A stretch of 64,000 nucleotides of DNA from Candidatus Eiseniibacteriota bacterium. Its GTDB lineage: Bacteria; Joyebacterota; Joyebacteria; Joyebacterales; Joyebacteraceae. Where the stretch lies: assembly GCA_030595835.1 (NCBI GenBank), contig JAUVLG010000003.1, positions 952-64,951 on the forward strand, in the 5' to 3' direction. The notes beneath the pieces are model-generated. The model saw only the letters and a list, made by a program, of their open reading frames with translations. It did not search any database and was not told the origin of the DNA. Below are positions 1 through 64,000 of this stretch, one piece after another. The first letter of the stretch is position 1; every line of letters starts with the position of its first letter. The position numbers were made by a program, and so were the translations under genes.

Positions 1-8
1 GGCACACG

Positions 9-197
9 CTACTCCTTCTCCTTCTCCTCCGCCACGATCTCCCTGCCGTTGTAGGTCCCGCAGTGGGGACACATCCTGTGAGGAAGCTTCGCTTCCCCGC
101 AGCTGGGGCAGACGGAGAGCGACGGGCGCGCTGCCTTCTCGTGGGTTCTGCGTTTGCGGCCCCTGGTCTTGGAGCTCTTTCTCTTTGGTACGGCCAT
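9..197 (-). CDS. rpmF: 50S ribosomal protein L32
   Basis: The 63-aa product [21 protein letters not shown]...CPSCGE...CPHCG has the classic L32 N-terminus and two CxxC pairs. A GGAGGG Shine-Dalgarno sequence lies 4 nt upstream of the ATG at 197. The ORF-track start at 212 sits inside that Shine-Dalgarno sequence and is probably not real. Confidence 0.9.
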
Positions 198-226
198 GAT
201 CCCTCCACGCATACAAATACGTTAGA

Positions 227-253
227 CTGCAGGGACCCCAGAGGCCCCTGCAG
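227..253 (-). terminator. Perfect 8-bp inverted repeat (ctgcaggg-N11-ccctgcag) between the stop of the fusion gene and rpmF; possible terminator or attenuator hairpin.
   Basis: The inverted repeat is visible in the sequence at 227-253. The downstream minus-strand sequence (agtctaacgtatttgtatg) is only moderately U-rich, so a terminator role is weakly supported. Confidence 0.3.
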
Positions 254-296
254 AGCATAACACTACGCGCCATACTAGGTTCGGCCAACGGTCAAG

Positions 297-3200
297 TCAA
301 GCGCTAACTCTGTGGCGCCGAACCACATGAGCCGGGAGTCCCGCCTCCTCGACCAATCTGGAGAAGCGAATCTCGATCGAATCGGTCCAGCGAGGATCAA
401 TAATCATGTATGGAGCATCCACGGACGGGATCGAGAGGTCGGCCGCGCCGTCAGGCGTCCTGAGACCTCCCTCATAAAGGGCCTCCCCACCCCAGCGAAG
501 ACCACCCGGAGGCAATTTCTCGGCCGGGTAGTCCGGCAGACCCAGCGCCGCTGCGAACTCCCCGCGGACGGCGGAAGGGTCGGTCGATCCGAGCTCGGCG
601 CCCAGCGCCGCCGCCAGCATCGAGACCAGCTCGAGGTCCGTCAGCCCGGCCGGAGGAGTGAGCGGCCCGGCCACGGTCTGAACCCTGCGCTCGCTGCTCG
701 TGAAGCTCCCCTGCGATTCCCCGGGGGCCGGCAAGGGCAGTATGCAGTCGGCGAGCGCGGTCGTCTCGGTCGGCACCGTGTCCGCGACCATCAGGAAGTC
801 GAGACCGCCGAGCAACTCCCGAACGCGGTCAGGGTCTTCCGCTCCCGACACCGGATCCTCCCCTACTATGAGCGCCGCCCGGATGGAGCCGGCGGCGAGT
901 TCCCTCGCCAGTCTTGCCGACTCGCGCCCGATTCCAAGATCGGACAGGCCCTGCCCGTTGGCGCGTGTCCGCGCGAACAGAACAAGCGGAGCCGCGCCGC
1001 TTGAACCCGTGATCACGGAGAGCGCGACAGCTAAGCCTGCGTCGCGCCCCGCGCTCGCGGCATCGAAGGAACCCAGATTAGCAATGAGAACGGCCTTCTC
1101 GGCCGCGACCAGTGCGTCCGCCACGTCTTCGAGAGTGCCGCCCGACACGGTGACATTCACTGACGATGCGCCAGCCAGCTTCGACAACTCCTCGAGCCCT
1201 CTGACCGCGAAGGGCGACGTCTTCCGGTCGGCCCCGCGCTCGAGAGCCCGCCCTGCCATCGTCAGAAGCACGTTCGAGAGCTGCCCATGCTCAGCCTGTA
1301 TCCAGACCCGGGCCATCTTCGACATTCTCGTCTCTACGGCTGAGACCACGACGAGATGCGCTCCATTCCTGACTGCCTTCCGGACCGAGATGCCCAGCAC
1401 GGTCTGCTCCTCGGCGATGTCCGAATCGAGCAGCAGGATGACGTCGGCGGACCTGACATCCTCGTAGGACGCCGTCGACGCGGGGTAGCCGAAGGTCCGC
1501 TCGAGTGCGGCGAAGACGCCGGCCTCGTGGACCAGTCCGTACGACCCGACGTTGACGGTGCCCAAACCTTCGCGACCCAGCCTGACCAGTCGGTGGGCCA
1601 CCTCGTTCGTGACGCGAGGGGAAACGAAGATCGCCACACCCTCGGGTCCGTATTCGTCTACGGCCGACTTCATTCTCTCCGCCACGCTCGCGACCGCGCG
1701 CTCCCAGGATGTCTCCTCGAGAACACCGTCGGTGCGAACAACCGGAGCCAGGAATCGGTCGTCTGCGGCCCACGGGCCGAAGCCGAAGCGGCCTCTGACG
1801 CAGAGATTCGTGTGCCCGTCGATGCTCGTGGGTGAAGGCGTGACCCTGTCCAGGATACCGCCGACCGTGTGCAGCGTAACGGAGCAGCCCGTGCCACAGA
1901 ATGTGCAGGTCGACGTCGTGGCGCGGCCCGCCCAGGGCCCCGGCTTCGGCAGGTCGATCACCTGGGAGAGCGCTGCAGTGGGGCACGTCGACACGCACTG
2001 CCCGCACGATTCGCACGTGGTTGCGGCCAGTGGCTTGTCGAGCCCCGGCTTCATCTGCGCGTGGAAGCCCCTCTTGAAGAACCCGAGCGCCTCGGCACCC
2101 TGCACCTCCTCACAGATGCGGACGCACCTGCCGCACAGTATGCATTTCTCGGGCTCCAATCGGATGAATGGATGCCGCGTATCCGGCGGGTCGTCAACAA
2201 TCTCTCCGCCGAAAACGCCGGCCGATGCGCCGTACTCCGCCGAATACTGGCGAAGCCTGCACGTGAAGGCGGAGGCACACCCGCATTCGAGACAGCGCTC
2301 GGTCTCGACCAGGGCCTGCTCCTCTGTGAAACCCAGCTCAACCTCGTCCATCGTACGGATGCGTTCCGCTACCGGAAGTTCCGGCATCTCCTGTCTCGGG
2401 ATCTTCACCACGTCCTTAAGCTCATCAGCGGGGAAGCTGTCCCACCGCTCCTTCTGGATGTTGAAGAAGGGTTCGGTGACACTGACGTCTTCTCCCCGGA
2501 GCAGCCGGTCTATCGCCTGGGCCGCCCGTCCTCCAGCCGCTATCGCCTCGATCGCGGTGGCGGCGCCCGTGACGACGTCGCCTCCGGCGAAGACACGAGG
2601 TACCGCGGTCGCGCCTGTTACCTCGTCGGCGACGATGGTGCCCCACCGCGTCAGCTTGAGCCGCGCCTCCAGCGAACTCCCGTCGCTCTCGACCGTGTCA
2701 CTGATGGCGGCGAGATCTGGCACCTGGCCGATGGCCGCGATGACGTTGTCGACCTCGATCGTCTTCTCTGAACCCTCGACGGGGACCGGGCGGCGCCGGC
2801 CGCTGTCGTCGGGCTCACCCAGTTCCATCTCAATGTATTCCAGGCGCTCGCAACGCCCGTCGCCCTCGATCTTCGTCGGAGCGGCGAGGAAGTGCATCTC
2901 GACGCCCTCGTGGAGCGCCGCCTCAACTTCAACATCCCACGCCGGCATCTCGGTCCTGGAGCGGCGATAGACCACGGTGACCTTCTCGGCCCCCAGTCTC
3001 AGGCTCGTCCTCGCCGCGTCGATGGCCGTGTTGCCGCCACCGATGATGGCGACGTGACGGCCGATCGTCACCTTCTCTCCGAGTCCCATCTTCTTGAGGA
3101 AATCGGTCCCGGACCACACGCCAGTAAGCGACTCGCCTTCCACTTTCATCAGACGGCTTCCCATCGCGCCCAAACCCAGGAAGACCGCGTCGTACCCGTC

Positions 3201-4031
3201 GCCGAAGAGATCCGCGAGCGTGAAGTCGCGCCCCATCGTCTTCCCGTATTGGATCTCAGCACCAAGGTCGGTGATGAGTCCCACCTCGGCATCCAGCGTC
3301 TCCTTGGGCAACCGGTACTCGGGGATGCCGTAGCGAAGCATGCCACCCGGCCCGGGGAGTGCCTCGAAGACGGTAACGTCATGGCCCTTCTGACGGAGGT
3401 AATAGGCCAGCGTGAGACTGGCGGGCCCCGCACCCACGGCCGCGACCTTCTTCCCGGTCGACGGCGGCACCGCCGGGCTGAAAGGGTCATCGTGCTGGAT
3501 GTCCCAGTCGGCGGCGAAGCGCTTCAAGTAGTCGATGGCCACCGGCTCGTCCACGGCGTTCCGACGGCACTCGGTCTCGCACGGCCGCGTACAAACGCGC
3601 CCGATGGAAAGCGGGAACGGGTTGACCTCCTTGACGAGCTTCGTGGCCTCGCGGTACTGCCCCTCCGCGATCAGAGCGATGTAGCCCTGAACATCCACGC
3701 CCGCGGGACACGCGGCCTTGCAGGGAGCGATGCAATCGCCGCGGTGATTCGATAGAAGGAGCTCGAGCGCCATCTTGCGGACCGCTCTGACGTCCTCGGT
3801 GTCGGTCCAGACCTTCATGCCCGGACTGACCTTCGTGCCACACGAGGGCACGTAGCGTCGCATGCCCTCCAGCTTGACGGCACAGAGCCAGCAGGACGTG
3901 AACGGCTCGAGCTGCTCGTCGTTGCACAGGGTCGGGATCTCCACACCGTTCGTCCGCGCGGCCTCGAGAATCGTGATCCCGCTCTCGACCTCTACGTCTT
4001 GTCCGTTCAGAGAAATTGTTACCAGGGCCAA
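297..4031 (-). CDS. 1244-aa multidomain FeS flavoprotein. It combines a NuoG-type N-terminal 2Fe-2S ferredoxin domain, a GltD-like NAD(P)H/FAD module (glutamate synthase small-subunit family), NuoG-type His/Cys-ligated 4Fe-4S clusters, and a C-terminal molybdopterin-oxidoreductase (formate dehydrogenase/NuoG-like) domain that appears catalytically degenerate.
   Basis: The N-terminus has C-x10-C-x2-C-x13-C (CNDEQLEPFTSCWLCAV...SC). Next comes a GltD N-terminal FeS region (GDCIAPCKAACPAGV ... GRVCTRPCETEC), followed by the dinucleotide-binding motif KKVAAVGAGPASLTLAYYL and a second Rossmann motif VAIIGGGNTAIDAA. After that come HPFIRLEPEKCILCGRCVRICEEVQG and CESCGQCVSTCP (NuoG-type clusters) and then CTFCGTGCSV...LCVRGRF (molybdopterin Fe4S4 domain). 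No Cys/Sec-His catalytic dyad is evident downstream, and there is no in-frame TGA. Confidence 0.8.
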   Translation of the reverse strand: MALVTISLNGQDVEVESGITILEAARTNGVEIPTLCNDEQLEPFTSCWLCAVKLEGMRRYVPSCGTKVSPGMKVWTDTEDVRAVRKMALELLLSNHRGDCIAPCKAACPAGVDVQGYIALIAEGQYREATKLVKEVNPFPLSIGRVCTRPCETECRRNAVDEPVAIDYLKRFAADWDIQHDDPFSPAVPPSTGKKVAAVGAGPASLTLAYYLRQKGHDVTVFEALPGPGGMLRYGIPEYRLPKETLDAEVGLITDLGAEIQYGKTMGRDFTLADLFGDGYDAVFLGLGAMGSRLMKVEGESLTGVWSGTDFLKKMGLGEKVTIGRHVAIIGGGNTAIDAARTSLRLGAEKVTVVYRRSRTEMPAWDVEVEAALHEGVEMHFLAAPTKIEGDGRCERLEYIEMELGEPDDSGRRRPVPVEGSEKTIEVDNVIAAIGQVPDLAAISDTVESDGSSLEARLKLTRWGTIVADEVTGATAVPRVFAGGDVVTGAATAIEAIAAGGRAAQAIDRLLRGEDVSVTEPFFNIQKERWDSFPADELKDVVKIPRQEMPELPVAERIRTMDEVELGFTEEQALVETERCLECGCASAFTCRLRQYSAEYGASAGVFGGEIVDDPPDTRHPFIRLEPEKCILCGRCVRICEEVQGAEALGFFKRGFHAQMKPGLDKPLAATTCESCGQCVSTCPTAALSQVIDLPKPGPWAGRATTSTCTFCGTGCSVTLHTVGGILDRVTPSPTSIDGHTNLCVRGRFGFGPWAADDRFLAPVVRTDGVLEETSWERAVASVAERMKSAVDEYGPEGVAIFVSPRVTNEVAHRLVRLGREGLGTVNVGSYGLVHEAGVFAALERTFGYPASTASYEDVRSADVILLLDSDIAEEQTVLGISVRKAVRNGAHLVVVSAVETRMSKMARVWIQAEHGQLSNVLLTMAGRALERGADRKTSPFAVRGLEELSKLAGASSVNVTVSGGTLEDVADALVAAEKAVLIANLGSFDAASAGRDAGLAVALSVITGSSGAAPLVLFARTRANGQGLSDLGIGRESARLARELAAGSIRAALIVGEDPVSGAEDPDRVRELLGGLDFLMVADTVPTETTALADCILPLPAPGESQGSFTSSERRVQTVAGPLTPPAGLTDLELVSMLAAALGAELGSTDPSAVRGEFAAALGLPDYPAEKLPPGGLRWGGEALYEGGLRTPDGAADLSIPSVDAPYMIIDPRWTDSIEIRFSRLVEEAGLPAHVVRRHRVSA

Positions 4032-4084
4032 TCTAGTTTCCTCTCCGGAGACACCGCGTCACCGCGCCTCCGCCTCTCGCCCGG

Positions 4085-5872
4085 TCAACTGACGATGACC
4101 GCCTCAAACTTGCACGCCTTCCGACACGCGTCGCACTTGGTGCACAGCTCAGTATCGATCACGTGCGGTCCCTTTCGCTCGCCCGAAACGGCGCCGACGG
4201 GACACGCGCGAACGCACAGCGTGCAGCCGATGCACTTGTCGGGATCGATCTCGTATGTCAGAAGAGGCTTGCACGTCAGCGCCGGGCAGCGCTTCTCGTG
4301 GATGTGCGCCTCGTATTCGTCGCGGAAGTACCTGATGGTTGTAAGCACCGGGTTGGGCGCGCTCTGCCCGAGACCGCACAGAGACGATGAGACGATCTGC
4401 TGTCCCAGTTCCTCGAGCCTCTCGATGTCGCCCTCTCGCCCTTCGCCTGAGGTTATCCTGTCGAGGATCTCAAGCATGCGCTTCGTACCGACACGGCAGA
4501 ACGTGCACTTGCCGCAGCTCTCGTCCTGCGTGAACTGCAGGAAGAACCGCGCGATGTCAACCATGCACGTTCGGTCGTCCATGACGACCATGCCACCGGA
4601 ACCCATGATGGCGCCGGTCTTCGTCACGGACTCGTAGTCGATCTTGATGTCGATGTGCTCTTCGGGAACGCAGCCACCCGACGGCCCACCCAGCTGGACG
4701 GCCTTGAACTTCCTGCCGTCGGGGATGCCGCCGCCGACCTCAAAGATGACGTCCCGAAGCGAGATCCCCATCGGGACCTCGACCAGGCCGCCGCGCACGA
4801 TCTTCCCGGTGAGTGCGAAGACCTTCGTTCCCTTGCTCGTCTCGGTACCGTACGCCGCGTATGCGGCGGCGCCGTTCGTGATGATCCACGGCACGTTGGC
4901 GTAGGTCTCAACGTTGTTGATGTTCGTGGGCTTCGCCCACAGGCCCTTGGCCGCGGGGAACGGCGGGCGCAATCTAGGCATGCCACGCTTGCCCTCGACA
5001 GACGCGATGAGCGCCGTCTCTTCGCCGCAGACGAAGGCCCCCGCGCCTTCCTTCACCTTGACGCGGAAACTAAACCCGGAGCCCAGGATGTCCATACCGA
5101 GGAAGCCGCGCTCCTCCGAATCGGCGATTGCCATCTTGAGTCGCCGGACGGCCAGGGGATACTCGGCCCGTGCATATATGTACCCCTCGGCAGCACCAAT
5201 GGCGTAGGCGGCGATCGTCAGCCCCTCGAGCACCGAGTGCGGGTCGCCCTCAAGAACGCTCCTGTCCATGAAGGCGCCCGGGTCGCCCTCGTCAGCGTTC
5301 ACGATGACGTACTTGACGTCCCCAGGCTGCTGTCGCGCCAGGTCCCACTTGACGCCGGACGGGAACCCGGCCCCCCCACGGCCCCTGAGCCCCGACGCCT
5401 TCATCGTGTCGACGATTTCCTCGGGAGTCATCTCGGTCAGCGCCTTCGTCAGACCCTCGTACCCGCCGGCTTCGATGTACTCATCGATGGACTCGGGGTC
5501 GATGAGCCCGGCGTTCCGAAGAACCAACCGCACCTGTCGGTCGTAGTAGGCCTCGTCCGGGAGCCTCTTCCCTTCCATGCGGACCGCGAACTCCTCGACG
5601 GGCTTCCCGCCGACGATGTGCTCTTGGACGATCCGCGCGACCTGCTCCTCCGTCACTCCCCCGTAGGTGACCCTGCCCAGTCCTTCGGTATCAACGTCGA
5701 CAAGCGGCTCGCGGTAGCACATGCCGATGCAGCCCGTACGCCGAAGCGGCGTGCTCAGCCCTCTCTCGTCGAACTCGCGTCGGAACGCTTCGTACACCTG
5801 CGCCGCGCCCGCTGCAACTCCGCAGCTGGACAGCCCGACGGTCACCCTGCTCGATGTGCTTTGGTCCGGCAT
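4085..5872 (-). CDS. NuoF/HydB/HoxF-family subunit (51 kDa family): NAD(H)-binding FMN-containing FeS protein with a C-terminal 2x[4Fe-4S] ferredoxin domain.
   Basis: The sequence GLRGRGGAGFPSGVKW matches the NADH/FMN site. ESCGKCTFCR is the SLBB/4Fe-4S cysteine motif. The C-terminus has CIGCTLCVRACP and CTKCDACRKAC. An N-terminal thioredoxin-like extension is present, as in HydB and HoxF. Confidence 0.9.
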   Translation of the reverse strand: MPDQSTSSRVTVGLSSCGVAAGAAQVYEAFRREFDERGLSTPLRRTGCIGMCYREPLVDVDTEGLGRVTYGGVTEEQVARIVQEHIVGGKPVEEFAVRMEGKRLPDEAYYDRQVRLVLRNAGLIDPESIDEYIEAGGYEGLTKALTEMTPEEIVDTMKASGLRGRGGAGFPSGVKWDLARQQPGDVKYVIVNADEGDPGAFMDRSVLEGDPHSVLEGLTIAAYAIGAAEGYIYARAEYPLAVRRLKMAIADSEERGFLGMDILGSGFSFRVKVKEGAGAFVCGEETALIASVEGKRGMPRLRPPFPAAKGLWAKPTNINNVETYANVPWIITNGAAAYAAYGTETSKGTKVFALTGKIVRGGLVEVPMGISLRDVIFEVGGGIPDGRKFKAVQLGGPSGGCVPEEHIDIKIDYESVTKTGAIMGSGGMVVMDDRTCMVDIARFFLQFTQDESCGKCTFCRVGTKRMLEILDRITSGEGREGDIERLEELGQQIVSSSLCGLGQSAPNPVLTTIRYFRDEYEAHIHEKRCPALTCKPLLTYEIDPDKCIGCTLCVRACPVGAVSGERKGPHVIDTELCTKCDACRKACKFEAVIVS

Positions 5873-5894
5873 CCTTATCCTCTTGGTCAGCTGG

Positions 5895-6413
5895 TCACGC
5901 CTTCGCGCCGCCCTCGTCCCCGGCGGTTCCGTAGTTCCTCACGATGTCTCTGGCCTGCTCTGGCGTCAGCCGGCCGAAGGTGTCCTCGTCGATCATGATG
6001 ACGGGCGCCAGGCTGCAGCAGCCCAGGCAAGCCACCGTCTCCACGGTGAACTTCCCGTCCTCGGTGGTGCCGCCCTCGGCGACACCAAGCTCGTCACAGA
6101 CGGCCTCCACCACATCGACGGCCCCCTGCACGTGGCAGGCGGTGCCCTCACACACCCTGATGATGTGCCTGCCCACCGGCTCGAACCGGAACTGCGAGTA
6201 GAAACTCGCGACGCCGAAGATGCGGGCGGGCGGCACGCCGGAGCGTTCAGCGATCCGCTCCATGATGACAGGCGGAAGATAGCCGATCTCTTCCTGGACC
6301 TGCTGGAGCATCGGGATCAGTGCGCCGCGCAATGTGCTGAATTCCGCCACGATACGATCGACTACGGAGAGCTGCTCGGGCGTCGCCACGTCCGGGCCTG
6401 CGGTGTTCGCCAT
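5895..6413 (-). CDS. NuoE/HydC/HoxE-family 2Fe-2S thioredoxin-fold subunit (24 kDa family).
   Basis: The motifs CEGTACHVQGA and CLGCCSLAPV are typical of NuoE. The start ATG (MANTAGPD) overlaps the ndk stop as ATGA, with GGAGGA immediately upstream. The Arg-rich part of the ORF-track translation upstream of that start is probably not translated. Confidence 0.85.
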   Translation of the reverse strand: MANTAGPDVATPEQLSVVDRIVAEFSTLRGALIPMLQQVQEEIGYLPPVIMERIAERSGVPPARIFGVASFYSQFRFEPVGRHIIRVCEGTACHVQGAVDVVEAVCDELGVAEGGTTEDGKFTVETVACLGCCSLAPVIMIDEDTFGRLTPEQARDIVRNYGTAGDEGGAKA

Positions 6414-6883
6414 CAGTCCTCCCGGTCCCCGCCGCCCACGTCCTTGAGAGCGTCGGCGGTCAGGGTTCTGGGGCAATCCTCGAAGTAGAAGCGTGCCTCG
6501 TGCTCGATTCTCTCCGTCGAGTCCGACGCGTGAACCGCGTTCTCGCGGAGGCTCCTTCCATACAGCGCCCGGACCGTGCCGGGCTCGGCCTCCGCCGGGT
6601 TCGTCGCACCGATCAGTTCCCTGAGGACCGGAATGCCCGGCCCGTTCAGAAGCAGTCCGACGGTCATCCCGGATGTGATGAAGTCGATGAGGGGGTCGAA
6701 GAAGGGCTTGTCCTTGTGCACGTTGTAGAGGAGGCCGGCCTCGTCGGCGGTGAGCCTGCGCGATGCGATGCCCACAATGGAAAAACCCGCTCGCTCGACG
6801 GCCGCCACTATGTCACCGATGTGCCCATCGCTGACCGCACACGGCTTGATCATCAGGAATGCCATCGACGCATCAGGCTTCAT
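6413..6883 (-). CDS. ndk: Nucleoside diphosphate kinase.
   Basis: AFLMIKPCAVSDGHIGDIV matches the NDK N-terminus, and NVHASDS is the region containing the active-site His. The start is ambiguous: ATG at 6883 (MKPDAS, overlapping the upstream gene) or ATG at 6865 (MAFLMIKP). Confidence 0.85.
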   Translation of the reverse strand: MKPDASMAFLMIKPCAVSDGHIGDIVAAVERAGFSIVGIASRRLTADEAGLLYNVHKDKPFFDPLIDFITSGMTVGLLLNGPGIPVLRELIGATNPAEAEPGTVRALYGRSLRENAVHASDSTERIEHEARFYFEDCPRTLTADALKDVGGGDRED

Positions 6884-7427
6884 TGCGAGCTTCTCTCGCA
6901 GCAGTCCTGCCCAGCTCAAGAGCCTTCTCGTTTATCGACTCCGTGCCCTTCGGCACTCGCTCGAGAACCGCCGCCCGGAGGCTCTCCCACTGGACGACCC
7001 CGGTGAGTTCGCCGACCGCGCCAAGCGCGACGACATTCGCGAAGAGCTTTCGACCGCACTCCTCGAGCGCGAGCATTGTGAAGGGGATCCCGATCGCACC
7101 CGGGTGCTCGACACGCTCGACGAGATACGAGTCGACGATGAGAATGCCGCCTTCGCGCAGCGAAGGAAGGTACTCATCGAGAGACGCCTGGCTCATTGCG
7201 AGCAGCACATCGACCCGTGTCGCCTTGGGGTAGTCTATCTCGCCGTTGGATATCACGACGTCCGTCTTGCTCTTGCCACCGCGGGCCTCGGGCCCGTAGC
7301 TCTGCGTCTGCACCGCGTTCTTACCGTCGTACACGGCCGCCGCCGCGAGCAGCTTGCCCGCGAGCATCGCGCCCTGCCCTCCGGCGCCCGAGAGCCTGAT
7401 CTCGTACCTGTCTGCCTCGCCCGTCAC
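6873..7427 (-). CDS. 2-Oxoacid:ferredoxin oxidoreductase, gamma subunit.
   Basis: EIRLSGAGGQGAMLAGKLLA is the typical POR/KOR gamma N-terminus. The gene is the last of the delta-alpha-beta-gamma set. Confidence 0.85.
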   Translation of the reverse strand: MTGEADRYEIRLSGAGGQGAMLAGKLLAAAAVYDGKNAVQTQSYGPEARGGKSKTDVVISNGEIDYPKATRVDVLLAMSQASLDEYLPSLREGGILIVDSYLVERVEHPGAIGIPFTMLALEECGRKLFANVVALGAVGELTGVVQWESLRAAVLERVPKGTESINEKALELGRTAAREARNEA

Positions 7428-7464
7428 GCTCGAACCCTCACGGTCTTGCGCGCCTCCGCCGGCG

Positions 7465-8370
7465 CTAGCCGTCCCCCAACTTCAGGCCATCGGCCATCTC
7501 ATCGTAGGCCTGGATCATCTTCCTGACGTTCGCGACCACCGCCGGATCGGCCGACACGCGCTCGGCCATCTCATCGTAGGACTGGATGAACTCCGGCTTG
7601 TCGGACTCGACCATGATCCCGCGCGTGAACTTGCCCTCGAGATCGGCGGCGTCCATACGCTCGGCCGCCTTGATGGAGACCGAGTTGTCACGCATCCACT
7701 CTAGCATGGCCACGGGCGACGCGAACTTGTTCATCCGGCCGTAGCTTGTATGGCAGTTCGAGATGATCTCCACCACCGAGAAGCCCTTGTGCCGAATGGC
7801 CTTCTCTATGAGAACACCTGCTTCCCTCGCGTGGTACACGGAACTCCTGGCTACGAAGGTCGCCCCGGCTCCCACGGCGAGCGCGGTCGTGTCGAACGCG
7901 TACTCGATGTTGCCGTACGGCGCCGTGGTGCCCCGCTTGCCGTGCGGCGTCGTCGGGGAGTACTGCCCGCCGGTCATGCCGTATATCTGGTTGTTGGCGA
8001 CGATCGCCGTCATGTCTATGTTCCTGCGGCAGGCGTGTATGAAGTGATTGCCGCCGATGGCCAGTGCGTCGCCGTCCCCCATCGCAGCGATGACGGTCAG
8101 CTCTGGCCTGGCCAGTTTCACGCCTGTGGCAAACGCAAGACCGCGACCGTGAGTCGTGTGCAGTGTATTGAAATCAACGTAGGTCGGCATGCGGCCGGTG
8201 CATCCGATACCGGAAACGACGGCGACCTTGTTCTTGTCAACACCGATGGCGGCAATGGCCCGCAACATCGCGCTCATTATGATGCCGAGCCCACATCCGC
8301 CGCACCACACGGTCGGCAGTTTCTTGTGGGGACGTAAGTAAGTCCGCGCGACCTCGATGGCCTGGCTCAT
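7465..8370 (-). CDS. korB: 2-Oxoacid:ferredoxin oxidoreductase, beta subunit (TPP-binding).
   Basis: WCGGCGLG is the N-terminal Cys motif and GDGDALAIGGNHFIHACRRN is the TPP-binding signature. Confidence 0.9.
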   Translation of the reverse strand: MSQAIEVARTYLRPHKKLPTVWCGGCGLGIIMSAMLRAIAAIGVDKNKVAVVSGIGCTGRMPTYVDFNTLHTTHGRGLAFATGVKLARPELTVIAAMGDGDALAIGGNHFIHACRRNIDMTAIVANNQIYGMTGGQYSPTTPHGKRGTTAPYGNIEYAFDTTALAVGAGATFVARSSVYHAREAGVLIEKAIRHKGFSVVEIISNCHTSYGRMNKFASPVAMLEWMRDNSVSIKAAERMDAADLEGKFTRGIMVESDKPEFIQSYDEMAERVSADPAVVANVRKMIQAYDEMADGLKLGDG

Positions 8371-9518
8371 CGTCCGGCTGCCTCCATCGTGAAATCAGCG
8401 ATCTCGTCGGGTGTGAAGAGATCTCCGTCCACCTTGCCGAGCGCCCTGACGTCAGCGGCGCCGCAGATGGTGCGCTCTACCTCGAGCGAGAGCTGTCCCA
8501 GGTTCATCTCCGGCACAACGACGAGTTCAAGCTGACCAGCCAGCTCCCTGAGCCGAGCGCCGGAGAACGGCCAGATCGTCCGTGCCCGCAGAAGACCCGC
8601 GCGCACGCCACGCTTCCGGAGTTCCCTCACGGACGACTTCGCCACCCGCGCTGTTGACCCGTATGCGAACAACAGGATGTCCGCGTCATCGAGCATGAAC
8701 TCCTCGTACGAAGCCAGCTCGTCGGCGCAGCCCTCTATCTTGTTGACAATCCCTCGTATCTTGAGATCAACCTCTTCCTTCACCATCGTCGGGAAGCCCC
8801 TCGCGTCGTGCGTGAGCCCGGTGACGTGGAATCTGTGTTCCCCCCCGAAGGCCGCCAACGGAGGCAGTGACTCCCCCTCGCAGCTGCAGTAAGGGCAGTA
8901 CTCGGCTCTCCCCGCGTCGGGTTGCCGCCTGGGTTCCACACGGTACGTCGTTGGCGCCGGGAGCATAACGCTCTCACGCATGTGTCCGATGACCTCGTCG
9001 GACAGGAGCACGACGGGCGTTCGATAACGCTCCGCCAGGTTGACGCAGTCCACGGTCATCGTGAAGCACTCGAGGACCGAGGAAGGTGCGAGCGCGATCA
9101 TCGCGTGATCACCATGAGTTCCCCAACGCGCCTGCTGGACGTCAGCCTGCGCCGGCTGCGTTGGAAGACCTGTCGAGGGCCCCGCCCTCTGGACGTTGAC
9201 GATGACACACGGCACCTCGGCTATCGCCGCGAAGCCGATGTTCTCCTGCATGAGCGAGAAGCCCGGGCCGCTGGTCGCCGTCATTACCTTGGCTCCCGCG
9301 AGAGCCCCTCCGACAATTGCGGCCATGGAGGCTATCTCGTCTTCCATCTGTATGAAGCGGCCACCCATCAGCGGAAGGCACTGCGACATGACCTCGGCGA
9401 TCTCGGACGACGGCGTTATCGGGTAGCCCGCAAAGAAGTTCACGCCGGCCGCGAGCGCGCCCACCGCGCAGGCTTCGTTGCCCTGAAGGATCTGCTTCTT
9501 CATCGCGGACTCACTCAT
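8367..9518 (-). CDS. korA: 2-Oxoacid:ferredoxin oxidoreductase, alpha subunit.
   Basis: The product starts MSESAMKKQILQGNEACAVGALAAG...YPITPSSEI. The ATG at 9518 overlaps the stop of the ferredoxin gene as ATGA. The longer ORF-track N-terminus has no homology. Confidence 0.9.
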   Translation of the reverse strand: MSESAMKKQILQGNEACAVGALAAGVNFFAGYPITPSSEIAEVMSQCLPLMGGRFIQMEDEIASMAAIVGGALAGAKVMTATSGPGFSLMQENIGFAAIAEVPCVIVNVQRAGPSTGLPTQPAQADVQQARWGTHGDHAMIALAPSSVLECFTMTVDCVNLAERYRTPVVLLSDEVIGHMRESVMLPAPTTYRVEPRRQPDAGRAEYCPYCSCEGESLPPLAAFGGEHRFHVTGLTHDARGFPTMVKEEVDLKIRGIVNKIEGCADELASYEEFMLDDADILLFAYGSTARVAKSSVRELRKRGVRAGLLRARTIWPFSGARLRELAGQLELVVVPEMNLGQLSLEVERTICGAADVRALGKVDGDLFTPDEIADFTMEAAGR

Positions 9519-9812
9519 TGGCCACGCTTCCCTGAACCTTCGGATTTCACCGGGCGCACCTTCTGCACGGTTATCGCCATGTCCGGACACAGGATCTCGC
9601 AGAGACCGCACGCGGTGCACGCATCCGGATTCGACACGATCGGCAGACCCGACTTGTCGGACGTGAACACACCGCGCGGGCACATCGAGTAGCATATGCC
9701 ACAGGATTTGCACCACTTCTCGTATATGAAGACAGCGTCGTCCGGATGCTCGGAAGCGTCAGGGTAGTGCCACTGCCGCCTGCCAGCCTCGGACTTCGCT
9801 CCCTTGTCAACC
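9515..9812 (-). CDS. 2-Oxoacid:ferredoxin oxidoreductase, delta subunit (2x[4Fe-4S] ferredoxin).
   Basis: Only the C-terminal roughly 100 aa of the ORF-track entry is ferredoxin-like (CKSCGICYSMCP and CTACGLCEILCP). Its ATG is at 9812 (MVDKGAK). The rest of the track ORF is an Arg-rich alternative frame that overlaps sucD. Confidence 0.8.
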
Positions 9813-9813
9813 A

Positions 9814-10689
9814 TCACTTCCTCCCGAGGGCCGCAGCGACCAGGCCCGGTATGTCGCTCGGCCTGTCGGCCACGGGGATCCCGGCCTCGCTCAGCGCCTT
9901 GATCTTGTCCTGGGCCGTACCCTTGCCGCCGGCGATGATCGCGCCCGCGTGCCCCATTCGCTTCCCCGGTGGGGCCGTGCGCCCGGCGATGAAGCTGACG
10001 ACCGGCTTGTCGAGATGCGCTGTGACAAATTGCGCCGCCTGCTCCTCGTCGGTTCCGCCTATCTCCCCGATGAGAACAACGACCTCGGTCTGCGGATCCG
10101 CTTCGTACGCGGTCAGCGCATCGATGAAGCTGGTCCCGATTATGGGGTCGCCGCCTATGCCCAGCACCGTCGACTGCCCCAGTCCGCTGCGCCTCAACTG
10201 CTCGACGACTTCGTACGTCAGCGTGCCGCTCCGCGAGACCACGCCAACCGGCCCCGGAGAGTGAATCCACCCTGGCATGATGCCGACCTTGGCCTTTCCG
10301 GGACTGATGACGCCCGGGCAGTTGGGCCCTATCATCCTCGTCCCCAGCTCGCTGAGCCGCTGACATACCTTGGCCACGTCCAGCGTCGGTATCCCCTCGG
10401 AGATGGTGACCACGAGGTCCACGCCTGCCTCCGCCGCCTCGATGATGGCGGGCGCGGCGAAGCGCGCGGGAACGAACGTGATGCTCGTGTTCGCTCCGGT
10501 CTCGCGGACGGCGCCGGCCATCGTGTCGAACACGGGAACTCCGTGTACCGACTGGCCACCCTTGCCCGGCGTCACACCACACACGACGTTCGTGCCGTAG
10601 TCTATCATCCCCTTCGCCTGGAACGTGCCGTCGCGCCCGGTGATCCCCTGGACGCAGAGTCGCGTGTCAGCATTGACGAAGATGCTCAC
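9814..10689 (-). CDS. sucD: Succinyl-CoA synthetase, alpha subunit.
   Basis: The protein aligns with SucD over its full length ([29 protein letters not shown] with the phospho-His region). Confidence 0.95.
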
Positions 10690-11825
10690 GAGTCCCTCCC
10701 CGCCAGCACGACCGCCTTCTCGACGGCCTCGTCCAGGGTGTCGGCCGTCATCAGGTCATGCTCCGCCAGAATGCGCCTGGCCTCTTCCGCGTTGGTGCCC
10801 GTCAGACGCACCACAATGGGGACGTCGGTGGCCACGCGCTCCAGGGCGTGAACGAGCCCGCGCGCAACATCGTCGCACCTTGTGATACCACCGAAGATGT
10901 TTATGAGTAACGATCTCACGTTGGGATCGCTCGTGATGATCTCAAGAGTGGTGGCAACCTTGTCGGAGTTCGAGCTCCCGCCGACATCCAGGAAGTTCGC
11001 CGGCTCGCCACCGTACTGCTTGATGAGGTCCATCGTCGTCATCGCCAGCCCCGCGCCGTTAACCAGGCAACCGACGTTCCCGTCCAGCTTCACGAACGAC
11101 ATCCCCAACTCGCGCGCCTTCGTGAGCTCGGCCGTATCGGTCGACGTGTCGCGCATGGCAGCGATGTCCTCGTGCCGGTAGAGCGCGTTGTCGTCGATGT
11201 TCATCTTCGCATCGATGGCCCGCACGACACCCTCGGAGGTAACGACGAGGGGATTGATCTCCGCCAGTGACGCATCACTCCCGACGAAGGCCGCGTAGAG
11301 CTTCAGGATGGCATCGGCCACCTGCGCCGCAACCGAGGGCTCGGACTCGATCTTCGCCGCGAGCTCCGCGGCCTCCGCATCGGAGAGCCCACGTTCCGGA
11401 TCGACGGGGTGTTTGTGGATCTTTTCGGGCGTCTCACTGGCTACAACCTCGATGTCCACACCGCCTTCGCTGCTGACCATGTAGACGGGCTTCTTCGTCG
11501 CCCTGTCGACAACGATCCCGATGTAGTACTCACGATCGATATCGACGACCTCAGCGACGACGACCTTCTCGACGGTGAGTCCCTTGATGTCCATGCCAAG
11601 GATACCCTCGGCGAGTCGCTCGGCCTCGTCGGCATCCCGCGCCAGCTTGACACCGCCGGCCTTGCCCCTGCCTCCGACGTGAACCTGCGCCTTGACGACG
11701 ACGCTGCCCCCGCGCTTCTCCGCGGCCGCACGCGCTTCTTCGGGACTCGTTACCACGTCGAACCCTGACACCGGCAGGCCGTATCTGGCGAAGATCTCCA
11801 TGGCCTGGTACTCGTGTATCTTCAA
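10686..11825 (-). CDS. sucC: Succinyl-CoA synthetase, beta subunit (ATP-grasp).
   Basis: The N-terminus [19 protein letters not shown] is typical of SucC. The start is probably TTG at 11825, with GGAGG 7 nt upstream. The gene overlaps sucD by 4 nt. Confidence 0.9.
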
Positions 11826-11897
11826 GAGGCTGCCTCCAGACGTCCACACTTGGAGAACCGTGCGCTCTCCACGCGGCCGCCCGTCAGTACCGGACTG

Positions 11898-13208
11898 CTA
11901 GAAGAAGTCACCCAGAACATCCTCGAGTGTGGGGCTGCCCTTGACCTCAAGGTCATATCTCACGCGAACACTCGGTCTTTCGATGTCAATGACCTTCCTG
12001 AGATCGATCGGCGTCCCGATGACCACGTAGTCGCAGTCGACGGCGTTGACGGTCGTCTGCAGATCGGCCACCTGCTCAGGGCTGTAGCCCATGGCAGGCA
12101 GTAGCGTACCGATGCCCGGGTATTTCTTGTAGGTCTCGGCCATCTTGCCGACGGCGTGCTCTCTCGGATCCACGAGTACGGCTCCGGCCGCGGATGCGGC
12201 CACCGTACCGGCGCCGAGCTTCATCCCGCCGTGGGTGAGCGTCGGACCGTCCTCGATCACTAGCACGCGCTTGCCGGCCAGATCGACGTCCTGGTCAAAC
12301 ACGGTCGGCGAGTTGGCGTGGATGATCGTGGCGGCAGGATTGACCGATTCGATGTTCAGCAACAACTGGTCTATGTCCGCCTGACTCGCGGAGTCCTCCT
12401 TGTTTATGACGACGACGTCCGCCATCCGCAGATTCTGCTCGCCCGGGTAGTAGCTGAGCTCGTGGCCCACACGATGTGGGTCCGCGACGACGATGAGGAG
12501 GTCGGGCGCGTAGAACGACGCATCGTTGTTACCGCCGTCCCACATGATGACATCCGCCTCTTTCTCTGCCTCTTCGAGGATTCTCCCGTAGTCGACACCG
12601 GCAAAGACGACGATGCCCTTGTCGATGTGCGGCTCGTACTCCTCCATCTCCTCGATCGTGCACTTGTGCTTGATCATGTCGTCGTACTCGCCGAAGCGCT
12701 GCCAGATCTGCTCCCTCAGGTCTCCGTACGGCATCGGGTGTCGGATGGCCGCGACCTTCTTGCCGTGCTCGATGAGTATCTCCGCCACTCGGCGCGACGT
12801 CTGGCTCTTGCCGCACCCGGTGCGAACCGCGCACACGGACACGACCGGCTTCTTGGATTTGATCATCGTATCTTCCGCGCCCATCAACACGAAGTGAGGA
12901 CCGGCCGCGTTCACCATGGAACACTTGTGCATCACGTACTCGTGAGGCACGTCGCTGTACGCGAAGACGACGTCATCGATCTTCGAATCGGCCATCAGCT
13001 TCCCGAGGTCCTCCTCGGGAACGATGGGTATGCCCTGCGGATAGAGAGAGCCGGCAAGTTCCGTGGGATACGCGCGTCCGGCAATGTCGGGAATCTGCGT
13101 TGCAGTGAAAGCGACTACCTCGAACTCCTCGTGGTCTCTGTAAACGAGATTGAAGTTGTGGAAGTCCCTTCCGGCAGCACCCATGATGACAACACGTCGT
13201 CTCTGCAT
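11898..13208 (-). CDS. COG2403-family predicted GTPase (cyclic 2,3-diphosphoglycerate synthetase-like).
   Basis: MQRRRVVIMGAAGRDFHNFN is the hallmark N-terminus of this family, and a P-loop-like CGKSQTS is present. The start is ATG at 13208, with the Shine-Dalgarno sequence ccaGGAGGttgg upstream. This is a family assignment from memory, not from a search. Confidence 0.55.
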   Translation of the reverse strand: MQRRRVVIMGAAGRDFHNFNLVYRDHEEFEVVAFTATQIPDIAGRAYPTELAGSLYPQGIPIVPEEDLGKLMADSKIDDVVFAYSDVPHEYVMHKCSMVNAAGPHFVLMGAEDTMIKSKKPVVSVCAVRTGCGKSQTSRRVAEILIEHGKKVAAIRHPMPYGDLREQIWQRFGEYDDMIKHKCTIEEMEEYEPHIDKGIVVFAGVDYGRILEEAEKEADVIMWDGGNNDASFYAPDLLIVVADPHRVGHELSYYPGEQNLRMADVVVINKEDSASQADIDQLLLNIESVNPAATIIHANSPTVFDQDVDLAGKRVLVIEDGPTLTHGGMKLGAGTVAASAAGAVLVDPREHAVGKMAETYKKYPGIGTLLPAMGYSPEQVADLQTTVNAVDCDYVVIGTPIDLRKVIDIERPSVRVRYDLEVKGSPTLEDVLGDFF

Positions 13209-13463
13209 CCAACCTCCTGGAATCGAACCGTCGCCGCGCACCGCACCGGCGGCCTTCATTGCCGCCCGCGCCATTCGCAAGAGAATCCCCCATGCCGACC
13301 TCGCTCGTGAGCGCGGCCGTGCGGAGGATCCGGAAGCGGAGCTATGTAGATAGAGGCTCCGAGCGAGTCAAGATGACCATGATACTCGATGGTCCCCGGG
13401 GATGTCCAGAGTCAAAGCGAAGATACGGACATGAATGGCCCTCGGTGGCTCGGTCGGGTTCCC

Positions 13464-13946
13464 TCAACCCTTGTCCGAGTCTAGTATCCTCGCGATCATG
13501 CCTCGCGTCGAACGTCCCTCAAGCTCCTCGACGGCGACGACCTTCCCACCGTGATCCTCGACGAAGTCCGCCCCGACGATCGTATCCCGCTCGTAGCCGG
13601 CGCCCTTTACGAGGATATCGGGAACGACGCCTGTAATGAGTTCGAGTGGCGTGTCCTCGTCAAACAGGCAGACCAGGTCGACCGAGGACAGGGCCGCTAC
13701 GACATGTGCCCTGTCGTCCTCGGGCACGATAGGCCGGGTCTCACCCTTCAGGGCCCGGACCGAGCGGTCGGTATTGATGCCCACGACCAGGACGTCTCCA
13801 AGCGCCTTCGCCTCAGCGAGATACTGCGTGTGCCCGCGGTGTATGATGTCGAAGCAGCCGTTCGTAAACACAACGACCCGGCCCTCGGCGCGCGCATCGG
13901 CTGTTGCTGTGATGAGATCCTCGCGAGAGACGACCTTACCCAACAC
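13464..13946 (-). CDS. D-glycero-beta-D-manno-heptose 1-phosphate adenylyltransferase (HldE C-terminal domain homolog, cytidylyltransferase fold).
   Basis: VVFTNGCFDIIHRGHTQYL carries the (H/T)xGH nucleotidyltransferase motif. The start is probably GTG at 13946, with GGAGGGGGAG upstream. It overlaps the upstream kinase ORF by about 11 nt in a different frame. Confidence 0.8.
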   Translation of the reverse strand: MLGKVVSREDLITATADARAEGRVVVFTNGCFDIIHRGHTQYLAEAKALGDVLVVGINTDRSVRALKGETRPIVPEDDRAHVVAALSSVDLVCLFDEDTPLELITGVVPDILVKGAGYERDTIVGADFVEDHGGKVVAVEELEGRSTRGMIARILDSDKG

Positions 13947-14946
13947 GCTCCCCCTCCCCGGCGTCCTTGAACGAGCGCTCGATCGCGGCCGGTCCGACGG
14001 AAACGGTCCCGACCTCCCTGATGACGAGACCGGCCGCGTGGTTCGCGATGATCGCGGCCTCTTCCATGGAAGCGCCCACCGCCAGTGCGACGGCCAGTAC
14101 ACTGACCACTGTGTCGCCCGCGCCCGTCACGTCAAACACCTCTCGAGCGACCGTCGGAAGATGTACAAGCTCACCGTCCGACATGAAGAGCGACATGCCC
14201 TGTTCGCCTCTCGTGACCGCAACGCACTCGGCCCCGAGCTGCTTCTGGAGCTTCCACCCCACGCTGAGCAACGTGTTCTCATCGGTGATGGTGACGCCGA
14301 CCGCCGTTCCCGCTTCCTTCTCATTCGGCGTGATCGCCGTCACGCCCACGTAGCTCGCGAAGTGCGACTCCTTGGGATCAACGCAGATCATCTTCCCAGC
14401 GTCCCGCGCCATGGATATCGCCGCCGCGATCGTCGTCCGCGTGACCACACCTTTGCCGTAGTCTGAGACAATGAGCACGTCGGAATCCGCCACGGCTCTC
14501 CTGAGCCCGTCCAGGATCCTCGTCTCAACGTCACCCTCTATGTCGGAAGTAACCTCGCTGTCTGCTCTGACAACCTGCTGGCTGCGCGCGATCACGCGCA
14601 GCTTCGTCGTCGTAGACCGCCCCGGCTCAGTCACCACGCTGTCCACGTCGACGCCTCTTCCGGTCAGGAGCGAGAGCACCTCGCGGCCCGCGTCGTCGTC
14701 CCCGACAATACCCACGAGCACCGCGCGCGCTCCCAGGGAAGCGACGTTCTCGGCGACGTTTGCGGCGGCGCCGAACCTTGCGCTCTCGCGTTCAACCTCG
14801 ACGATCGGCACCGGGGCCTCCTGCGAGATCCTGTTCACCGCACCCCACAGGTAGCGGTCGAGCATGATGTCGCCCAGGATGGCCACCTTCGCACGCGAGA
14901 ATCCACCGAGCAGCGTTCTCAGCCGCGTGGCGTCGAGGTTCGTCAC
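13936..14946 (-). CDS. D-glycero-beta-D-manno-heptose-7-phosphate kinase (HldE N-terminal domain homolog, PfkB ribokinase family).
   Basis: VAILGDIMLDRY, the NVAENVA region and the C-terminal DVTGAGDTV motif match PfkB-family carbohydrate kinases. Confidence 0.85.
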   Translation of the reverse strand: MTNLDATRLRTLLGGFSRAKVAILGDIMLDRYLWGAVNRISQEAPVPIVEVERESARFGAAANVAENVASLGARAVLVGIVGDDDAGREVLSLLTGRGVDVDSVVTEPGRSTTTKLRVIARSQQVVRADSEVTSDIEGDVETRILDGLRRAVADSDVLIVSDYGKGVVTRTTIAAAISMARDAGKMICVDPKESHFASYVGVTAITPNEKEAGTAVGVTITDENTLLSVGWKLQKQLGAECVAVTRGEQGMSLFMSDGELVHLPTVAREVFDVTGAGDTVVSVLAVALAVGASMEEAAIIANHAAGLVIREVGTVSVGPAAIERSFKDAGEGERVG

Positions 14947-15124
14947 GCTCGTCCTCCGGTTTCGAGTCAGTCCTTGCGCGCCGGCGAGTCTCCCCCGCCG
15001 GACAGTGGCTGAATGCTAGAGCACGTAGCTGGTGAAGTCAAGCGCGCCCGGCCCTCGCCCGCCAGCCGGACCAAACTCCACCAGATACTCGGAGAGGCGG
15101 CGACCCGGCGACCGCGCGATCGCC

Positions 15125-15170
15125 GGGCAGAAGACGCAAAGCGGCCGGTCCGCAATCGCGAACCGGCCGC
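15125..15170 (-). terminator. Candidate intrinsic terminator downstream of the triple-repeat gene.
   Basis: A perfect stem GCGGCCGGT...ACCGGCCGC with an 11-nt loop is followed on the minus strand by TTTGCGTCTTCTG. Confidence 0.4.
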
Positions 15171-15204
15171 CCCTGGAACCGAACTGGACTTGATGCTACA
15201 CGCA

Positions 15205-16068
15205 TCAATGCTCAGTCAATTTCACGGTCTCGATAGTGCGTCTGCGCCTCGGCTTCCGCTTGGGATGCTTGGGAACCATCAGGTCCGGATAGGCGTTGTG
15301 CAGCGCCTGTATGGAAGATCCGGAGAAGCACCCGGTCAGCATCCCCCCGAGACCATGCTCTCTGAAGAGGTGGTAGGTCACGTCCTGGAACACGCGCTCT
15401 CTCGGAACACCGAGCGTCTCCTCACAGAGCCAGCGCGTGGCCCTGCGTGCGTTCGCCAGACCCTGCTCTCCCTGCCAGAAATTCTTGGGCACGTTGCGGA
15501 ACTCCCAGGGATGGAAGCGCTCGGGATACGCATTCTCGATCGCCCTGAAGAAAGAACCCCTGAAGCATACGGAGAGCATGCCGCGCAGGTTGTGCTTGCC
15601 GAACGTGGTGGCCGAGATCCTCTGCGGGATATCACCGACGGCGACACCCTCGACCTCCTCGATCATCCACTGAGTTGCCTCAGCGGCAAGCTTGAACCGA
15701 TTGGGACCCTGCCACATGCCCTTGACATTGAACTGCCATTTGTGGAATCGGTTCGGGTAGGCGTTGTCGATCGCCTTGTACGGCGACCAGTCAAAGCAAC
15801 TGCCCAGCATCCAGGTAAGCCCGTTCTCGTAGAACAGCTTCTTGTGAATCGTGCGCGGAATGTCCGCTACGGCGATGCTGAGCTTGTCCTCGAGCAGGTA
15901 CCTGGTAATGACCGCGGCGCGTGCGCGGCCTGTCTCGCCCTGGAAGAAGTTGTTGGGGAACCGCCGTCTGCGCCCTCCAAACACCTCTTCGTATACCTGG
16001 ATGACCTCGGCGCGTTCTAGCCCGGTTGCCGCTGTCTCGGTATCCAGCCCTTTCAGCTCCGTGACCAT
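15205..16068 (-). CDS. Hypothetical protein made of three tandem repeats of about 75 aa of an unrecognised domain.
   Basis: A GGAGGAG Shine-Dalgarno sequence lies 4 nt before the ATG. The three repeats share a W-x-G-x3-(N/G)-x-R-x-A-x-R-(Y/W)-L-x-E-E, then G-(M/W)-L-x3-F-x-(G/D)-S, then A-(I/L)-x-N-A-Y-P-x-R-F-H-x-W-(Q/E)-F pattern (repeat ends ...NAYPNRFHKWQF, ...NAYPERFHPWEF, ...NAYPDLMVPKHP). Confidence 0.7.
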   Translation of the reverse strand: MVTELKGLDTETAATGLERAEVIQVYEEVFGGRRRRFPNNFFQGETGRARAAVITRYLLEDKLSIAVADIPRTIHKKLFYENGLTWMLGSCFDWSPYKAIDNAYPNRFHKWQFNVKGMWQGPNRFKLAAEATQWMIEEVEGVAVGDIPQRISATTFGKHNLRGMLSVCFRGSFFRAIENAYPERFHPWEFRNVPKNFWQGEQGLANARRATRWLCEETLGVPRERVFQDVTYHLFREHGLGGMLTGCFSGSSIQALHNAYPDLMVPKHPKRKPRRRRTIETVKLTEH

Positions 16069-16386
16069 AGCTCCTCCAGTCTACAGTTCGGACAACTGAC
16101 AAAGCCGCTACGCAATCGTGAGAGTACGTTGTCCTAGTTTCACAGTTTTTACCACGTGTCAATCATGCAGGCCCAACATATCATCTCCGCCGAAACCTGT
16201 CAAGCCAATAGTGCGGCAAAGCACAATTACGTCGCTTTCTGGCGAGGAACTGGTGTGGCCCTGGCCACTCCGCAGTGACCCCCGATCGGTGTCTCCGGCA
16301 GCGCTCCAGCCACCGCGCGGTCGAGGATGCCGCCGAGAGAGAGAACCGGCACCCTCCCCGATGCGCCGGTCGAGCAAGGTCCGGTC

Positions 16387-16422
16387 CGGTCCGGTCCGGT
16401 ACGGTACGGTTCTGAGGCGGCA
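16387..16422. repeat. Hexanucleotide microsatellite (GGTCCG)x4 followed by (GGTACG)x2.
   Basis: The tract is visible as ggtccggtccggtccggtccggtacggtacgg, in the 550-bp intergenic region between the triple-repeat gene and the DUF3467 gene. Confidence 0.8.
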
Positions 16423-16439
16423 CGGTCTCCGATGCCGGA

Positions 16440-16463
16440 CCCGATGCCGGACCCGTGCTGAGA
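16440..16463. repeat. Perfect 12-bp direct tandem repeat (gatgccggaccc)x2.
   Basis: The repeat is visible in the sequence, 17 nt downstream of the hexamer tract. Confidence 0.8.
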
Positions 16464-16532
16464 GTTATCGGGTGCCGATCCACTCGTTCAGCCGTACCCG
16501 GGTGTCACGCTAACCCACTGCCCAGAATGGTC

Positions 16533-16561
16533 TTGACAATCCTCCGGGACCCTCATATGTT
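16533..16561 (+). promoter_or_regulatory. Near-consensus sigma-70-type promoter for the DUF3467 gene.
   Basis: TTGACA at 16533-16538 is followed by a 17-nt spacer and TATGTT at 16556-16561. It lies 59 nt upstream of the ATG at 16620. Confidence 0.55.
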
Positions 16562-16570
16562 TGCGGCGAA

Positions 16571-16590
16571 CCGGGTCCACGCGGACCCGG
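16571..16590 (+). promoter_or_regulatory. Perfect palindrome CCGGGTCC-acgc-GGACCCGG just downstream of the -10 element; candidate operator or 5'-UTR hairpin.
   Basis: The 8-bp inverted repeat lies between the putative -10 element and the GGGAGG Shine-Dalgarno sequence at 16611. Confidence 0.35.
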
Positions 16591-16619
16591 AGACTGTTTG
16601 GGAGCTACACGGGAGGCCC

Positions 16620-16913
16620 ATGGCTGAGCAGAAGAAGCAAATCAACGTGGAACTGCGCGACGAGGAGGCTGAGGGCGTCTACGCGAACTTCGCCGCCATC
16701 ACCCACTCCCCCGCCGAGTTCGTAATGGACTTCATCAGAGTCCTTCCCGGAACCAAGAAGAGCAGGGTCCACGCCCGGATCGTGATGGCCCCGCAGAATG
16801 CCAAGGCCTTCGTCAGGGCGCTCAAAGACAACATCGCCAAGTACGAGGAGCGGCACGGCGAGATCAAGTCGTCGGGGCAGAGCCAGCCTGAGAAGCAGAT
16901 AGGGTTCCAGTAG
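16620..16913 (+). CDS. DUF3467-family small protein.
   Basis: The product MAEQKKQINVELRDEEAEGVYANFAAITHSPAEFVMDFIRVLPG...ARIVMAPQNAKAFVRALKDNIAKYEERHGEI matches the DUF3467 pattern recalled from memory (ATG at 16620, GGGAGG Shine-Dalgarno sequence at 16611). The upstream 55 codons of the track ORF lack homology. Confidence 0.7.
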   Translation: MAEQKKQINVELRDEEAEGVYANFAAITHSPAEFVMDFIRVLPGTKKSRVHARIVMAPQNAKAFVRALKDNIAKYEERHGEIKSSGQSQPEKQIGFQ

Positions 16914-17146
16914 GACGCAGGATCTGACATCTGGCAGGTTGCTGAGGATCCGCGGGGACGCGCACCGACCGTGCCCTGGAGTTCCGGTACGGAGAACGTG
17001 CCTTCGCGGCGGTACCGTGGGGCGCTGAGTTCCCTGCGAATCCGCGACGACGGCAAGAGCACGAGAAGATCACAGCGAGCCTCATGAGCGAGGCCAGGCT
17101 CGATCAGGTGTTCGAAGAGCCATGATCAGGACCAGGAGGGACCACG

Positions 17147-18046
17147 ATGATGCGCGGCATACTTGCAGTGATTCTGCTCATCGCGCTCGCGATGAGCGCG
17201 GGCGCCTACGACGTGCTCTACAGCAATGATACGGCCGCGACCCACGAGCCCGGCGCATTCGGCATCGGCGCCAGCTTCATCTACTTCGCGGCCAACAGCG
17301 AGTTCAAGAAGGACGGCGAGAGCCTCGACTGGGAGGACGGCAACGACTACACCGCCAAGTGGTTCCCGATCGACATCCACTACGGCGTCCTGGACGGGTT
17401 CGAGGTCGGTGTCACTCCCATCTTCATGATGGACACGATGTCCGACCCGGACTCCGTGAACGACGTGACCGGCACGGGCATCGGCGACACCTGGATCTGG
17501 GCGAAGTACAACATCGCGCCCGATCCACTCATGACAGCACGGGTGAGTGTCAAGGTGGCAACGGGAAATCATGAGGGCGACGACATCGAACTCGGGCAAG
17601 AGCTCGCGCTTGGAACGGGCCAGATGGATATCGACGCCGCCTTCATGATCGGCGCACCGCTGCCCGACGGCTTCTTCGATGGCTCACTAGGCTACCGCTA
17701 CAGGATGGCGGAGTCCACCGAAGACGGAGCACCTGAGTCCAAGTTCGGCAACGAGATTCACTTCTTCGTGGGCTACACGCACTTCCTCAACGAGGCGCTG
17801 AGCTTCAGGGTCGGCGCCGACGGCTACTTCGGGAGCGACCCGACCGAGGACGGAGAGCCGATCGAGGACAACCCCCTGGATCCTGATGAATTCCAGACCG
17901 GCCCGAGCGCCGTGTGCATCAACCCGAGCTTCGACTACGTCATGGACAGCGGGCTGTCCCTGGGCCTCGATGTGCACTACCCGCTCATGGGCGCCAACGT
18001 CAACGCCGCGTGGGGCATCGGTCTCTCGGTTGGCTGGGGCAGCTAG
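17147..18046 (+). CDS. Secreted or outer-membrane protein of unknown function, acidic and Gly/Asp-rich, possibly a beta-barrel.
   Basis: It has an N-terminal signal peptide MMRGILAVILLIALAMSAGA. A CAGGAGGGACCACG ATG Shine-Dalgarno sequence precedes it. Alternating hydrophobic residues near the C-terminus (IGLSVGWGS) are consistent with a barrel. Confidence 0.65.
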   Translation: MMRGILAVILLIALAMSAGAYDVLYSNDTAATHEPGAFGIGASFIYFAANSEFKKDGESLDWEDGNDYTAKWFPIDIHYGVLDGFEVGVTPIFMMDTMSDPDSVNDVTGTGIGDTWIWAKYNIAPDPLMTARVSVKVATGNHEGDDIELGQELALGTGQMDIDAAFMIGAPLPDGFFDGSLGYRYRMAESTEDGAPESKFGNEIHFFVGYTHFLNEALSFRVGADGYFGSDPTEDGEPIEDNPLDPDEFQTGPSAVCINPSFDYVMDSGLSLGLDVHYPLMGANVNAAWGIGLSVGWGS

Positions 18047-18084
18047 CAACACACCTCAGTGATCGGCAGCGGAACGCAATCGCG

Positions 18085-18112
18085 AAAGGAGCCGCCCGAG
18101 GGCGGCTCCTTT
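18085..18112. terminator. Bidirectional intrinsic terminator between convergent genes (17147..18046 on the plus strand and 18206..19129 on the minus strand).
   Basis: The sequence is a perfect 13-bp stem (AAAGGAGCCGCCC) with a 2-nt loop (GA) (GGGCGGCTCCTTT). It is flanked by T-containing tails on both strands (tttcgcgtact on plus, tttcgcgattgcg on minus). Confidence 0.55.
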
Positions 18113-18205
18113 CGCGTACTGCGCTTGTCGCTTTCCGGCGGTTCGCTCGCGGCCGGCGGCGACATGACTCACCGCTGCCGGCAGCCAGTGTCGCGCTCCT
18201 ACTCC

Positions 18206-19129
18206 CTAGGAAGCAACACGGGGCGCCTTCCGTGGACTCGTCTTCCACCTCCTGTGCATCCAGAAGTAGTGGTCCGGATGCAGGCGGATGAGCCGTTCGA
18301 ACTCCGTCGTGTAACCCTGCGTGAAGATCCTGACCTTCTCGTCCAGCGGGAGATCTTCAGGAGGAGGCGCGACGGCCTTGCTGACGACTATCTCGTGCGC
18401 TCCGGCCGCCCCTCTCACAACGGAGGTCGGCAGGAGCGCCGCACCCGTGCCGGCGGCCATGCGCCCGGGGCCGTACGGCGTCGAGGCCGGCTTCCCCAGG
18501 AAGTTGACGAAGACCCCCTTCTTCCCCGCGTCCTGATCCGACAGCATCGCGACGACCCTGTTCCGCCGCAGGGCGCGCAGGACGCCCATGAGATTGCCCG
18601 TCACCGGGACGATCTCCACGCCGAACCGACCCCGCAGCCGGTTCATGAGACCGTCGACGAGGATGTTGTGCTGCTCTCCCACCAGAAGCGTCAGGGGATA
18701 ACCCCGCCGGGCAAGCGTGCTCAAAACCTCCCAGTTCCCGAAGTGGCCGGCAACGAGTATGGCTCCCTTGCCCTCGGCAAGCGCCGCATCAAGGTGCTCG
18801 CCTCCAGTGAGGGTGATGAGCCTCTCGACGTCGCGCTCCGTCAGTCGTGGGAAGCGGGCGTACTCGAACGTCATGCGTCCGAAGTTCCTGTAAGACTCGC
18901 GCGCGATCGCAAGGAGCCCGCCACGATCGAACCGGTCCCCGAAGACCCGCTCAAGATGTCTCATGGTAACGTCGCGCCGCAGCTTGAGGACCGTGAAGGC
19001 GAAGCTACCGAGAGAGCCCCCGACGGCCCGCGCCGCTCCGGCAGGAAGCGCACAGATGATCGCCTGGACGGCCCGCGCCACGCCGTACTCGAGCCTGTGC
19101 TGGAACGTGGTCTTTCTGTTCCTCGACAT
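18206..19129 (-). CDS. lpxL: Lipid A biosynthesis late (lauroyl/myristoyl) acyltransferase, LpxL/HtrB family.
   Basis: ILVAGHFGNWEVL contains the HX4D-like acyltransferase motif, and ALPAGAARAVGGSLG is the typical N-terminal region. The start is ATG at 19129 (MSRNRK) with GAGGGG upstream; the longer track ORF is probably an over-extension. Confidence 0.75.
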   Translation of the reverse strand: MSRNRKTTFQHRLEYGVARAVQAIICALPAGAARAVGGSLGSFAFTVLKLRRDVTMRHLERVFGDRFDRGGLLAIARESYRNFGRMTFEYARFPRLTERDVERLITLTGGEHLDAALAEGKGAILVAGHFGNWEVLSTLARRGYPLTLLVGEQHNILVDGLMNRLRGRFGVEIVPVTGNLMGVLRALRRNRVVAMLSDQDAGKKGVFVNFLGKPASTPYGPGRMAAGTGAALLPTSVVRGAAGAHEIVVSKAVAPPPEDLPLDEKVRIFTQGYTTEFERLIRLHPDHYFWMHRRWKTSPRKAPRVAS

Positions 19130-19218
19130 CGCCACCCCTCGGGCACGAACTGCTGGAATCCTGACCCGCCACGCGAAGCCTGAGCGAACCCGTTCAGCGC
19201 CGCCCATCTCCACCTTCG

Positions 19219-20361
19219 TCAGACGAACTTGCGGGCCAACCAGGAGAACTTGATCTCCACTGCGTCCTCCGGACACACCTCATGACAGCACAGGCACTCG
19301 ACACACTTCTTCCGATCAACGACGGGACCCGTCTCGGTCATCTCGATCGCATCTGCCGGACAGCTCCTCACGCACAGCGCGCAGGCTTCGGCACGACATC
19401 CGCGCTCCTTCGACATCTCGGGATAGATCCATATCCAGGGCCGGAGCGCCTTGACGAGGGGGCCCGGGAGCAGGTTGAGCAGCGTGGTCCCCGGCAGCTT
19501 GAAGCCCTCGAGGTCGAAGCTTGCGGGGTCCTCGCCCACGATCTCGATGTCTTCCCGCCTAGCGGTCCCGAGACCCCTTGCGGCGGCGAAGCGAGTGGTG
19601 GACACAGCCCCGTCCCGGAACCCTATCATCCCGGCAACGATGGTGTCGACGGCCACGGCGTCCGTGCCGCCCACGATGGCCCCGACCTGCCTCGGACTGC
19701 CGCCGGAGGGACCGTTCCCCTCCATGGCCACGACGGCATCCATGATGTGAAGCCTGGGCTGAACCAGGGAGTAAACATCCACGAGGTGCTTGCTGAACGG
19801 CACGGGCCGCGGTGCGAAGTTGTGCAGGCGGCCCTTCGCAAACCCCGGTATCACGCCGAACATGTTCTTGATGCACCCGGTGTAGAGCGTGAGCACGTGA
19901 GTCTTCATCTTTGGAAGGCTGATGATCGCGTCGGCTTCGAGCACGGGCCGGGCTATCAGATATGATCTGAGCTGACCTGCGACGTCTCTGGCCCCGGACG
20001 CCTCGAAGTTGACGATGGGCGTACCGGTTCGCTCGGACAGGTCCTTGAGCCCCGTGTTCCGCCACACGCGCTCGATCCCGCGAAGCGCACCTCCCGGGCT
20101 GTCGCCCATCGAGGGCTCACCGCCCGCTTCTCTGACCGCCCCGATGACCGCCTCGATCACCGCGGGGTGTGTGGTTATCGCCCGGTCGGGGTCCTTCGCG
20201 GCGAGGAGGTTCGGCTTGAGCAAGACCTTCTCCCCGGGCGAGATGAACCGGGACATGCCCCCCAGGTGATCGAGAACCTCATTGACGGCTCTCGACACGT
20301 CGCGGAGATCATAGGTCGCGCATCTCGCTATGGCCACCGTCGCTTTTCGGTCTGCGCCCAT
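19219..20361 (-). CDS. DUF362-domain protein with a C-terminal 2x[4Fe-4S] ferredoxin domain.
   Basis: The N-terminus VAIARCATYD is the typical DUF362 start. The C-terminus has CALCVRSCP and CVECLCCHEVCP. Confidence 0.75.
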   Translation of the reverse strand: MGADRKATVAIARCATYDLRDVSRAVNEVLDHLGGMSRFISPGEKVLLKPNLLAAKDPDRAITTHPAVIEAVIGAVREAGGEPSMGDSPGGALRGIERVWRNTGLKDLSERTGTPIVNFEASGARDVAGQLRSYLIARPVLEADAIISLPKMKTHVLTLYTGCIKNMFGVIPGFAKGRLHNFAPRPVPFSKHLVDVYSLVQPRLHIMDAVVAMEGNGPSGGSPRQVGAIVGGTDAVAVDTIVAGMIGFRDGAVSTTRFAAARGLGTARREDIEIVGEDPASFDLEGFKLPGTTLLNLLPGPLVKALRPWIWIYPEMSKERGCRAEACALCVRSCPADAIEMTETGPVVDRKKCVECLCCHEVCPEDAVEIKFSWLARKFV

Positions 20362-20380
20362 CGCTCTTCCTTTTGCAGGC

Positions 20381-21601
20381 TCAGGATCTCTTCACTCCCG
20401 GCGCGCGACATCTCTCTCCCACGACGAAGCGCCCGCCAGGAGACGACTGAGCCTCGCCGGCCAGCTCCAGCTTCAGAAGCGCCGACAGTACCGCCGCCAC
20501 GGGCGCCCCCGTTCCCGCCACGAGCTCATCGACCGAGACCGGCGTAAGCGAAAGCAGTGACAGCACCCGGCGGCGCAGCGGAACAGTCCCGCCCCGGTCC
20601 TCCGACGCCGCGTCGCGACCGACGCCCGACGGCGGCCGCTCTCCGGCAGCCACCGCGCGACACGCCGCATCAGGAGAGCCCCCGCAACCGGTGCTCCTCC
20701 AGTCCGGCCTCGCCACCGGAAACGGTCCCCACGCCCGTTCGAGCTCGTCGAGCACGTCTCCCGCGTCCTCCGTGAGCTTCGCTCCCGCCTTTATCAGTCG
20801 ATTGGGCCCCGCGGACAACGGCTCGTCCACAGGCCCGGGGACGGCGAAGACCTCTCTCCCCTGTTCGAGCGCCCGCGCGGCCGTTATGAGGGCCCCGCTC
20901 CTCGCGGCGGCCTCCACCACGACAACTCCCACGGACAGACCCGAGATGATGCGGTTGCGTCTCGGGAAACATCCCGGCCTCGGCTCCGACAGCATCGGGA
21001 ACTCGCTTACCAGAGAACCGCTCGCCGCGATGTCATGAGCGAGCCCCGCGTTCTCCAGAGGATACACGCAGGCCAGCCCACAGCCCAGGACCGCGACGGT
21101 CCGTCCTCCGGCATCGAGTGCTCCCTCGTGCGCCCTCGTATCCACACCGCGCGCGAGTCCACTGACCACGGTCAGCCCCGACCGGACAAGATCGGCCGCG
21201 AGCTCCGTGGCGACCGCGGCTCCGCGCGGCGTCGGTGTCCTTGTGCCGACCACGCCGATCATGGGCGCCAAACCACCCAGGGTCTCTCCTGACACGAAGA
21301 TACCGACCGGAGCACGCGCGACCTCCAGCAGGATATCCGGGTAATCGTCGTCCCCCGGGAGGGCGAACCGGGCCCTGGCCCGCCGGGCCAGCTCCAGTTC
21401 CGCCACCCAGAGCCGTCGCGAGACACTGCTCCTCACGGCGGCCGCGATCCGCGCGGGGACCAGCCCCGTCAGGATCGCACCACCGTCTATGGCCGTGACC
21501 GCTCCCAGATACGACCCGAAGGCCCGATGCAGCCGTGCTGCGATCGCCGGGCCCACGCCGTGCGTCAACGCGAGCGCCATGGTGGCCTCCCGTTCAGTCA
21601 C
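20381..21601 (-). CDS. dprA: DNA-processing protein A (Smf/DprA).
   Basis: The protein has the Rossmann-like DprA core (GVVGTRTPTPRG...GLARGVDTRAHEGAL...AVLGCGL...SEFP...RNRIISGLS) and a C-terminal winged-helix-like tail. Confidence 0.85.
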   Translation of the reverse strand: MTEREATMALALTHGVGPAIAARLHRAFGSYLGAVTAIDGGAILTGLVPARIAAAVRSSVSRRLWVAELELARRARARFALPGDDDYPDILLEVARAPVGIFVSGETLGGLAPMIGVVGTRTPTPRGAAVATELAADLVRSGLTVVSGLARGVDTRAHEGALDAGGRTVAVLGCGLACVYPLENAGLAHDIAASGSLVSEFPMLSEPRPGCFPRRNRIISGLSVGVVVVEAAARSGALITAARALEQGREVFAVPGPVDEPLSAGPNRLIKAGAKLTEDAGDVLDELERAWGPFPVARPDWRSTGCGGSPDAACRAVAAGERPPSGVGRDAASEDRGGTVPLRRRVLSLLSLTPVSVDELVAGTGAPVAAVLSALLKLELAGEAQSSPGGRFVVGERCRAPGVKRS

Positions 21602-21702
21602 CCGTCACCACCACCCTACCACAGGGGAACCCACCGGTCGGGTCGATTCGACCACGACCACGTTCGTGCGCGGACCCCACGACCGCGGGGCCCGCCGGTC
21701 CC

Positions 21703-22683
21703 TCACTCCTCCATATCGGCGAGAACTGCAACCAGAGCGTGAGTCAGCCCGTCCAGACCTTTGCCGCTCATCGCCGAGACCTGGTGTATCTCCTCCCCAC
21801 CGAAGCCGGCCATGGGCGCCGCCCCATCGGGGAAGAGGTCGATCTTGTTGAGGGCTACGATCCTGGGCTTCTCGGAGAGCCCCTCTCCGTAGCTCTCGAG
21901 CTCACCGAGCAGCGTCCGGTAGTCCTCCTCCAGCGTCTCGCTCGATGAATCGAGGAGGATCACGAGGACCCTCGTCCGCTCGATGTGTCGGAGGAACCTG
22001 TGGCCGAGTCCCCTGCCCTCGTGAGCACCCTCTATGAGACCCGGGAGATCGGCCATCACAAAGCTGTCGGCGGAACCGTGCCCGACGATACCGAGCACGG
22101 GACTGAGTGTCGTGAAGGGGAAGTCGCCTATCTTGGGTCTCGCGGCCGACACTCGCGACAGAAGCGTCGACTTGCCTGCACTCGGCAGACCGACGAGCCC
22201 GACGTCGGCGAGCAGCTTGAGCTCGAGCTCGATCACGAGCTCCGCCCCGGGCCTGCCGCCCTCGCAGTGCCGGGGCGCCTGCTCGACGGGAGTCGCGAAT
22301 CGAGCGTTACCTCTCCCGCCGCGGCCACCCTTCGCAACCACGAACCTCGCGCCGTCCTCTTCGAGGTCTGCCAGCACGTCCCCGGATTCGTGGTCCTTGA
22401 TTATGGTCCCCGGCGGGACCAGGAGCACGATGTCCTCCCCGTCCCTGCCGCGCTTGTTCGCCCCGATCCCGTTTCTGCCCTTCTGTGCCTTGTAGTGCTT
22501 CCTGTAGCGGAAGTCGAGCAGCGAGGAAAGACCGCGCGCGGCCACGAACACAACGCTCCCGCCGTGCCCGCCGTCTCCGCCGTTCGGTCCGCCACGCGGC
22601 ACGAACTTCTCTCTGCGGAAGCTGCAGCAGCCGTTCCCGCCGTCGCCGCCTCTGACCTCTATCTTTGCATAGTCTATGAGCAT
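21703..22683 (-). CDS. obg: GTPase Obg/CgtA.
   Basis: MLIDYAKIEVRGGDGGNGCCSFRREKFVPRGGPNGGDGGHGG is the Obg-fold glycine-rich N-terminus. GLPSAGKST, DLPGLIEGA and NKID are the G motifs. Confidence 0.95.
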   Translation of the reverse strand: MLIDYAKIEVRGGDGGNGCCSFRREKFVPRGGPNGGDGGHGGSVVFVAARGLSSLLDFRYRKHYKAQKGRNGIGANKRGRDGEDIVLLVPPGTIIKDHESGDVLADLEEDGARFVVAKGGRGGRGNARFATPVEQAPRHCEGGRPGAELVIELELKLLADVGLVGLPSAGKSTLLSRVSAARPKIGDFPFTTLSPVLGIVGHGSADSFVMADLPGLIEGAHEGRGLGHRFLRHIERTRVLVILLDSSSETLEEDYRTLLGELESYGEGLSEKPRIVALNKIDLFPDGAAPMAGFGGEEIHQVSAMSGKGLDGLTHALVAVLADMEE

Positions 22684-24155
22684 CGCTCGGCCTCAGTTCT
22701 GGGCGTCGCGTCCCCGTCGAGGTCACGCCACCACGGGTTCGGACGATCCGTCAGGATTTTCTCCGGGTTCATGGCACCCGTCGGGTCGAGCGCACGCTTG
22801 ACCGCCGCCGTCACGCGGAGCGCGGACTCGCCCAGTTCGTCGGCGAGGTGGTCGGCCTTCGTGATGCCGATCCCATGTTCACCGGACAGTGTGCCGCCCA
22901 TCTTGAGCGCCGCATCGAAGAGCAGGCCAACCGCGTCGCGCGCCGCACGCATCTGATCCAGGTCGCTACGGTCCAGCATGATGTTCACGTGGAGGTTGCC
23001 GTCCCCGGCGTGGCCGAACGCCAGTATCGGCAGTCCCGTCGAGGCCGAGATCTCGTGCATCCTCCGAACGAACGTGGGTATGGCGCTTCTCGGCACGGCG
23101 ATGTCCTCGTTGATCTTGCCCGTTGCGAGCCTGGCAAGCGAGGGGGAGATCGAGCGCCGGATCTCCCATATCTCATCCCGTTCCAGGTCGTCGGTCGCCT
23201 CACGGCAGCTCAGGGCCCCGCTCGCCGCCAGCTGGTCCCGAAGTCGCTCCGTCGACTCGGCCACGGCCGTATGGTCACCCTCGAGTTCGATCAGAAGGGC
23301 CCCTTCCGGAACCGAGTCCGGCCTCTCCCCCTGGACGTACTCCATCGCGCATGCCAGGGTCTCGCGGTCCAGTATCTCAAGTACCGCCACCGGCAGTCCG
23401 GAGGCCGTGACGGCCGCGACCGCGGCCGCGGCCTGGGTGAGTGAGGGGAATTCCGCCCAGAATGTGGCGTAGCTCTGAGGCCTGTCGCTCAGCCTCAGGG
23501 CCGCCTTCGTCACCACGGCGAGCGTGCCTTCGGACGCAACCACGAGTGACGCGGGATCCCACGAGATGCCCCGGCTGCCCGCGAGGAGACCAGTCGAAAC
23601 GACTGAGCCATCGGCGAGTACGAGCTCGAGACCGACGACGTAGTCCCGCGTCGTTCCATGCAGGACCGTCCGGGGACCTCCCGCGCCCTCCGCGATGTTC
23701 CCGCCTATTGTGGAGATCAGGAGGCTCGCGGGGTCAGGAGGGTAATAGAGCCCGGCCGCCTCGGCCGCCTCCCTGAGATCGTTGTTGATCACACCGGGCT
23801 CGACGACGGCGACCCTCCTGCCGACGTCGATCCCGAGCACGCGGTTCATACCCTCAAACGACAGGACGATGCCCCCGGCCAGGGGGACGCTCCCACCGGT
23901 GTAACCGGTTCCGGCCCCTCTCGCCGTCACCGGGAGCGAGGCCGCGCCCGCCACGCGAACGACCTCGGACACCTCGCTCGTGGACCGGGGCCAGACGACC
24001 ACATCAGGGAGCGAGCGCAGGTCCGTCGCGTCGAACGAGTAACAGATCCGGTCCTCAAGAGCGAAGGAGAGCGAGCCCCCCACCGCGCTGGAGAGCGCCC
24101 GGACGGTCGCCCGGTCAAGCACCGACCGATCATTCTCTCTTGTTGACGGTGACAA
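22674..24155 (-). CDS. FAD-linked oxidase (GlcD / D-lactate dehydrogenase family; FAD_binding_4 plus FAD-oxidase C-terminal domains).
   Basis: VVWPRSTSEVSEVVRVA...ARGAGTGYTGG is the FAD-binding PCMH motif, and the C-terminal HAGDGNLH is the conserved motif. It overlaps obg by 10 nt. Confidence 0.85.
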   Translation of the reverse strand: MSPSTRENDRSVLDRATVRALSSAVGGSLSFALEDRICYSFDATDLRSLPDVVVWPRSTSEVSEVVRVAGAASLPVTARGAGTGYTGGSVPLAGGIVLSFEGMNRVLGIDVGRRVAVVEPGVINNDLREAAEAAGLYYPPDPASLLISTIGGNIAEGAGGPRTVLHGTTRDYVVGLELVLADGSVVSTGLLAGSRGISWDPASLVVASEGTLAVVTKAALRLSDRPQSYATFWAEFPSLTQAAAAVAAVTASGLPVAVLEILDRETLACAMEYVQGERPDSVPEGALLIELEGDHTAVAESTERLRDQLAASGALSCREATDDLERDEIWEIRRSISPSLARLATGKINEDIAVPRSAIPTFVRRMHEISASTGLPILAFGHAGDGNLHVNIMLDRSDLDQMRAARDAVGLLFDAALKMGGTLSGEHGIGITKADHLADELGESALRVTAAVKRALDPTGAMNPEKILTDRPNPWWRDLDGDATPRTEAERCS

Positions 24156-24204
24156 TGTGCCTCCGGCGCCGCCCGGGCGTTCTGATGGAAGCGTCTGCTG
24201 TTCG

Positions 24205-24687
24205 CTAGCTCGACCCGCGCTTCTCGCTCAGTGCGCGAATGACGGCCTCGGGCGCCAGTCCGTCGACGTCACCGTCCAGAAGAGCCACTTCTTTCATGAC
24301 GGTCGAATCCAGGTAGATGAAACTCAGGCTCGGCATCAGGAACACGGTCTCGATCTCGCGCGCGAGGCGTCTGTTCATCAGAGCCATCTGGAACTCGTAC
24401 TCGAAGTCGGAGACCTGTCTTAGCCCCCTGAGGATCGCGACCGCTCCGGTCTCGTTGACGGTGTCGATGAGGAGCCCGTCAAAGGGAATCACCTCGACGT
24501 TCCCCATGTCCTTCACGGCGTCCCTCAGGAACCCGACCCTCTCGGTAACCGAGAACATCGGAGACTTGTCGCGCCCGGTTCCCACTGCAACGACCACTCC
24601 ATCAAACAACCGGAGCGCCCGCTTGACGAGATCGAGGTGGCCGTTCGTCACCGGATCGAACGTACCTGGGTACAGCGCTCTCCTCAC
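24205..24687 (-). CDS. coaD: Phosphopantetheine adenylyltransferase.
   Basis: RRALYPGTFDPVTNGHLDLVKRA carries the T/HxGH motif, and the protein aligns with CoaD over its full length. Confidence 0.9.
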   Translation of the reverse strand: MRRALYPGTFDPVTNGHLDLVKRALRLFDGVVVAVGTGRDKSPMFSVTERVGFLRDAVKDMGNVEVIPFDGLLIDTVNETGAVAILRGLRQVSDFEYEFQMALMNRRLAREIETVFLMPSLSFIYLDSTVMKEVALLDGDVDGLAPEAVIRALSEKRGSS

Positions 24688-24711
24688 GTCTGCTCCTCCC
24701 GCCCCGCGCTC

Positions 24712-25263
24712 CTAGGCCCGGGTCTCGTAGAAGTCGACAGCAGTGCTTCCGTATCTCTTGGTTCTGTTCAGGCCGAGGCGCCCCACGGCCACGAGCGGAG
24801 CATCGGCCGACGCGCGCTCGACCACAACGATCGCCTCGTCCGCGAGGTTGCCTGCGTCAGCCAGAAGCTCGAGCGCCATAATGGCCAGACCCGACGAATA
24901 GGGCGGGTCGACGAACGCTATGTCGAACGGTCCGCCAGGCACGGCTCGCTTGAGAACGGCCAGCGCGTCACCCCTTATGAGCCTGCACCGGCCAGCCAGG
25001 CCGAGGCGCTCAACGTTCTCGCTGACCACACTCAGAACACGCTTGTCAATCTCGATGAACGTCGCGCGGTTCGAGCCTCGGGACAGGCTCTCGATACCGA
25101 GACTGCCGGATCCGGCGAAGAGGTCCAGAACGGCTGCCCCGTCAATGGCCGGCTCTATCATAGAGAACACCGACTCGCGCACCCGGTCGTACGTCGGGCG
25201 CACGGCACCTCCCGCCGGCGCCCGAATGACGGACCCTCTCAACCGGCCCGCGATCACCCTCAC
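24712..25263 (-). CDS. rsmD: 16S rRNA (guanine966-N2)-methyltransferase.
   Basis: MRVIAGRLRG..., LDLFAGSGSLGIE and DIAFVDPPY carry the DPPY catalytic motif. Confidence 0.85.
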   Translation of the reverse strand: MRVIAGRLRGSVIRAPAGGAVRPTYDRVRESVFSMIEPAIDGAAVLDLFAGSGSLGIESLSRGSNRATFIEIDKRVLSVVSENVERLGLAGRCRLIRGDALAVLKRAVPGGPFDIAFVDPPYSSGLAIMALELLADAGNLADEAIVVVERASADAPLVAVGRLGLNRTKRYGSTAVDFYETRA

Positions 25264-25288
25264 GAACGGACCCCCTCAGGCGCGAGTG

Positions 25289-26665
25289 TCACTCATCCTC
25301 CTCGTCGCCCCCCTCCATGCCGTAGCGCTGGAGCTTCCGGTAGAGAGTTGACGGGTTGATCCCAAGGATCTCCGCCGCGTTCTTCTTCTTCCAGCCGGTA
25401 TCCTCGAGTGTCTGCAGCAGGTATCGCCGCTCGAGTTCCTCCAGCGTCACGCCGGAGACCCCGAGTTCCCTCTGGGAGACGGTCTGGGCCCGCTTTCTGA
25501 GCCGCTCGGGGAAGATGGACACGTTGAGGCTCTCGGCCGTCACCTCGTCGCCGTCCTCTAGGATGATCGCGCGCTCGATGATATTCTCGAGTTCCCTCAC
25601 GTTCCCGGGCCAGTCGTAGCTCGCAAGGATCTCCATTGCGCCGTCAGACACGCGCTTGGCTCCGCCTGTGAACTTGTCCAGAAAGTACTCAACAAGGAGT
25701 GGTATGTCATCCCTGCGCTCCCTGAGCGGCGGGATGCTGATGGGTATCACGTTCAGCCTGTAGTACAGGTCCGGGCGGAACTTGCCTTCCTTGATCAACT
25801 GCTCGAGATCGGCGTTCGTAGCCGCGATCACGCGGACGTCGACACCGATCGGTTTCGTGCCACCGACGGGTACCACCTCCCGCTCCTGCAGCACGCGGAG
25901 AAGCTTCACCTGGATGGCGGTCGAGGTCTCACTGACCTCGTCCAGCATGAACGTCCCTCCCTCCGCGACGACGAAGAGCCCGCGCTTGTCCCTGATCGCC
26001 CCGGTGAAGGACCCCTTGACATGCCCGAAGAGCTCGCTCTCGAGAAGCGTCTCGGGAAGGGCGCCGCAGTTGATAGACACGAAGCGCTTGTCGGCCCTGG
26101 CGCTGCGCGCGTGTATGGCCCGCGCGACCAGCTCCTTCCCCGTGCCGCTCTCACCGTGAAGCAGCACCGTGCTGGAGGTCTTCGCCACGCGGTCAATGAG
26201 GTTGAACACCGACGCGACCCCAGCACTCTCCCCCACTATCTCCCTCTCACCCGTCGGATGAAGCGCTCGCTCCAGCTCGTTCTTCTCGTCCTTGAGCCGG
26301 CGCATCTCGAGGGCGGTTCTCACGACCTGCTTCAGCTCCTCGTTCGACACCGGCTTCAGAAGATAGTAGAAGGCGCCGATATTCAGAGCTTCTATCGCCG
26401 ACTCCTGTGAGGCGTGCCCGGTGATGATGATGACCGGGAGCGTGGGGTCCGACTCGCGGAGCGTCATGAGGATATCGAGCCCGCTCATACCCGGGAGCTG
26501 TATGTCGGTGATGACAACGTCGTACGACTTCTTCGAGTTCAGTTTGAGCGCTTTCTTGCCGTCCTCGCTCGCGGAGACCTCGTAGCCCTCACGCTCGAGC
26601 ATCATTGAGAGGTAGTCTCTGATGCTATCCTCATCGTCGATGATGAGTATCCTGCCCTCTGCCAT
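25289..26665 (-). CDS. Sigma-54-dependent two-component response regulator (NtrC family): REC, AAA+ and HTH domains.
   Basis: The REC domain includes DVVITDIQLPGMSG. GESGTGKE is the Walker A motif and ESELFGH includes the GAFTGA-like sigma-54 contact region. A C-terminal Fis-type HTH is present. Confidence 0.9.
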   Translation of the reverse strand: MAEGRILIIDDEDSIRDYLSMMLEREGYEVSASEDGKKALKLNSKKSYDVVITDIQLPGMSGLDILMTLRESDPTLPVIIITGHASQESAIEALNIGAFYYLLKPVSNEELKQVVRTALEMRRLKDEKNELERALHPTGEREIVGESAGVASVFNLIDRVAKTSSTVLLHGESGTGKELVARAIHARSARADKRFVSINCGALPETLLESELFGHVKGSFTGAIRDKRGLFVVAEGGTFMLDEVSETSTAIQVKLLRVLQEREVVPVGGTKPIGVDVRVIAATNADLEQLIKEGKFRPDLYYRLNVIPISIPPLRERRDDIPLLVEYFLDKFTGGAKRVSDGAMEILASYDWPGNVRELENIIERAIILEDGDEVTAESLNVSIFPERLRKRAQTVSQRELGVSGVTLEELERRYLLQTLEDTGWKKKNAAEILGINPSTLYRKLQRYGMEGGDEEDE

Positions 26666-26712
26666 CTGACACGTCCTTCCGCATTGTGTGTGCCCGAATC
26701 CGCCCGGGACCT

Positions 26713-28326
26713 TCAGCCCGGCAAGTACATGATGAACCTGCTGCCCTTGCCCGGTTCGCTTACGACCGCGATCCGTCCACCGTGCGCCTGGACGGTCTTG
26801 TCCACTATGGCCAGCCCCAGCCCGGTCCCGCCCTTCTTCGTGGTCCGAAACGGCTGGAACACCTCGTCCTTCCCGTCGGCCGGAATGCCGTGTCCGGTGT
26901 CCTCCACGATCAGAGCGACACCGCAGCCCGAACCGCCCGCGAGTCCGCGTGCGGCGAAGCCCGACTCCGGCACGACCGACAGACGGACCCGCCCCTCGCC
27001 CTCGATGGCCTCCAGAGCATTGATAGTCAGATTGAGGAGCGCCCGCCGGATCTGCTCCGCGTTGACCATCCCCTCGACCTCGTCCGTCACCTCAACGACG
27101 AGATCCGTTGTCGGCACCATCGCCGGATGCTGGCGGGCGATCTCGGCGACCTCCCGAACGAGCGCGTCGAGCCGTACGCTCTCGCGGTCGCTCGATTCCA
27201 TCCTACCGTACTGCAGCACATCCTGAAGGAGCGTATTGAGCCTGTCGGCCTCGCGCGAGACCAGCTCGATCAACCTGACCTCGTCACCCCGAGGCTCGAT
27301 GGTCTCCTTGAGCAGGTCTATCGACCCCTTGATAGCGTAGAGCGGATTTCGTATCTCGTGCGCGACGCCCGCCGCGAACTCACCCAGCGCGGAGAGACGG
27401 TCGTCGTGCCGGAGCCGCTCCTCCATGTGACGGGCCTCTGTCAGATCCTGGAAGATGGCGATGACTCCCCTGTCCTCACCCTCGACGCTCCTGAGTATCG
27501 AGGTGGAAAGACCCACGGGCGTGCTGCCGCCACCCCTTCGCTTAACGAAGAACTCCGCCCTCACCTCGGGACGACCGGCATCCAGCGCCGCCGCAATCCG
27601 TTCGCAGAACGCGGGCACGTCGGCGAAACCGAGCCTGTAATCCCTGCCTCTGGCCCCCTCCCCGGGAACCCCGAGGATCGCCTCCCCAGCCCTGTTCAGA
27701 TAGGCCACGGTGCCCTCGCTGTCAACAAGGACCAGCCCGCTGCTAATGCCGTCCAGGATGTCGGCGATGCGCAGCTCCGCCGTGTCGAGCTCCGACCGCG
27801 TGACCGTGAGCTTGTCCTCGCTCTCCCCAGCCTTCCGTGCGAGGTGTCCCTCGAGCAGTGCAACCAGCAGCAGCGAGATGAACAGCGTAGCGATCTCCGC
27901 CACGGCGCCCGACTCCATCAGGTAGCTCCAGGAGGACGGACCGGTCAGGGTCAGCACGATGTGCCCGGCCACGGCGCCTCCGGCCGCGGCCAAGCCGGCG
28001 CCCAGGCCAAGCCATCCGGCCGCGACGATCACCGGCAGGAAATACAGCAGTTTGAATGGGCTACCCAGCCCACCCGAGAAATAGGCCAGGAGCGTGATGA
28101 AGATGACGTCGACGGCGCACTGCACGAGCATGAGCAGCCGGGGGCGACCGCCCGACGCGTGCCAGAGCAGATACACAACGGTGAGTGCGGCGGCGATGAC
28201 GCCGAGGATCACTATGGCGAAACGCCCTACGTCCGAGCCGCCGATCAGAGCGGTCAGAACGATGACGACGACCACGAGCAGTCTGGCTACGATGACTGTC
28301 TTGGTCCGTGGGAAGCTCTCTCTCAC
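26713..28326 (-). CDS. Multi-pass membrane sensor histidine kinase (NtrB-like; transmembrane segments, PAS, HisKA and HATPase domains).
   Basis: HEIRNPLYAI is the H-box and DTGHGIPADGKDEVFQPFRTTK...GTGLGLAIV are the N/G boxes. The start is probably GTG at 28326, with a GGAGGA Shine-Dalgarno sequence 6 nt upstream. The Arg-rich N-terminus of the track ORF overlaps comEA and is probably not translated. Confidence 0.85.
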   Translation of the reverse strand: MRESFPRTKTVIVARLLVVVVIVLTALIGGSDVGRFAIVILGVIAAALTVVYLLWHASGGRPRLLMLVQCAVDVIFITLLAYFSGGLGSPFKLLYFLPVIVAAGWLGLGAGLAAAGGAVAGHIVLTLTGPSSWSYLMESGAVAEIATLFISLLLVALLEGHLARKAGESEDKLTVTRSELDTAELRIADILDGISSGLVLVDSEGTVAYLNRAGEAILGVPGEGARGRDYRLGFADVPAFCERIAAALDAGRPEVRAEFFVKRRGGGSTPVGLSTSILRSVEGEDRGVIAIFQDLTEARHMEERLRHDDRLSALGEFAAGVAHEIRNPLYAIKGSIDLLKETIEPRGDEVRLIELVSREADRLNTLLQDVLQYGRMESSDRESVRLDALVREVAEIARQHPAMVPTTDLVVEVTDEVEGMVNAEQIRRALLNLTINALEAIEGEGRVRLSVVPESGFAARGLAGGSGCGVALIVEDTGHGIPADGKDEVFQPFRTTKKGGTGLGLAIVDKTVQAHGGRIAVVSEPGKGSRFIMYLPG

Positions 28327-28351
28327 GAGGATTCCTCCGGTCGCGCTTGTC

Positions 28352-28780
28352 TCATCTGACTGGTCCCGACGCGTCCGTCGTCCGGCCGGAGTCTGCCGTC
28401 GACGCCGCGTGCCCACCGACCGTCGCCTTGTCCCTGAGACCATCGAGAGTCACGGGTCCGATGCCCTTGATATCGAGCAGATCGTCCAGCGTGGAGTATC
28501 TGCCCCGAACCTCGCGCCGGTACACGATCGCGGACGCCCGCACCGGGCCGACTCCCGGCAGACGAACCAGGTCGGTAACATCGGCGGTGTTGATGTCGAC
28601 CGGCCACGTGGGCAGTTGGTCGACCTCGGGCGCCTGCCCGTGCCGGCCGGATGCCCCGCCGAAGTCCGGAATGGCGGAGGGGAACACCCTCCCAGCCCCC
28701 ACCACTGCCGACCCGACCAGAAGCGACACTGCCAGGAACAGCACTACGACGCGCTCCTCGCGCGTGAATACACCCCTCAT
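28352..28780 (-). CDS. comEA: ComEA-family competence DNA-binding protein (signal-anchor plus tandem helix-hairpin-helix).
   Basis: DINTADVTDLVRLPGVGPVRASAIVYRREVRGRYSTLDDLLDIKGIGPVTLDGL is the canonical ComEA HhH pair. An N-terminal membrane anchor is present. Confidence 0.8.
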   Translation of the reverse strand: MRGVFTREERVVVLFLAVSLLVGSAVVGAGRVFPSAIPDFGGASGRHGQAPEVDQLPTWPVDINTADVTDLVRLPGVGPVRASAIVYRREVRGRYSTLDDLLDIKGIGPVTLDGLRDKATVGGHAASTADSGRTTDASGPVR

Positions 28781-28815
28781 CCCATCCTCCCATCCCGGAA
28801 CCTAGAATCTAACGG

Positions 28816-28836
28816 ATTGCAAAACGCAATGCAAAT
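28816..28836. promoter_or_regulatory. AT-rich palindromic element ATTGCAAAACGCAATGCAAAT upstream of comEA; candidate operator.
   Basis: Inverted repeats ATTGC-N5-GCAAT and TTGCA-N8-TGCAA sit in an unusually AT-rich patch about 35-55 nt upstream of the comEA start codon. Confidence 0.3.
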
Positions 28837-28890
28837 CAAAGTTGGGGAAGCCCGACCTGGCGGGCAGGAAAAGCCACGGGGAGGTATGTA

Positions 28891-30765
28891 TCAATCGATG
28901 AAACGCCACGAGAAGCCGGCGGCGAACCCGGTTCCACCGGGGTCCATGCCCGGGATGCGTCCGCCATCGGTCGACAGCACGTCCGTCACGGCAGCGAAGA
29001 AGCGCGCCGAGCCGACGGCGCCAGTGACGATGAGCGAAAGCGACGCACGGGTGTCGTCCACGAGGCCGCTCCACGGACCGCGCGCCAGACCAGATTCGTA
29101 CTCCAGCGAAGCCGTGACGCGCATCCGCAGGTAGTCCTCGAAGAACCACACTGGTGCTGAACCGCTGGCCTCCGCTGAGACGTACGGTACCGGCGTCAGG
29201 CCGTTGAGCGCGCCCGCGGCATCGAGACCCACGAAGGAGACATCGAGCGCCCCACTCAGGAAGGAGGTGTCACCCGCCGCCGCCCAGACTGACAGCGCTC
29301 CGCCGGTCTCGTCCGCGGCGTTCACCGCGGCGAAGGAAGACGCGTCGTACTCGTCCAGGACGATGGGATCGAGCACGCGCACGATCTCACCGCGAACGCC
29401 CGCGCCCGCGAGGATGTCCTGCCTCACGTAGGTCGCGCTCAAGGACGCTGCGCGCTCCGGCTCGACCCGGCCGTTTCCCCGGATCAGCGCTTCCGTCCCG
29501 ACGGACCCCGGCAAGACCCTGGGCTCGAGCGCCAGTTCGAGGGCGGTGGGATGCCGCCCCCAGAGCGCAGCTTCGAGCGACCAGAGGTTGCCGTGAGAGT
29601 GCCCGCCGGTGAGGACGGCTCCCGCGAGCGGGAGAGTGTGGTCGCCCAGCGCATGCAACCCCACCGTGACCGAAAGCGAGTTCGGGCCCAACTGGTACCT
29701 CTCGACGACATCCGCCCTCAGACCCACGGCCTCCTGCGGCTCCGACACGAGTTTCCCCGTCACCGCGCGGCGCTCGAACTGTACCGTGACGACTTCGAGT
29801 GGGCCGAGGTCGGAAACGCGCGCGAACATCCCATCGACGGCGGCCCTGGCCGCTGGGCCTCGCGAGTCGGACTCCAGCCACGATTGCGTGTGGAAGAGCT
29901 TAAAGCACGTGGGCCCCAGGGAACCCCGGACGAAGACGTCGCTACGAACGTAATCCCTCGAGACCGATGGCAGCGTGGCATTCGTGGCGGGTCGCGAGCG
30001 GTCCAGGGCCGTCCGGGTTCCCCCGAGTTCGGCCACCCACCCATCTTGCATGGGCAGGAATACCGATCCGCCGGCGCGGCCGAAGCCGTAGTTTCCGCCG
30101 GGCGACGGAGCCTGACCGTCCTCTGTCTCGAAGAAACCGGTGATGGCGCTGCCACCATGGTAGTGCCGGCCGAACTCGATCGCGGAGAGCGATCGACCGA
30201 AGGGCCCGGACGCCGCCGTCAACCGCGAGAATGGAACGGTCCCGGGATGACGCAGCGGCCGCTGGTCGACAGTGAGCGGCGCCGCACCACCGAGGACAAC
30301 CGCGGGCCACTCCGCCGTGTATGCAGGCCAGAGGGAGAAGTCCGGGCCGCTCGGGGTCAGAACGACGCCGGGGGCCTGAACTGCGGCCGCCAGGAGATCG
30401 AGGCCACCGTCGACCCAGTCGGTGGCGTGGCGACCGCGCAGCGTCAGCTCCGTCAGTGCGGCGGGAACCGCCCCGCGCGCGAGTGACACACGATGTCCGC
30501 CCCACCCGCTTCCGACACGCCTTACGCCGGTCGGCAGAGCCGCGGCCGCCGCCGCTCCGGAGGCCCGGACGCGCCTTACGTCACCGCCCACCCCCGGCGC
30601 CTGTTCGGGTTCATCCTGAACGAACGCCAACGAATCTGCCGGGGACTGCAGGAGGAGCTCGGCCTCCCCCTCCTCGGCGCGTGCCGCCGGGGACAAGATC
30701 AGCAGGAAAAGGGTCACGGCAGTGGCGAGAACGCAGGAGGATCCAGGGCGCGCACGGGGTGTCAT
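28891..30765 (-). CDS. Secreted Ala/Gly-rich protein of unknown function (624 aa).
   Basis: The start is probably ATG at 30765 (MTPRARPGSSCVLATAVTLFLLILSPAARA, a signal peptide), overlapping the upstream membrane-protein stop as ATGA. The first 216 codons of the track ORF are an Arg-rich alternative frame over that upstream gene. Confidence 0.5.
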   Translation of the reverse strand: MTPRARPGSSCVLATAVTLFLLILSPAARAEEGEAELLLQSPADSLAFVQDEPEQAPGVGGDVRRVRASGAAAAAALPTGVRRVGSGWGGHRVSLARGAVPAALTELTLRGRHATDWVDGGLDLLAAAVQAPGVVLTPSGPDFSLWPAYTAEWPAVVLGGAAPLTVDQRPLRHPGTVPFSRLTAASGPFGRSLSAIEFGRHYHGGSAITGFFETEDGQAPSPGGNYGFGRAGGSVFLPMQDGWVAELGGTRTALDRSRPATNATLPSVSRDYVRSDVFVRGSLGPTCFKLFHTQSWLESDSRGPAARAAVDGMFARVSDLGPLEVVTVQFERRAVTGKLVSEPQEAVGLRADVVERYQLGPNSLSVTVGLHALGDHTLPLAGAVLTGGHSHGNLWSLEAALWGRHPTALELALEPRVLPGSVGTEALIRGNGRVEPERAASLSATYVRQDILAGAGVRGEIVRVLDPIVLDEYDASSFAAVNAADETGGALSVWAAAGDTSFLSGALDVSFVGLDAAGALNGLTPVPYVSAEASGSAPVWFFEDYLRMRVTASLEYESGLARGPWSGLVDDTRASLSLIVTGAVGSARFFAAVTDVLSTDGGRIPGMDPGGTGFAAGFSWRFID

Positions 30766-31460
30766 CCGTTCCCTCCGTGGGCTCCCCGGGCGCTCGGGAT
30801 CCGAGCGCCGGTGGTCGTCCGGTGGCCGGCCATCCGCACGATTCTCGGGATAACGGCCGGCGCCAGCACCACAAACACGATCGTGTTGGACACAAGATGC
30901 ACGATGGAGAAGAACGCGTTCGACAGGATCACTGCCAGTGCTCCGGTGCGAAACTCGGGGCTCATCACTGCCAGACCCACAATGACGGCGGCCTGATAGA
31001 CGGCGGTCAGGACGAAACCCAGCCCGCCTGCTACCAGGGGTAGAGCCCGGTGGCCTCCGCCGGCTCGGCCAACCGCCGCCGCGTCGAGCGACCCTCCCTG
31101 ACCCGAGACCCCCTTGGCCGTGCCGCGCCACAGAGGAGCCGTGATACCACCTACCAGCCCTGTGAACGCCGACGCCGCGAGCTGCGCCGCCAGCATCGTG
31201 GGCACACCAAGTCCCGACCCGTAAGGATTGGCTCCGGAGTAGATGGCCATGGCGAGCACACCAACGAGCGCGCCGCGCCACCGGCCCAGGACCACGCCGG
31301 ACACGAAGATCGTGAACGTCACGAGTTCGACGTTTGGCACGGACAGAAGGAGAAAACCAAGCGCGGCCGCCAGGGCGACGAAGATGGCCGTGACGGCCGT
31401 CCCCGAGGTCCACAGCGCGCGCCCGGAATCCCGGGAGCTAGTCAAGTTTCTCTCGCTCAT
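30762..31460 (-). CDS. Polytopic membrane protein, possibly an ECF-transporter S-component-like or BioY-like protein.
   Basis: It has about 5-6 hydrophobic helices (AVTAIFVALAAALGFLLL, FTIFVSGVVLG, AMAIYSG...). The start is tentatively MSERNLT at 31460. Confidence 0.45.
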   Translation of the reverse strand: MSERNLTSSRDSGRALWTSGTAVTAIFVALAAALGFLLLSVPNVELVTFTIFVSGVVLGRWRGALVGVLAMAIYSGANPYGSGLGVPTMLAAQLAASAFTGLVGGITAPLWRGTAKGVSGQGGSLDAAAVGRAGGGHRALPLVAGGLGFVLTAVYQAAVIVGLAVMSPEFRTGALAVILSNAFFSIVHLVSNTIVFVVLAPAVIPRIVRMAGHRTTTGARIPSARGAHGGNG

Positions 31461-31860
31461 GCTTGAGACGGTCCGGGGTGACGTCGTCCAGCTGAGTGCC
31501 CGTGTCGCCGGGCACACCGATGGGCTCTATGTACTGCGAGATCTCGGCCCGATCGTCCAGTGAGAGCATATTCCAATTGCGCTGCACCTCCAGGATCAGC
31601 GGTGTCCCGCACTTGGACGGCACGTCGCTCTCGTACTCAGGAGGAAGACTGGTGGAGTCGAACATCGCGTAGGTCTTGTACAGAAGCCCGGTGGAATATT
31701 CCAGGACTCCGGATCTGACCGCCGCCTCTATCAGCTCGAGCGAACTCATCGGCCGCTCGCCCGTGGAGTAGGTCACCTGGCTCTCGCCCGAGACCGGCTC
31801 GGCGTCGGGCGCGCGGCATGAGCAGCCGGCCGCCAGGAGCGCGACCACGGCGATAGCCAT
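31438..31860 (-). CDS. Small lipoprotein of unknown function.
   Basis: The N-terminus MAIAVVALLAAGCS has an LAAGC lipobox after a hydrophobic stretch. The start is uncertain (ATG at 31860 or an upstream non-ATG). The upstream 108 codons of the track ORF are Arg-rich with no homology. Confidence 0.45.
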   Translation of the reverse strand: MAIAVVALLAAGCSCRAPDAEPVSGESQVTYSTGERPMSSLELIEAAVRSGVLEYSTGLLYKTYAMFDSTSLPPEYESDVPSKCGTPLILEVQRNWNMLSLDDRAEISQYIEPIGVPGDTGTQLDDVTPDRLKHEREKLD

Positions 31861-31919
31861 CGCCAGGAAACCAACCGATGGCCGCAGTGTAGGACGTCGC
31901 AAGGTTGGTTCTCCTCTTC

Positions 31920-32546
31920 TTAAGAGACCTTCGGAAGCACGACGCTCATGACTTCGTCGCACGCGCGGTCGGCTTCCCGGCCAAGGTCGGTGAGCGCGAC
32001 CGCGGCCCTCTTGGCAAACTCCTGATGCTCCTCCGCGCGGATGCCTCCGAGGTTGATGCGTACGTTCAGCCCCGCCGCGTGTACGCCCGCCCGCGCAACC
32101 AGGGCCGCGACGCCTGCGTCCGACACCGCATTCACGTTCCCGTGCTCCGCGACCGGACCCGCCAGCTTGATCACGCCCAGGCACATCTCCATCACGGCGA
32201 GTGGAATGGTGGCCGCGTCGACCAGCGCCTGCTGAAGGGCCGTCTTCCGCAACGCCTTCTCCGCTTCGGTCTCCTTCGGCATCTTGAGCGCCACCATGAC
32301 CTTGTCGAACGCGGCGGCGTCCTCATCAATCATCTGGGTGAGCTCGAGCCGCAGCGTTTCCGCCCCGGTGAGCGCTTCCTTCATGTCCTCCTCGACGTCC
32401 GCATATTTCTTCTTCCCGATCGTCAGGTTGGCCACCATCGAGTTCAGTGCGGCCCCGAGCGCGCCGCACAACGCCGCCACACTCCCGCCGCCCGGCGTCG
32501 GGGAATCAGACGCCAGCTCTCCCAGGAATCCGCTCAGATCCGTCAT
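31920..32546 (-). CDS. Formiminotetrahydrofolate cyclodeaminase-family protein (FtcD C-terminal domain / methenyl-THF cyclohydrolase-like).
   Basis: It is all alpha-helical, and LASDSPTPGGGSVAALCGALGAAL is the hallmark N-terminal motif of the cyclodeaminase family. Confidence 0.8.
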   Translation of the reverse strand: MTDLSGFLGELASDSPTPGGGSVAALCGALGAALNSMVANLTIGKKKYADVEEDMKEALTGAETLRLELTQMIDEDAAAFDKVMVALKMPKETEAEKALRKTALQQALVDAATIPLAVMEMCLGVIKLAGPVAEHGNVNAVSDAGVAALVARAGVHAAGLNVRINLGGIRAEEHQEFAKRAAVALTDLGREADRACDEVMSVVLPKVS

Positions 32547-33454
32547 TCGTCGCTCCCATCTTCCGAAAGGCGATTCTCCAGAACCTGTCCTCTCTGAAAG
32601 TTCTCAAGCCTCAGGTAGAACTCCGCGCAATCGACCAGCGCGTCCGCGGGCACCAGGCCGACGACCTCGCTGCCAATGACCGGCACTCCGTACCGCTCGG
32701 CCTCACTCCTGACCATTTCGAACACACGGAAGAGCGGCGTCCCCTTGAAGTTGACCATGTTGATGGAGACCTGGACGATGTTGCGGTCCTTGATCGCAAA
32801 TCCCATCGCTTTGACGTGCCTCAGGCCACCGCTCGAGTGCCGGATGGCCTTGGCGATCGTCTTCGCGACGGAGAGGTCGGTCGTGCCCAGATTGATGTTG
32901 TAGGCGACCAAAAACGGCCTCGCGCCTATCGCAGTGGCGCCGGCCGTGGGATGGATCTTGTTGGGTCCGAAATCGGGCTCCCTATCAGGGTTGGTCCCTA
33001 TCTCGTCACGCAGCCCTTCGAACTGGCCCTTGCGCACCTTCGCGAGGTTCTGCCGTGCCGGCCGCGTGGCGGCCGATTCGTACAGAAAGACCGGGATCTC
33101 AAGTTCCTTGCCCACGCGTTCCCCAAGCCGTTTGGCGAGTTCGACGCAGTCGTCCATCGTTACACCCGTAACCGGCACGAACGGAACGACATCGGTCGCC
33201 CCCATGCGCGGGTGCTCTCCCTCGTGCGTCGTGAGGTCGATCACATCCTTCGCCTTGGCCATCCCGCGGAAGGCCCCCTCCAGCACGGCCTCAGGCTCTC
33301 CGACTATCGTCACCACCGCCCTGTTGTGGTCGGCGTCCATCTCGCTGTCGAGAAGTCTCACGCCATCGACTGCCGTCATCGCGCCAACGATCGCGTCCAG
33401 CACCTCGGGCCGCCTGCCCTCGCTGAAATTGGGAACGCACTCTACCAGCTTCAT
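32543..33454 (-). CDS. Glutamate formimidoyltransferase (FtcD N-terminal domain homolog).
   Basis: MKLVECVPNFSEGRR is the characteristic start. The start is ATG at 33454 with a GGAGGTG Shine-Dalgarno sequence; the ORF-track start at 33466 is a TTG and is probably not real. Confidence 0.85.
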   Translation of the reverse strand: MKLVECVPNFSEGRRPEVLDAIVGAMTAVDGVRLLDSEMDADHNRAVVTIVGEPEAVLEGAFRGMAKAKDVIDLTTHEGEHPRMGATDVVPFVPVTGVTMDDCVELAKRLGERVGKELEIPVFLYESAATRPARQNLAKVRKGQFEGLRDEIGTNPDREPDFGPNKIHPTAGATAIGARPFLVAYNINLGTTDLSVAKTIAKAIRHSSGGLRHVKAMGFAIKDRNIVQVSINMVNFKGTPLFRVFEMVRSEAERYGVPVIGSEVVGLVPADALVDCAEFYLRLENFQRGQVLENRLSEDGSDE

Positions 33455-33476
33455 TCGCACCTCCAAGAAGTTTGAT

Positions 33477-33532
33477 CGGATCTCAGTCGTACCGCCCGGA
33501 TCTCAGTCGTGCCGCCCGGATCTCAGGCCGCG
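33477..33532. repeat. 20-bp tandem repeat (cggatctcagtcgtRccgcc), about 2.6 copies, overlapping the hutI stop codon.
   Basis: Two full copies lie at 33477-33496 and 33497-33516, with a partial copy at 33517-33532 that contains the hutI TGA (tca at 33523-33525). Confidence 0.8.
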
Positions 33533-34845
33533 AGCGAGCCGCGGGAGACGACCACACTCCCCCGCTTCACGACGGCCGCGGCAAGGTTGACACCGTAGTG
33601 ATAGGGAATAGCCCTGTAGTCATCGACCTCCCAGATCACGAGGTCACACTGACGGCCCGGCGCCAGGCTCCCCACGACGTTCTCGGCCCGAAGGGCGGCA
33701 GCCGCGTTCACGGTTGCCGCAACGAGCGCCTCCTCGGGCGTCATGCGGAGCACCATGGATGCGAGCGCCAGGATGATCTGCATGGACTCGGTCATGGAAC
33801 TGCCGGGATTGCAGTCGGTCGCGAGCGCAACGGGCACACCGGCGTCTATCAGCCGCCTGGCAGGCGCGAACGCAGCGCCGCCGAGCGACAGCGTGGTCCC
33901 AGGCAGGAGAACAGCAACGACACCGGAGGCGGCCAGAGCGGCCATGCCTTCGTCTGACACGCGGACAAGGTGGTCGGCCGAGGCGGCTCCGAGTTCCGCG
34001 GCCAGTTCCGCCGCCCCAAAGGAGTGCAGCTCGTCGGCATGAAGCTTGGGCTCCATGCCGTGCGCGCGTGCCGCCGTGAGGACGCGACGGGACTGCTCGA
34101 CGGTGAACACGCCCTCTTCGCAGAAGACGTCGCAGAACCGCGCGAGTTCCTCGGCCGCGACCGCGGGGATCATGTCATCGATCAGGTGATCGACGTAGCC
34201 CTCACGATCGTCGCGCCATTCGTCGGGGAATTCATGCGCGCCCAGAAAGGTCGGGACAATGTCGACCACGTGCGTGTCAGCGAGCTCTGAGATCACGCGC
34301 AGCATCTTGAGCTCGGATTCGAGGGAGAGACCGTATCCACTCTTGATCTCCACGGTGGTCGTCCCGTGCTCGAGCATCAGGTCCACCGTGCCGCGACCGT
34401 TCTCTCTGAGCAGGTCCGCGGTGGCGCGGCGAAGAGACCGGACGCTCGAGCGGATTCCCCCTCCCGCCTCGGCGATCTCCTCGTAGCTTCTGCCCTCGAT
34501 CCGCATCGCGAACTCACCCTCACGCGTGGCGGCGAAGACGGCGTGCGTGTGTGGGTCGACGAGCCCCGGTGTGACCACACGATCACCCGCGTCGATGACG
34601 ACCGTATCCGGCCCGGTGTCCACGGATGCGAGCACTTCCGACTCGGTCCCCACGGCGAGCACGCGACCGTTGCCCGAGGCCACGGCGCCCCCCTCGACCA
34701 GTCCGAGCTCGCGCATCGAAGGACCCACGCGCGGGCCCTCCGCCCCGTCCATCGTGATGAGCTGCCCTATGTTCCTGATGATGAGATCAGTCACGTAGTT
34801 CGTTGCCCTCCCCCGCAACCAGGCTCCACCGAGCCTTCGATCCAC
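33523..34845 (-). CDS. hutI: Imidazolonepropionase.
   Basis: VDPHTHAVF is the metal-binding HxH motif and the protein aligns with amidohydrolase-fold HutI over its full length. The exact start is uncertain. Confidence 0.9.
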   Translation of the reverse strand: MDRRLGGAWLRGRATNYVTDLIIRNIGQLITMDGAEGPRVGPSMRELGLVEGGAVASGNGRVLAVGTESEVLASVDTGPDTVVIDAGDRVVTPGLVDPHTHAVFAATREGEFAMRIEGRSYEEIAEAGGGIRSSVRSLRRATADLLRENGRGTVDLMLEHGTTTVEIKSGYGLSLESELKMLRVISELADTHVVDIVPTFLGAHEFPDEWRDDREGYVDHLIDDMIPAVAAEELARFCDVFCEEGVFTVEQSRRVLTAARAHGMEPKLHADELHSFGAAELAAELGAASADHLVRVSDEGMAALAASGVVAVLLPGTTLSLGGAAFAPARRLIDAGVPVALATDCNPGSSMTESMQIILALASMVLRMTPEEALVAATVNAAAALRAENVVGSLAPGRQCDLVIWEVDDYRAIPYHYGVNLAAAVVKRGSVVVSRGSLAA

Positions 34846-34860
34846 CTGGATGCGACGTCC

Positions 34861-36528
34861 CTAATCCTGCATCGGGATCCTGATGTCGTGCTTACCGGCC
34901 CACTCGATGGCCTTCTCGTACCCCGCGTCGGCGTGCCGCATGATCCCGGTACCGGGATCGTACGTGAGCACCCGCTCGAGGCGTTGTGCCGCCTCCTCGG
35001 TACCGTCGGCAACGATGACCATGCCCGCGTGCAGCGATTTGCCGATGCCCACACCACCGCCGTGGTGGAACGACACCCACGTGGCGCCTCCCACGGCATT
35101 CAAGAGAGCGTTCAGAACCGGCCAGTCCGCGATCGCGTCGCTGCCGTCCAGCATGCTCTCGGTCTCGCGATAGGGCGAGGCCACGGAGCCGCTGTCGAGG
35201 TGATCGCGCCCGATCACTATGGGCGCGCTGAGTTCACCCGATCCTACCATGCGATTGAGTTCGAGCCCGAACCTCGCGCGCTCGCCGTAGCCCAGCCAGC
35301 AGATCCTCGACGGGAGCCCCTGGAAGTGCACCTTCTCTCGCGCGAGCCTGATCCAGCGGCCCAGCGCCTCGTCCTCCGGGAAGAGCCGGAGCACGGTCTC
35401 GTCGGTCCTGTAGATGTCCTCAGGATCGCCCGAGAGGGCCACCCATCGGAACGGTCCCTTGCCGGTGCAGAAGAGCGGACGGATGTACGCCGGCACGAAG
35501 CCGGGGTAGTCGAACGCGTTCTCAACACCCGCGTCCTGTGCCTGGCCCCTGAGGTTGTTCCCGTAATCGAACGCCACCGCGCCCATCTTCTGGAACTCAA
35601 GAATGGCCCGGACGTGCGCGGCCATCGACTCCATCGAAAGCCCGATGTAGCGCTCTGGATCGCTCTCGCGGAGCGACAGAGCCTCCTCATACGGCATGCC
35701 GGCCGGCACGTAGCCCGTGAGCGCGTCGTGGGCCGACGTCTGGTCGGTTACCACATCGGGGGTCAGACCCCGGCGCACGAGCTCCGGCAGGACATCGGCG
35801 CAGTTGCCGACGAGGCCGATCGAAAGAGGCTCACCGGCGACCTTCGCCTCATCTGCCAGAGCGAGCGCCTCATCAAGGCTATCGGTCATCCGGTCGCAGT
35901 ACCCCGTGTCGAGTCGCTTCTGTATCCTCTCGCGGTCGATCTCGACGCAGAGGCACACGCCCCCGTTCATCGTCACGGCCAGCGGCTGCGCCCCACCCAT
36001 GCCGCCCATGCCGCCCGTCAGAACCAGCCTGCCACGGAGACGCCCTCCGAAGTGCTGGCGGGCGAGCTCCGCGAGGGTCTCGTAGGTCCCCTGCAGGATG
36101 CCCTGAGTGCCTATGTAGATCCAGCTACCGGCGGTCATCTGACCGTACATGATGAGCCCCTTGCGCTCGAGCTCCCGGAACTTGTCCCACGTCGCCCAGT
36201 CTCCGACCAGGTTGGAGTTGGCGATCAGAACCCGGGGCGCGTCCGTGTGTGTCCGGAAGATACCGACAGGCTTTCCCGACTGCACGAGCAGCGTCTCGTC
36301 CGATTCCAGCTCCTTGAGCGATCGGACGATCGCGTCGAACGCTTCCCAGCTCCTCGCCGCCTTCCCCGTACCGCCGTAGACCACGAGCTCGTCCGGATTC
36401 TCGGCGACGGCAGGGTCAAGGTTGTTCGAGATCATCCTGAGCGCCGCCTCCTGCAGCCAGCCCTTGCACGAGAGCTCGCTGCCACGGGGCGCTCTCACCA
36501 CGCGCGCTCCAGCCTGTTTCTTCTCCAT
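34861..36528 (-). CDS. hutU: Urocanate hydratase.
   Basis: [50 protein letters not shown] is the canonical urocanase N-terminus. The start is probably ATG at 36528 (MEKKQAG). Confidence 0.9.
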
Positions 36529-36587
36529 GCAGTGGTACCCTCCGGAGGAACCAATCGGTCCCAGGTCCACGCGGCGAAACCGCCGCT

Positions 36588-39440
36588 CTAGGTCGTCGGC
36601 TGCCCGGCGTGGATGCCGGCCAGAACGGTCATTAACCTCTCCTCTGAATCCACTACGACGGTACGCGTCGGCAACTGCTCGAGAAGCCTGTCACCGTAGG
36701 CACGCGTCGACAGCCTGCTGTCCAGAAAGATAACAGCGCCCGAGTCCGTTGTCGAGCGTATCAGCCGGCCGAACCCCTGTCTCAGCCGCACGGCCGTCTT
36801 CGGTATCATGTAGCGCGCAAACGAGTTCTCACCGTCCGCCTCGTAGCGTTCGCAGTGCGCCTCGACCACGGGATCACGCGGCACGGGGAACGGCAGCTTC
36901 ACGATGACCAGCTGCTCGAGCGAGCGCCCGGGAACGTCCACGCCCTCCCAGAAACTGCTCGTGGCGAGCAGGACCGAATCGACCTCGCGGGCGAACTGCT
37001 CGAGGAGTGCTGAGGCCGCTCCCCCGTGCCCCTGCGCGAGAACGAGCTTCCCTCTGGCCGTCAGCGGGTCCACCACCGCCTTGAAGACCGCGTCCAGCGC
37101 CGACCGCGCGGTGAAGAGCACAAGCGTTCCACCCGATGAACGCTCCGCCAGCTTGACGACCAGACTGGCCACTGTCTGATTGAATCCCCGCGAGGAAGGC
37201 TGCTGCAGGTAACTGGTCACGACCGCAAGTGACTGGGCATCGTAGTCGTAGGGGCTGCCCACGTCGAGGGTCCGGACCTTCCAGTCGGGTATGAGATCGA
37301 GCCCAAGCCTCTCCATGACGAAGTCGAAGCTCCCGTCGACCGTCATCGTCGCCGATGTCGCAATGAGCGAGTCCACACGCGAGTAGAGGAAGTCACCCAT
37401 CATCTCCGCCACGCTGACCGGAGCGCTTCGGAGCTCGCACTCGAACACATCGCGGAACGTCCGCACGTCCAACCAGAAGACGCTGTCGGAATCGGCGGCC
37501 TCGGCCACGTATTTGAGGTCCGAGGCGAACTCACGCACGCGCCCCGCATGAAACGTCAGATTCTGTACGAATGAGTCGGACCTCTCCAGCTCGGTGTCCA
37601 CAATCAGATCGGCCAGCGTGCCCGCTCCATCGGCCACCGCCGACAGCGCGGCCAGCAACGCCCGGAGCTCCGCATCGAGCAGCGCTGCCACGGGCGCGTC
37701 GTTGCGGTACCGTAGCTTCCCGAACTCGACCTCCCGCCCCTCGTTCAGTTCCCTGTGCTTCTCGCGCAACGCGCCGAAGAACGTCTCCGACGCGGCAGTC
37801 GCCACCCCTACGTCCGCGGCCAAACGCTCGGCCCCGGCCGCCGCGGCCTCGAGGAGCGCCCCACCACCGTCCGATAGCGAGCCCATGACCTCCGCGAGAT
37901 CGCCGCTCTTGCCGCCTTCTTCTCTATAGAGATTGTCGAGCATCGCCCTCGCACGCCAGATGTTGGAGCGTTTGCCGAGGTGCTCGGTCGCGACCTGCTC
38001 CATGTTGTGCGCTTCATCACAGACGAGGTACGAGTAGTCACCCAGTATCCTGTTGTCCGCCTCCGTGTCGCTGAAGAGGAGCGAGTGGTTGACGATCACG
38101 ATGTGCGCCGCCTGCGCCGCCTTGCGTGCCTTCAGGAGGTAGCAGCTGTCCCTCATCGGGCACTTCTGCCCCAGACAGGGGCCGCCCTCCGCCGAGATTC
38201 GGCTCCACAGGTACCCGCGCCGCCTGAAGGCGATGTTCTCACTTATGTCACCGGAGTTCGTCTCCTGCTCCCACAGGGCAACGGGGAGCAGCTGCGAGCG
38301 CTCGCCCGGCGAAAGGCCCTTCTCCAGCACGGCCCTCCACCGCGACTGGCAGATGTAGTTCCCCCTCCCTTTCAGGAGCGAGGCGGAGAAGTCCACGTCG
38401 AGAACGCGCTCGAGGAACGGAATGTCCCTGAGGAAAAGCTGCTCCTGGAGGTTCTTCGTGTTCGTGGACACGATGACACGTTCGCCGTTTAGGACCGCGA
38501 AGTGAATGGCCGGAGTGAGGTAGGCGAGCGACTTGCCCACACCGGCGCCCGCCTCCACGACGAGATGGACACCTCCCATCAGGGAGTCGCCGACCGCCCG
38601 GAGCATCCGGAGCTGCTCCCTCCGCACCTCGTAGCCAGGTAGCTCCCGGCCGATGCGGCCGTCCTCGCCGAACAGCGCCTCGAGCTCGTCCAGGTCTATC
38701 TCCTGGATCTCCTCGGCGGTCGCCCTGGGAGTGACGGTCCCGCGCGCTGAGTCATAGCGCACGAGCTCGCCTTCCTTCTCACCGTGGTCCGGGACCGCCA
38801 GCGGGTCTGTCTTCGCCTCGGTGCGCTCGCGGGCCGCCTCGATGAGCGTTCTCGTGGCAGTGTCCGCGAGGCGGTACATGCGCTCGAGCACACTGGCGCC
38901 GATCTGATCAAGAACGCCAAGCAGAGAGAGGAAGAGGTTCGATACGGCGCGGGCGTCATCGGTCGCACGGTGGGAACGGCCCGTGGGTATGTCGAAGAAG
39001 CGCGCCGCTGTGACCAGGCGGTGGTTCGGCAATCGCGGCAGGAGCGCCCTGGTCAGGGGGAGTGTGTCGAAGACGCCACCGCGGCCTACCAGAAGCGCGG
39101 CCCGACCGTCAGCGGCCTTGTTCAGGAAGCCCGTGTCGAACGGCGCATGATGCGCCACGATGGGACTGTCACCGATGAACTCGACTATGCGCGGCAGCAC
39201 TTCGTCGATCGAAGGCGCTCCCGCCACGTCGTCATCGGTTATCCCGGTCAGGTGAACTATGTCCGAGGGTATGCGACAACCGGGGTTCACGAAGGCTTCG
39301 AACGTGTCGTCGACCTCACCGTCCACGATCCTGACGGCCCCGATCTCTATGATGCGATCGACACTGGAGTCTACGCCCGTGGTCTCCAGATCCAGCCCTA
39401 CGAAAGTTCGCGGATAGGAAGCGGAACCGGCCTCGGTCAT
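36588..39440 (-). CDS. dinG: DinG-family ATP-dependent DNA helicase with an N-terminal DnaQ-like 3'-5' exonuclease domain.
   Basis: The N-terminus [12 protein letters not shown]...[11 protein letters not shown]...HRATDDARA carries the Exo I-III motifs. The helicase part has [11 protein letters not shown] (Walker A), VCDEAHNM (DEAH) and an FeS-helicase Cys cluster (CQSRW...[12 protein letters not shown]). Its ATG overlaps the thiC stop as ATGA. Confidence 0.85.
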
Positions 39441-40726
39441 TCGCCCTCTCCCTCCCGGACGTTGGTCATCTTTCTGACGGCACAGAACTCACCGCACATG
39501 GTACACAGTTCCTCGTCCGCGGGCGACGATGCGTCGCGGAAGGCTCTGGCCTTGTCGCTGTTGAGAGACAGATCGATCACCCGGTCCCACTGGAGCGCCT
39601 TGCGCGCCGTCGAGAGCTCGTCGTCCCATTCGCGCGCCCCGACCACGTTCTTGGCGATGTCCGCCGCGTGAGCGGCCAGCCGAAGCGCGTACACGCCCTC
39701 GCGGACGTCGTCGACATCGGGGAGCCTCAGGTGCTCGGCCGGGGTCACGTAGCACAGGAAGTCCGCGCCGGCGGCCGCCGCAACGGCGCCGCCGATGGAC
39801 GCCGCGATGTGGTCGTAGCCCGGGGCGACATCGGTCACGATGGGGCCAAGAACGTAGAACGGAGCCCCGTCGCACAGTGATTTCTCGAGCTCGACGGAGG
39901 ACGCGACGAGATGCAACGGCACGTGCCCCGGCCCCTCGACGATCGCCTGAACGTCGCGCTCCCTCGCCCGTGACACGAGCTCGGCTATGACCGTCAGCTC
40001 CGCGATCTGCGCGGGGTCGTTGGCGTCCGCCAGTGCACCCGGTCTCAGACCGTCACCCAGACGTAGCGTGACGTCGTACTCGCGCGCGATATCAAGAAGA
40101 TCATCGTAGCGCTCGTAGAGCGGGTTCTCCTGCTTGTTGTAGGACATCCACTCCATCAGGAACGCCTCACCCCGGCTGACAACGTCGGCCAGTCTCCGCG
40201 CGCGTCTGCAGTGCTCCGCGACCTCGCGCGTCACGCCACAGTGCACCGTGACGAAGTCCATGCCGTCGCGGGCGTGGTCCTCCACCGCTCCGAGCATGTC
40301 GTCGCCCGTCATGTGCACCATGCCCTTGCCTTCCGTCCTGGAACGCACTGCCGCCTGGTAGAGAGGAACGCTGCCGACGGGAACGGTAGAGCGCTCGAGG
40401 ACCGCACGCCGGATCGTATCCAGATCGCCGCCTGTCGAGAGGTCCATGATCGCGTCCGCGCCCGCTGCAATGGCCGCGTCCACCTTCTCGAGTTCCTCGT
40501 CCAAACTGGAGGCGTCGGACGACGTCCCCAGGTTCGCGTTGACCTTCGTCCTCAGTCCCGGCCCCAATCCCATTGGCTTCCGCGTGCTTCTGTTGTTGAG
40601 TAGGATCGCCGCCTTCCCGGAGGCGACAAGCGCCACCAGCTTCTCGACCGCGATGTTCTCATCGCCGGCAACGGCGGCCAGAGCCTCCGTTGCTCTGCCC
40701 TGTCGGGCCTCTTCCATCGTGAGCAT
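39437..40726 (-). CDS. thiC: Phosphomethylpyrimidine synthase ThiC (radical SAM).
   Basis: The protein aligns with ThiC over its full length, including the C-terminal CTMCGEFCA FeS motif. The start is probably ATG at 40726 (MLTMEEARQ), 1 nt after the ligA stop. Confidence 0.9.
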   Translation of the reverse strand: MLTMEEARQGRATEALAAVAGDENIAVEKLVALVASGKAAILLNNRSTRKPMGLGPGLRTKVNANLGTSSDASSLDEELEKVDAAIAAGADAIMDLSTGGDLDTIRRAVLERSTVPVGSVPLYQAAVRSRTEGKGMVHMTGDDMLGAVEDHARDGMDFVTVHCGVTREVAEHCRRARRLADVVSRGEAFLMEWMSYNKQENPLYERYDDLLDIAREYDVTLRLGDGLRPGALADANDPAQIAELTVIAELVSRARERDVQAIVEGPGHVPLHLVASSVELEKSLCDGAPFYVLGPIVTDVAPGYDHIAASIGGAVAAAAGADFLCYVTPAEHLRLPDVDDVREGVYALRLAAHAADIAKNVVGAREWDDELSTARKALQWDRVIDLSLNSDKARAFRDASSPADEELCTMCGEFCAVRKMTNVREGEGE

Positions 40727-40727
40727 G

Positions 40728-44595
<3,868 letters not shown>

Positions 44596-44613
44596 CGTGT
44601 CTGCCGCCTTCCT

Positions 44614-47600
44614 CTAGAAGAACGCGTTGACCCGCAGGTCCAAGGTGTGAACCGGGTCCCCGTCCGGGCTGGCAGTCCCGTAGTACGACAGCGAGCCCGT
44701 GAGGAACTGGTTGAATCTGTAGTCGCCGGACATCCGCCACTCCACGCTCCGTCCTGCTTGACGCCCTTCGGCCAGATAGGAGTGGTCGACCAGTGAGCCG
44801 CCGGACGCCTCGATCTCGATGCGAGTCACTGAAGCGGAGAGAGCGCCCCGCCCCGCGAGCCTGTACGTCACGTTCGGCGTGACCTTGAGCACGGTGACAC
44901 CCACGCCCGCGAGCGCCTCATCCTGCCGACCGACCGAGATCGTCATCCTGGCCTCCAGATCACCGGGATTTCTGTAGCCCGCCTCGCCCAGAAGAGAGCA
45001 CTCATCGACGACGTAGCTGTCGCCAACCTGGGAGTCCACCTCTCGCCTGCCCGCGTCCCCCTGCAAACGATAGGTGACGCCGCCGGTCTGCGTCAGTTTG
45101 ATGTCGGCGGTGCCGGAGCGCTCCTTCCTCTCCGTGAGATCGTTCGAGTAACTCCTGTCCAGGACGTCCTTCGTGTGTAGCGCGAGCCGGAGCGAGAACG
45201 AACTGCCCGAGGACAGATAGCGCGCCACGTGACGGCCCGACATCTCGCCGCGGACCGTCTCGTCGCCCATGATGACCGCCGGGTCCAGCAGATAGAGCCT
45301 CTGCTTCGCGTCCGTCGTCGTCATCTCACGGAGCTTCAGATCGGTCGTCACCGTCAGCCCGGAGAGGAACCGTCCAAACGCGGTCGGCTCCGGCATGGAC
45401 CGCCCGCCGCGACGGCGCGCGCCGGGCTTGAGCTTCCACCTGGTGCTGGCTTCGACCCCGGTCACGGGCTCATACACGCCGGTTCTGACGATCCGCGTCA
45501 CCTCGACGCCGTCCTCCTCAAAGACCTCCTTCTCCTTCTTCTCCACCTCGGTCGCAGTGACGGAGTATCGGATCCGTCCCGTCAGGCTCCCGTCAAGCGA
45601 TGTGTGGTCGAACCTGACACTGGCGAGGTCGTACCTGGAACCAGGGTCAAGGAAACCCTTCTCAAACTGGACCTCGCGGCGCACGACGTTCCCCTCCAGA
45701 CGAAGCTTCTCCCACCCGGTCGCGGCCAGCTTGTACTCCTGCGTCTGCGTGATGGACGCCCTCACCCACCCCGAGCCGTCCGTGCGGTCGGTCAGACGGC
45801 GAGCGTACGACGCCCCGAACGAGACCGGCCCTGCCTTCGCACTCTCCATGGACGCGCCGTACTCATCGTACCGCTCATCCGCGTCTTCGTCGTGAGCGTA
45901 GGAAGCGCCCGGCCGCACCGGGCCGACCTTCTGCTCGAAACCGCCGCGGTAGAGCGTGCGCTCCCGATGGATCTCCTCCCCGCCGCCGGTCCAGCGCGAC
46001 TTCACGAATCGTCCCGCACTCCAGAGCCTCCCGCCCTCCGTGGGATGCACATCGGCGGAGAACTCGGTCTTGCTCGATTCGAGAACGTCGTCGCGCGTCA
46101 GGTACGCGTGCGAGAGCTCCACGCGCCCTCCGCCACCCAGCAGCAGTGAGGACGTACCCTCCAGCAGCTCTTCGCCCTCGGGAATCGCAAGTCCCTGTAG
46201 CTCCCATCGCTCTTCATAGCCCAGCTCGCGGAACCGACCGACGCCGCGGAACCCGCCGGCAACCCGACGCGCGTCCAGCGAGAACCCGAGCTCCGCCCCA
46301 TCGAGCACGCCGACATCGATCCGCGGCAGCGCGGCTGAGAACACAGACGCGTTCCCCAGGTTGTCGTCGTCGTCCAGTGAAGAGTAGGTGTTGGCGTCGA
46401 AATCGGAGACGGCCGCCGACGCCTCCACGTACCCCCCGCGTCCGAGGTCAAGCCGTCCGTCTATCACCGCGAGCCCGTGGTCTGAAGGCCTGGGCAGATG
46501 CCGACCGAGGCGGTAGTCTCCCTCTCCCTCGCCAACGTAGTCGTAGTGCCCGGCGACGTAGTCGTAGTCGTAATCCCCGCCCTCCTCGCGCTCGAAGTGA
46601 AGATTGTAGCTGCCGGAGCCGGGGGGAACCGCGTACTCGAAGACACCGGGCGAGACGAGATCGTAGTCGCCGTTGCCGACACCGACCGAGTCGATGCCAT
46701 CGTCATGCGCCAGCTCAGTGTCGTCCCCGGCGGCCTCGAGCACGGCGAGTTCCTTGGACGAGAACCCGGCGGATGCAGCAGCACCCCTGTCATCCAGCTC
46801 GCGGAAGAACGAAAACCCGATTCCGGCCGAACCACCCGGACTCGCCAGCGAGACCCTGCCAACATAGGTGTCGCGCTGGTAGTCGCCGGAGCTGAATTCG
46901 TAGTCCACGGTGATCTCGCTCTCGCTGACGATGGGCCGGTGCTCCGTGAACTCGATCGCCCCTCCCCCGTAGTCGATCACGTAGTCGTTGTCGCGCCCGC
47001 GCGTCATCTTGACTCCATTGACCCACACGCGCTCGCTGCCCGCGACAACGGAGATGCCGGTCCCACTCGACTCATCGGTCAGCAAGTAGGCACCCTGCTT
47101 CCCGTCGACGCCGGGGAACGTCAGCGTTCTGAACTGACCCGCGGAGCGCGCACCGGCGAGCGTGACATCGGTACGACCGAGCGAGGCGGTCACCATCGCT
47201 CCGGTTTCGTCTCTGCGAAAGTCCGCGAGAGGGCCCCCGTTAATCTCAAGCGCGTAGTCACCCATGGTGGCGGAGACGTTCTCGCCCTCTATCTCGATGA
47301 GGACCTTGTCGAGGGCCCGGAGTTCCTCCGTGTCTCCCTCCGGGACGAGCGGCGTGTTCTGATCGGACAGGTAAGCGACCACCGATACGTCGCGCGTCAC
47401 GCGACCAGAGACGTTCAGGCGTAGCGACTGCTCGAGGCTCGCATCGCGATTCGACCCCACGGTGATGCCGAACGTCTTGGCCCCGCCAATCGAGAGCCCG
47501 TGGGAGAGCGGAGGCGGGGCCGCGGGCGCGTCGGGGCGGACGAGTTGCAGGGCGTCCTCCGCAAAGCCCGGGGGCAGCACGGCCAGGGACTCGAGGACGG

Positions 47601-48018
47601 CACGACGGTGGATCTTCTTCAGATTCAGGGGCATGAAGCGGTAGGTGATGGTGACGGAGCCGGCGGCGATCGCGGACACGACAGTGATGATCCCACGGTC
47701 GTAGTCGATCTCGTAGTCAGCGCCGCGCGTGAGGGGCTCGCCGTCAACCCGGACGCTGTCGCTGCCCGCAATGATGAACACGTCGGGCAGCTCGACTCCG
47801 TTCACCGCGTCCGCGGGAAGCACCGACAGCTCGCGGAACCCGCCCCTTCGAACAACGGAGTCCGCGTGAGACGCCGGCGCGAGCAGATACAGAAGGAGCA
47901 GAACGGCGAAGACCGAGCCCACGGAGCCGGCCCGACGCACCCGCCGCGCACGCGCTCGCGAATCTACCACGCCTACCGCGCGCGGCACGCCAGAGCGAAT
48001 CCTAGCGTCTTGAGGCAT
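44614..48018 (-). CDS. Very large (about 1135 aa) predicted outer-membrane beta-barrel protein of unknown function.
   Basis: It has a signal peptide (RRVRRAGSVGSVFAVLLLLYLLAPASHA) and a C-terminal aromatic barrel signature (LDLRVNAFF). An acidic Tyr/Asp low-complexity insert (EGGDYDYDYVAGHYDYVGEGEGDY) is present. The start is uncertain and overlaps the end of the NHL gene. Confidence 0.55.
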   Translation of the reverse strand: MPQDARIRSGVPRAVGVVDSRARARRVRRAGSVGSVFAVLLLLYLLAPASHADSVVRRGGFRELSVLPADAVNGVELPDVFIIAGSDSVRVDGEPLTRGADYEIDYDRGIITVVSAIAAGSVTITYRFMPLNLKKIHRRAVLESLAVLPPGFAEDALQLVRPDAPAAPPPLSHGLSIGGAKTFGITVGSNRDASLEQSLRLNVSGRVTRDVSVVAYLSDQNTPLVPEGDTEELRALDKVLIEIEGENVSATMGDYALEINGGPLADFRRDETGAMVTASLGRTDVTLAGARSAGQFRTLTFPGVDGKQGAYLLTDESSGTGISVVAGSERVWVNGVKMTRGRDNDYVIDYGGGAIEFTEHRPIVSESEITVDYEFSSGDYQRDTYVGRVSLASPGGSAGIGFSFFRELDDRGAAASAGFSSKELAVLEAAGDDTELAHDDGIDSVGVGNGDYDLVSPGVFEYAVPPGSGSYNLHFEREEGGDYDYDYVAGHYDYVGEGEGDYRLGRHLPRPSDHGLAVIDGRLDLGRGGYVEASAAVSDFDANTYSSLDDDDNLGNASVFSAALPRIDVGVLDGAELGFSLDARRVAGGFRGVGRFRELGYEERWELQGLAIPEGEELLEGTSSLLLGGGGRVELSHAYLTRDDVLESSKTEFSADVHPTEGGRLWSAGRFVKSRWTGGGEEIHRERTLYRGGFEQKVGPVRPGASYAHDEDADERYDEYGASMESAKAGPVSFGASYARRLTDRTDGSGWVRASITQTQEYKLAATGWEKLRLEGNVVRREVQFEKGFLDPGSRYDLASVRFDHTSLDGSLTGRIRYSVTATEVEKKEKEVFEEDGVEVTRIVRTGVYEPVTGVEASTRWKLKPGARRRGGRSMPEPTAFGRFLSGLTVTTDLKLREMTTTDAKQRLYLLDPAVIMGDETVRGEMSGRHVARYLSSGSSFSLRLALHTKDVLDRSYSNDLTERKERSGTADIKLTQTGGVTYRLQGDAGRREVDSQVGDSYVVDECSLLGEAGYRNPGDLEARMTISVGRQDEALAGVGVTVLKVTPNVTYRLAGRGALSASVTRIEIEASGGSLVDHSYLAEGRQAGRSVEWRMSGDYRFNQFLTGSLSYYGTASPDGDPVHTLDLRVNAFF

Positions 48019-49000
48019 CAGCGCCATAGACAATCTCTATCAGCCGCACGCGCCCGGTCTCGCCGTCAAGTGCGACCAGCTCGCCCGCGGGACCCAGTGC
48101 AATGGCGGTGAAACGAAAGCCCGTATCGCCCGGAAGCTCCGTCGTGTGAGGACCCCCGCCGGCGGGGAACGCCAGTATGCGACCGTGCCTCTCGTCGACC
48201 ACCAGGACATTCCCGCGCGCATCGAATGCGACGTCCCCGGGCTCGAGCGTGTCTGGAGCTGACAGCGAGTATAGAGGAGCACCGAACTCGTCGAAGATCT
48301 CGACGGAGAACCGGCCGGGATCAGCCACGGCGATTTCTCTCGAGGGACCAACCGCCACGTCGCTGGGCGCAAGGAGTCCTCCTTCGCCCACTCCAAACCA
48401 CCCGACGGGCGTCGTGGTCTCGTCGAACTGCGAGAAGGACAGCACGGACTGCGTGTCTGCGTCGACGAGGAGAAGCCCTCCGGCCTTCACGACCGCGATG
48501 GCCACGGGGCTCCCTGCCTCGTCCTCCGCGACCACCAGGTCGACGTAGTCGCCCTCGACGTCGTAGCGAGCCACTCGGCGGTTGCCCTCATCGAGCACGT
48601 AGACGTAGAACCCCCTGTAGATGCTGACGTCGGTTGGAGTGTCCAGCCGGTCCTCGTCCCAACCGTAGCCTCCGAATTCCTGGAGGAGCGTTCCGTCACG
48701 CCCGAGGACGAGTACTCTGTGGTTACCGGTGTCCGCGATGACCACGTTTCCCCGGTGGTCCACGGCCACTGCCGCAGGCGCTCTCATACCCAGCTCGCCC
48801 GTGCCCGGAAGCTCATCAATTACGAGAAACCCCGTTGCGATGCGCGCGCGCCACGACGAGGGCACGGGACGCGGCACGGCCGCGTCGCCGGCGCGCACTG
48901 GGGGCGCCGCAGCGGCGACCGCGGCGGCCGTCACGACCGTTACGGCGCCGACCACCGTCAGCAGCGGCTGCCGAAAAAGACGTCTCCAGTCGGTCCACAT
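48002..49000 (-). CDS. NHL-repeat (six-bladed beta-propeller) secreted protein.
   Basis: It has a signal peptide and repeated ...GNVVIADTGNHRV..., ...FYVYVLDEGNRRV... and ...GNVLVVDERHGRI... NHL-type blades. Confidence 0.7.
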   Translation of the reverse strand: MWTDWRRLFRQPLLTVVGAVTVVTAAAVAAAAPPVRAGDAAVPRPVPSSWRARIATGFLVIDELPGTGELGMRAPAAVAVDHRGNVVIADTGNHRVLVLGRDGTLLQEFGGYGWDEDRLDTPTDVSIYRGFYVYVLDEGNRRVARYDVEGDYVDLVVAEDEAGSPVAIAVVKAGGLLLVDADTQSVLSFSQFDETTTPVGWFGVGEGGLLAPSDVAVGPSREIAVADPGRFSVEIFDEFGAPLYSLSAPDTLEPGDVAFDARGNVLVVDERHGRILAFPAGGGPHTTELPGDTGFRFTAIALGPAGELVALDGETGRVRLIEIVYGADASRR

Positions 49001-49064
49001 GGTGGCTGTCTCCGTCGGGGGTGTTTCACGGGAAAACGGTACGAACAGGAAGGGGACGCGGGCG

Positions 49065-49913
49065 TCAGAACGGCACCTCGAGCGTCGCTCGGGCGCCGAC
49101 GTCGCTGCCGGAGATCAGCGGCACTACGGAGATACGTGCAACGGGCTCACCGTGGACACCGGCGTTGTACCGCCTGGCCATCCACGCGCTGTCGATCCCG
49201 GAGACGGCCCGATTGAGTATCGCCACGCCCACCATGTAGAAGGCGTTCCTGTCCGCGCTGGAAGCCGCGTGCCGGAGTTCCCGGTATGCGTAGAAGCTGT
49301 CCTCGGTGCCCCAATCCCACGAGAGGTCGCCGTAGTACCCGTTTTCCGCGATGTACGCCCGCTGCGCATCGCGGTCGTACGGGAAGAGACTCCTAGCATC
49401 ACAGGCGATCGACTGATTGTAGCTGTCGTCTCCCTCGCTACGAATGTAGTTTCCCATATCACTGAGATAGCCGCCGTCGGCCCCCGCGTCAGCTCCCGCG
49501 AAGATCTCGGCGTGCTCCCTGTAGTCATCCTCCAGCAAGCTCTCCTGGATCCGGAACGTGCCGTATGCCGCCCATATGGCCACCTCCGACGCCATGAACC
49601 AGCCCCCACGGGACGTGTCACCCACGTACATTTCTCCCCAACCGGGCACGATGCATGACAGGAGAAGCGCGAGCATGGGGTTCTTCTCGTCCGGGCCACC
49701 GCCGCCGTGGGACACACGGGAGGAGAGTCTCACATCCAGGGCCGCCAGCGGCGTCTCATCGGACAACGACAGACCCGACCGGGAAAGACAGACGCCGACG
49801 TATCCCGCTTTCCGCGAGCGCTCCAGCGGAACGCCTCCGTCCGCGGCGACCGGCGGCGGAAGCAGGAGCACAAGCACCAACAGGAAGACAGAGACCGTCG
49901 TTCGGTTCTTCAT
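49065..49913 (-). CDS. Secreted hypothetical protein, paralog A of a tandem pair.
   Basis: It has a signal peptide and shares the ...S(C/V)(I/A)VPG(W/S)G(E/Q)... G...(W/Y)...A(S/A)E(V/I)A(I/L)W(A/G)... core and a VxPLISG...ATLEVPF-type C-terminus with the adjacent gene. Confidence 0.5.
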   Translation of the reverse strand: MKNRTTVSVFLLVLVLLLPPPVAADGGVPLERSRKAGYVGVCLSRSGLSLSDETPLAALDVRLSSRVSHGGGGPDEKNPMLALLLSCIVPGWGEMYVGDTSRGGWFMASEVAIWAAYGTFRIQESLLEDDYREHAEIFAGADAGADGGYLSDMGNYIRSEGDDSYNQSIACDARSLFPYDRDAQRAYIAENGYYGDLSWDWGTEDSFYAYRELRHAASSADRNAFYMVGVAILNRAVSGIDSAWMARRYNAGVHGEPVARISVVPLISGSDVGARATLEVPF

Positions 49914-50764
49914 CAGTACCTCATCGTTAGCGCGTAGGTGAGTCCGTCACCGTTGTCAGCGACGCCGAACTCGAGGCCGAGATCCGCGACCCGATCGCTC
50001 GGGGACGTGTCGCCCCGGGCCGTCAGGAATGCGTCAACCGCCGCCGTCACGTGGTTGAGAAGCGCGGCCATCATGGCGTAGCGCGCCTGTCTCAGGTGCA
50101 GGTTGCTGTCGCCGCGCATGTCGACGTACGTGTCCCGGAACGCCAGGTCGTCATCGCTGTAGTCGTCCCATTCAACGTCAGGATCGTACTCATCGCCGTC
50201 GATGTTCCACCATCGCCAGTAGGTTCTGTATTTGCCGATGTCCTCGTAGTACTCCTGCGTGCCGTACGTGGCGAGCGGGCGGCAGAGAGTCTCGTCGCCC
50301 GGCTGGCAGTCAGCACACCTCTCATTGTACCAGTCGGTGTAGGCGTCGAAGTCCCAGTTGCCGTCGGCGAAGGCCTCGTACTCATCGCGCTCGTCCAGCC
50401 CTTTGCTGTCGAGCAAGTAGAATCCGCCCCAGAGCGCGATCTCAGCCGCGAGGTAGATGTAGCCGCGCGCTTTGCCCTGAATAAGCTGCCCCGAACCCGG
50501 GACGGCGACCGAGGCGAAGAACATCAGCGTGGGATCGTGCCCGGTGGCCCCCTGCCCCACTCCCCCCGCACCAACCTCAAGCAGTTCATCACGGGCGTCG
50601 AGCGACGAGATGAGAACCAGCTCCTGCGCGACGGAGTGCGCGCGCGCGCCCTCCCCGTCCGGCGTTCCACCACCGGTCGGCAGCGCGCCGGACGCGGGTT
50701 GTACGACCACAAGCAGGCTCACGGCCAGCACGACAACCGAGGGAAATCCCATCCGCACTCCCAT
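49913..50764 (-). CDS. Secreted hypothetical protein, paralog B of a tandem pair.
   Basis: It has a signal peptide. FASVAVPGSGQLIQGKARGYIYLAAEIALWGGFYLL is homologous to paralog A. An acidic Trp/Tyr/Asp-rich middle region is present. Its TGA shares one nucleotide with the ATG of paralog A. Confidence 0.5.
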   Translation of the reverse strand: MGVRMGFPSVVVLAVSLLVVVQPASGALPTGGGTPDGEGARAHSVAQELVLISSLDARDELLEVGAGGVGQGATGHDPTLMFFASVAVPGSGQLIQGKARGYIYLAAEIALWGGFYLLDSKGLDERDEYEAFADGNWDFDAYTDWYNERCADCQPGDETLCRPLATYGTQEYYEDIGKYRTYWRWWNIDGDEYDPDVEWDDYSDDDLAFRDTYVDMRGDSNLHLRQARYAMMAALLNHVTAAVDAFLTARGDTSPSDRVADLGLEFGVADNGDGLTYALTMRY

Positions 50765-53700
50765 CTATCTGATGACCGCGACCTTCATCGTCTTCGATTC
50801 CGTCCTGGGCGTTCCGCCGGACCACACGTAGTACCCATCGAGCGGGTCGGTGACCTCGACGCGGACGATGTAAAGGCCGCTCGCCACCCCCGATGTGCTC
50901 CATCTGATCTCGTTGACCGTGAGATCGCCCTCCCGTTCAAATCGGGCGACGACCTCTCCGGCGACGTCCAGTATCTCGATCTCGATGTCCGCCGGCTCAT
51001 CGAGAAAGACCCTGACGGTGAGATCGGACCTCCTGGCAGGGTTCGGGTAGCAGTAGGTACGTTCCGGCGACAGCAGATCCCCGGTCGTCACCGGATCGCC
51101 CGGGAGGATCGAGTCGGGATATGCTCCCTCTCCGGATGCGCTCCCGCCGTCGGTGGACCAGATCATGGTCCCGGCCTCGTGCGCGTATGGCAATCCCATC
51201 AGGAGAACTCGCCCCGAGGCACCCACGACCAGGATGTCCAGCTCGCCGTCATTGTCAATGTCACCCGCCCACGGCGTGCCGAGCGCGGGGCCGGACGAGT
51301 ACGGCCAGCCGGGAGTCAACTCCCCGCTGACGGCGTCGCAGAGGAACATGCTCCCGCCCGGACCGGTCGACAGCACGTCCGTCACGCCGTCGCCGTCCAT
51401 GTCGCCGATGAGCGCAGACGCGCCCGCGGGGCGCGTGCTGTCGCCCCCGTCAGTCACGAGAGGCCAGTTCTCCACGTAGGTGCCGTTGGCCCGCAATCCG
51501 GCGACGCCGGCGGGCCCTGCCGGAATGACGATCTCGAGATACCCGTCTCCGTCCAGGTCGCCCAGCGACGGCCGGGCATCAACTCCCTTGCGAAGGTCGA
51601 CGGGCCACCCCGGAAGTTCGTTGCCGGATGCGTCCCAGACGTGGACGATCCCACCGGAACCCACGGCAACGATCTCAGGCCTTCCGTCGGGCAACCGGTC
51701 AATATCACCGACGACGATCTGCGCCGTCTCGCGCTCCCACGCATCAACGACCAGGGGCCATCCAGCAACGGAACTGCCGTCAGCGTTCAGGGCCGCGATC
51801 CATCCGCGGTTGGTGGTCGACATCAGGATCTCCAGGAAATCGTCGCCGTCCAGGTCTCCCGCGGCAATACACACGTCATCAAGAACCAGGTGACCGAACG
51901 AATAGGGCGACGCACCCAGGTGCCTGCCCTCGCCATCCACGACGGTGAGATTCCCTCCACCGGACGCCACAGCGATCTCCAACCCCTCCGTGTCATCGAA
52001 GTCGGAGGCAACCGGCACCGAGCTGGCGGGTCCGTCCAGCGCCAGCGGGTACTCGATAGAGTGTAGATCGGCGTACCCATCGGTGTCGCTGTCCGTATGG
52101 TCCCAAACATACAGCGAACCGGCCTCGGAGGCCACGATGACCTCAGCGTCGCCGTCACCGTCGAGATCGGCAACCGAGGGCGATTGTGTGATCCCCCCGG
52201 GCGCCACGGCGAAGAGACCGGGCACTCCGCACATCGGGATCATCGGCGTCCCGTCGTGATGCCACACGTAGACGTTGCCACTCGCAGCCGCAACGATAAC
52301 CTCGCCGTCACCGTCACCGTCCAGATCGGCGACCCGCGGCGTCATCGTCCCGAACGACTCGTCCAGGTCGATCGGCCATCCGTCCTTCCACCGGTCGAAC
52401 CGGAGGTCCATTGTCATGACCTCTCCGGGGTCGGATATGTTGCTCACGGCAACGTAGGTCTTGCCCCCCATGTTGGTATCGGTCGAGGGATAGGTATCCC
52501 ACGAGAACGTCCCGTTGTTCTCCGCAAAGAAGGGATCGTACCTGCTGCCCGACCAATAGAAGCTGTTGATATTCCCCAGGTCCATGATGCCGTCGGCCTC
52601 TTCGACGGCCACACCAAGCCTGTGGCGGTCAGCGTTGACGACGTTCCAGGGAAGGAGCCCCGGCTGAACGCGCGTGTCATCGATGTGGTAGATGAGCATA
52701 CCCGGCCCGGGAAGCAGGAAATCGTATTCGTGGTTCGGTTGGGGCGGATCCAGGTAGGGATCCACGGGACCCAGCACGACACCCCGCTCCTGGTCAATGC
52801 CCACGACGAGCTCGGTTCCCTGGCTGTCCGGCAGGTCGTCCAATCTGTTCTCAATGAGGAAGTACTCGTCACTCGTGATGGGTATCTTGAAGAGCTTGAA
52901 CCCCGGTCTCCTGAGCTCGGTCGCCGTGACCCGGATGTCGTCGGCGGCGTCCAGCAACACGACGGGGTCGAGCCACCCCATGTACTCCTTGGACCACGCG
53001 CACGGCGATGCCGGCAGCAACCCATACGCCCATCCCCACGGCGTGTTCATACCTATGCTGCCGCCGGAGTCCATGATGCCCCACTGGCCTATGGCCAGGA
53101 AGAAGTTGGAGACATTGTAGAGATCCGGCAGTCCCAGGATGTGAGCCACCTCGTGCACGAGCGTCCCGTTTAAGACCATGGTCATCCCGTCCTGACTCGA
53201 AGTCTCGGGCATTAGCGCGGCGCCCCACACCTCCGTGCTGCCTTCGTTCACGAGGATCGGCTCACCAAGCGAGATGTGCGCGGACGGAAGATCAAACGGG
53301 GAATCGTAACCGATGTCGCTCTGCCAGTCGGCACCCGCGTGGAACAGGATGAAGCCATCGTACTGGGAGAAGTCGATAGAATCCGTCGTATCGGCGGCCG
53401 CGAAGGCGTCTCTCGTGAACTTCTCCACCTGGCTCACATACCAGACCTGCTCCTCCGAGTAGTCGTGGTAGTAACCCATGTCATGCGGAAGCACGTAGGC
53501 CGACTGCGGATCCAGAGGCAAGACATCAGACTCGATCGTCAGATGATCGTAGGAAACCGACGAGTAGTAGTTGGCGAGCGCCGTCATGTGGAGCTCGAAG
53601 TACTCCCTGTCGTGCGGCGGCCCGTCGAACGTCGCCCCGTCCCACTCCGAGTAGTCGAAGTTGCCGTTGCCCGTACTGAGAGGGTCGCTGTCCGGAAGGA

Positions 53701-53962
53701 ACTCGACGCGCAAAGCCAGAAGCCGGATGGTCGTTCTGCCGTCCCGCGAACGCCCCCGCGCGGCAGCGAGCTCGATCGCGCCGATCTTGGGCACATCATC
53801 AACGAAGACCTTGGGAACACCTCTGGTGACGGTGCCGTCCGGCGGAAGGCCCTTCTCGCAGATCAGGACATCGCCGGCGGCGGACGGTAGGGAGAGCGCC
53901 ACGATGACCACTGCGGCCGCGGCTCCGGTGGAAAAGCGACCGAGGTTACGGGGTCGGGTCAT
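50765..53962 (-). CDS. M6-family (immune inhibitor A-like) zinc metalloprotease fused to FG-GAP/VCBS integrin-like repeats and a T9SS-type C-terminal sorting domain.
   Basis: It has a signal peptide. TLVHEVAHILGLPDLY carries the HExxH motif. Multiple DLDGDG(D/Y)xE(V/I)(I/V) FG-GAP repeats are present. The C-terminus CYPNPARRSDLTVRVFL...GLYIVRVEV...KVAVIR resembles the Por-secretion tail / FlgD Ig-like domain. Confidence 0.8.
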   Translation of the reverse strand: MTRPRNLGRFSTGAAAAVVIVALSLPSAAGDVLICEKGLPPDGTVTRGVPKVFVDDVPKIGAIELAAARGRSRDGRTTIRLLALRVEFLPDSDPLSTGNGNFDYSEWDGATFDGPPHDREYFELHMTALANYYSSVSYDHLTIESDVLPLDPQSAYVLPHDMGYYHDYSEEQVWYVSQVEKFTRDAFAAADTTDSIDFSQYDGFILFHAGADWQSDIGYDSPFDLPSAHISLGEPILVNEGSTEVWGAALMPETSSQDGMTMVLNGTLVHEVAHILGLPDLYNVSNFFLAIGQWGIMDSGGSIGMNTPWGWAYGLLPASPCAWSKEYMGWLDPVVLLDAADDIRVTATELRRPGFKLFKIPITSDEYFLIENRLDDLPDSQGTELVVGIDQERGVVLGPVDPYLDPPQPNHEYDFLLPGPGMLIYHIDDTRVQPGLLPWNVVNADRHRLGVAVEEADGIMDLGNINSFYWSGSRYDPFFAENNGTFSWDTYPSTDTNMGGKTYVAVSNISDPGEVMTMDLRFDRWKDGWPIDLDESFGTMTPRVADLDGDGDGEVIVAAASGNVYVWHHDGTPMIPMCGVPGLFAVAPGGITQSPSVADLDGDGDAEVIVASEAGSLYVWDHTDSDTDGYADLHSIEYPLALDGPASSVPVASDFDDTEGLEIAVASGGGNLTVVDGEGRHLGASPYSFGHLVLDDVCIAAGDLDGDDFLEILMSTTNRGWIAALNADGSSVAGWPLVVDAWERETAQIVVGDIDRLPDGRPEIVAVGSGGIVHVWDASGNELPGWPVDLRKGVDARPSLGDLDGDGYLEIVIPAGPAGVAGLRANGTYVENWPLVTDGGDSTRPAGASALIGDMDGDGVTDVLSTGPGGSMFLCDAVSGELTPGWPYSSGPALGTPWAGDIDNDGELDILVVGASGRVLLMGLPYAHEAGTMIWSTDGGSASGEGAYPDSILPGDPVTTGDLLSPERTYCYPNPARRSDLTVRVFLDEPADIEIEILDVAGEVVARFEREGDLTVNEIRWSTSGVASGLYIVRVEVTDPLDGYYVWSGGTPRTESKTMKVAVIR

Positions 53963-54011
53963 TCTGTGATCACACCTTTCTCGGATTCCGGTCGTACCCG
54001 GGCGTCGTCCG

Positions 54012-54992
54012 CTAGAACGCCGCCGTCAGCGAGAACCTGAACGGTCGCGACAGGTCCTCGTACTGCGGCACCTGGGCGAAATCAACTTCGAAGTTTCCGA
54101 ACTTGAGCCCCATACCGAACGAGAAGTCCGTGACACTGCCGTCCTTGTCGTAGACGTACCCTCCTCGAAGAGCAAGGAGGTCGTAGTACCGGTACTCCGC
54201 GCCGACATTGAGAACCACACCGACCGTCTGGTCCGCGATCTCCTCGACGATGATCAGCGACTTGTTGTAGTCAACCGATACGGTCAGCTCGTTCATCTCG
54301 TCGCTCAGGAGCTTGTAGGACGTTCCCACCTTGAGATTCCTGGGCAGCGGGTCCTTCTGCTGTTCGTCGATGTAGGCGATTCGGGGACCGATGTGCTGCA
54401 GCGCACCACCCACGTTCCACCTGCCATCCATCAGCTTCCACAGAGCCCCGAAGTCGGCGGCGAAGGTCGTCCCCGACCCCTCGATCCCCTCGGTGGTCGC
54501 CGAGGCCGGCGCCAGGAAGGTGTAGATGAACTTGAGGTTGAGACCGACGCCCAGGTTCTCGCCGATCGTCGCCCCGTACGCAAGGGACGGGATGATCTCG
54601 TACGAATGGAAGATGACGCCCGGGACACCGTCATCGTCCATCGCCTGCTGCTCGCCGTACGTCACGTAGATGACCGACCCTCCGACCGTTCCCAGCCCCT
54701 CGACCTTCATCGCGTAGGCGGCGTACTCGTAGTAGACGTCTCCCCAATCAGGCATCAGCTGCGAGTGCATGAGCGAAACATTGTGCGTCTGCTCAAGGAA
54801 TGCGAGCCCCGCGGGGTTCCACCAGCATGCGCTGGCGTCATCGGCAATCGCCACGAAGGCGTCGCCCATGCCCGCCGGGCGCCCGCCCGGGTGAATCAAG
54901 AGCGACTGTGCGCCGCCGATAGACGTTGCGGCCGCGGACACGGACATCAGCACTACCAGAAGCAGCGCTATGGGAATCCTGTTTCTCAACAT
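54012..54992 (-). CDS. porV: PorV/FadL-like outer-membrane beta-barrel (candidate T9SS shuttle protein).
   Basis: It has a signal peptide (MLRNRIPIALLLVVLMSVSAAA) and an N-terminal GMGDAFVAIADDASACWWNPAGLAFL motif as I recall for the PorV/UPF0164/FadL-like families. The C-terminus SLTAAF is a barrel signature. It sits immediately downstream of the C25/PorU-like gene. Family assignment is from memory. Confidence 0.45.
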   Translation of the reverse strand: MLRNRIPIALLLVVLMSVSAAATSIGGAQSLLIHPGGRPAGMGDAFVAIADDASACWWNPAGLAFLEQTHNVSLMHSQLMPDWGDVYYEYAAYAMKVEGLGTVGGSVIYVTYGEQQAMDDDGVPGVIFHSYEIIPSLAYGATIGENLGVGLNLKFIYTFLAPASATTEGIEGSGTTFAADFGALWKLMDGRWNVGGALQHIGPRIAYIDEQQKDPLPRNLKVGTSYKLLSDEMNELTVSVDYNKSLIIVEEIADQTVGVVLNVGAEYRYYDLLALRGGYVYDKDGSVTDFSFGMGLKFGNFEVDFAQVPQYEDLSRPFRFSLTAAF

Positions 54993-55057
54993 CGCGTGAA
55001 CGTCCCCTTTCAACGACAGCCGGCGGGCAGGCTCAAGCCCTGTGGACAACCCTCCGA

Positions 55058-58000
55058 CTATCTCATTATCACGGCTCTGCCTATGACCTCGGCCTTGTCT
55101 CCACGATACTCATCGGACACCGCGTGAATCCTGTACAAATAGACGCCGTTGGCCAGCTCGTCACCCTCGGAGTCCCTGCCGTTCCAGTAGACCTCGTTGG
55201 CGCCCGCGGTGCCGACGTGGTCGAGGTCGCGAATCCGCCGGCCGCCCACGGTGAAAATATCGATCGTCACGGCAGCAGCCACGGGGAGCTGGAACATGAT
55301 GAGAGTTCCCTCGCCGCCCCCGCCCTTGAACGGGTTCGGGTAGTTGGCAACGTCGCGGATCGTGAACTCGGCGGACGACACGACCTCGAACTGGAGGCTC
55401 TTGGAAGAGCGGTTACCCATGTTGTCGCCGGCAGCGACTGAGATCGTGTGATTCCCGAATCCCAGCGACGGCAGCGGATAGACGATGGCGCCTTCACGGA
55501 AGCTGTCAAAATCGCACGCGAACAGGTCCGTGACGTCCGTCGAATCTTCTCCACCGTTGACCAGAAGGACTATGCCGTCTGCCGGGTTCCGGTTGACCAG
55601 ATTGATACCGTTGTCGTCCGACAGCCGTATCGTGAGCTCGTCGCCCGGCAGAACCGACGTTCCTCCGCTCTCGAACGTCATCGAAATGTCCGGCCCCCTT
55701 CCGTCCAATGTATCCTCGACGAAGGAGACGTTCCAATCTTCAAGGGAGAACGAACCGTCGATCTCGCCGTCGTAGAAGTAGGCGCGGATGCGGCCCTTCG
55801 GGCCCTCATCGGCGACCGACGACACGACGAACTCGGCCGAGAACTCGCCCTCTTCATCCACGTCAGCTGACCCCTCGAACAGAACCTCGCCCGGGAGCTC
55901 GTACTCAACGTGATATTGGGACTGCGACTGAATGTAACCGCTGGTGTCCGCGGTGTCGAACACCCGGACCAGCGCCACACCGCGCGCGTCCGCCGTCGAG
56001 CCGGCGTTCGTGCCGGAGACCGTGACGACCTGCTCGCTCCGCCTGCGTATCGGCTCAGCGCCGTCCTGGTCTATCTCTCCCGAGCCGCTCGGGGACACGA
56101 ACATCGTGGCGGGGTCACCGATCAGCGAGAACTTGGTGTTGTTTGACCAGATGGAATGGTGCGTCGCTGTCTCGATGAACCCAGCCTGCAGCGCCTGACC
56201 GAAGTCCAGGAACACCGTCGGCGCCTCCCGCTGCTCGCCGAAGGTCTTCCTGAGGAAACTCCTGTTGAGCGCCGAGTTGTATCCGGAGCCCGAGTCTCGC
56301 GTGCTGCCGATCGACGCTATCGACCCACCGACGGGCGACTTGACCAGAAGCTCGCCGACCGAGTCCCCGCCCGGCATGTCGAACTTGTTCAGTCGGCAGG
56401 ATGCAGCGAAGAAGAGAGGCAGCCCGTCGATGTTCTCGAGCTTCGGGATGTCATCGATGAGGAAGACGAGTTCGTGAGCCATCAGTAGCTCGTTGCCGTG
56501 CCCCGTGTAGTTGAGTATGAGGGCTCCGTCGTTCCATGTCTTCAGGAGATCCGTTCGCGCGGCCGGCTTGTGCCACGCTGCGTCGAACTCGTACTCCATC
56601 AGATAGATCTTCCGCCTGTCGAGCGACCAGGGGAGAACCTCCCGGCATATCTGCTCGGCCTGCTGCGTGTGCGAGTACTCGAAGTGCGGGTTAGTGTCGC
56701 CGTGGTTATCCCGCCACTCGTCGTCACCTACCAGGACAACCGTGTTCTTCCAGAGACCCTGCACGGTCTCAGTCTCGTACCTCACGATCTTGTCGATGAT
56801 CGTGGACAGCTCACCGGTGGACCGGGCGGACAACCTGCCCAGCGCCATCCCCGGCTCGTACTGGCTGACCGCGTCGAAACCGACGAACCAGAAGTCAGTC
56901 GGCCAGTACGCCGAGCCTCCCGTGTAGTACGTCGGCACGTAGCAGTCGATGCCCGTCGTCAGGTACTGACGGTAGTCGGACGTGGCGTCGCCCACCAGAA
57001 GCGCGTGCGTCGGCGGCACGTCGGCGTTGTCGGAGAGGAACTTGAGATAGTCTCTGATGGCCACCGGATCGACGACGCCCCACGAGAACTCGTCGTAGAC
57101 GTCGGACACCCTGACAAGACGCACATCGTAACCGCCGCCCGCGGCGGTCTCCCGGTAGTTCTTCAGTCGAAGCGCCTCGCTGTAGAAGCCGTCGTAGACG
57201 ATCATGACGTAGCCGATATCGGTGTCGGACCTCAGACCCTCGTGAATGTCCCTCTCGATGCCGGGCGTCAGGTAGCCGCCGTCCGACACGGCGAGGTACG
57301 ACGCGGTGTCGGCCACGTCGTCCTGGAAGATCGCGCTGTAGCCGCGTGACGACGCAGACGTCGTGACGCCGGGAACGGTACTCACGGTGTAGCGGTCCTG
57401 GATCTTGAAGACGGAAACGTCGCCGGTCTCGAAACCCTCCAGAGAGTACTCGAGCACTCCGGTCCGTCCGGAACTCCCGAACGGCAACTGGTCGTCGTTG
57501 ACGCCGTCGTCGGGGTCCATGTCCGCCCAGAGCGCACGCCAGTACTCGAACTCGAACCAGTCTATGAGTATGGTGTCATCGTCGTGGTCCTCGTCCGCCC
57601 TGGGGACGAAGACATCGAACTCATTGTAGGTCCCCGAGTTCCCCGGAATGAAGTCCCTGAATGAGAGGCCGTCCACTTCGAAGACGAGAGTCGCGAAGCC
57701 ATCCCACTCCCCGAGATAGGCCTCGACGTCGTTCAGGTAGAAGTAGGCGATGTGGTCGGGATTGACAGCGTAGTTGGTGGAATTGCCGTCGACCCGGGCC
57801 CTGATGAGACCGGTCGAATCGGTCACCACGTGCGTCAGCTTCTCGTAGGAAAGATAGTGCTCAGCCACGCGCGGCAGCTTCATCTCGCGCATGAAGAAGT
57901 TATCACCGCGACCCTGGAACTCGTACCGGTTCTTCTCGTAGTGCGCCCTCGCCCAGTAGTCGGTCACCTCAAGCGCGCCCGGCTCGTCGTTGAGGTCGTC

Positions 58001-59113
58001 GACCTGCATTCTGAGGGGCGGATCGTCGAAGGGACTCCCCTCGCTCTCCCAGGTCATCCAATAGACGGCCGTCCCCGCAAACCGGTTCTCGTAGTACGGC
58101 TCGTCCGGGGAGTCGAGCATCATCTGGTCGGCCCATGCGTCCGTGCCGACGGCGTAGAAAGCCACGCGGTCGCCCGGGTCGAACGCATCATCGTCACCTC
58201 CGACGACGGCAATCGTACACTCGGTCATCCAGTCGGGCCGCGGTTCGGTAACGTCGGGAGGAATCGAGAGCCCGGTCCCCGTGAACACCCGGATCGACGC
58301 CGGGTCGACCGTGGCCGGGTCCACACCCGCCGCGGACAGGTCGTCGTGCCCGACGCCGTAGATCCCTCTCCGCTCGACAGTCAACTTGAGCCAGTTGGAG
58401 GACGTGTGGAAGTACTCGTCCGGGCGACCTCTCACGGGGCCGGGACGGGTCCGCCACGCTCTGCCACTCTGGTAGTTGGCGAGCACCGACCGGTAGAGCC
58501 TCTCCCACCGCTCGGACGTCCTGCGAGGCGGCACGCCAGCGCGCACGCCGTGGAAGGTCAGGGAGATCTCTATCGCATCGTGGGAAACGAGCGTGCCTCG
58601 CACGGGATCGACCTGGCAGGGATGGAATTCAATGTGAACCACTCTCTGCCTGGACAACCACCGGGGTTCGGTCATGGACGCAGCCGCCCACGGCCAAAGA
58701 CCCTCTCGCGCGTACGGCTCGCCCTCAACGTACTCATATCTGCTCACCTCGCCGTCTTCAACCTCGACCGTGGTGAGCGCGGGAAGGATCCTGACGCCCT
58801 GCCGGGCGGAGCCCCCGCTCGCCGACACCGCGAGCTCGATGTCCCTGCAGTTCGGTACCGCGAGTGTCAACCGAACGACGGGGAGATCGGGGGCGCCCGG
58901 AACGCCCATCGCGTCCGCGCCCTCTATGTACAGGGTCGTGTACTCACGGCCACCTATGGTCACACGACGGTGCGTCGCCGCACCGGGCCGATAGACAACG
59001 ACGATGCCATCATCACTCGAGGACACCACGCTGGGTGCGACTGCCGGAACACCGGTAGCCAGAAGAGCTATGACGAGCGCCGCCACAATGGCCGGCGCGT
59101 GTTTCCGCACCAT
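55058..59113 (-). CDS. porU: C25-family (gingipain-like) cysteine peptidase with a T9SS-type C-terminal domain; candidate PorU-like sortase/signal peptidase.
   Basis: It has a signal peptide. The His-Gly (YTGHGNELLM) and Cys (FFAASCRLNKFD) catalytic motifs match a caspase-like C25 fold. The C-terminus NYPNPFKGGGGEGTLIMFQLPVAAAVTIDIF...YLYRIHAVSD...VIGRAVIMR is a classic Por-secretion tail. It is adjacent to the porV-like gene. Confidence 0.7.
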   Translation of the reverse strand: MVRKHAPAIVAALVIALLATGVPAVAPSVVSSSDDGIVVVYRPGAATHRRVTIGGREYTTLYIEGADAMGVPGAPDLPVVRLTLAVPNCRDIELAVSASGGSARQGVRILPALTTVEVEDGEVSRYEYVEGEPYAREGLWPWAAASMTEPRWLSRQRVVHIEFHPCQVDPVRGTLVSHDAIEISLTFHGVRAGVPPRRTSERWERLYRSVLANYQSGRAWRTRPGPVRGRPDEYFHTSSNWLKLTVERRGIYGVGHDDLSAAGVDPATVDPASIRVFTGTGLSIPPDVTEPRPDWMTECTIAVVGGDDDAFDPGDRVAFYAVGTDAWADQMMLDSPDEPYYENRFAGTAVYWMTWESEGSPFDDPPLRMQVDDLNDEPGALEVTDYWARAHYEKNRYEFQGRGDNFFMREMKLPRVAEHYLSYEKLTHVVTDSTGLIRARVDGNSTNYAVNPDHIAYFYLNDVEAYLGEWDGFATLVFEVDGLSFRDFIPGNSGTYNEFDVFVPRADEDHDDDTILIDWFEFEYWRALWADMDPDDGVNDDQLPFGSSGRTGVLEYSLEGFETGDVSVFKIQDRYTVSTVPGVTTSASSRGYSAIFQDDVADTASYLAVSDGGYLTPGIERDIHEGLRSDTDIGYVMIVYDGFYSEALRLKNYRETAAGGGYDVRLVRVSDVYDEFSWGVVDPVAIRDYLKFLSDNADVPPTHALLVGDATSDYRQYLTTGIDCYVPTYYTGGSAYWPTDFWFVGFDAVSQYEPGMALGRLSARSTGELSTIIDKIVRYETETVQGLWKNTVVLVGDDEWRDNHGDTNPHFEYSHTQQAEQICREVLPWSLDRRKIYLMEYEFDAAWHKPAARTDLLKTWNDGALILNYTGHGNELLMAHELVFLIDDIPKLENIDGLPLFFAASCRLNKFDMPGGDSVGELLVKSPVGGSIASIGSTRDSGSGYNSALNRSFLRKTFGEQREAPTVFLDFGQALQAGFIETATHHSIWSNNTKFSLIGDPATMFVSPSGSGEIDQDGAEPIRRRSEQVVTVSGTNAGSTADARGVALVRVFDTADTSGYIQSQSQYHVEYELPGEVLFEGSADVDEEGEFSAEFVVSSVADEGPKGRIRAYFYDGEIDGSFSLEDWNVSFVEDTLDGRGPDISMTFESGGTSVLPGDELTIRLSDDNGINLVNRNPADGIVLLVNGGEDSTDVTDLFACDFDSFREGAIVYPLPSLGFGNHTISVAAGDNMGNRSSKSLQFEVVSSAEFTIRDVANYPNPFKGGGGEGTLIMFQLPVAAAVTIDIFTVGGRRIRDLDHVGTAGANEVYWNGRDSEGDELANGVYLYRIHAVSDEYRGDKAEVIGRAVIMR

Positions 59114-59448
59114 CAGCTGTCCTCCGATGCTGCCCCCGTCAGGGCGAAACCCACGTCATTCCTGCTGACAACGCAGACGACGCGCCCTTCCTCGCCGATG
59201 ACGGGGATAGGTACAAGTTTCCTGTTAGCCATGAGCACGGCGACCTTCATGATCGAGGTCGAGGAGGCGCTTCTCCTCATCCACTACAGAGACGCCGGTT
59301 ATGCGGTATTTCTTCATCAGGGCGGCGATTTCAGCCACGTTCGCTGCCCGGCCCGATTGACGGCTTACCTCGCCGAATCCAGAATCCCGAACACTGCCCC
59401 GACGGACTCGGCCGCGAGCAGTGCGCTTCGGTTCTTCTCATCCCTCAT
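59113..59448 (-). pseudogene. CBS-domain-pair gene disrupted by at least two frame changes (remnant or assembly frameshift).
   Basis: Three consecutive minus-strand reading frames give MRDEKNRSALLAAESVGAVFGILDSAR*, then AEIAALMKKYRITGVSVVDEEKRLLDLD, then IMKVAVLMANRKLVPIPVIGEEGRVVCVVSRNDVGFALTGAASEDS*. The last two are recognisable CBS motifs. The final TGA shares its A with the porU ATG (TGATG). Confidence 0.4.
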
Positions 59449-59470
59449 CAGTTCACTCACGCGACCGCTC

Positions 59471-59902
59471 TCAGCTCGCACCCGCGCGCATTGACAGGAA
59501 GACGACCGCAACGGAAGCACAGACGATTGCGGCCTGTGTCAGCACATGACGCGGCCCGAGCGACCGACCGTGGGGAAAGACCCTCGAAAGGCGGGGCGAA
59601 TGCCCCGGGAAGACCTTCCTCTCGCGAGGCAGGATCCCCACTTTCCAGAGGAGGTTCTCGATGTCAGGGGCCACGGCCCCGACGGCTCCCCAAAAGATGC
59701 CCGTGCGACCCATCCCCGCGACCAGCATGGCCGCGAAGACCGCCGACACTGCCGCGACCTCCAACCACATCTTGTCGAACTCGTAGTGCGGAAGGACATC
59801 CAGTGGCACGTGACTCAACATCCCCAGGAGCGCCGCCCCTGCCGCGTTGTCCGTGAACGACCCTGCCGCCGCCCCGACGGCCAGATGGGTAATGACGGTC
59901 AA
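59471..59902 (-). CDS. Small polytopic membrane protein (DUF457/YdjM-like metal-dependent hydrolase family, tentative).
   Basis: The N-terminus MTVITHLAVGAAAG resembles the DUF457 start. It has 3-4 hydrophobic helices. Confidence 0.4.
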   Translation of the reverse strand: MTVITHLAVGAAAGSFTDNAAGAALLGMLSHVPLDVLPHYEFDKMWLEVAAVSAVFAAMLVAGMGRTGIFWGAVGAVAPDIENLLWKVGILPRERKVFPGHSPRLSRVFPHGRSLGPRHVLTQAAIVCASVAVVFLSMRAGAS

Positions 59903-59905
59903 CCG

Positions 59906-60862
59906 CTACCCCTCCGTGTACTCGCCCATGGACATGAACTTCTCGAGGCGGCCGCGCACCAGTTCCACCGGTGACAGCTGTTCGAGTTCCGCCAGGTGGC
60001 GCTCTATCGCCTCGCCCACGTGCCTCGCCGTCCTCTCCGGGTCTCTGTGCGCACCTCCACCGGGCTCGGGGATGATCTCGTCGATCACACCGAGCTTCTC
60101 GAGGTCACGCGCGGTAATCTTCATGGCCTCGGCGGCCTCGCCGGCCCGCGCCGCGTCCCTGAACAGGATGGAAGCGCACCCCTCAGGCGTTATGACCGAG
60201 TAAACGGAATACTCGAGCATCAGCACCCGGTCGCCGACGCCGATGCCCAGCGCTCCCCCGCTGCCACCCTCACCGATGATCACGACGACGATCGGGACCG
60301 GAAGCCGCGACATCTCGCGGAGATTGCGGGCGATAGCCACGGCCTGCCCGCGCTCCTCCGCTCCTATTCCGGGCCACGCCCCGGGCGTGTCCACGAAGGC
60401 GATGATCGGACGCCCGAACTTCGCGGCCATCCTCATCAGGCGAAGTGCCTTCCTGTAACCCTCGGGGTGAGCGGAGCCGAAGTTGCGGAGGATGTTCTCC
60501 TTGGTATCGCGTCCCTTCTGATGGCCGACGATGACTACCTTGCGGCCGCCGAAGATCCCGAGCCCTCCGATGAGAGCGCCGTCGTCCCCGAATGTCCTGT
60601 CGCCGTGCAGTTCCACGAAATCGACGCCTATCATACGAAGGTAATCGAAGGTGTACGGCCTTCGCGGATGCCGTGCGATCTGTGTAATCTGCCAGCGTGT
60701 GAGCTTGCCGTAGATCTGGCGCCTGAGATCCCCCGCCTTGGCCTCGAGTTTGGAAAGCTCCTTGGCCACATCGATGTTCTGGTCGTCGGCGAAGCTCCTG
60801 AGCTCATCGATCCTGGACTCCAGTTCCAGGAGCGGCTTCTCGAACTCAAGCCATCCAGCCAT
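59906..60862 (-). CDS. accA: Acetyl-CoA carboxylase carboxyltransferase, alpha subunit.
   Basis: The protein aligns with AccA over its full length (LEFEKPLLELESRIDEL..., FGGRKVVIVGHQKGR, IIGEGGSGGALG). Confidence 0.9.
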   Translation of the reverse strand: MAGWLEFEKPLLELESRIDELRSFADDQNIDVAKELSKLEAKAGDLRRQIYGKLTRWQITQIARHPRRPYTFDYLRMIGVDFVELHGDRTFGDDGALIGGLGIFGGRKVVIVGHQKGRDTKENILRNFGSAHPEGYRKALRLMRMAAKFGRPIIAFVDTPGAWPGIGAEERGQAVAIARNLREMSRLPVPIVVVIIGEGGSGGALGIGVGDRVLMLEYSVYSVITPEGCASILFRDAARAGEAAEAMKITARDLEKLGVIDEIIPEPGGGAHRDPERTARHVGEAIERHLAELEQLSPVELVRGRLEKFMSMGEYTEG

Positions 60863-60929
60863 AATCGCTGCTCCGTTTCATGAGACCCGGAACGTCGGGT
60901 CACAGGGCTTCAGCTCTGAGCGGGCCCTA

Positions 60930-61673
60930 CTAGAAGCTGTCGTAGAAAACAAACGCCAGCGCCCTCGATGACAGCTCCGGCGAGCCGTTCGGGCCGACGA
61001 GATTCCTGAAGTAGAAATCAATCTCAAGCTGCTCCCCGAAGATCCACCTGAGCCCCGCGTTCAGATAGCCCGTCTTGTCATCCGAGCCGTCTTCGTTCCT
61101 CGTGGTTCCGAGCTGGTACTCGGCCATCACGGAGAATTCCTCGGAGAACCTGGCCGACACCCCGACGAAGTAGTCGGGATTCGTCTTGTCGATCTCCAGC
61201 GTTCTCGAAACAGCGCCATGGAACTCCCAGAATTCGGAGAACGGTGCAGTCTTGACCGCAACCACATATATGCCCTGGGACGCCTTCTCGTAGCCGCCAT
61301 CGGATATCTGGGAGCCGTGCCCCCTGGAATCGTAACCTATGGCCAGGCCGGGAACGACGTCGTATTCCTCGGCCAGCCGGATCTTCAGCTCGAACGCGAC
61401 TTCATTGTCCCAGTCGGGTTCGCCTACACCGATGACGTTCGCGGCGCCGTAGCTGACCCCCGCCGAGACGTACTGCGTGACGCCGATGACGAAGCTGGTC
61501 CGGACGCCGCCATCCGGCACCGCGCGCACGCCCAGCGAATAGCCGGCCCGGGGCAACAGATGGGCCGTCTGAACGTCCACGAGTCGCGTGAACGAGTCGC
61601 CGTAGCCCACGGCCTCCGAGGGGACACAGAGCAGAAGCAACGAGAGGGCCGCAAGAGCCCCAATTTGACGCAT
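60930..61673 (-). CDS. Small outer-membrane beta-barrel protein (OmpA/OmpW-like size), unknown function.
   Basis: The start is ATG at 61673 (MRQIGALAALSLLLLCVPSEA, a signal peptide). It has alternating hydrophobic strands and a C-terminal Phe (FVFYDSF). Confidence 0.55.
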   Translation of the reverse strand: MRQIGALAALSLLLLCVPSEAVGYGDSFTRLVDVQTAHLLPRAGYSLGVRAVPDGGVRTSFVIGVTQYVSAGVSYGAANVIGVGEPDWDNEVAFELKIRLAEEYDVVPGLAIGYDSRGHGSQISDGGYEKASQGIYVVAVKTAPFSEFWEFHGAVSRTLEIDKTNPDYFVGVSARFSEEFSVMAEYQLGTTRNEDGSDDKTGYLNAGLRWIFGEQLEIDFYFRNLVGPNGSPELSSRALAFVFYDSF

Positions 61674-61751
61674 CTTACCGACCCTCCAAGCGCTCATGGT
61701 ATGCCCCGAGATCCTGCCGCGAAATATAGCAACTGCCCACCAGGCTGTCAA

Positions 61752-64000
61752 TTAGAAACCCGGCTCGGGCACGCGTGCGGTCGCCACGGAACCCGTCAGC
61801 ATCACGCCGGTCTCCCCCACGATGTCCTCCAACCGGTCCAGAAGCTCCCTGGAGGGCTCGATCCGAATCCCGCCCGTGGAGATCGTGACGTCCTCACCGG
61901 ACCCAGCCTTCACCACGATGTCTACGGGACACCTGCCACCGTGCGACAGCAACACGTCCCTTAAGCTCTCAAGCATCGTCTCCTCGAAACCCACAGACGA
62001 AATGGTGATGGTCATCCGCTCAACAAACCTCCCGTGAGCGGCTCCCAGCGAGACGACGTCAGCCGCAATGACCTTGGGTTCTTCGTCTTCCCTCGTCGAG
62101 ACCTTCCCATCAACGATCACCGCCGCGTCGCGGTGGATCACCTCGTTCTTCTTGGCGTATATGCTGGAGAACACGACCAGTTCCACACTACCGGAGAAGT
62201 CCTCGAGCGTGACGAACGCCATCTGCTCACCCTTGCGGTCCGTCGTGGTCTTGACGTGGGTGATGATGCCACCCAATCGGACGGGCTCGGCGTCCTCCAT
62301 CTCGGCCAGATCGGCGGTGGTGGCCGTGGCAAATGTCTGGAGCTCCTTCTCGTAGCGTGCGAGCGGGTGGCCCGAGACATACATCCCCAGAACCTCTTTC
62401 TCCTTCGCGAGCGCGACACCGTCCGCCCACGGCGTCGCCTCGGGCAGCTTCCTCGGCCGCGGGTCCTCACCCGCTCCGGCCTCCAAGACATCCATGAGCG
62501 ACGTCTGCCCGGAGTTCCGCTCCTGCTGCACCCGCTGGCCGAGGTCCAGGGCGGCCCCGATGACCTGGTACTGCTGGGCCCGGTGTCCGTGAAGCCCGTC
62601 GAGAGCGCCAGCGGCCACCAGGCTCTCGAGCACCCTGCGGTTCACCAGCCTGAGATCGATGCGGCTCGTCAGGTCGAAGATGTCCTCGAACGAACCGTGC
62701 TCGCGTCTGGCGGCGACGATCGACTTTACCGCGGAACGTCCCACGTTCTTGACGGCCGAAAGGCCAAACTGGATGTCAGCGCGCGGCGTCGCGCGGAACC
62801 CGACGTGCCCCTCGTTGACGTCCGGAGGCAACACGCGTATACCCAGCCTCCGGCACTCTCCCGTCAGTACTACGACGCGGTCCGAGTTATCCATCTCGCT
62901 CGTGAGGGTCGCCGCCATGAACTCCGGCGCGAAGTGAGTCTTCAGATAAGCGGTCCGAACCGCCAGTACCGCGTAGCAGGCGCTGTGAGGCTTGTTGAAG
63001 CCGTACCCGGAGAAGAACTCCATCTGGTCAAAGACCTTGACCGCCGTCTTCTTGGGAATCCCGTTCGCCTCGCAGCCCGTCAGGAAGTCCTCTCTCTGCG
63101 TGGCCATCTGCTCGACGACCTTCTTCCGCATCGCGTTTAGGAGGACGTCCGCCTGACTCATCGTGAAACCGGCCAGCGCACTCGAGATCTGCATGACCTG
63201 CTCCTGATAGGCCATGACGCCGTAGGTCTCCTCCAGCACGGGCGCGAGCTTCGGGTGGACGTAGGTGACCTTCTGCCTGCCGTGCTTCCGCTTGACGTAG
63301 TCGTCGACCATTCCTGAGCCCAGGGGGCCCGGACGAAAGAGGGCGTTGACCGCGGTCATGTCCTCGAGCCGCTCCGGCTTGACCTTGCGAAGGAGATCGC
63401 GCATCCCGGACGACTCGACCTGGAAGACACCGATCGTGTGGCCGGTCCCGAGAAGCTCGTAGGTCTCCGAATCGTCCAGCGGGATGGCGTCAGGCTCGAG
63501 ATCAACCCCGCGGTTCTCCTTGATCATAGCTAGGGCGTCATGGATGACGGTCAGCGTGCGGAGCCCGAGGAAGTCGAACTTGAGGAGGCCGATCTTGGCG
63601 AGCGAGTTCATGGGGTACTGCGTCGTTATCTCGCCCTTGTTCGACTTGTACAGCGGCGCCCAGTCGTCGATCCTACCGGGCGCTATGATGACGCCTGCGG
63701 CGTGCACTGACGCGTGGCGCGCCAGCCCCTCGAGGTCACCAGCGTAGTCCAGGAGCTTGGCGTACCGCTCGTCCGAGTCCCGAAGCGCCTTGAGCTCAGG
63801 CGCTTTCACAAGAGCCTCGTCGAGCGTGATGTTGAGTTCACGGGGGACCATCTTCGCAACGCGATCGACCTCGGAGTACGAGAACTTGAGCGCCCGTCCG
63901 ACGTCACGGATGGCCGCCCGGGCCTGCATGGTCCCGAACGTGATGATCTGCGCCACCGACGCGCGCCCGTACTTCTCGGTGACGTACTCGATGATCTCGC
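61752..64000 (-). CDS. dnaE: DNA polymerase III alpha subunit, C-terminal part (5'-truncated by the window edge).
   Basis: AQIITFGTMQARAAIRDVGRAL..., the fingers/beta-binding region and an OB-fold tail are present. The reading frame continues open to position 64000. Confidence 0.9.
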   Translation of the reverse strand, partial: EIIEYVTEKYGRASVAQIITFGTMQARAAIRDVGRALKFSYSEVDRVAKMVPRELNITLDEALVKAPELKALRDSDERYAKLLDYAGDLEGLARHASVHAAGVIIAPGRIDDWAPLYKSNKGEITTQYPMNSLAKIGLLKFDFLGLRTLTVIHDALAMIKENRGVDLEPDAIPLDDSETYELLGTGHTIGVFQVESSGMRDLLRKVKPERLEDMTAVNALFRPGPLGSGMVDDYVKRKHGRQKVTYVHPKLAPVLEETYGVMAYQEQVMQISSALAGFTMSQADVLLNAMRKKVVEQMATQREDFLTGCEANGIPKKTAVKVFDQMEFFSGYGFNKPHSACYAVLAVRTAYLKTHFAPEFMAATLTSEMDNSDRVVVLTGECRRLGIRVLPPDVNEGHVGFRATPRADIQFGLSAVKNVGRSAVKSIVAARREHGSFEDIFDLTSRIDLRLVNRRVLESLVAAGALDGLHGHRAQQYQVIGAALDLGQRVQQERNSGQTSLMDVLEAGAGEDPRPRKLPEATPWADGVALAKEKEVLGMYVSGHPLARYEKELQTFATATTADLAEMEDAEPVRLGGIITHVKTTTDRKGEQMAFVTLEDFSGSVELVVFSSIYAKKNEVIHRDAAVIVDGKVSTREDEEPKVIAADVVSLGAAHGRFVERMTITISSVGFEETMLESLRDVLLSHGGRCPVDIVVKAGSGEDVTISTGGIRIEPSRELLDRLEDIVGETGVMLTGSVATARVPEPGF

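Follow-up and report, generated by a model that had tools for sequence, protein, structure and literature searches.

Three adjacent genes on the minus strand of the window (the whole 64,000-nt stretch of DNA analyzed here) very probably encode, judging from their sequences, an electron-bifurcating transhydrogenase of the StnABC/NfnABC type (Nfn-Bfu, Type 1 BfuABC), a family that balances NADH, NADPH, and ferredoxin. By analogy with purified homologs, its most likely activity is that of an NADH-dependent reduced-ferredoxin:NADP+ oxidoreductase that would bifurcate at the NuoEF-like FMN/FeS core. An earlier note on this DNA had placed the module in the Stn/Nfn-type NADH/ferredoxin/NADPH bifurcating family, and the full-length matches of all three proteins strongly support this assignment. 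The same note regarded the 1244-aa subunit as an unusual, undescribed combination of domains, a claim that rested on StnC being taken as HydA-like and that does not hold. StnC and NfnA are fusions of 1172 and 1178 aa in which the Fdh-like domain is catalytically dead and holds no pterin (PMC7483475, PMC10482914, PMC11829005), and the window protein matches them end to end, with its parts in the same order. With all three subunits homologous over their full length to a characterized enzyme, the case for novelty falls away, as the note itself had foreseen. Members of the family have already been purified and solved by cryo-EM; the gene context is the one mildly new point.

The genes lie in the order NuoE-like, NuoF-like, GltD-NuoG fusion, separated by 22 and 53 nt, and the ORFs and their Pfam matches bear out the module as first delimited. 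The gene stnA/nfnC (BfuC; 5895..6413) encodes a 172-aa NuoE/HydC-like thioredoxin-fold [2Fe-2S] subunit and starts with ATG; its longest ORF extends to 6476. It is followed by stnB/nfnB (BfuB; 4085..5872), which encodes a 595-aa NuoF/HydB-like FMN- and NAD(H)-binding subunit, and by stnC/nfnA (BfuA; 297..4031), which encodes the 1244-aa NADP(H)-binding fusion subunit. The latter starts with TTG downstream of a GGAGAGG ribosome-binding site and has its stop codon at 297-299. GC3 values of 0.80-0.84 support true coding of all three ORFs. About 45 nt past the stnC stop codon, a 12-bp GC-rich hairpin on the same strand (227..253; fold energy -27.7 kcal/mol, z = -5.1 vs shuffles) is probably the end of the operon. 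It was not called by a consensus terminator scan because it lacks a clean T-run.

The two smaller subunits carry the complete BfuBC core. StnB matches Pfam Complex1_51K, NADH_4Fe-4S, and Fer4, the last representing a C-terminal 2x[4Fe-4S] domain, and its residues 9-594 are covered by both 9bov_B (E 3.4e-269) and 8oh5_B (E 1.2e-265), corresponding to 66% identity with Caldicellulosiruptor saccharolyticus NfnB and 64% with Sporomusa ovata StnB. The FMN/NAD(H) site motif GLRGRGGAGFP at position 161 aligns with both of these proteins. Conserved ligands include C17/C48/C52/E55 in the N-terminal thioredoxin-like domain (the 3Cys+Glu B5 site), C453/C456/C459/C499 for the B1 [4Fe-4S] cluster, and the B3/B4 ligands within C547-C587, while the conserved C436/C529/C534/H523 form a candidate Zn site (3Cys+His). 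StnB thus has every element expected of a BfuB core: FMN/NAD(H) site, B1, 2x[4Fe-4S], thioredoxin-like domain, and predicted Zn site. StnA is the corresponding BfuC, a thioredoxin-like [2Fe-2S] subunit (Pfam 2Fe-2S_thioredx, PF01257, E 2e-52) with cluster ligands C88, C93, C129, and C133; its best PDB matches are the NfnC subunits 9n5u_C (4e-51) and 9bov_C (2e-49) and the StnA subunit 8oh5_A (3e-47).

Pfam profile search also confirmed the stack of [2Fe-2S], GltD-like, NuoG-type FeS, and molybdopterin-like domains that had been read from the large subunit: Fer2_4 (3-78), Fer4_20 (101-180), Pyr_redox_2 (195-500), Fer4_Nqo3 (621-688), Molybdop_Fe4S4 (704-750), and Molybdopterin (759-1128). Residues 1-95 (3747..4031) form a NuoG/HydA-type N-terminal [2Fe-2S] domain (Fer2_4 E 6e-18) whose ligands C36, C47, C50, and C64 carry the same numbers in the C. 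saccharolyticus and S. ovata proteins. The inserted GltD/NfnL-like domain (residues 96-565; 2337..3746) opens with HxxxCxxxCxxxCP (H96-C108) and binds two [4Fe-4S] clusters, of which the FAD-proximal one uses K170. It contains the FAD Rossmann motif GAGPAS (200-205) and the NADPH Rossmann motif GGGNTA (331-336) plus Y355-R356-R357; K170, R240 (R239 in S. ovata), and the YRR motif are invariant in 82 homologs. The NuoG-type FeS region (residues 566-750; 1782..2336) holds four ligand sets, C580/C583/C585/C591, C630/C633/C636/C640, C673/C676/C679/C683, and C709/C712/C716/C744, all of which align with C. saccharolyticus NfnA and S. ovata StnC and are invariant in the 82 homologs. StnC has both of the junction motifs, HxxxCxxxCxxxCP as well as CxxCxCx5C. 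Altogether, 26 Cys, H96, and K170 give 28 FeS ligands, enough for one [2Fe-2S] and six [4Fe-4S] clusters; all 28 correspond one-to-one with C. saccharolyticus and S. ovata residues and none varies among the 82 homologs.

Full-length PDB matches place the large subunit with the same two enzymes: residues 1-1227 align with 1-1171 of 9bov_A (E 1.4e-261) and residues 1-1223 with 1-1165 of 8oh5_C (E 1e-240). Identity is 51/49% to the C. saccharolyticus and S. ovata proteins over residues 2-585, but only moderate against characterized enzymes in the Fdh-like half (34%) and overall (~43%). C. saccharolyticus NfnABC (PDB 9BOV, 9BP5; PMC11829005), the best PDB match for both the large and the NuoF-like subunits, has the same three subunits and domain order. 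In its 1178-aa NfnA, a [2Fe-2S] N-terminus is followed by an FAD domain resembling NfnL/GltD and then by an Fdh/NuoG-like part in which the pterin site is incomplete; the A7 cluster ligands C108/C147/C151/K170 have identical numbers in the window StnC, and the 3Cys+Glu N-terminal site of NfnB is shared with the window StnB. The window StnC is ~66 aa longer owing to insertions in both its GltD-like and its Fdh-like part. It comes from an uncultured bacterium of the Eisenbacteria type, whereas C. saccharolyticus is a thermophilic Firmicute, and its gene neighborhood is different. S. ovata StnABC (PDB 8OH5, 8OH9; PMC7483475, PMC10482914) shares the stnA-stnB-stnC gene order, and its StnC, 1172 aa long, is likewise a fusion of GltD and NuoG parts that carries six [4Fe-4S] clusters and one [2Fe-2S] cluster and includes an FdhF-like domain devoid of catalytic activity. 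Both proteins have K170 and the arginine at R239/R240. The S. ovata stn genes adjoin a Wood-Ljungdahl/metVF cluster, whereas those of the window come after sucCD-korDABC-ndk. Thermococcus sibiricus NfnABC (archaeal Nfn-Bfu; PDB 9N5U; PMC12018979) belongs to the same family, has the same BfuBC core, and is the best PDB match for the NuoE-like subunit, but archaeal NfnA is only 955-963 aa long (~200 aa shorter), has neither the helix bundle nor the tail of the Fdh-like domain, and forms a complex that is a monomeric heterotrimer; the T. sibiricus match covers only residues 3-780 of the window StnC. Two other bifurcating enzymes were rejected. Classical NfnAB/NfnSL (Thermotoga maritima, Pyrococcus furiosus; 4YLF, 5JCA) has the same net reaction as StnABC, and its NfnB/NfnL is homologous to the GltD-like domain (E 2e-98), but it bifurcates at the NfnB FAD and has a small FNR-like partner, whereas in the window the GltD-like domain is one part of a 1244-aa protein with NuoE/NuoF-like neighbors and, by homology, an FMN/FeS core (PMC10482914). 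The bifurcating [FeFe]-hydrogenase HydABC is likewise excluded, as Pfam finds no Fe-hydrogenase large-subunit (H-cluster) domain in StnC, the resemblance to HydA being confined to the FeS part at the N-terminus.

Judged by the cryo-EM structures of its homologs, the complex would be a cytoplasmic, reversible, bifurcating/confurcating enzyme catalyzing 2 NADPH + NAD+ + Fd(ox) <-> 2 NADP+ + NADH + Fd(red). NADP(H) would bind at the FAD of the GltD-like domain, which would not itself bifurcate. From there, the proximal [4Fe-4S] cluster, with its Lys ligand, and a linear FeS chain would carry single electrons to the NuoF-like subunit. There, the FMN, the adjoining [4Fe-4S] cluster B1, and the NuoE-like [2Fe-2S] cluster C1 would make up the bifurcation site, with NAD(H) reacting at the FMN and low-potential electrons leaving for ferredoxin via the C-terminal 2x[4Fe-4S] domain. 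A tightly coupled NAD+-dependent NADPH:ferredoxin oxidoreductase reaction and its reverse have been demonstrated for the homologs from S. ovata, C. saccharolyticus, and T. sibiricus (PMC7483475, PMC11829005, PMC9304861). The window StnC, matched to residue ~1227, is of the long bacterial form, whose known members are tetramers of heterotrimers; its activity and oligomeric state are predicted from these homologs.

The stnABC genes stand at the end of a tight cluster of 10 genes on the minus strand, sucCD-korDABC-ndk-stnABC, whose junctions are mostly 1-4-nt start/stop overlaps, the remaining spacers being 7-53 nt. Directly upstream of stnA is ndk (6413..6865), which encodes a 150-aa nucleoside diphosphate kinase (Pfam NDK, E 1e-38). 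The ndk stop overlaps the stnA ATG by 1 nt (TGATG), a sequence arrangement by which the two genes are predicted to be translationally coupled. This gene, overlooked in the earlier note, occupies the same position in 19 related loci. Next upstream, with overlapping start and stop codons, are korC (6873-7427), korB (7465-8370), korA (8367-9518), and korD (9515-9814; the ferredoxin-like delta subunit). Based on Pfam matches across 6873..9814 (POR_N, PFOR_II, TPP_enzyme_C, POR, Fer4), an alpha subunit above the cutoff of the NCBIfam 2-oxoacid:acceptor oxidoreductase model, and a beta subunit whose best NCBIfam match is the 2-oxoglutarate type, korDABC probably encodes a four-subunit 2-oxoacid:ferredoxin oxidoreductase with 2-oxoglutarate as substrate. 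The cluster begins with succinyl-CoA synthetase genes, sucC (beta; 10686-11825, ORF to 11849) and sucD (alpha; 9814-10689), both above the cutoffs of their NCBIfam equivalogs (504 and 426 bits, respectively). Since stnABC closes this cluster, the synteny indicates that the transhydrogenase probably exchanges ferredoxin with the co-encoded 2-oxoglutarate:ferredoxin oxidoreductase (OGOR). The gene context suggests a coupling to ferredoxin-dependent 2-oxoglutarate oxidation, during which Fd(red) and NADH would be used to make NADPH; alternatively, the enzyme may run in reverse and supply Fd(red) for 2-oxoglutarate synthesis.

The C-terminal part of StnC (residues 751-1244; 300..1781) is a degenerate Fdh/NuoG-like molybdopterin-fold domain (Pfam Molybdopterin E 9e-27), which raises the alternative of a NAD(P)+-linked Mo/W formate dehydrogenase (FDH) or other molybdopterin oxidoreductase, in which this domain would be catalytic and its electrons would reach pyridine nucleotides via GltD and NuoEF. 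Databases call the homologs "formate dehydrogenase major subunit", the Molybdop_Fe4S4 and Molybdopterin profiles match, and a model of the C-terminal half superimposes on its counterpart in true FDHs at a TMq (TM-score normalized to the query) of 0.78-0.83. Moreover, NuoE/NuoF-like partners are also found in FdsABG (Rhodobacter capsulatus 6TG9; Cupriavidus necator), and FdsA aligns with StnC across the NuoG-type FeS region and the beginning of the molybdopterin fold. FdsA, however, has no GltD insertion and has a catalytic dyad (Cys386-His387 in R. capsulatus), Molydop_binding, and Mo-bisPGD, whereas the StnC residues aligned with the dyad are H835-E836. Position 835 is hypervariable (L/R/V/A/S/G/H) and never Cys in the 82 homologs, and the absence of an in-frame TGA from the stnC ORF excludes Sec, so the earlier observation that this domain has no Cys or Sec catalytic residue stands, and the dyad of an ordinary NAD(P)-linked FDH is absent. 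Molydop_binding (PF01568) was not detected by Pfam at E <= 0.01, FDH alignments end before that domain, and the AlphaFold model of residues 566-1244 (pLDDT 85, pTM 0.88), closest to 8oh5_C and 9bov_A (TMq 0.80), has no C-terminal beta-barrel. A conserved remnant, RxxxNxQG (ARTRANGQG; R1021, N1025, Q1027, G1028), is the counterpart of the FDH active-site-Arg motif RGQNNVQG, but it does not discriminate, because the S. ovata StnC has the same remnant without pterin or formate:methyl viologen activity (PMC7483475, PMC10482914, PMC11829005). The Mo-cofactor genes that the earlier note had proposed looking for were not found within the 64-kb window. We therefore regard a molybdopterin-dependent enzyme as extremely improbable, and the earlier alternative of an NAD(P)H-linked enzyme acting on another substrate at this domain is not supported. 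Within StnABC/NfnABC, residues 751-1244, the fastest-evolving part of the protein among the 82 homologs, are probably a non-catalytic scaffold and oligomerization domain, which would lack pterin and active site and carry two off-pathway [4Fe-4S] clusters. This agrees with the homologs, which have bifurcating transhydrogenase activity but neither FDH activity nor pterin density, and which tetramerize via the Fdh-like domain (PMC7483475, PMC10482914, PMC11829005).

It is also very unlikely that the complex is a non-bifurcating or otherwise specialized NADPH oxidoreductase of this family, such as an Nso-like sulfur/polysulfide or ferredoxin reductase with the NuoEF-like part serving as a wire or an NADH site. 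The homologous T. litoralis NsoABC was, as cited in PMC7483475, initially reported to be a sulfur oxidoreductase dependent on NADPH, and purified Stn/Nfn enzymes have high non-physiological NADPH:viologen activities (PMC7483475, PMC11829005). However, the whole BfuBC core is conserved (FMN site, B1, C1, B3/B4 ferredoxin domain, and 3Cys+Glu N-terminal domain), the identities of StnB given above are to proven bifurcating subunits, and the Nso-related archaeal short form has since been proven a bona fide Nfn-Bfu (PMC9304861, PMC12018979). The synteny, kept in ~20 Candidatus Eisenbacteria-type MAG loci down to 60% StnC identity, could instead point to a larger OGOR-Nfn-Bfu assembly, like the predicted Por-Bfu, in which OGOR docks and injects electrons directly, e.g., via the dead-end Fdh-like FeS branch. 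It has been suggested that each Por-Bfu gene cluster specifies one enzyme (PMC9304861), and published work has not settled on a function for the off-pathway FeS clusters (PMC10482914, PMC11829005). We find such an assembly very doubtful, given that StnC has its own third-substrate site (NADPH/FAD) and thus makes a complete Type 1 enzyme, that OGOR, in the manner of free-standing enzymes, includes a ferredoxin-like delta subunit, that ndk separates the kor and stn gene sets, and that co-regulation of enzymes sharing one soluble ferredoxin pool explains the synteny equally well. It is unlikely, too, that in the Eisenbacteria lineage Nfn-Bfu is dedicated to, and perhaps physically bound to, the OGOR of the same conserved operon, the two forming a ferredoxin-channeling 2-oxoglutarate-to-NAD(P)H module. 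The dead-end FeS branch, which otherwise has no explanation, could then be the docking or entry point, and the pair would constitute a new "Kor-Nfn-Bfu" type beside the predicted Por-Bfu enzymes.

The Nso case illustrates that family members can have other activities in vitro. Sequence variation within the family also extends to one residue of functional importance in S. ovata StnC, C114; replacing it with Ala costs 50% of the activity. Variants at this position have already been noted in the family (PMC10482914); the equivalent is Val in the window StnC, and Val, Ile, or Ala in 82/82 environmental homologs.

The three genes of the module lie, all on the minus strand, exactly where the earlier note had placed them: a NuoE-like gene (stnA, 5895..6413; 172 aa from an ATG start, with the mechanical ORF running on to a TTG at 6476), a NuoF-like gene (stnB, 4085..5872; 595 aa), and the large-subunit gene (stnC, 297..4031; 1244 aa from a TTG start, 5' of which lies the ribosome-binding site GGAGAGG). 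We regard these ORFs as real genes because their third-position GC is 0.80-0.84 in a window of 65% GC. Profile-HMM annotation with Pfam bore out in full the domain stack described for the large protein: Fer2_4 (residues 3-78), Fer4_20 (101-180), Pyr_redox_2 (195-500), Fer4_Nqo3 (621-688), Molybdop_Fe4S4 (704-750), and Molybdopterin (759-1128); a Molydop_binding domain is absent from the Pfam annotation of this subunit. The same annotation divides the NuoF-like protein into FMN, NuoF [4Fe-4S], and C-terminal 2x[4Fe-4S] ferredoxin domains and identifies the NuoE-like protein as a [2Fe-2S] protein of thioredoxin-like type.

A PDB sequence search settled the identity of the module, which is, by homology, an StnABC/NfnABC-type enzyme, i.e., an electron-bifurcating NADH/ferredoxin/NADPH transhydrogenase (Nfn-Bfu). 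The large protein matches end to end both NfnA of Caldicellulosiruptor saccharolyticus (Csac; 9bov_A, 1178 aa; E 1.4e-261, query 1-1227 on 1-1171) and StnC of Sporomusa ovata (Sov; 8oh5_C, 1172 aa; E 1e-240, query 1-1223 on 1-1165). The NuoF-like protein matches 9bov_B (E 3e-269) and 8oh5_B (E 1e-265) over residues 9-594, and NfnC/StnA are among the top matches of the NuoE-like protein. Counted from the printed alignments, identity (Csac/Sov) is 51/49% for large-subunit residues 2-585 and 66/64% for the NuoF-like subunit, and the Fdh-like half of the large subunit is 34% identical to Csac. All three subunits are therefore full-length homologs of a characterized enzyme, and the novelty proposed in the earlier note does not hold. 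The 1244-aa architecture, which had been thought unusual, is that already published with the homologous structures: in StnC (126 kDa), a GltD-like domain is fused to a NuoG-like protein, and the FdhF-like C-terminal part, which is catalytically inactive, mediates the tetramer (PMC7483475, PMC10482914); Csac NfnA combines NfnL-like and Fdh/NuoG-like domains with an N-terminal domain (PMC11829005). Enzymes of this kind have been purified from three organisms and their cryo-EM structures solved; enzyme type, architecture, dead molybdopterin domain, and mechanism were all published beforehand, with three such structures.

Cofactor ligands are retained throughout. The large subunit has 28 Cys, 26 of which align one-to-one with FeS ligands in both Csac NfnA and Sov StnC (C36/47/50/64; C100/104/108/147/151/155; C580/583/585/591; C630/633/636/640; C673/676/679/683; C709/712/716/744). 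Together with H96 and K170, these make up the 28 ligands required by one [2Fe-2S] and six [4Fe-4S] clusters, and none of the 28 varies across 82 aligned full-length homologs; the same holds for R240 (Sov R239) and for Y355-R356-R357, C-terminal to the GGGNTA NADPH Rossmann motif. The proximal-cluster ligands C108/C147/C151/K170 are numbered identically in NfnA of Csac (PMC11829005). Conservation in the NuoF-like subunit covers the FMN loop, the B1 cluster, all eight Cys of the ferredoxin domain at the C-terminus, candidate 3Cys+His Zn ligands, and the 3Cys+Glu site (C17, C48, C52, E55) of the thioredoxin-like domain at the N-terminus; the NuoE-like subunit carries C88/C93/C129/C133. In the Sov and Csac enzymes, C114 modulates the Lys-ligated cluster, and 50% of activity is lost in the Ala mutant (PMC10482914), whereas residue 114 of the window's large subunit (window about 3690-3692) is Val. 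This is not a distinguishing feature, as the residue is Val, Ile, or Ala in 82/82 aligned environmental homologs and such variants are noted in the Stn paper; given these sequences, Cys at this position may be particular to enzymes from Firmicutes.

Two other readings of the large subunit were weighed, namely a formate dehydrogenase and a HydA-like third subunit. The former has database names on its side, as large-subunit homologs among the matches listed are labeled "formate dehydrogenase major subunit" (JGI), and a remnant RxxxNxQG motif (R1021) is kept; the pterin-free Sov StnC has the same remnant, so the motif is no evidence of a functional site. The catalytic Cys386-His387 of Rhodobacter capsulatus FdsA aligns to H835-E836, position 835 is L, R, V, A, S, G, or H in the 82 homologs and Cys in none, and selenocysteine is excluded because the stnC ORF contains no in-frame TGA, which upholds the observation in the earlier note that the last domain has no apparent catalytic Cys or Sec. 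As the Cys/Sec-His dyad and the Molydop_binding domain are both missing and the "active-site" position is hypervariable, the formate dehydrogenase reading is rejected. The S. ovata enzyme was itself assayed for formate:methyl viologen activity on account of its annotation, and showed none (PMC7483475); the pterin site of Csac NfnA is incomplete and lacks pterin density (PMC11829005). The HydA-like subunit, which the earlier note had ascribed to Stn, is likewise rejected: the large protein has no H-cluster domain, and the ascription was mistaken because StnC as published is a fusion of GltD and NuoG parts (PMC7483475).

The molybdopterin-like domain of this StnABC/NfnABC-type enzyme is degenerate and probably a scaffold, as in the characterized enzymes. 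Residues 751-1244 evolve fastest within the protein: they are 21-29% identical to the distant group, whereas the N-terminal and GltD-like parts reach 52-55%. Residues 566-1244, modeled with AlphaFold (pLDDT 85, pTM 0.88), show no beta-barrel at the C-terminus; the structures closest to this model by Foldseek E-value are 8oh5_C and 9bov_A (TM-score normalized to query, 0.80), with true formate dehydrogenases and NuoG next. None of the annotated ORFs in the 64-kb window is a moeA, mobA, or fdhD gene of Mo-cofactor biosynthesis.

By homology with the characterized enzymes (PMC10482914, PMC11829005, PMC12018979), NADP(H) would react at a non-bifurcating FAD in the GltD-like domain, from which single electrons would reach the NuoF-like subunit by way of the Lys-ligated cluster and then a linear series of FeS clusters. 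There, a "flavobicluster" of FMN, B1, and C1 would be the bifurcation site, with NAD(H) reacting at FMN and low-potential electrons leaving through clusters B3/B4 to ferredoxin; the two clusters of the Fdh-like domain would lie off-pathway.

The stnABC genes stand last, at the 3' end, in a cluster of closely spaced minus-strand genes: sucC (10686-11825/11849) and sucD (9814-10689) for succinyl-CoA synthetase; korD (9515-9814, a small 2x[4Fe-4S] ferredoxin-like protein of KorD/OorD type), korA (8367-9518), korB (7465-8370), and korC (6873-7427) for a probable 2-oxoglutarate:ferredoxin oxidoreductase; and ndk (6413-6865, 150 aa) for nucleoside diphosphate kinase. Most junctions are start/stop overlaps of 1-4 nt. 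Concealed within the longer mechanical ORF 9515-10582, korD has a start that shares 1 nt with the sucD stop and a stop that overlaps the korA start (ATGA), and the ndk TGA stop overlaps the stnA ATG (TGATG). The earlier note had overlooked ndk; the 459-nt "gap" that separates korC from the NuoE-like gene is not a regulatory region or RNA but this gene, kept at the same position in 19 related loci. A hairpin 3' of stnC (227-253, minus strand; 12 bp, -27.7 kcal/mol, z = -5.1) was first spotted by eye and then folded. Beyond it lie a sigma-70-like site (300..272) and a 62-aa ORF (9-197, minus strand) that resembles ribosomal protein bL32 (rpmF) in its MAVPKRK... motif. Consensus promoter/terminator scans of window positions 1-14000 gave counts no better than shuffles, with nothing informative for the operon, and Rfam gave no match in the whole window at gathering thresholds.

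About 20 loci from Candidatus Eisenbacteria and related metagenome-assembled genomes (MAGs) share the order sucC-sucD-korD-korA-korB-korC-ndk-stnA-stnB-stnC, with StnC identity as low as 60%; the closest relatives (83-87%) are Eisenbacteria MAGs. Gene order thereby ties an Nfn-Bfu transhydrogenase to a ferredoxin-dependent segment from 2-oxoglutarate to succinate, whereas the S. ovata stn genes adjoin a Wood-Ljungdahl cluster (PMC7483475). This conserved linkage of stnABC to kor suggests that the two enzymes share a ferredoxin pool. A Kor-Stn supercomplex is a more speculative idea, by analogy with predicted Por-Bfu clusters, the nearest published parallel (PMC9304861). We found no description of an Nfn-Bfu linkage to sucCD-kor-ndk in the cited literature, and in a search for Eisenbacteria with transhydrogenase, ferredoxin, and 2-oxoglutarate, none of the results listed was a paper that mentions Eisenbacteria.

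As a discovery, the module carries little weight; it adds an uncharacterized member from an uncultured phylum, beyond the Firmicutes, Euryarchaeota, Synergistetes, and Bacteroidetes listed for Nfn-Bfu (PMC9304861), and a conserved neighborhood whose linkage to 2-oxoglutarate:ferredoxin oxidoreductase, succinyl-CoA synthetase, and ndk yields a testable hypothesis of ferredoxin recycling in a ferredoxin-dependent TCA segment. The same Pfam architecture is abundant (7999/8000 scored candidates at E <= 1e-20), with full-length relatives of the large subunit in Syntrophorhabdales, Aminicenantes, Acidobacteriota, and Thermoanaerobaculaceae. Besides the formate dehydrogenase label at JGI, large-subunit homologs among the NCBI matches listed are named "molybdopterin-dependent oxidoreductase" or "FAD-dependent oxidoreductase," and every NCBIfam model stays below its cutoff for this subunit (best PRK12814, 706 bits; cutoff 916). 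StnC/NfnA proteins appear to be systematically misannotated, and the warning is a useful by-product: because of these names and the lack of an NCBIfam model at cutoff, metabolic reconstructions may wrongly credit Eisenbacteria and other uncultured phyla with formate metabolism and overlook a ferredoxin-linked source of NADPH.

Elsewhere in the window, three minus-strand ORFs with coding-like GC3 match no Pfam family, save for a sub-threshold CobW match in the third: 840 aa (28891-31413; GC at codon position 2 unusually high, 0.60), 1139 aa (44614-48033), and 460 aa (11898-13280). The last sits upstream of sucC at a distance of 48 nt, and related loci retain its end. A type IX secretion neighborhood (50765-59113, minus strand) includes a PorV-like outer-membrane protein (54012-55049), a 1351-aa PorU/gingipain-like C25 peptidase (55058-59113), and an FG-GAP protein of 1065 aa that carries a Por_Secre_tail sorting domain; this neighborhood is consistent with an organism from the Fibrobacterota-Chlorobiota-Bacteroidota (FCB) superphylum. 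A histidine-utilization set (31920-36570, minus strand) comprises urocanase, an imidazolonepropionase-like amidohydrolase, and a split formiminotransferase/cyclodeaminase; it would yield glutamate and 2-oxoglutarate and so feed the kor-suc-stn cluster.

Follow-up and report, generated by a model that had tools for sequence, protein, structure and literature searches.

Type IX (Por) secretion is treated as specific to Bacteroidota in most of the experimental and survey literature. Systematic surveys recorded the complete type IX secretion system (T9SS) in Bacteroidetes only (PMC4793230), and a 2024 mini-review placed the system in the FCB superphylum. It should be added that enzymes bearing a C-terminal sorting domain (CTD) were reported from Ignavibacteria and Fibrobacteres, in accounts that leave T9SS machinery genes unmentioned. 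Our search of the literature for T9SS in Candidatus Eisenbacteria found no paper; in GenBank, PorU homologues in three Eisenbacteria records are already named "type IX secretion system sortase PorU".

The closest described counterparts of the proteins considered here are PorU of Porphyromonas gingivalis (PG0026, PDB 6za2) and PorV of Flavobacterium johnsoniae (6h3i chain F) and, at a greater distance, the translocon SprA/Sov (6h3i, 8gl6; family TIGR04189). P. gingivalis belongs to Bacteroidota, whereas the host of the present PorU is Candidatus Eisenbacteria. The analysis covered a 64 kb stretch of DNA (the window) from an uncultured Candidatus Eisenbacteria genome. It contains a minus-strand run of genes in the order porU, porV, M6 protease, two DUF5683-like paralogues, NHL protein, a 1139-aa protein and an Omp85 protein, and a signal peptide was predicted in all eight products. 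An earlier, sequence-only reading of this DNA had singled out the first two genes as a T9SS core pair.

PorU, PorV and a probable cargo protein

The porU open reading frame (55058-59113, minus strand) starts with ATG and encodes a C25 cysteine peptidase of 1351 aa, a putative T9SS C-terminal signal peptidase/sortase. It scored 523.5 bits with the NCBIfam PorU model NF033707 (cutoff 420), residues 237-1349 covering model positions 3-1094 of 1095, and matched Peptidase_C25 (1.6e-85) and Propeptide_C25 (5e-17) in Pfam. P. gingivalis PorU (6za2) was aligned over ~700 residues (HMMER full-sequence E 1.8e-35) with the catalytic His and Cys kept, 'LNYTGHG' and 'AASCRLNKFD' standing opposite 'LNYAGHG' and 'ATCDFANYD', and gingipains gave a weak match (E 2.4e-5). 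Judged by the curated threshold and the catalytic residues, the protein is PorU, as had been proposed. Exact-sequence look-up with it returned no record.

The predicted domains are a signal peptide, a gingipain-type propeptide (residues 29-214), the catalytic domain (635-1004) and an Ig-like CTD (~1257-1351). P. gingivalis PorU likewise has a C25 catalytic domain with these His and Cys motifs, Ig-like domains downstream of it and an adjoining porV gene, and its CTD aligns with the putative retained CTD of the present protein. In contrast, the ~200 additional N-terminal residues of the Eisenbacteria protein, which constitute the gingipain-type propeptide (Pfam PF08126; E 1.1e-7 against PDB 4ief), are without counterpart in P. 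gingivalis PorU and fall outside the NF033707 model, whose match begins at residue 237. This propeptide sets the PorU variant apart from the Bacteroidota type, and the enzyme is probably latent until the propeptide is removed.

The sequence-only reading had further ascribed a Por-secretion-tail domain to the C-terminus of PorU. Neither TIGR04183 nor Por_Secre_tail (PF18962) matched this tail, and Pfam FlgD_ig did so at borderline (residues 1266-1333, 27.2 bits against a cutoff of 27). The tail can be aligned as far as the C-terminus of P. gingivalis PorU and shares 30% identity with the sorting domain of the M6 protein (E 5e-6), with 'YPNP' placed exactly 94 residues upstream of the stop in both. 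It is thus a putative CTD, so named by homology only.

The porV frame is open between 54012 and 55049 on the minus strand. Read from TTG 55049, it encodes 345 aa and leaves a gap of 8 nt to the porU stop; read from ATG 54992 (54012-54992), it encodes 326 aa, has the Shine-Dalgarno sequence AAAGGGGA upstream and begins 65 nt after that stop. Of the two, translation more likely begins at the ATG. A length of 326 aa and a spacing of 8 nt, which had been stated together, are incompatible: the former stands with the ATG, whereas the latter belongs to the TTG form.

The product is an outer-membrane beta-barrel of the PorV family, and its PorV rather than FadL character, in line with the PorV-like barrel of the sequence-only reading, was confirmed by the PorV/PorQ family model NF033709 (236.4 bits, cutoff 90), by Pfam PorV (PF19572; 77.1 bits, cutoff 27) and by its sole PDB match, F. 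johnsoniae PorV 6h3i_F (E 2.8e-25). The PorQ and PorV2 models gave 80.4 and 64.4 bits, and the Toluene_X/FadL family of Pfam 35.5 bits (cutoff 29.7) in the shared N-terminal region only. A FadL-like barrel, the N-terminal motif and the C-terminal beta-signal (the last residue is F, and the signal peptide is at the other end) are common to this protein and F. johnsoniae PorV, whose chain is longer (402 against 326 aa). Due to this difference in length and to a score of 163.7 bits with the PorV equivalog NF033710, under its cutoff of 250, we regard the protein as a divergent, loop-shortened member of the family; its profile scores nonetheless place it nearer PorV than PorQ or FadL.

The gene after porV (50765-53962, minus strand) encodes a 1065-aa M6-like metalloprotease with a signal peptide, an M6-like domain (83.7 bits) and a beta-propeller region of FG-GAP repeats (Pfam). 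Its type-A CTD exceeded the cutoffs of both TIGR04183 Por_Secre_tail (30.9 bits against 23) and PF18962 (30.5 against 27), and because of this sorting domain the protein is a likely T9SS cargo, in agreement with what had been suggested for it. The M6-like N-terminal domain and the type-A CTD are also features of NF052323, the family of T9SS-dependent M6-like inactivated metalloproteases, which was matched in four stretches along its 1043 positions. The present protein differs from that family in its score (371 bits, under the cutoff of 600) and in its zinc motif, HEVAHILGLPD (HExxHxxGxxD), which reads intact in the translation, so that the enzyme is probably active.

Gene order in related genomes

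The closest homologues, 76-81% identical and in the same gene order, occur in metagenome-assembled genomes (MAGs) of Candidatus Eisenbacteria, which agrees with the previous placement of the organism outside Bacteroidota. The rTCA-like gene content noted at the same time comprises only 2-oxoacid:ferredoxin oxidoreductase and sucCD; ATP-citrate lyase was not seen. Eisenbacteria MAGs whose PorU is 57-81% identical repeat the succession of porU and porV, as do three far more divergent lineages. Homologues from one related locus, L012, scored 557 bits with the PorU model and 200 bits with that of the PorV family, passing both.

In the window, and likewise in loci L012, L016, L022, L032 and L083, the gene for the 1139-aa protein is packed tightly with porU-porV; in those loci its products are ~28-53% identical, that of L022 being the closest (53%). 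Unrelated housekeeping genes (dnaE, ligA, thiC, a helicase and hut) also stand in a common order in the lineages linked in this way, and the adjacency of the three genes may therefore reflect descent rather than function. Scanning for promoters and terminators gave no signal exceeding background.

A predicted giant barrel and its NHL and Omp85 neighbours

The NHL-repeat beta-propeller protein (332 aa; 48002-49000, minus strand; Pfam NHL 1.7e-19) has a signal peptide. In at least 27 related loci its gene lies directly upstream of that for the 1139-aa protein and in the same orientation, with a median gap of 4 nt. On the other side, the Omp85 gene is directly downstream in 21-23 related loci, and in the window its frame (42802-44595, minus strand; ~565-597 aa) begins right after the TAG stop of its neighbour, in the same frame. 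The Omp85-family protein contains POTRA domains and a barrel (Pfam Omp85 8e-24, POTRA 1.1e-16), and all its scores with BamA and TamA models were under cutoff.

The gene between them (44614-48033, minus strand) encodes an outer-membrane protein of 1139 aa with a predicted giant beta-barrel, a signal peptide and the C-terminus '...RVNAFF'. Its start is uncertain, since TTG 48033 is only the limit of the open reading frame. The protein had no match in Pfam. Its family is represented by 5913 representative clusters at E<=1e-3 and by at least 2573 at E<=1e-30; the best 150 entries are mostly 1050-1240 aa long, except for a few truncated ones. Among the homologues listed, no Pfam domain was present, and source names, where given, were 'hypothetical protein' only. 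Searches of plasmids with tblastn produced no match.

AlphaFold2 predicted ~36-40 long antiparallel strands and two small beta-domains (pLDDT 82.2, pTM 0.69). The barrel of SprA has 36 strands, and a barrel of ~36-40 strands is of a size known only for SprA. In Foldseek, SprA chains 8gl6_A, 8gl8_A, 6h3i_A and 6h3j_A took ranks 1, 2, 3 and 5 with E values from 2e-10 to 2e-7, at TM scores of just 0.22-0.29 and with other large barrels close behind. The SprA family TIGR04189 was the top NCBIfam family in 28 of 35 members of the barrel family; on the 1139-aa protein it reached 38.1 bits against a cutoff of 200. That match is limited to a domain of ~50 aa that occurs twice (residues ~78-121 and 325-380, both at model positions 595-653). 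This beta-domain also matches phage tail proteins, and the barrel segments match nothing. SprA was not found among PDB sequences with the 1139-aa query, with the family profile or with the small-domain profile. The protein resembles SprA in being a very large single-chain outer-membrane beta-barrel, with SprA as its best Foldseek and NCBIfam match and with linkage of its gene to porU-porV in the Eisenbacteria lineage. It is, however, half as long as SprA, almost lacks cap or insert domains and, unlike SprA, is usually encoded together with an NHL propeller and Omp85. From the predicted model, it may be seen as an unproven candidate for a SprA-like pore, the match being weak.

Two other identities were rejected. 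A TamB-like protein came into question through the neighbouring Omp85 gene; no TamB/DUF490 match was obtained, the strands are long (10-26 residues) and hairpin-connected, and the top folds are closed barrels. As to LptD, neither OstA nor LptD families matched, and LptD ranks far under SprA in Foldseek.

A probable type IX sorting module and alternative explanations

We consider it highly probable (roughly 85%) that the PorU-PorV pair serves a type IX (Por) secretion pathway of Candidatus Eisenbacteria as its module for attachment and sorting. Family membership, the catalytic residues, the similar C-terminal tails of PorU and the M6 protein, the signal peptides and the recurring gene order speak for this reading. 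Several observations weigh against it. The PorV equivalog score and the length of the barrel fall short, the PorU tail is matched directly by neither TIGR04183 nor Por_Secre_tail and by FlgD_ig only at borderline, and the surveys cited above confine the complete system to Bacteroidetes. Furthermore, none of porK/L/M/N, sov/sprA, porQ/Z/W/T/P/E or gld, and no further T9SS core gene, was found in any open reading frame of the 64 kb window.

From the homologous systems of Porphyromonas and Flavobacterium, we infer a functional T9SS-like pathway in this bacterium. Proteins with a type-A CTD, such as the M6-like metalloprotease encoded after porV, would reach the periplasm by Sec and then pass the outer membrane via a translocon. 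The PorV barrel would pick them up by their CTD and hand them on. The recipient would be PorU, a C25 cysteine peptidase at the cell surface, presumably anchored on PorV through its own uncleaved CTD. PorU would remove the CTD of the cargo and then either release the cargo or transfer it to a surface glycolipid. The canonical translocon and energy components are most likely encoded elsewhere in the genome; it is less likely that the neighbouring 1139-aa barrel acts as the translocon in their stead.

With respect to that barrel, we lean slightly towards a separate outer-membrane housekeeping module of NHL protein, giant barrel and Omp85, which merely neighbours porU-porV. The barrel might then be a large porin, anchor a surface layer or be a substrate of assembly that has an Omp85 and a BamB-like propeller of its own, and porU-porV would work with a canonical SprA and PorKLMN from elsewhere in the genome. 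Latescibacteria and other lineages keep the NHL-barrel(-Omp85) group with no porU/porV within 8-10 kb, and in Ignavibacteriaceae the barrel gene lies amid housekeeping genes. The very large size of the family is reminiscent of an essential envelope protein, and SlpA, MtrB and LptD-type barrels are also among the Foldseek matches of the model. Against such a module speak the missing sequence match to LptD, OstA, TamB, porin and TonB-dependent receptor families, the standing of SprA as the best structural and family-level match, and the linkage to porU-porV, which survives the divergence of the cluster proteins to ~30% identity.

It is rather unlikely that the whole run, from porU and porV through the DUF5683-like pair to NHL protein, barrel and Omp85, forms a single outer-membrane machine, complete in itself, for secretion and attachment. 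A stripped-down type IX-like pathway would then operate in Eisenbacteria and related uncultured lineages, with PorV, PorU and the two DUF5683-like proteins in the same operon. Its pore would be a cap-less, half-size SprA-type translocon of ~1140 aa and ~36-40 strands instead of the 2300-2400-aa SprA, with the NHL propeller as plug, chaperone or other partner and Omp85 as dedicated insertase. The confident barrel model, the SprA ranks in Foldseek, the prevalence of TIGR04189 in the family and the tight packing in the window and the five loci named above point to this arrangement, as do the CTD-bearing enzymes of Ignavibacteria and Fibrobacteres reported with no mention of T9SS machinery genes. 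On the other hand, the sequence match to SprA comprises only the small, phage tail-like domain, family and small-domain profiles miss SprA in the PDB, TM scores are low with other large barrels close, most of the family has no porU/porV nearby, with at least six loci of 8 kb or more of upstream sequence showing NHL-barrel(-Omp85) only and 23 Ignavibacteria-type loci the barrel alone, the linked lineages share unrelated gene order, and an energising component is absent from the cluster.

Finally, it is very improbable that the C25 protein is a secreted gingipain-like protease cargo and its neighbour a FadL-type channel for hydrophobic substrates: the propeptide lacking in P. gingivalis PorU and the FadL score above cutoff would fit, but the C25 protein fits the PorU model over its whole length and past the cutoff, with gingipains weak, PorV scores are far above that of FadL, whose match is confined to the shared N-terminal region, and porU-porV adjacency is kept in all lineages compared.

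The PorU-PorV pair is a real and fairly ordinary extension of a known system; in view of the PorU names in three Eisenbacteria records of GenBank and the FCB assignment of the mini-review, it is less new than first thought. Nevertheless, a PorU-PorV-cargo module past curated thresholds and kept across deep Eisenbacteria-like lineages makes this a candidate phylum for the sorting half of the pathway. Eisenbacteria are accordingly predicted to expose hydrolases with a CTD tag at the cell surface or to release them, a large M6-type metalloprotease in this case, which bears on their ecological role in sediments and soils. The unannotated giant-barrel family is the more valuable lead. Should it be a minimal SprA-type pore, it would offer a much smaller model for the working and evolution of the type IX translocon, and the family could be the missing translocon for many CTD-bearing proteins outside Bacteroidia or an ancestral form of SprA.

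The DUF5683-like pair

Between the M6 protease and NHL genes lie two genes for secreted proteins of 283 aa (49913-50764, minus strand) and 282 aa (49065-49913, minus strand), which are 27% identical to each other (E 8e-8). The 283-aa protein matched no family model in profile scans; it is a paralogue of its neighbour, distantly DUF5683-like and provided with a signal peptide, and its gene is a constant companion of porU-porV in related loci. The literature search yielded no discussion of DUF5683 in a bacterial or secretion context. For the 282-aa protein the DUF5683 match is below threshold (E 0.05), whereas its scanned homologues gave 1.4e-5 to 4e-3. Exact-sequence look-up with it led to no more than a 1.6 kb contig. 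Comparison of its AlphaFold2 model with PDB folds gave nothing significant, the top entry, a PorM periplasmic domain, being at chance level (E 0.44). The model (pLDDT 71.6) is mainly helical with a C-terminal beta-hairpin, and the 70 homologues of this protein are unnamed or 'hypothetical', their named sources being mostly Eisenbacteria.

PorU, PorV and the probable M6-like cargo

The porU gene (55058-59113, minus strand; 1351 aa from an ATG start) encodes a protein with a Peptidase_C25 domain at residues 635-1004 (Pfam, 1.6e-85), a gingipain-type Propeptide_C25 at residues 29-214 (PF08126; Pfam, 5e-17) and a borderline Pfam match to FlgD_ig at the C-terminus. Its assignment to PorU, initially made from the sequence alone, was borne out by the NCBI curated PorU model NF033707, which matched the protein almost end to end (523.5 bits, cutoff 420), and by its best match among solved structures, P. 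gingivalis PorU (6za2, E 1.8e-35). The alignment with 6za2 reaches to within ~20 residues of the C-terminal end of each protein and the catalytic motifs are kept ('NYTGHG' to 'NYAGHG' and 'ASCRLNKFD' to 'ATCDFANYD'). The propeptide precedes the region spanned by the PorU model: P. gingivalis PorU begins at the equivalent of residue ~231, whereas the window protein has the propeptide upstream, as do nearly all Eisenbacteria-like PorU homologues among the matches listed. It should be added that a locus from a Candidatus Poribacteria MAG (L010, 7683-14327) contains an ORF of ~2200 aa, stop to stop, with a C25 peptidase just 24% identical to PorU, and that similar C25 proteins of 2100-2170 aa with propeptide and FlgD_ig are encoded on contigs of 3-6 Mb; these may be either sortases of the PorU type or proteases secreted as cargo.

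The porV ORF (54012-55049, minus strand) comprises 345 aa counted from TTG. The likely start is ATG 54992, with the ribosome-binding site AAAGGGGA; the protein then has 326 aa and its gene begins 65 nt after the end of porU, and the 8-nt distance given in the sequence-only reading belongs to the upstream TTG. The product passed the PorV/PorQ family model (236.4 bits, cutoff 90) as well as Pfam PorV (77.1 bits vs 27) and stayed below the threshold of the PorV equivalog model (163.7 bits vs 250). Much lower scores with PorQ (80.4) and FadL/Toluene_X (35.5), together with F. johnsoniae PorV as sole solved relative (6h3i_F, 2.8e-25), upheld the PorV assignment over FadL. The pair shows two modest variations on the known one, the shortness of its PorV and the gingipain-type propeptide of PorU.

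The adjacent M6-like protein (50765-53962, minus strand; 1065 aa), proposed as cargo, indeed combines a signal peptide, an M6-like domain and FG-GAP repeats with a type-A sorting domain above both cutoffs (TIGR04183, 30.9 bits vs 23; PF18962, 30.5 vs 27). Its zinc motif, HEVAHILGLPD, is intact, although the NCBIfam family closest to it is described as M6-like metalloproteases that are 'inactivated'. The C-terminal domains of PorU and the M6-like protein are 30% identical (E 5e-6), and these two alone among the window ORFs have 'YPNP' 94 residues before the stop.

Relatives and known range of type IX secretion

Homologues of PorU with 76-81% identity were found in MAGs labelled Candidatus Eisenbacteria, in agreement with the suggested origin outside Bacteroidetes. 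This group is filed under 'Bacteria candidate phyla' in NCBI taxonomy and is usually placed within or near the FCB superphylum. The sufficiently long Eisenbacteria loci have a common order: dnaE, small OMP, accA, 143-aa membrane protein, porU, porV, M6, 283-aa, 282-aa, NHL and 1139-aa genes. In the window, just a 357-nt spacer (59114-59470) separates the 143-aa membrane protein gene from porU; relatives hold two additional small genes there (L005, 8963-10000), and, by sequence, the 152-aa product of one looks PTS-EIIA-like and the 156-aa product of the other appears to carry a CBS domain.

TXSScan detected T9SS in Bacteroidetes only (PMC4793230), a restriction repeated in many reviews; a 2024 mini-review assigned the system to the FCB superphylum (PMC11205867), and genome papers on Melioribacter (Ignavibacteria) and on Chitinispirillum (Fibrobacteres) report enzymes that bear Por sorting domains. 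Our literature search found no paper connecting Eisenbacteria with type IX secretion. The original finding is real and was correctly interpreted, and the window adds PorU-PorV and a type-A cargo in a candidate phylum to the known range. The pair itself is already covered by automated public annotation, three Eisenbacteria homologues carrying the GenBank name 'type IX secretion system sortase PorU'. The more interesting lead lies in the NHL, giant-barrel and Omp85 genes.

The predicted giant barrel and its gene neighbourhood

Five genes follow M6, with intergenic gaps of no more than 65 nt and signal peptides on all products: two secreted paralogues (283 and 282 aa), a 332-aa NHL-repeat protein, the 1139-aa protein and an Omp85/POTRA protein. 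The tandem paralogues (49065-50764, minus strand) are 27% identical and have a 'PGxGxxY/I' motif; the 282-aa family resembles DUF5683 weakly, below threshold, and the structure predicted for its window member consists of helices and a C-terminal beta-hairpin and has no significant fold match. Omp85 lies in the frame of the giant-barrel gene, from which it is separated by nothing more than the TAG stop of the latter and a few nucleotides that include an AGGAAGG ribosome-binding site (44590-44620); their counterparts in the related locus L012 overlap and are read in different frames.

The 1139-aa protein (44614-48033, minus strand) has no Pfam match. A word-indexed search returned 136 matches, none with a Pfam domain and all 'hypothetical' wherever named, and in a full profile scan 5913 representative clusters passed E<=1e-3, whereas 2573 passed E<=1e-30; most of the top 150 are 1050-1240 aa long and a few are truncated entries. 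Named sources were Eisenbacteria, Latescibacteria and Ignavibacteriaceae. AlphaFold2 with a 35-sequence alignment predicted with good confidence (pLDDT 82.2, pTM 0.69) a protein built almost wholly of beta-structure: two small beta-domains, and ~36-40 long strands joined as hairpins, which extend from residue ~180 as far as the C-terminal '...RVNAFF'. It is a giant barrel of predicted size similar to the SprA translocon. Foldseek against PDB placed SprA chains at ranks 1, 2, 3 and 5 (E 2.3e-10 to 1.6e-7, TM just 0.22-0.29), followed by BtuB, SusC, SlpA, MtrB and LptD barrels. SprA TIGR04189 was the top NCBIfam family in 28 of the 35 family members; in a segment scan its match was limited to the two small domains, each at model positions 595-653, and the barrel segments gave none. 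Both small domains also resemble phage tail proteins. Since the TIGR04189 match is confined to these domains, and family and small-domain profiles run against PDB sequences did not recover SprA, the protein falls outside the SprA family by every curated criterion.

The cluster order (porU, porV, with or without M6, two paralogues, NHL, big protein, Omp85) is repeated in far more divergent loci: the big proteins of L012, L016, L032 and L083 are just 28-33% identical to that of the window, and L012, otherwise syntenic and missing M6, has PorU and PorV 30% and 39% identical. In the loci compared, the paralogue pair is present only where porU and porV are adjacent. Such linkage would fit a barrel acting as a minimal translocon tied to PorU-PorV, a reading that we consider unlikely. 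Among 94 gene contexts examined with locally built HMMs, the constant neighbours of the barrel gene were NHL and Omp85: NHL lay directly upstream in at least 27 loci of diverse lineages (median gap 4 nt, stop and start codons often overlapping), and Omp85 directly downstream in 21-23. These recurrences of the NHL-barrel pair (48002-49000 with 44614-48033 in the window) fall among L014, L017, L018 and L020-L099. Where the upstream sequence extends for 8 kb or further, at least six loci, one a Latescibacteria MAG, have NHL-barrel, usually then Omp85, without porU/porV, and 23 loci match the context of a single Ignavibacteriaceae-labelled locus with the barrel alone amid housekeeping genes. Because the linked lineages also have an unrelated flanking order in common (dnaE, ligA, thiC, helicase, hut), the adjacency of barrel and porU/porV could be inherited synteny.

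Other genes of the window

G+C is ~62-69% throughout and almost all genes are on the minus strand. All substantial ORFs were searched with Pfam, NCBIfam or both, and no further type IX components were found among them in the 64 kb. Identified genes outside the cluster are housekeeping or metabolic: dnaE, accA, ligA, thiC, a DinG-like helicase, hut genes, a sigma-54 activator, a sensor kinase, obg, dprA, a lipid A acyltransferase and a formate-dehydrogenase-like complex. The earlier remark on 'rTCA-like' content stems from three 2-oxoacid:ferredoxin oxidoreductase subunits adjoining sucCD and ndk (6800-11900); no ATP-citrate lyase was seen in the window, and Citrate_synth_N stayed under its cutoff (56.6 bits vs 83). 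The region 28000-31600 has positive AT skew and uncertain gene calls, among them ORFs without family match at 28085-29134 (plus), 29293-30486 (plus) and 30762-31526 (minus), beside which lies a comEA-like gene (28352-28801, minus).
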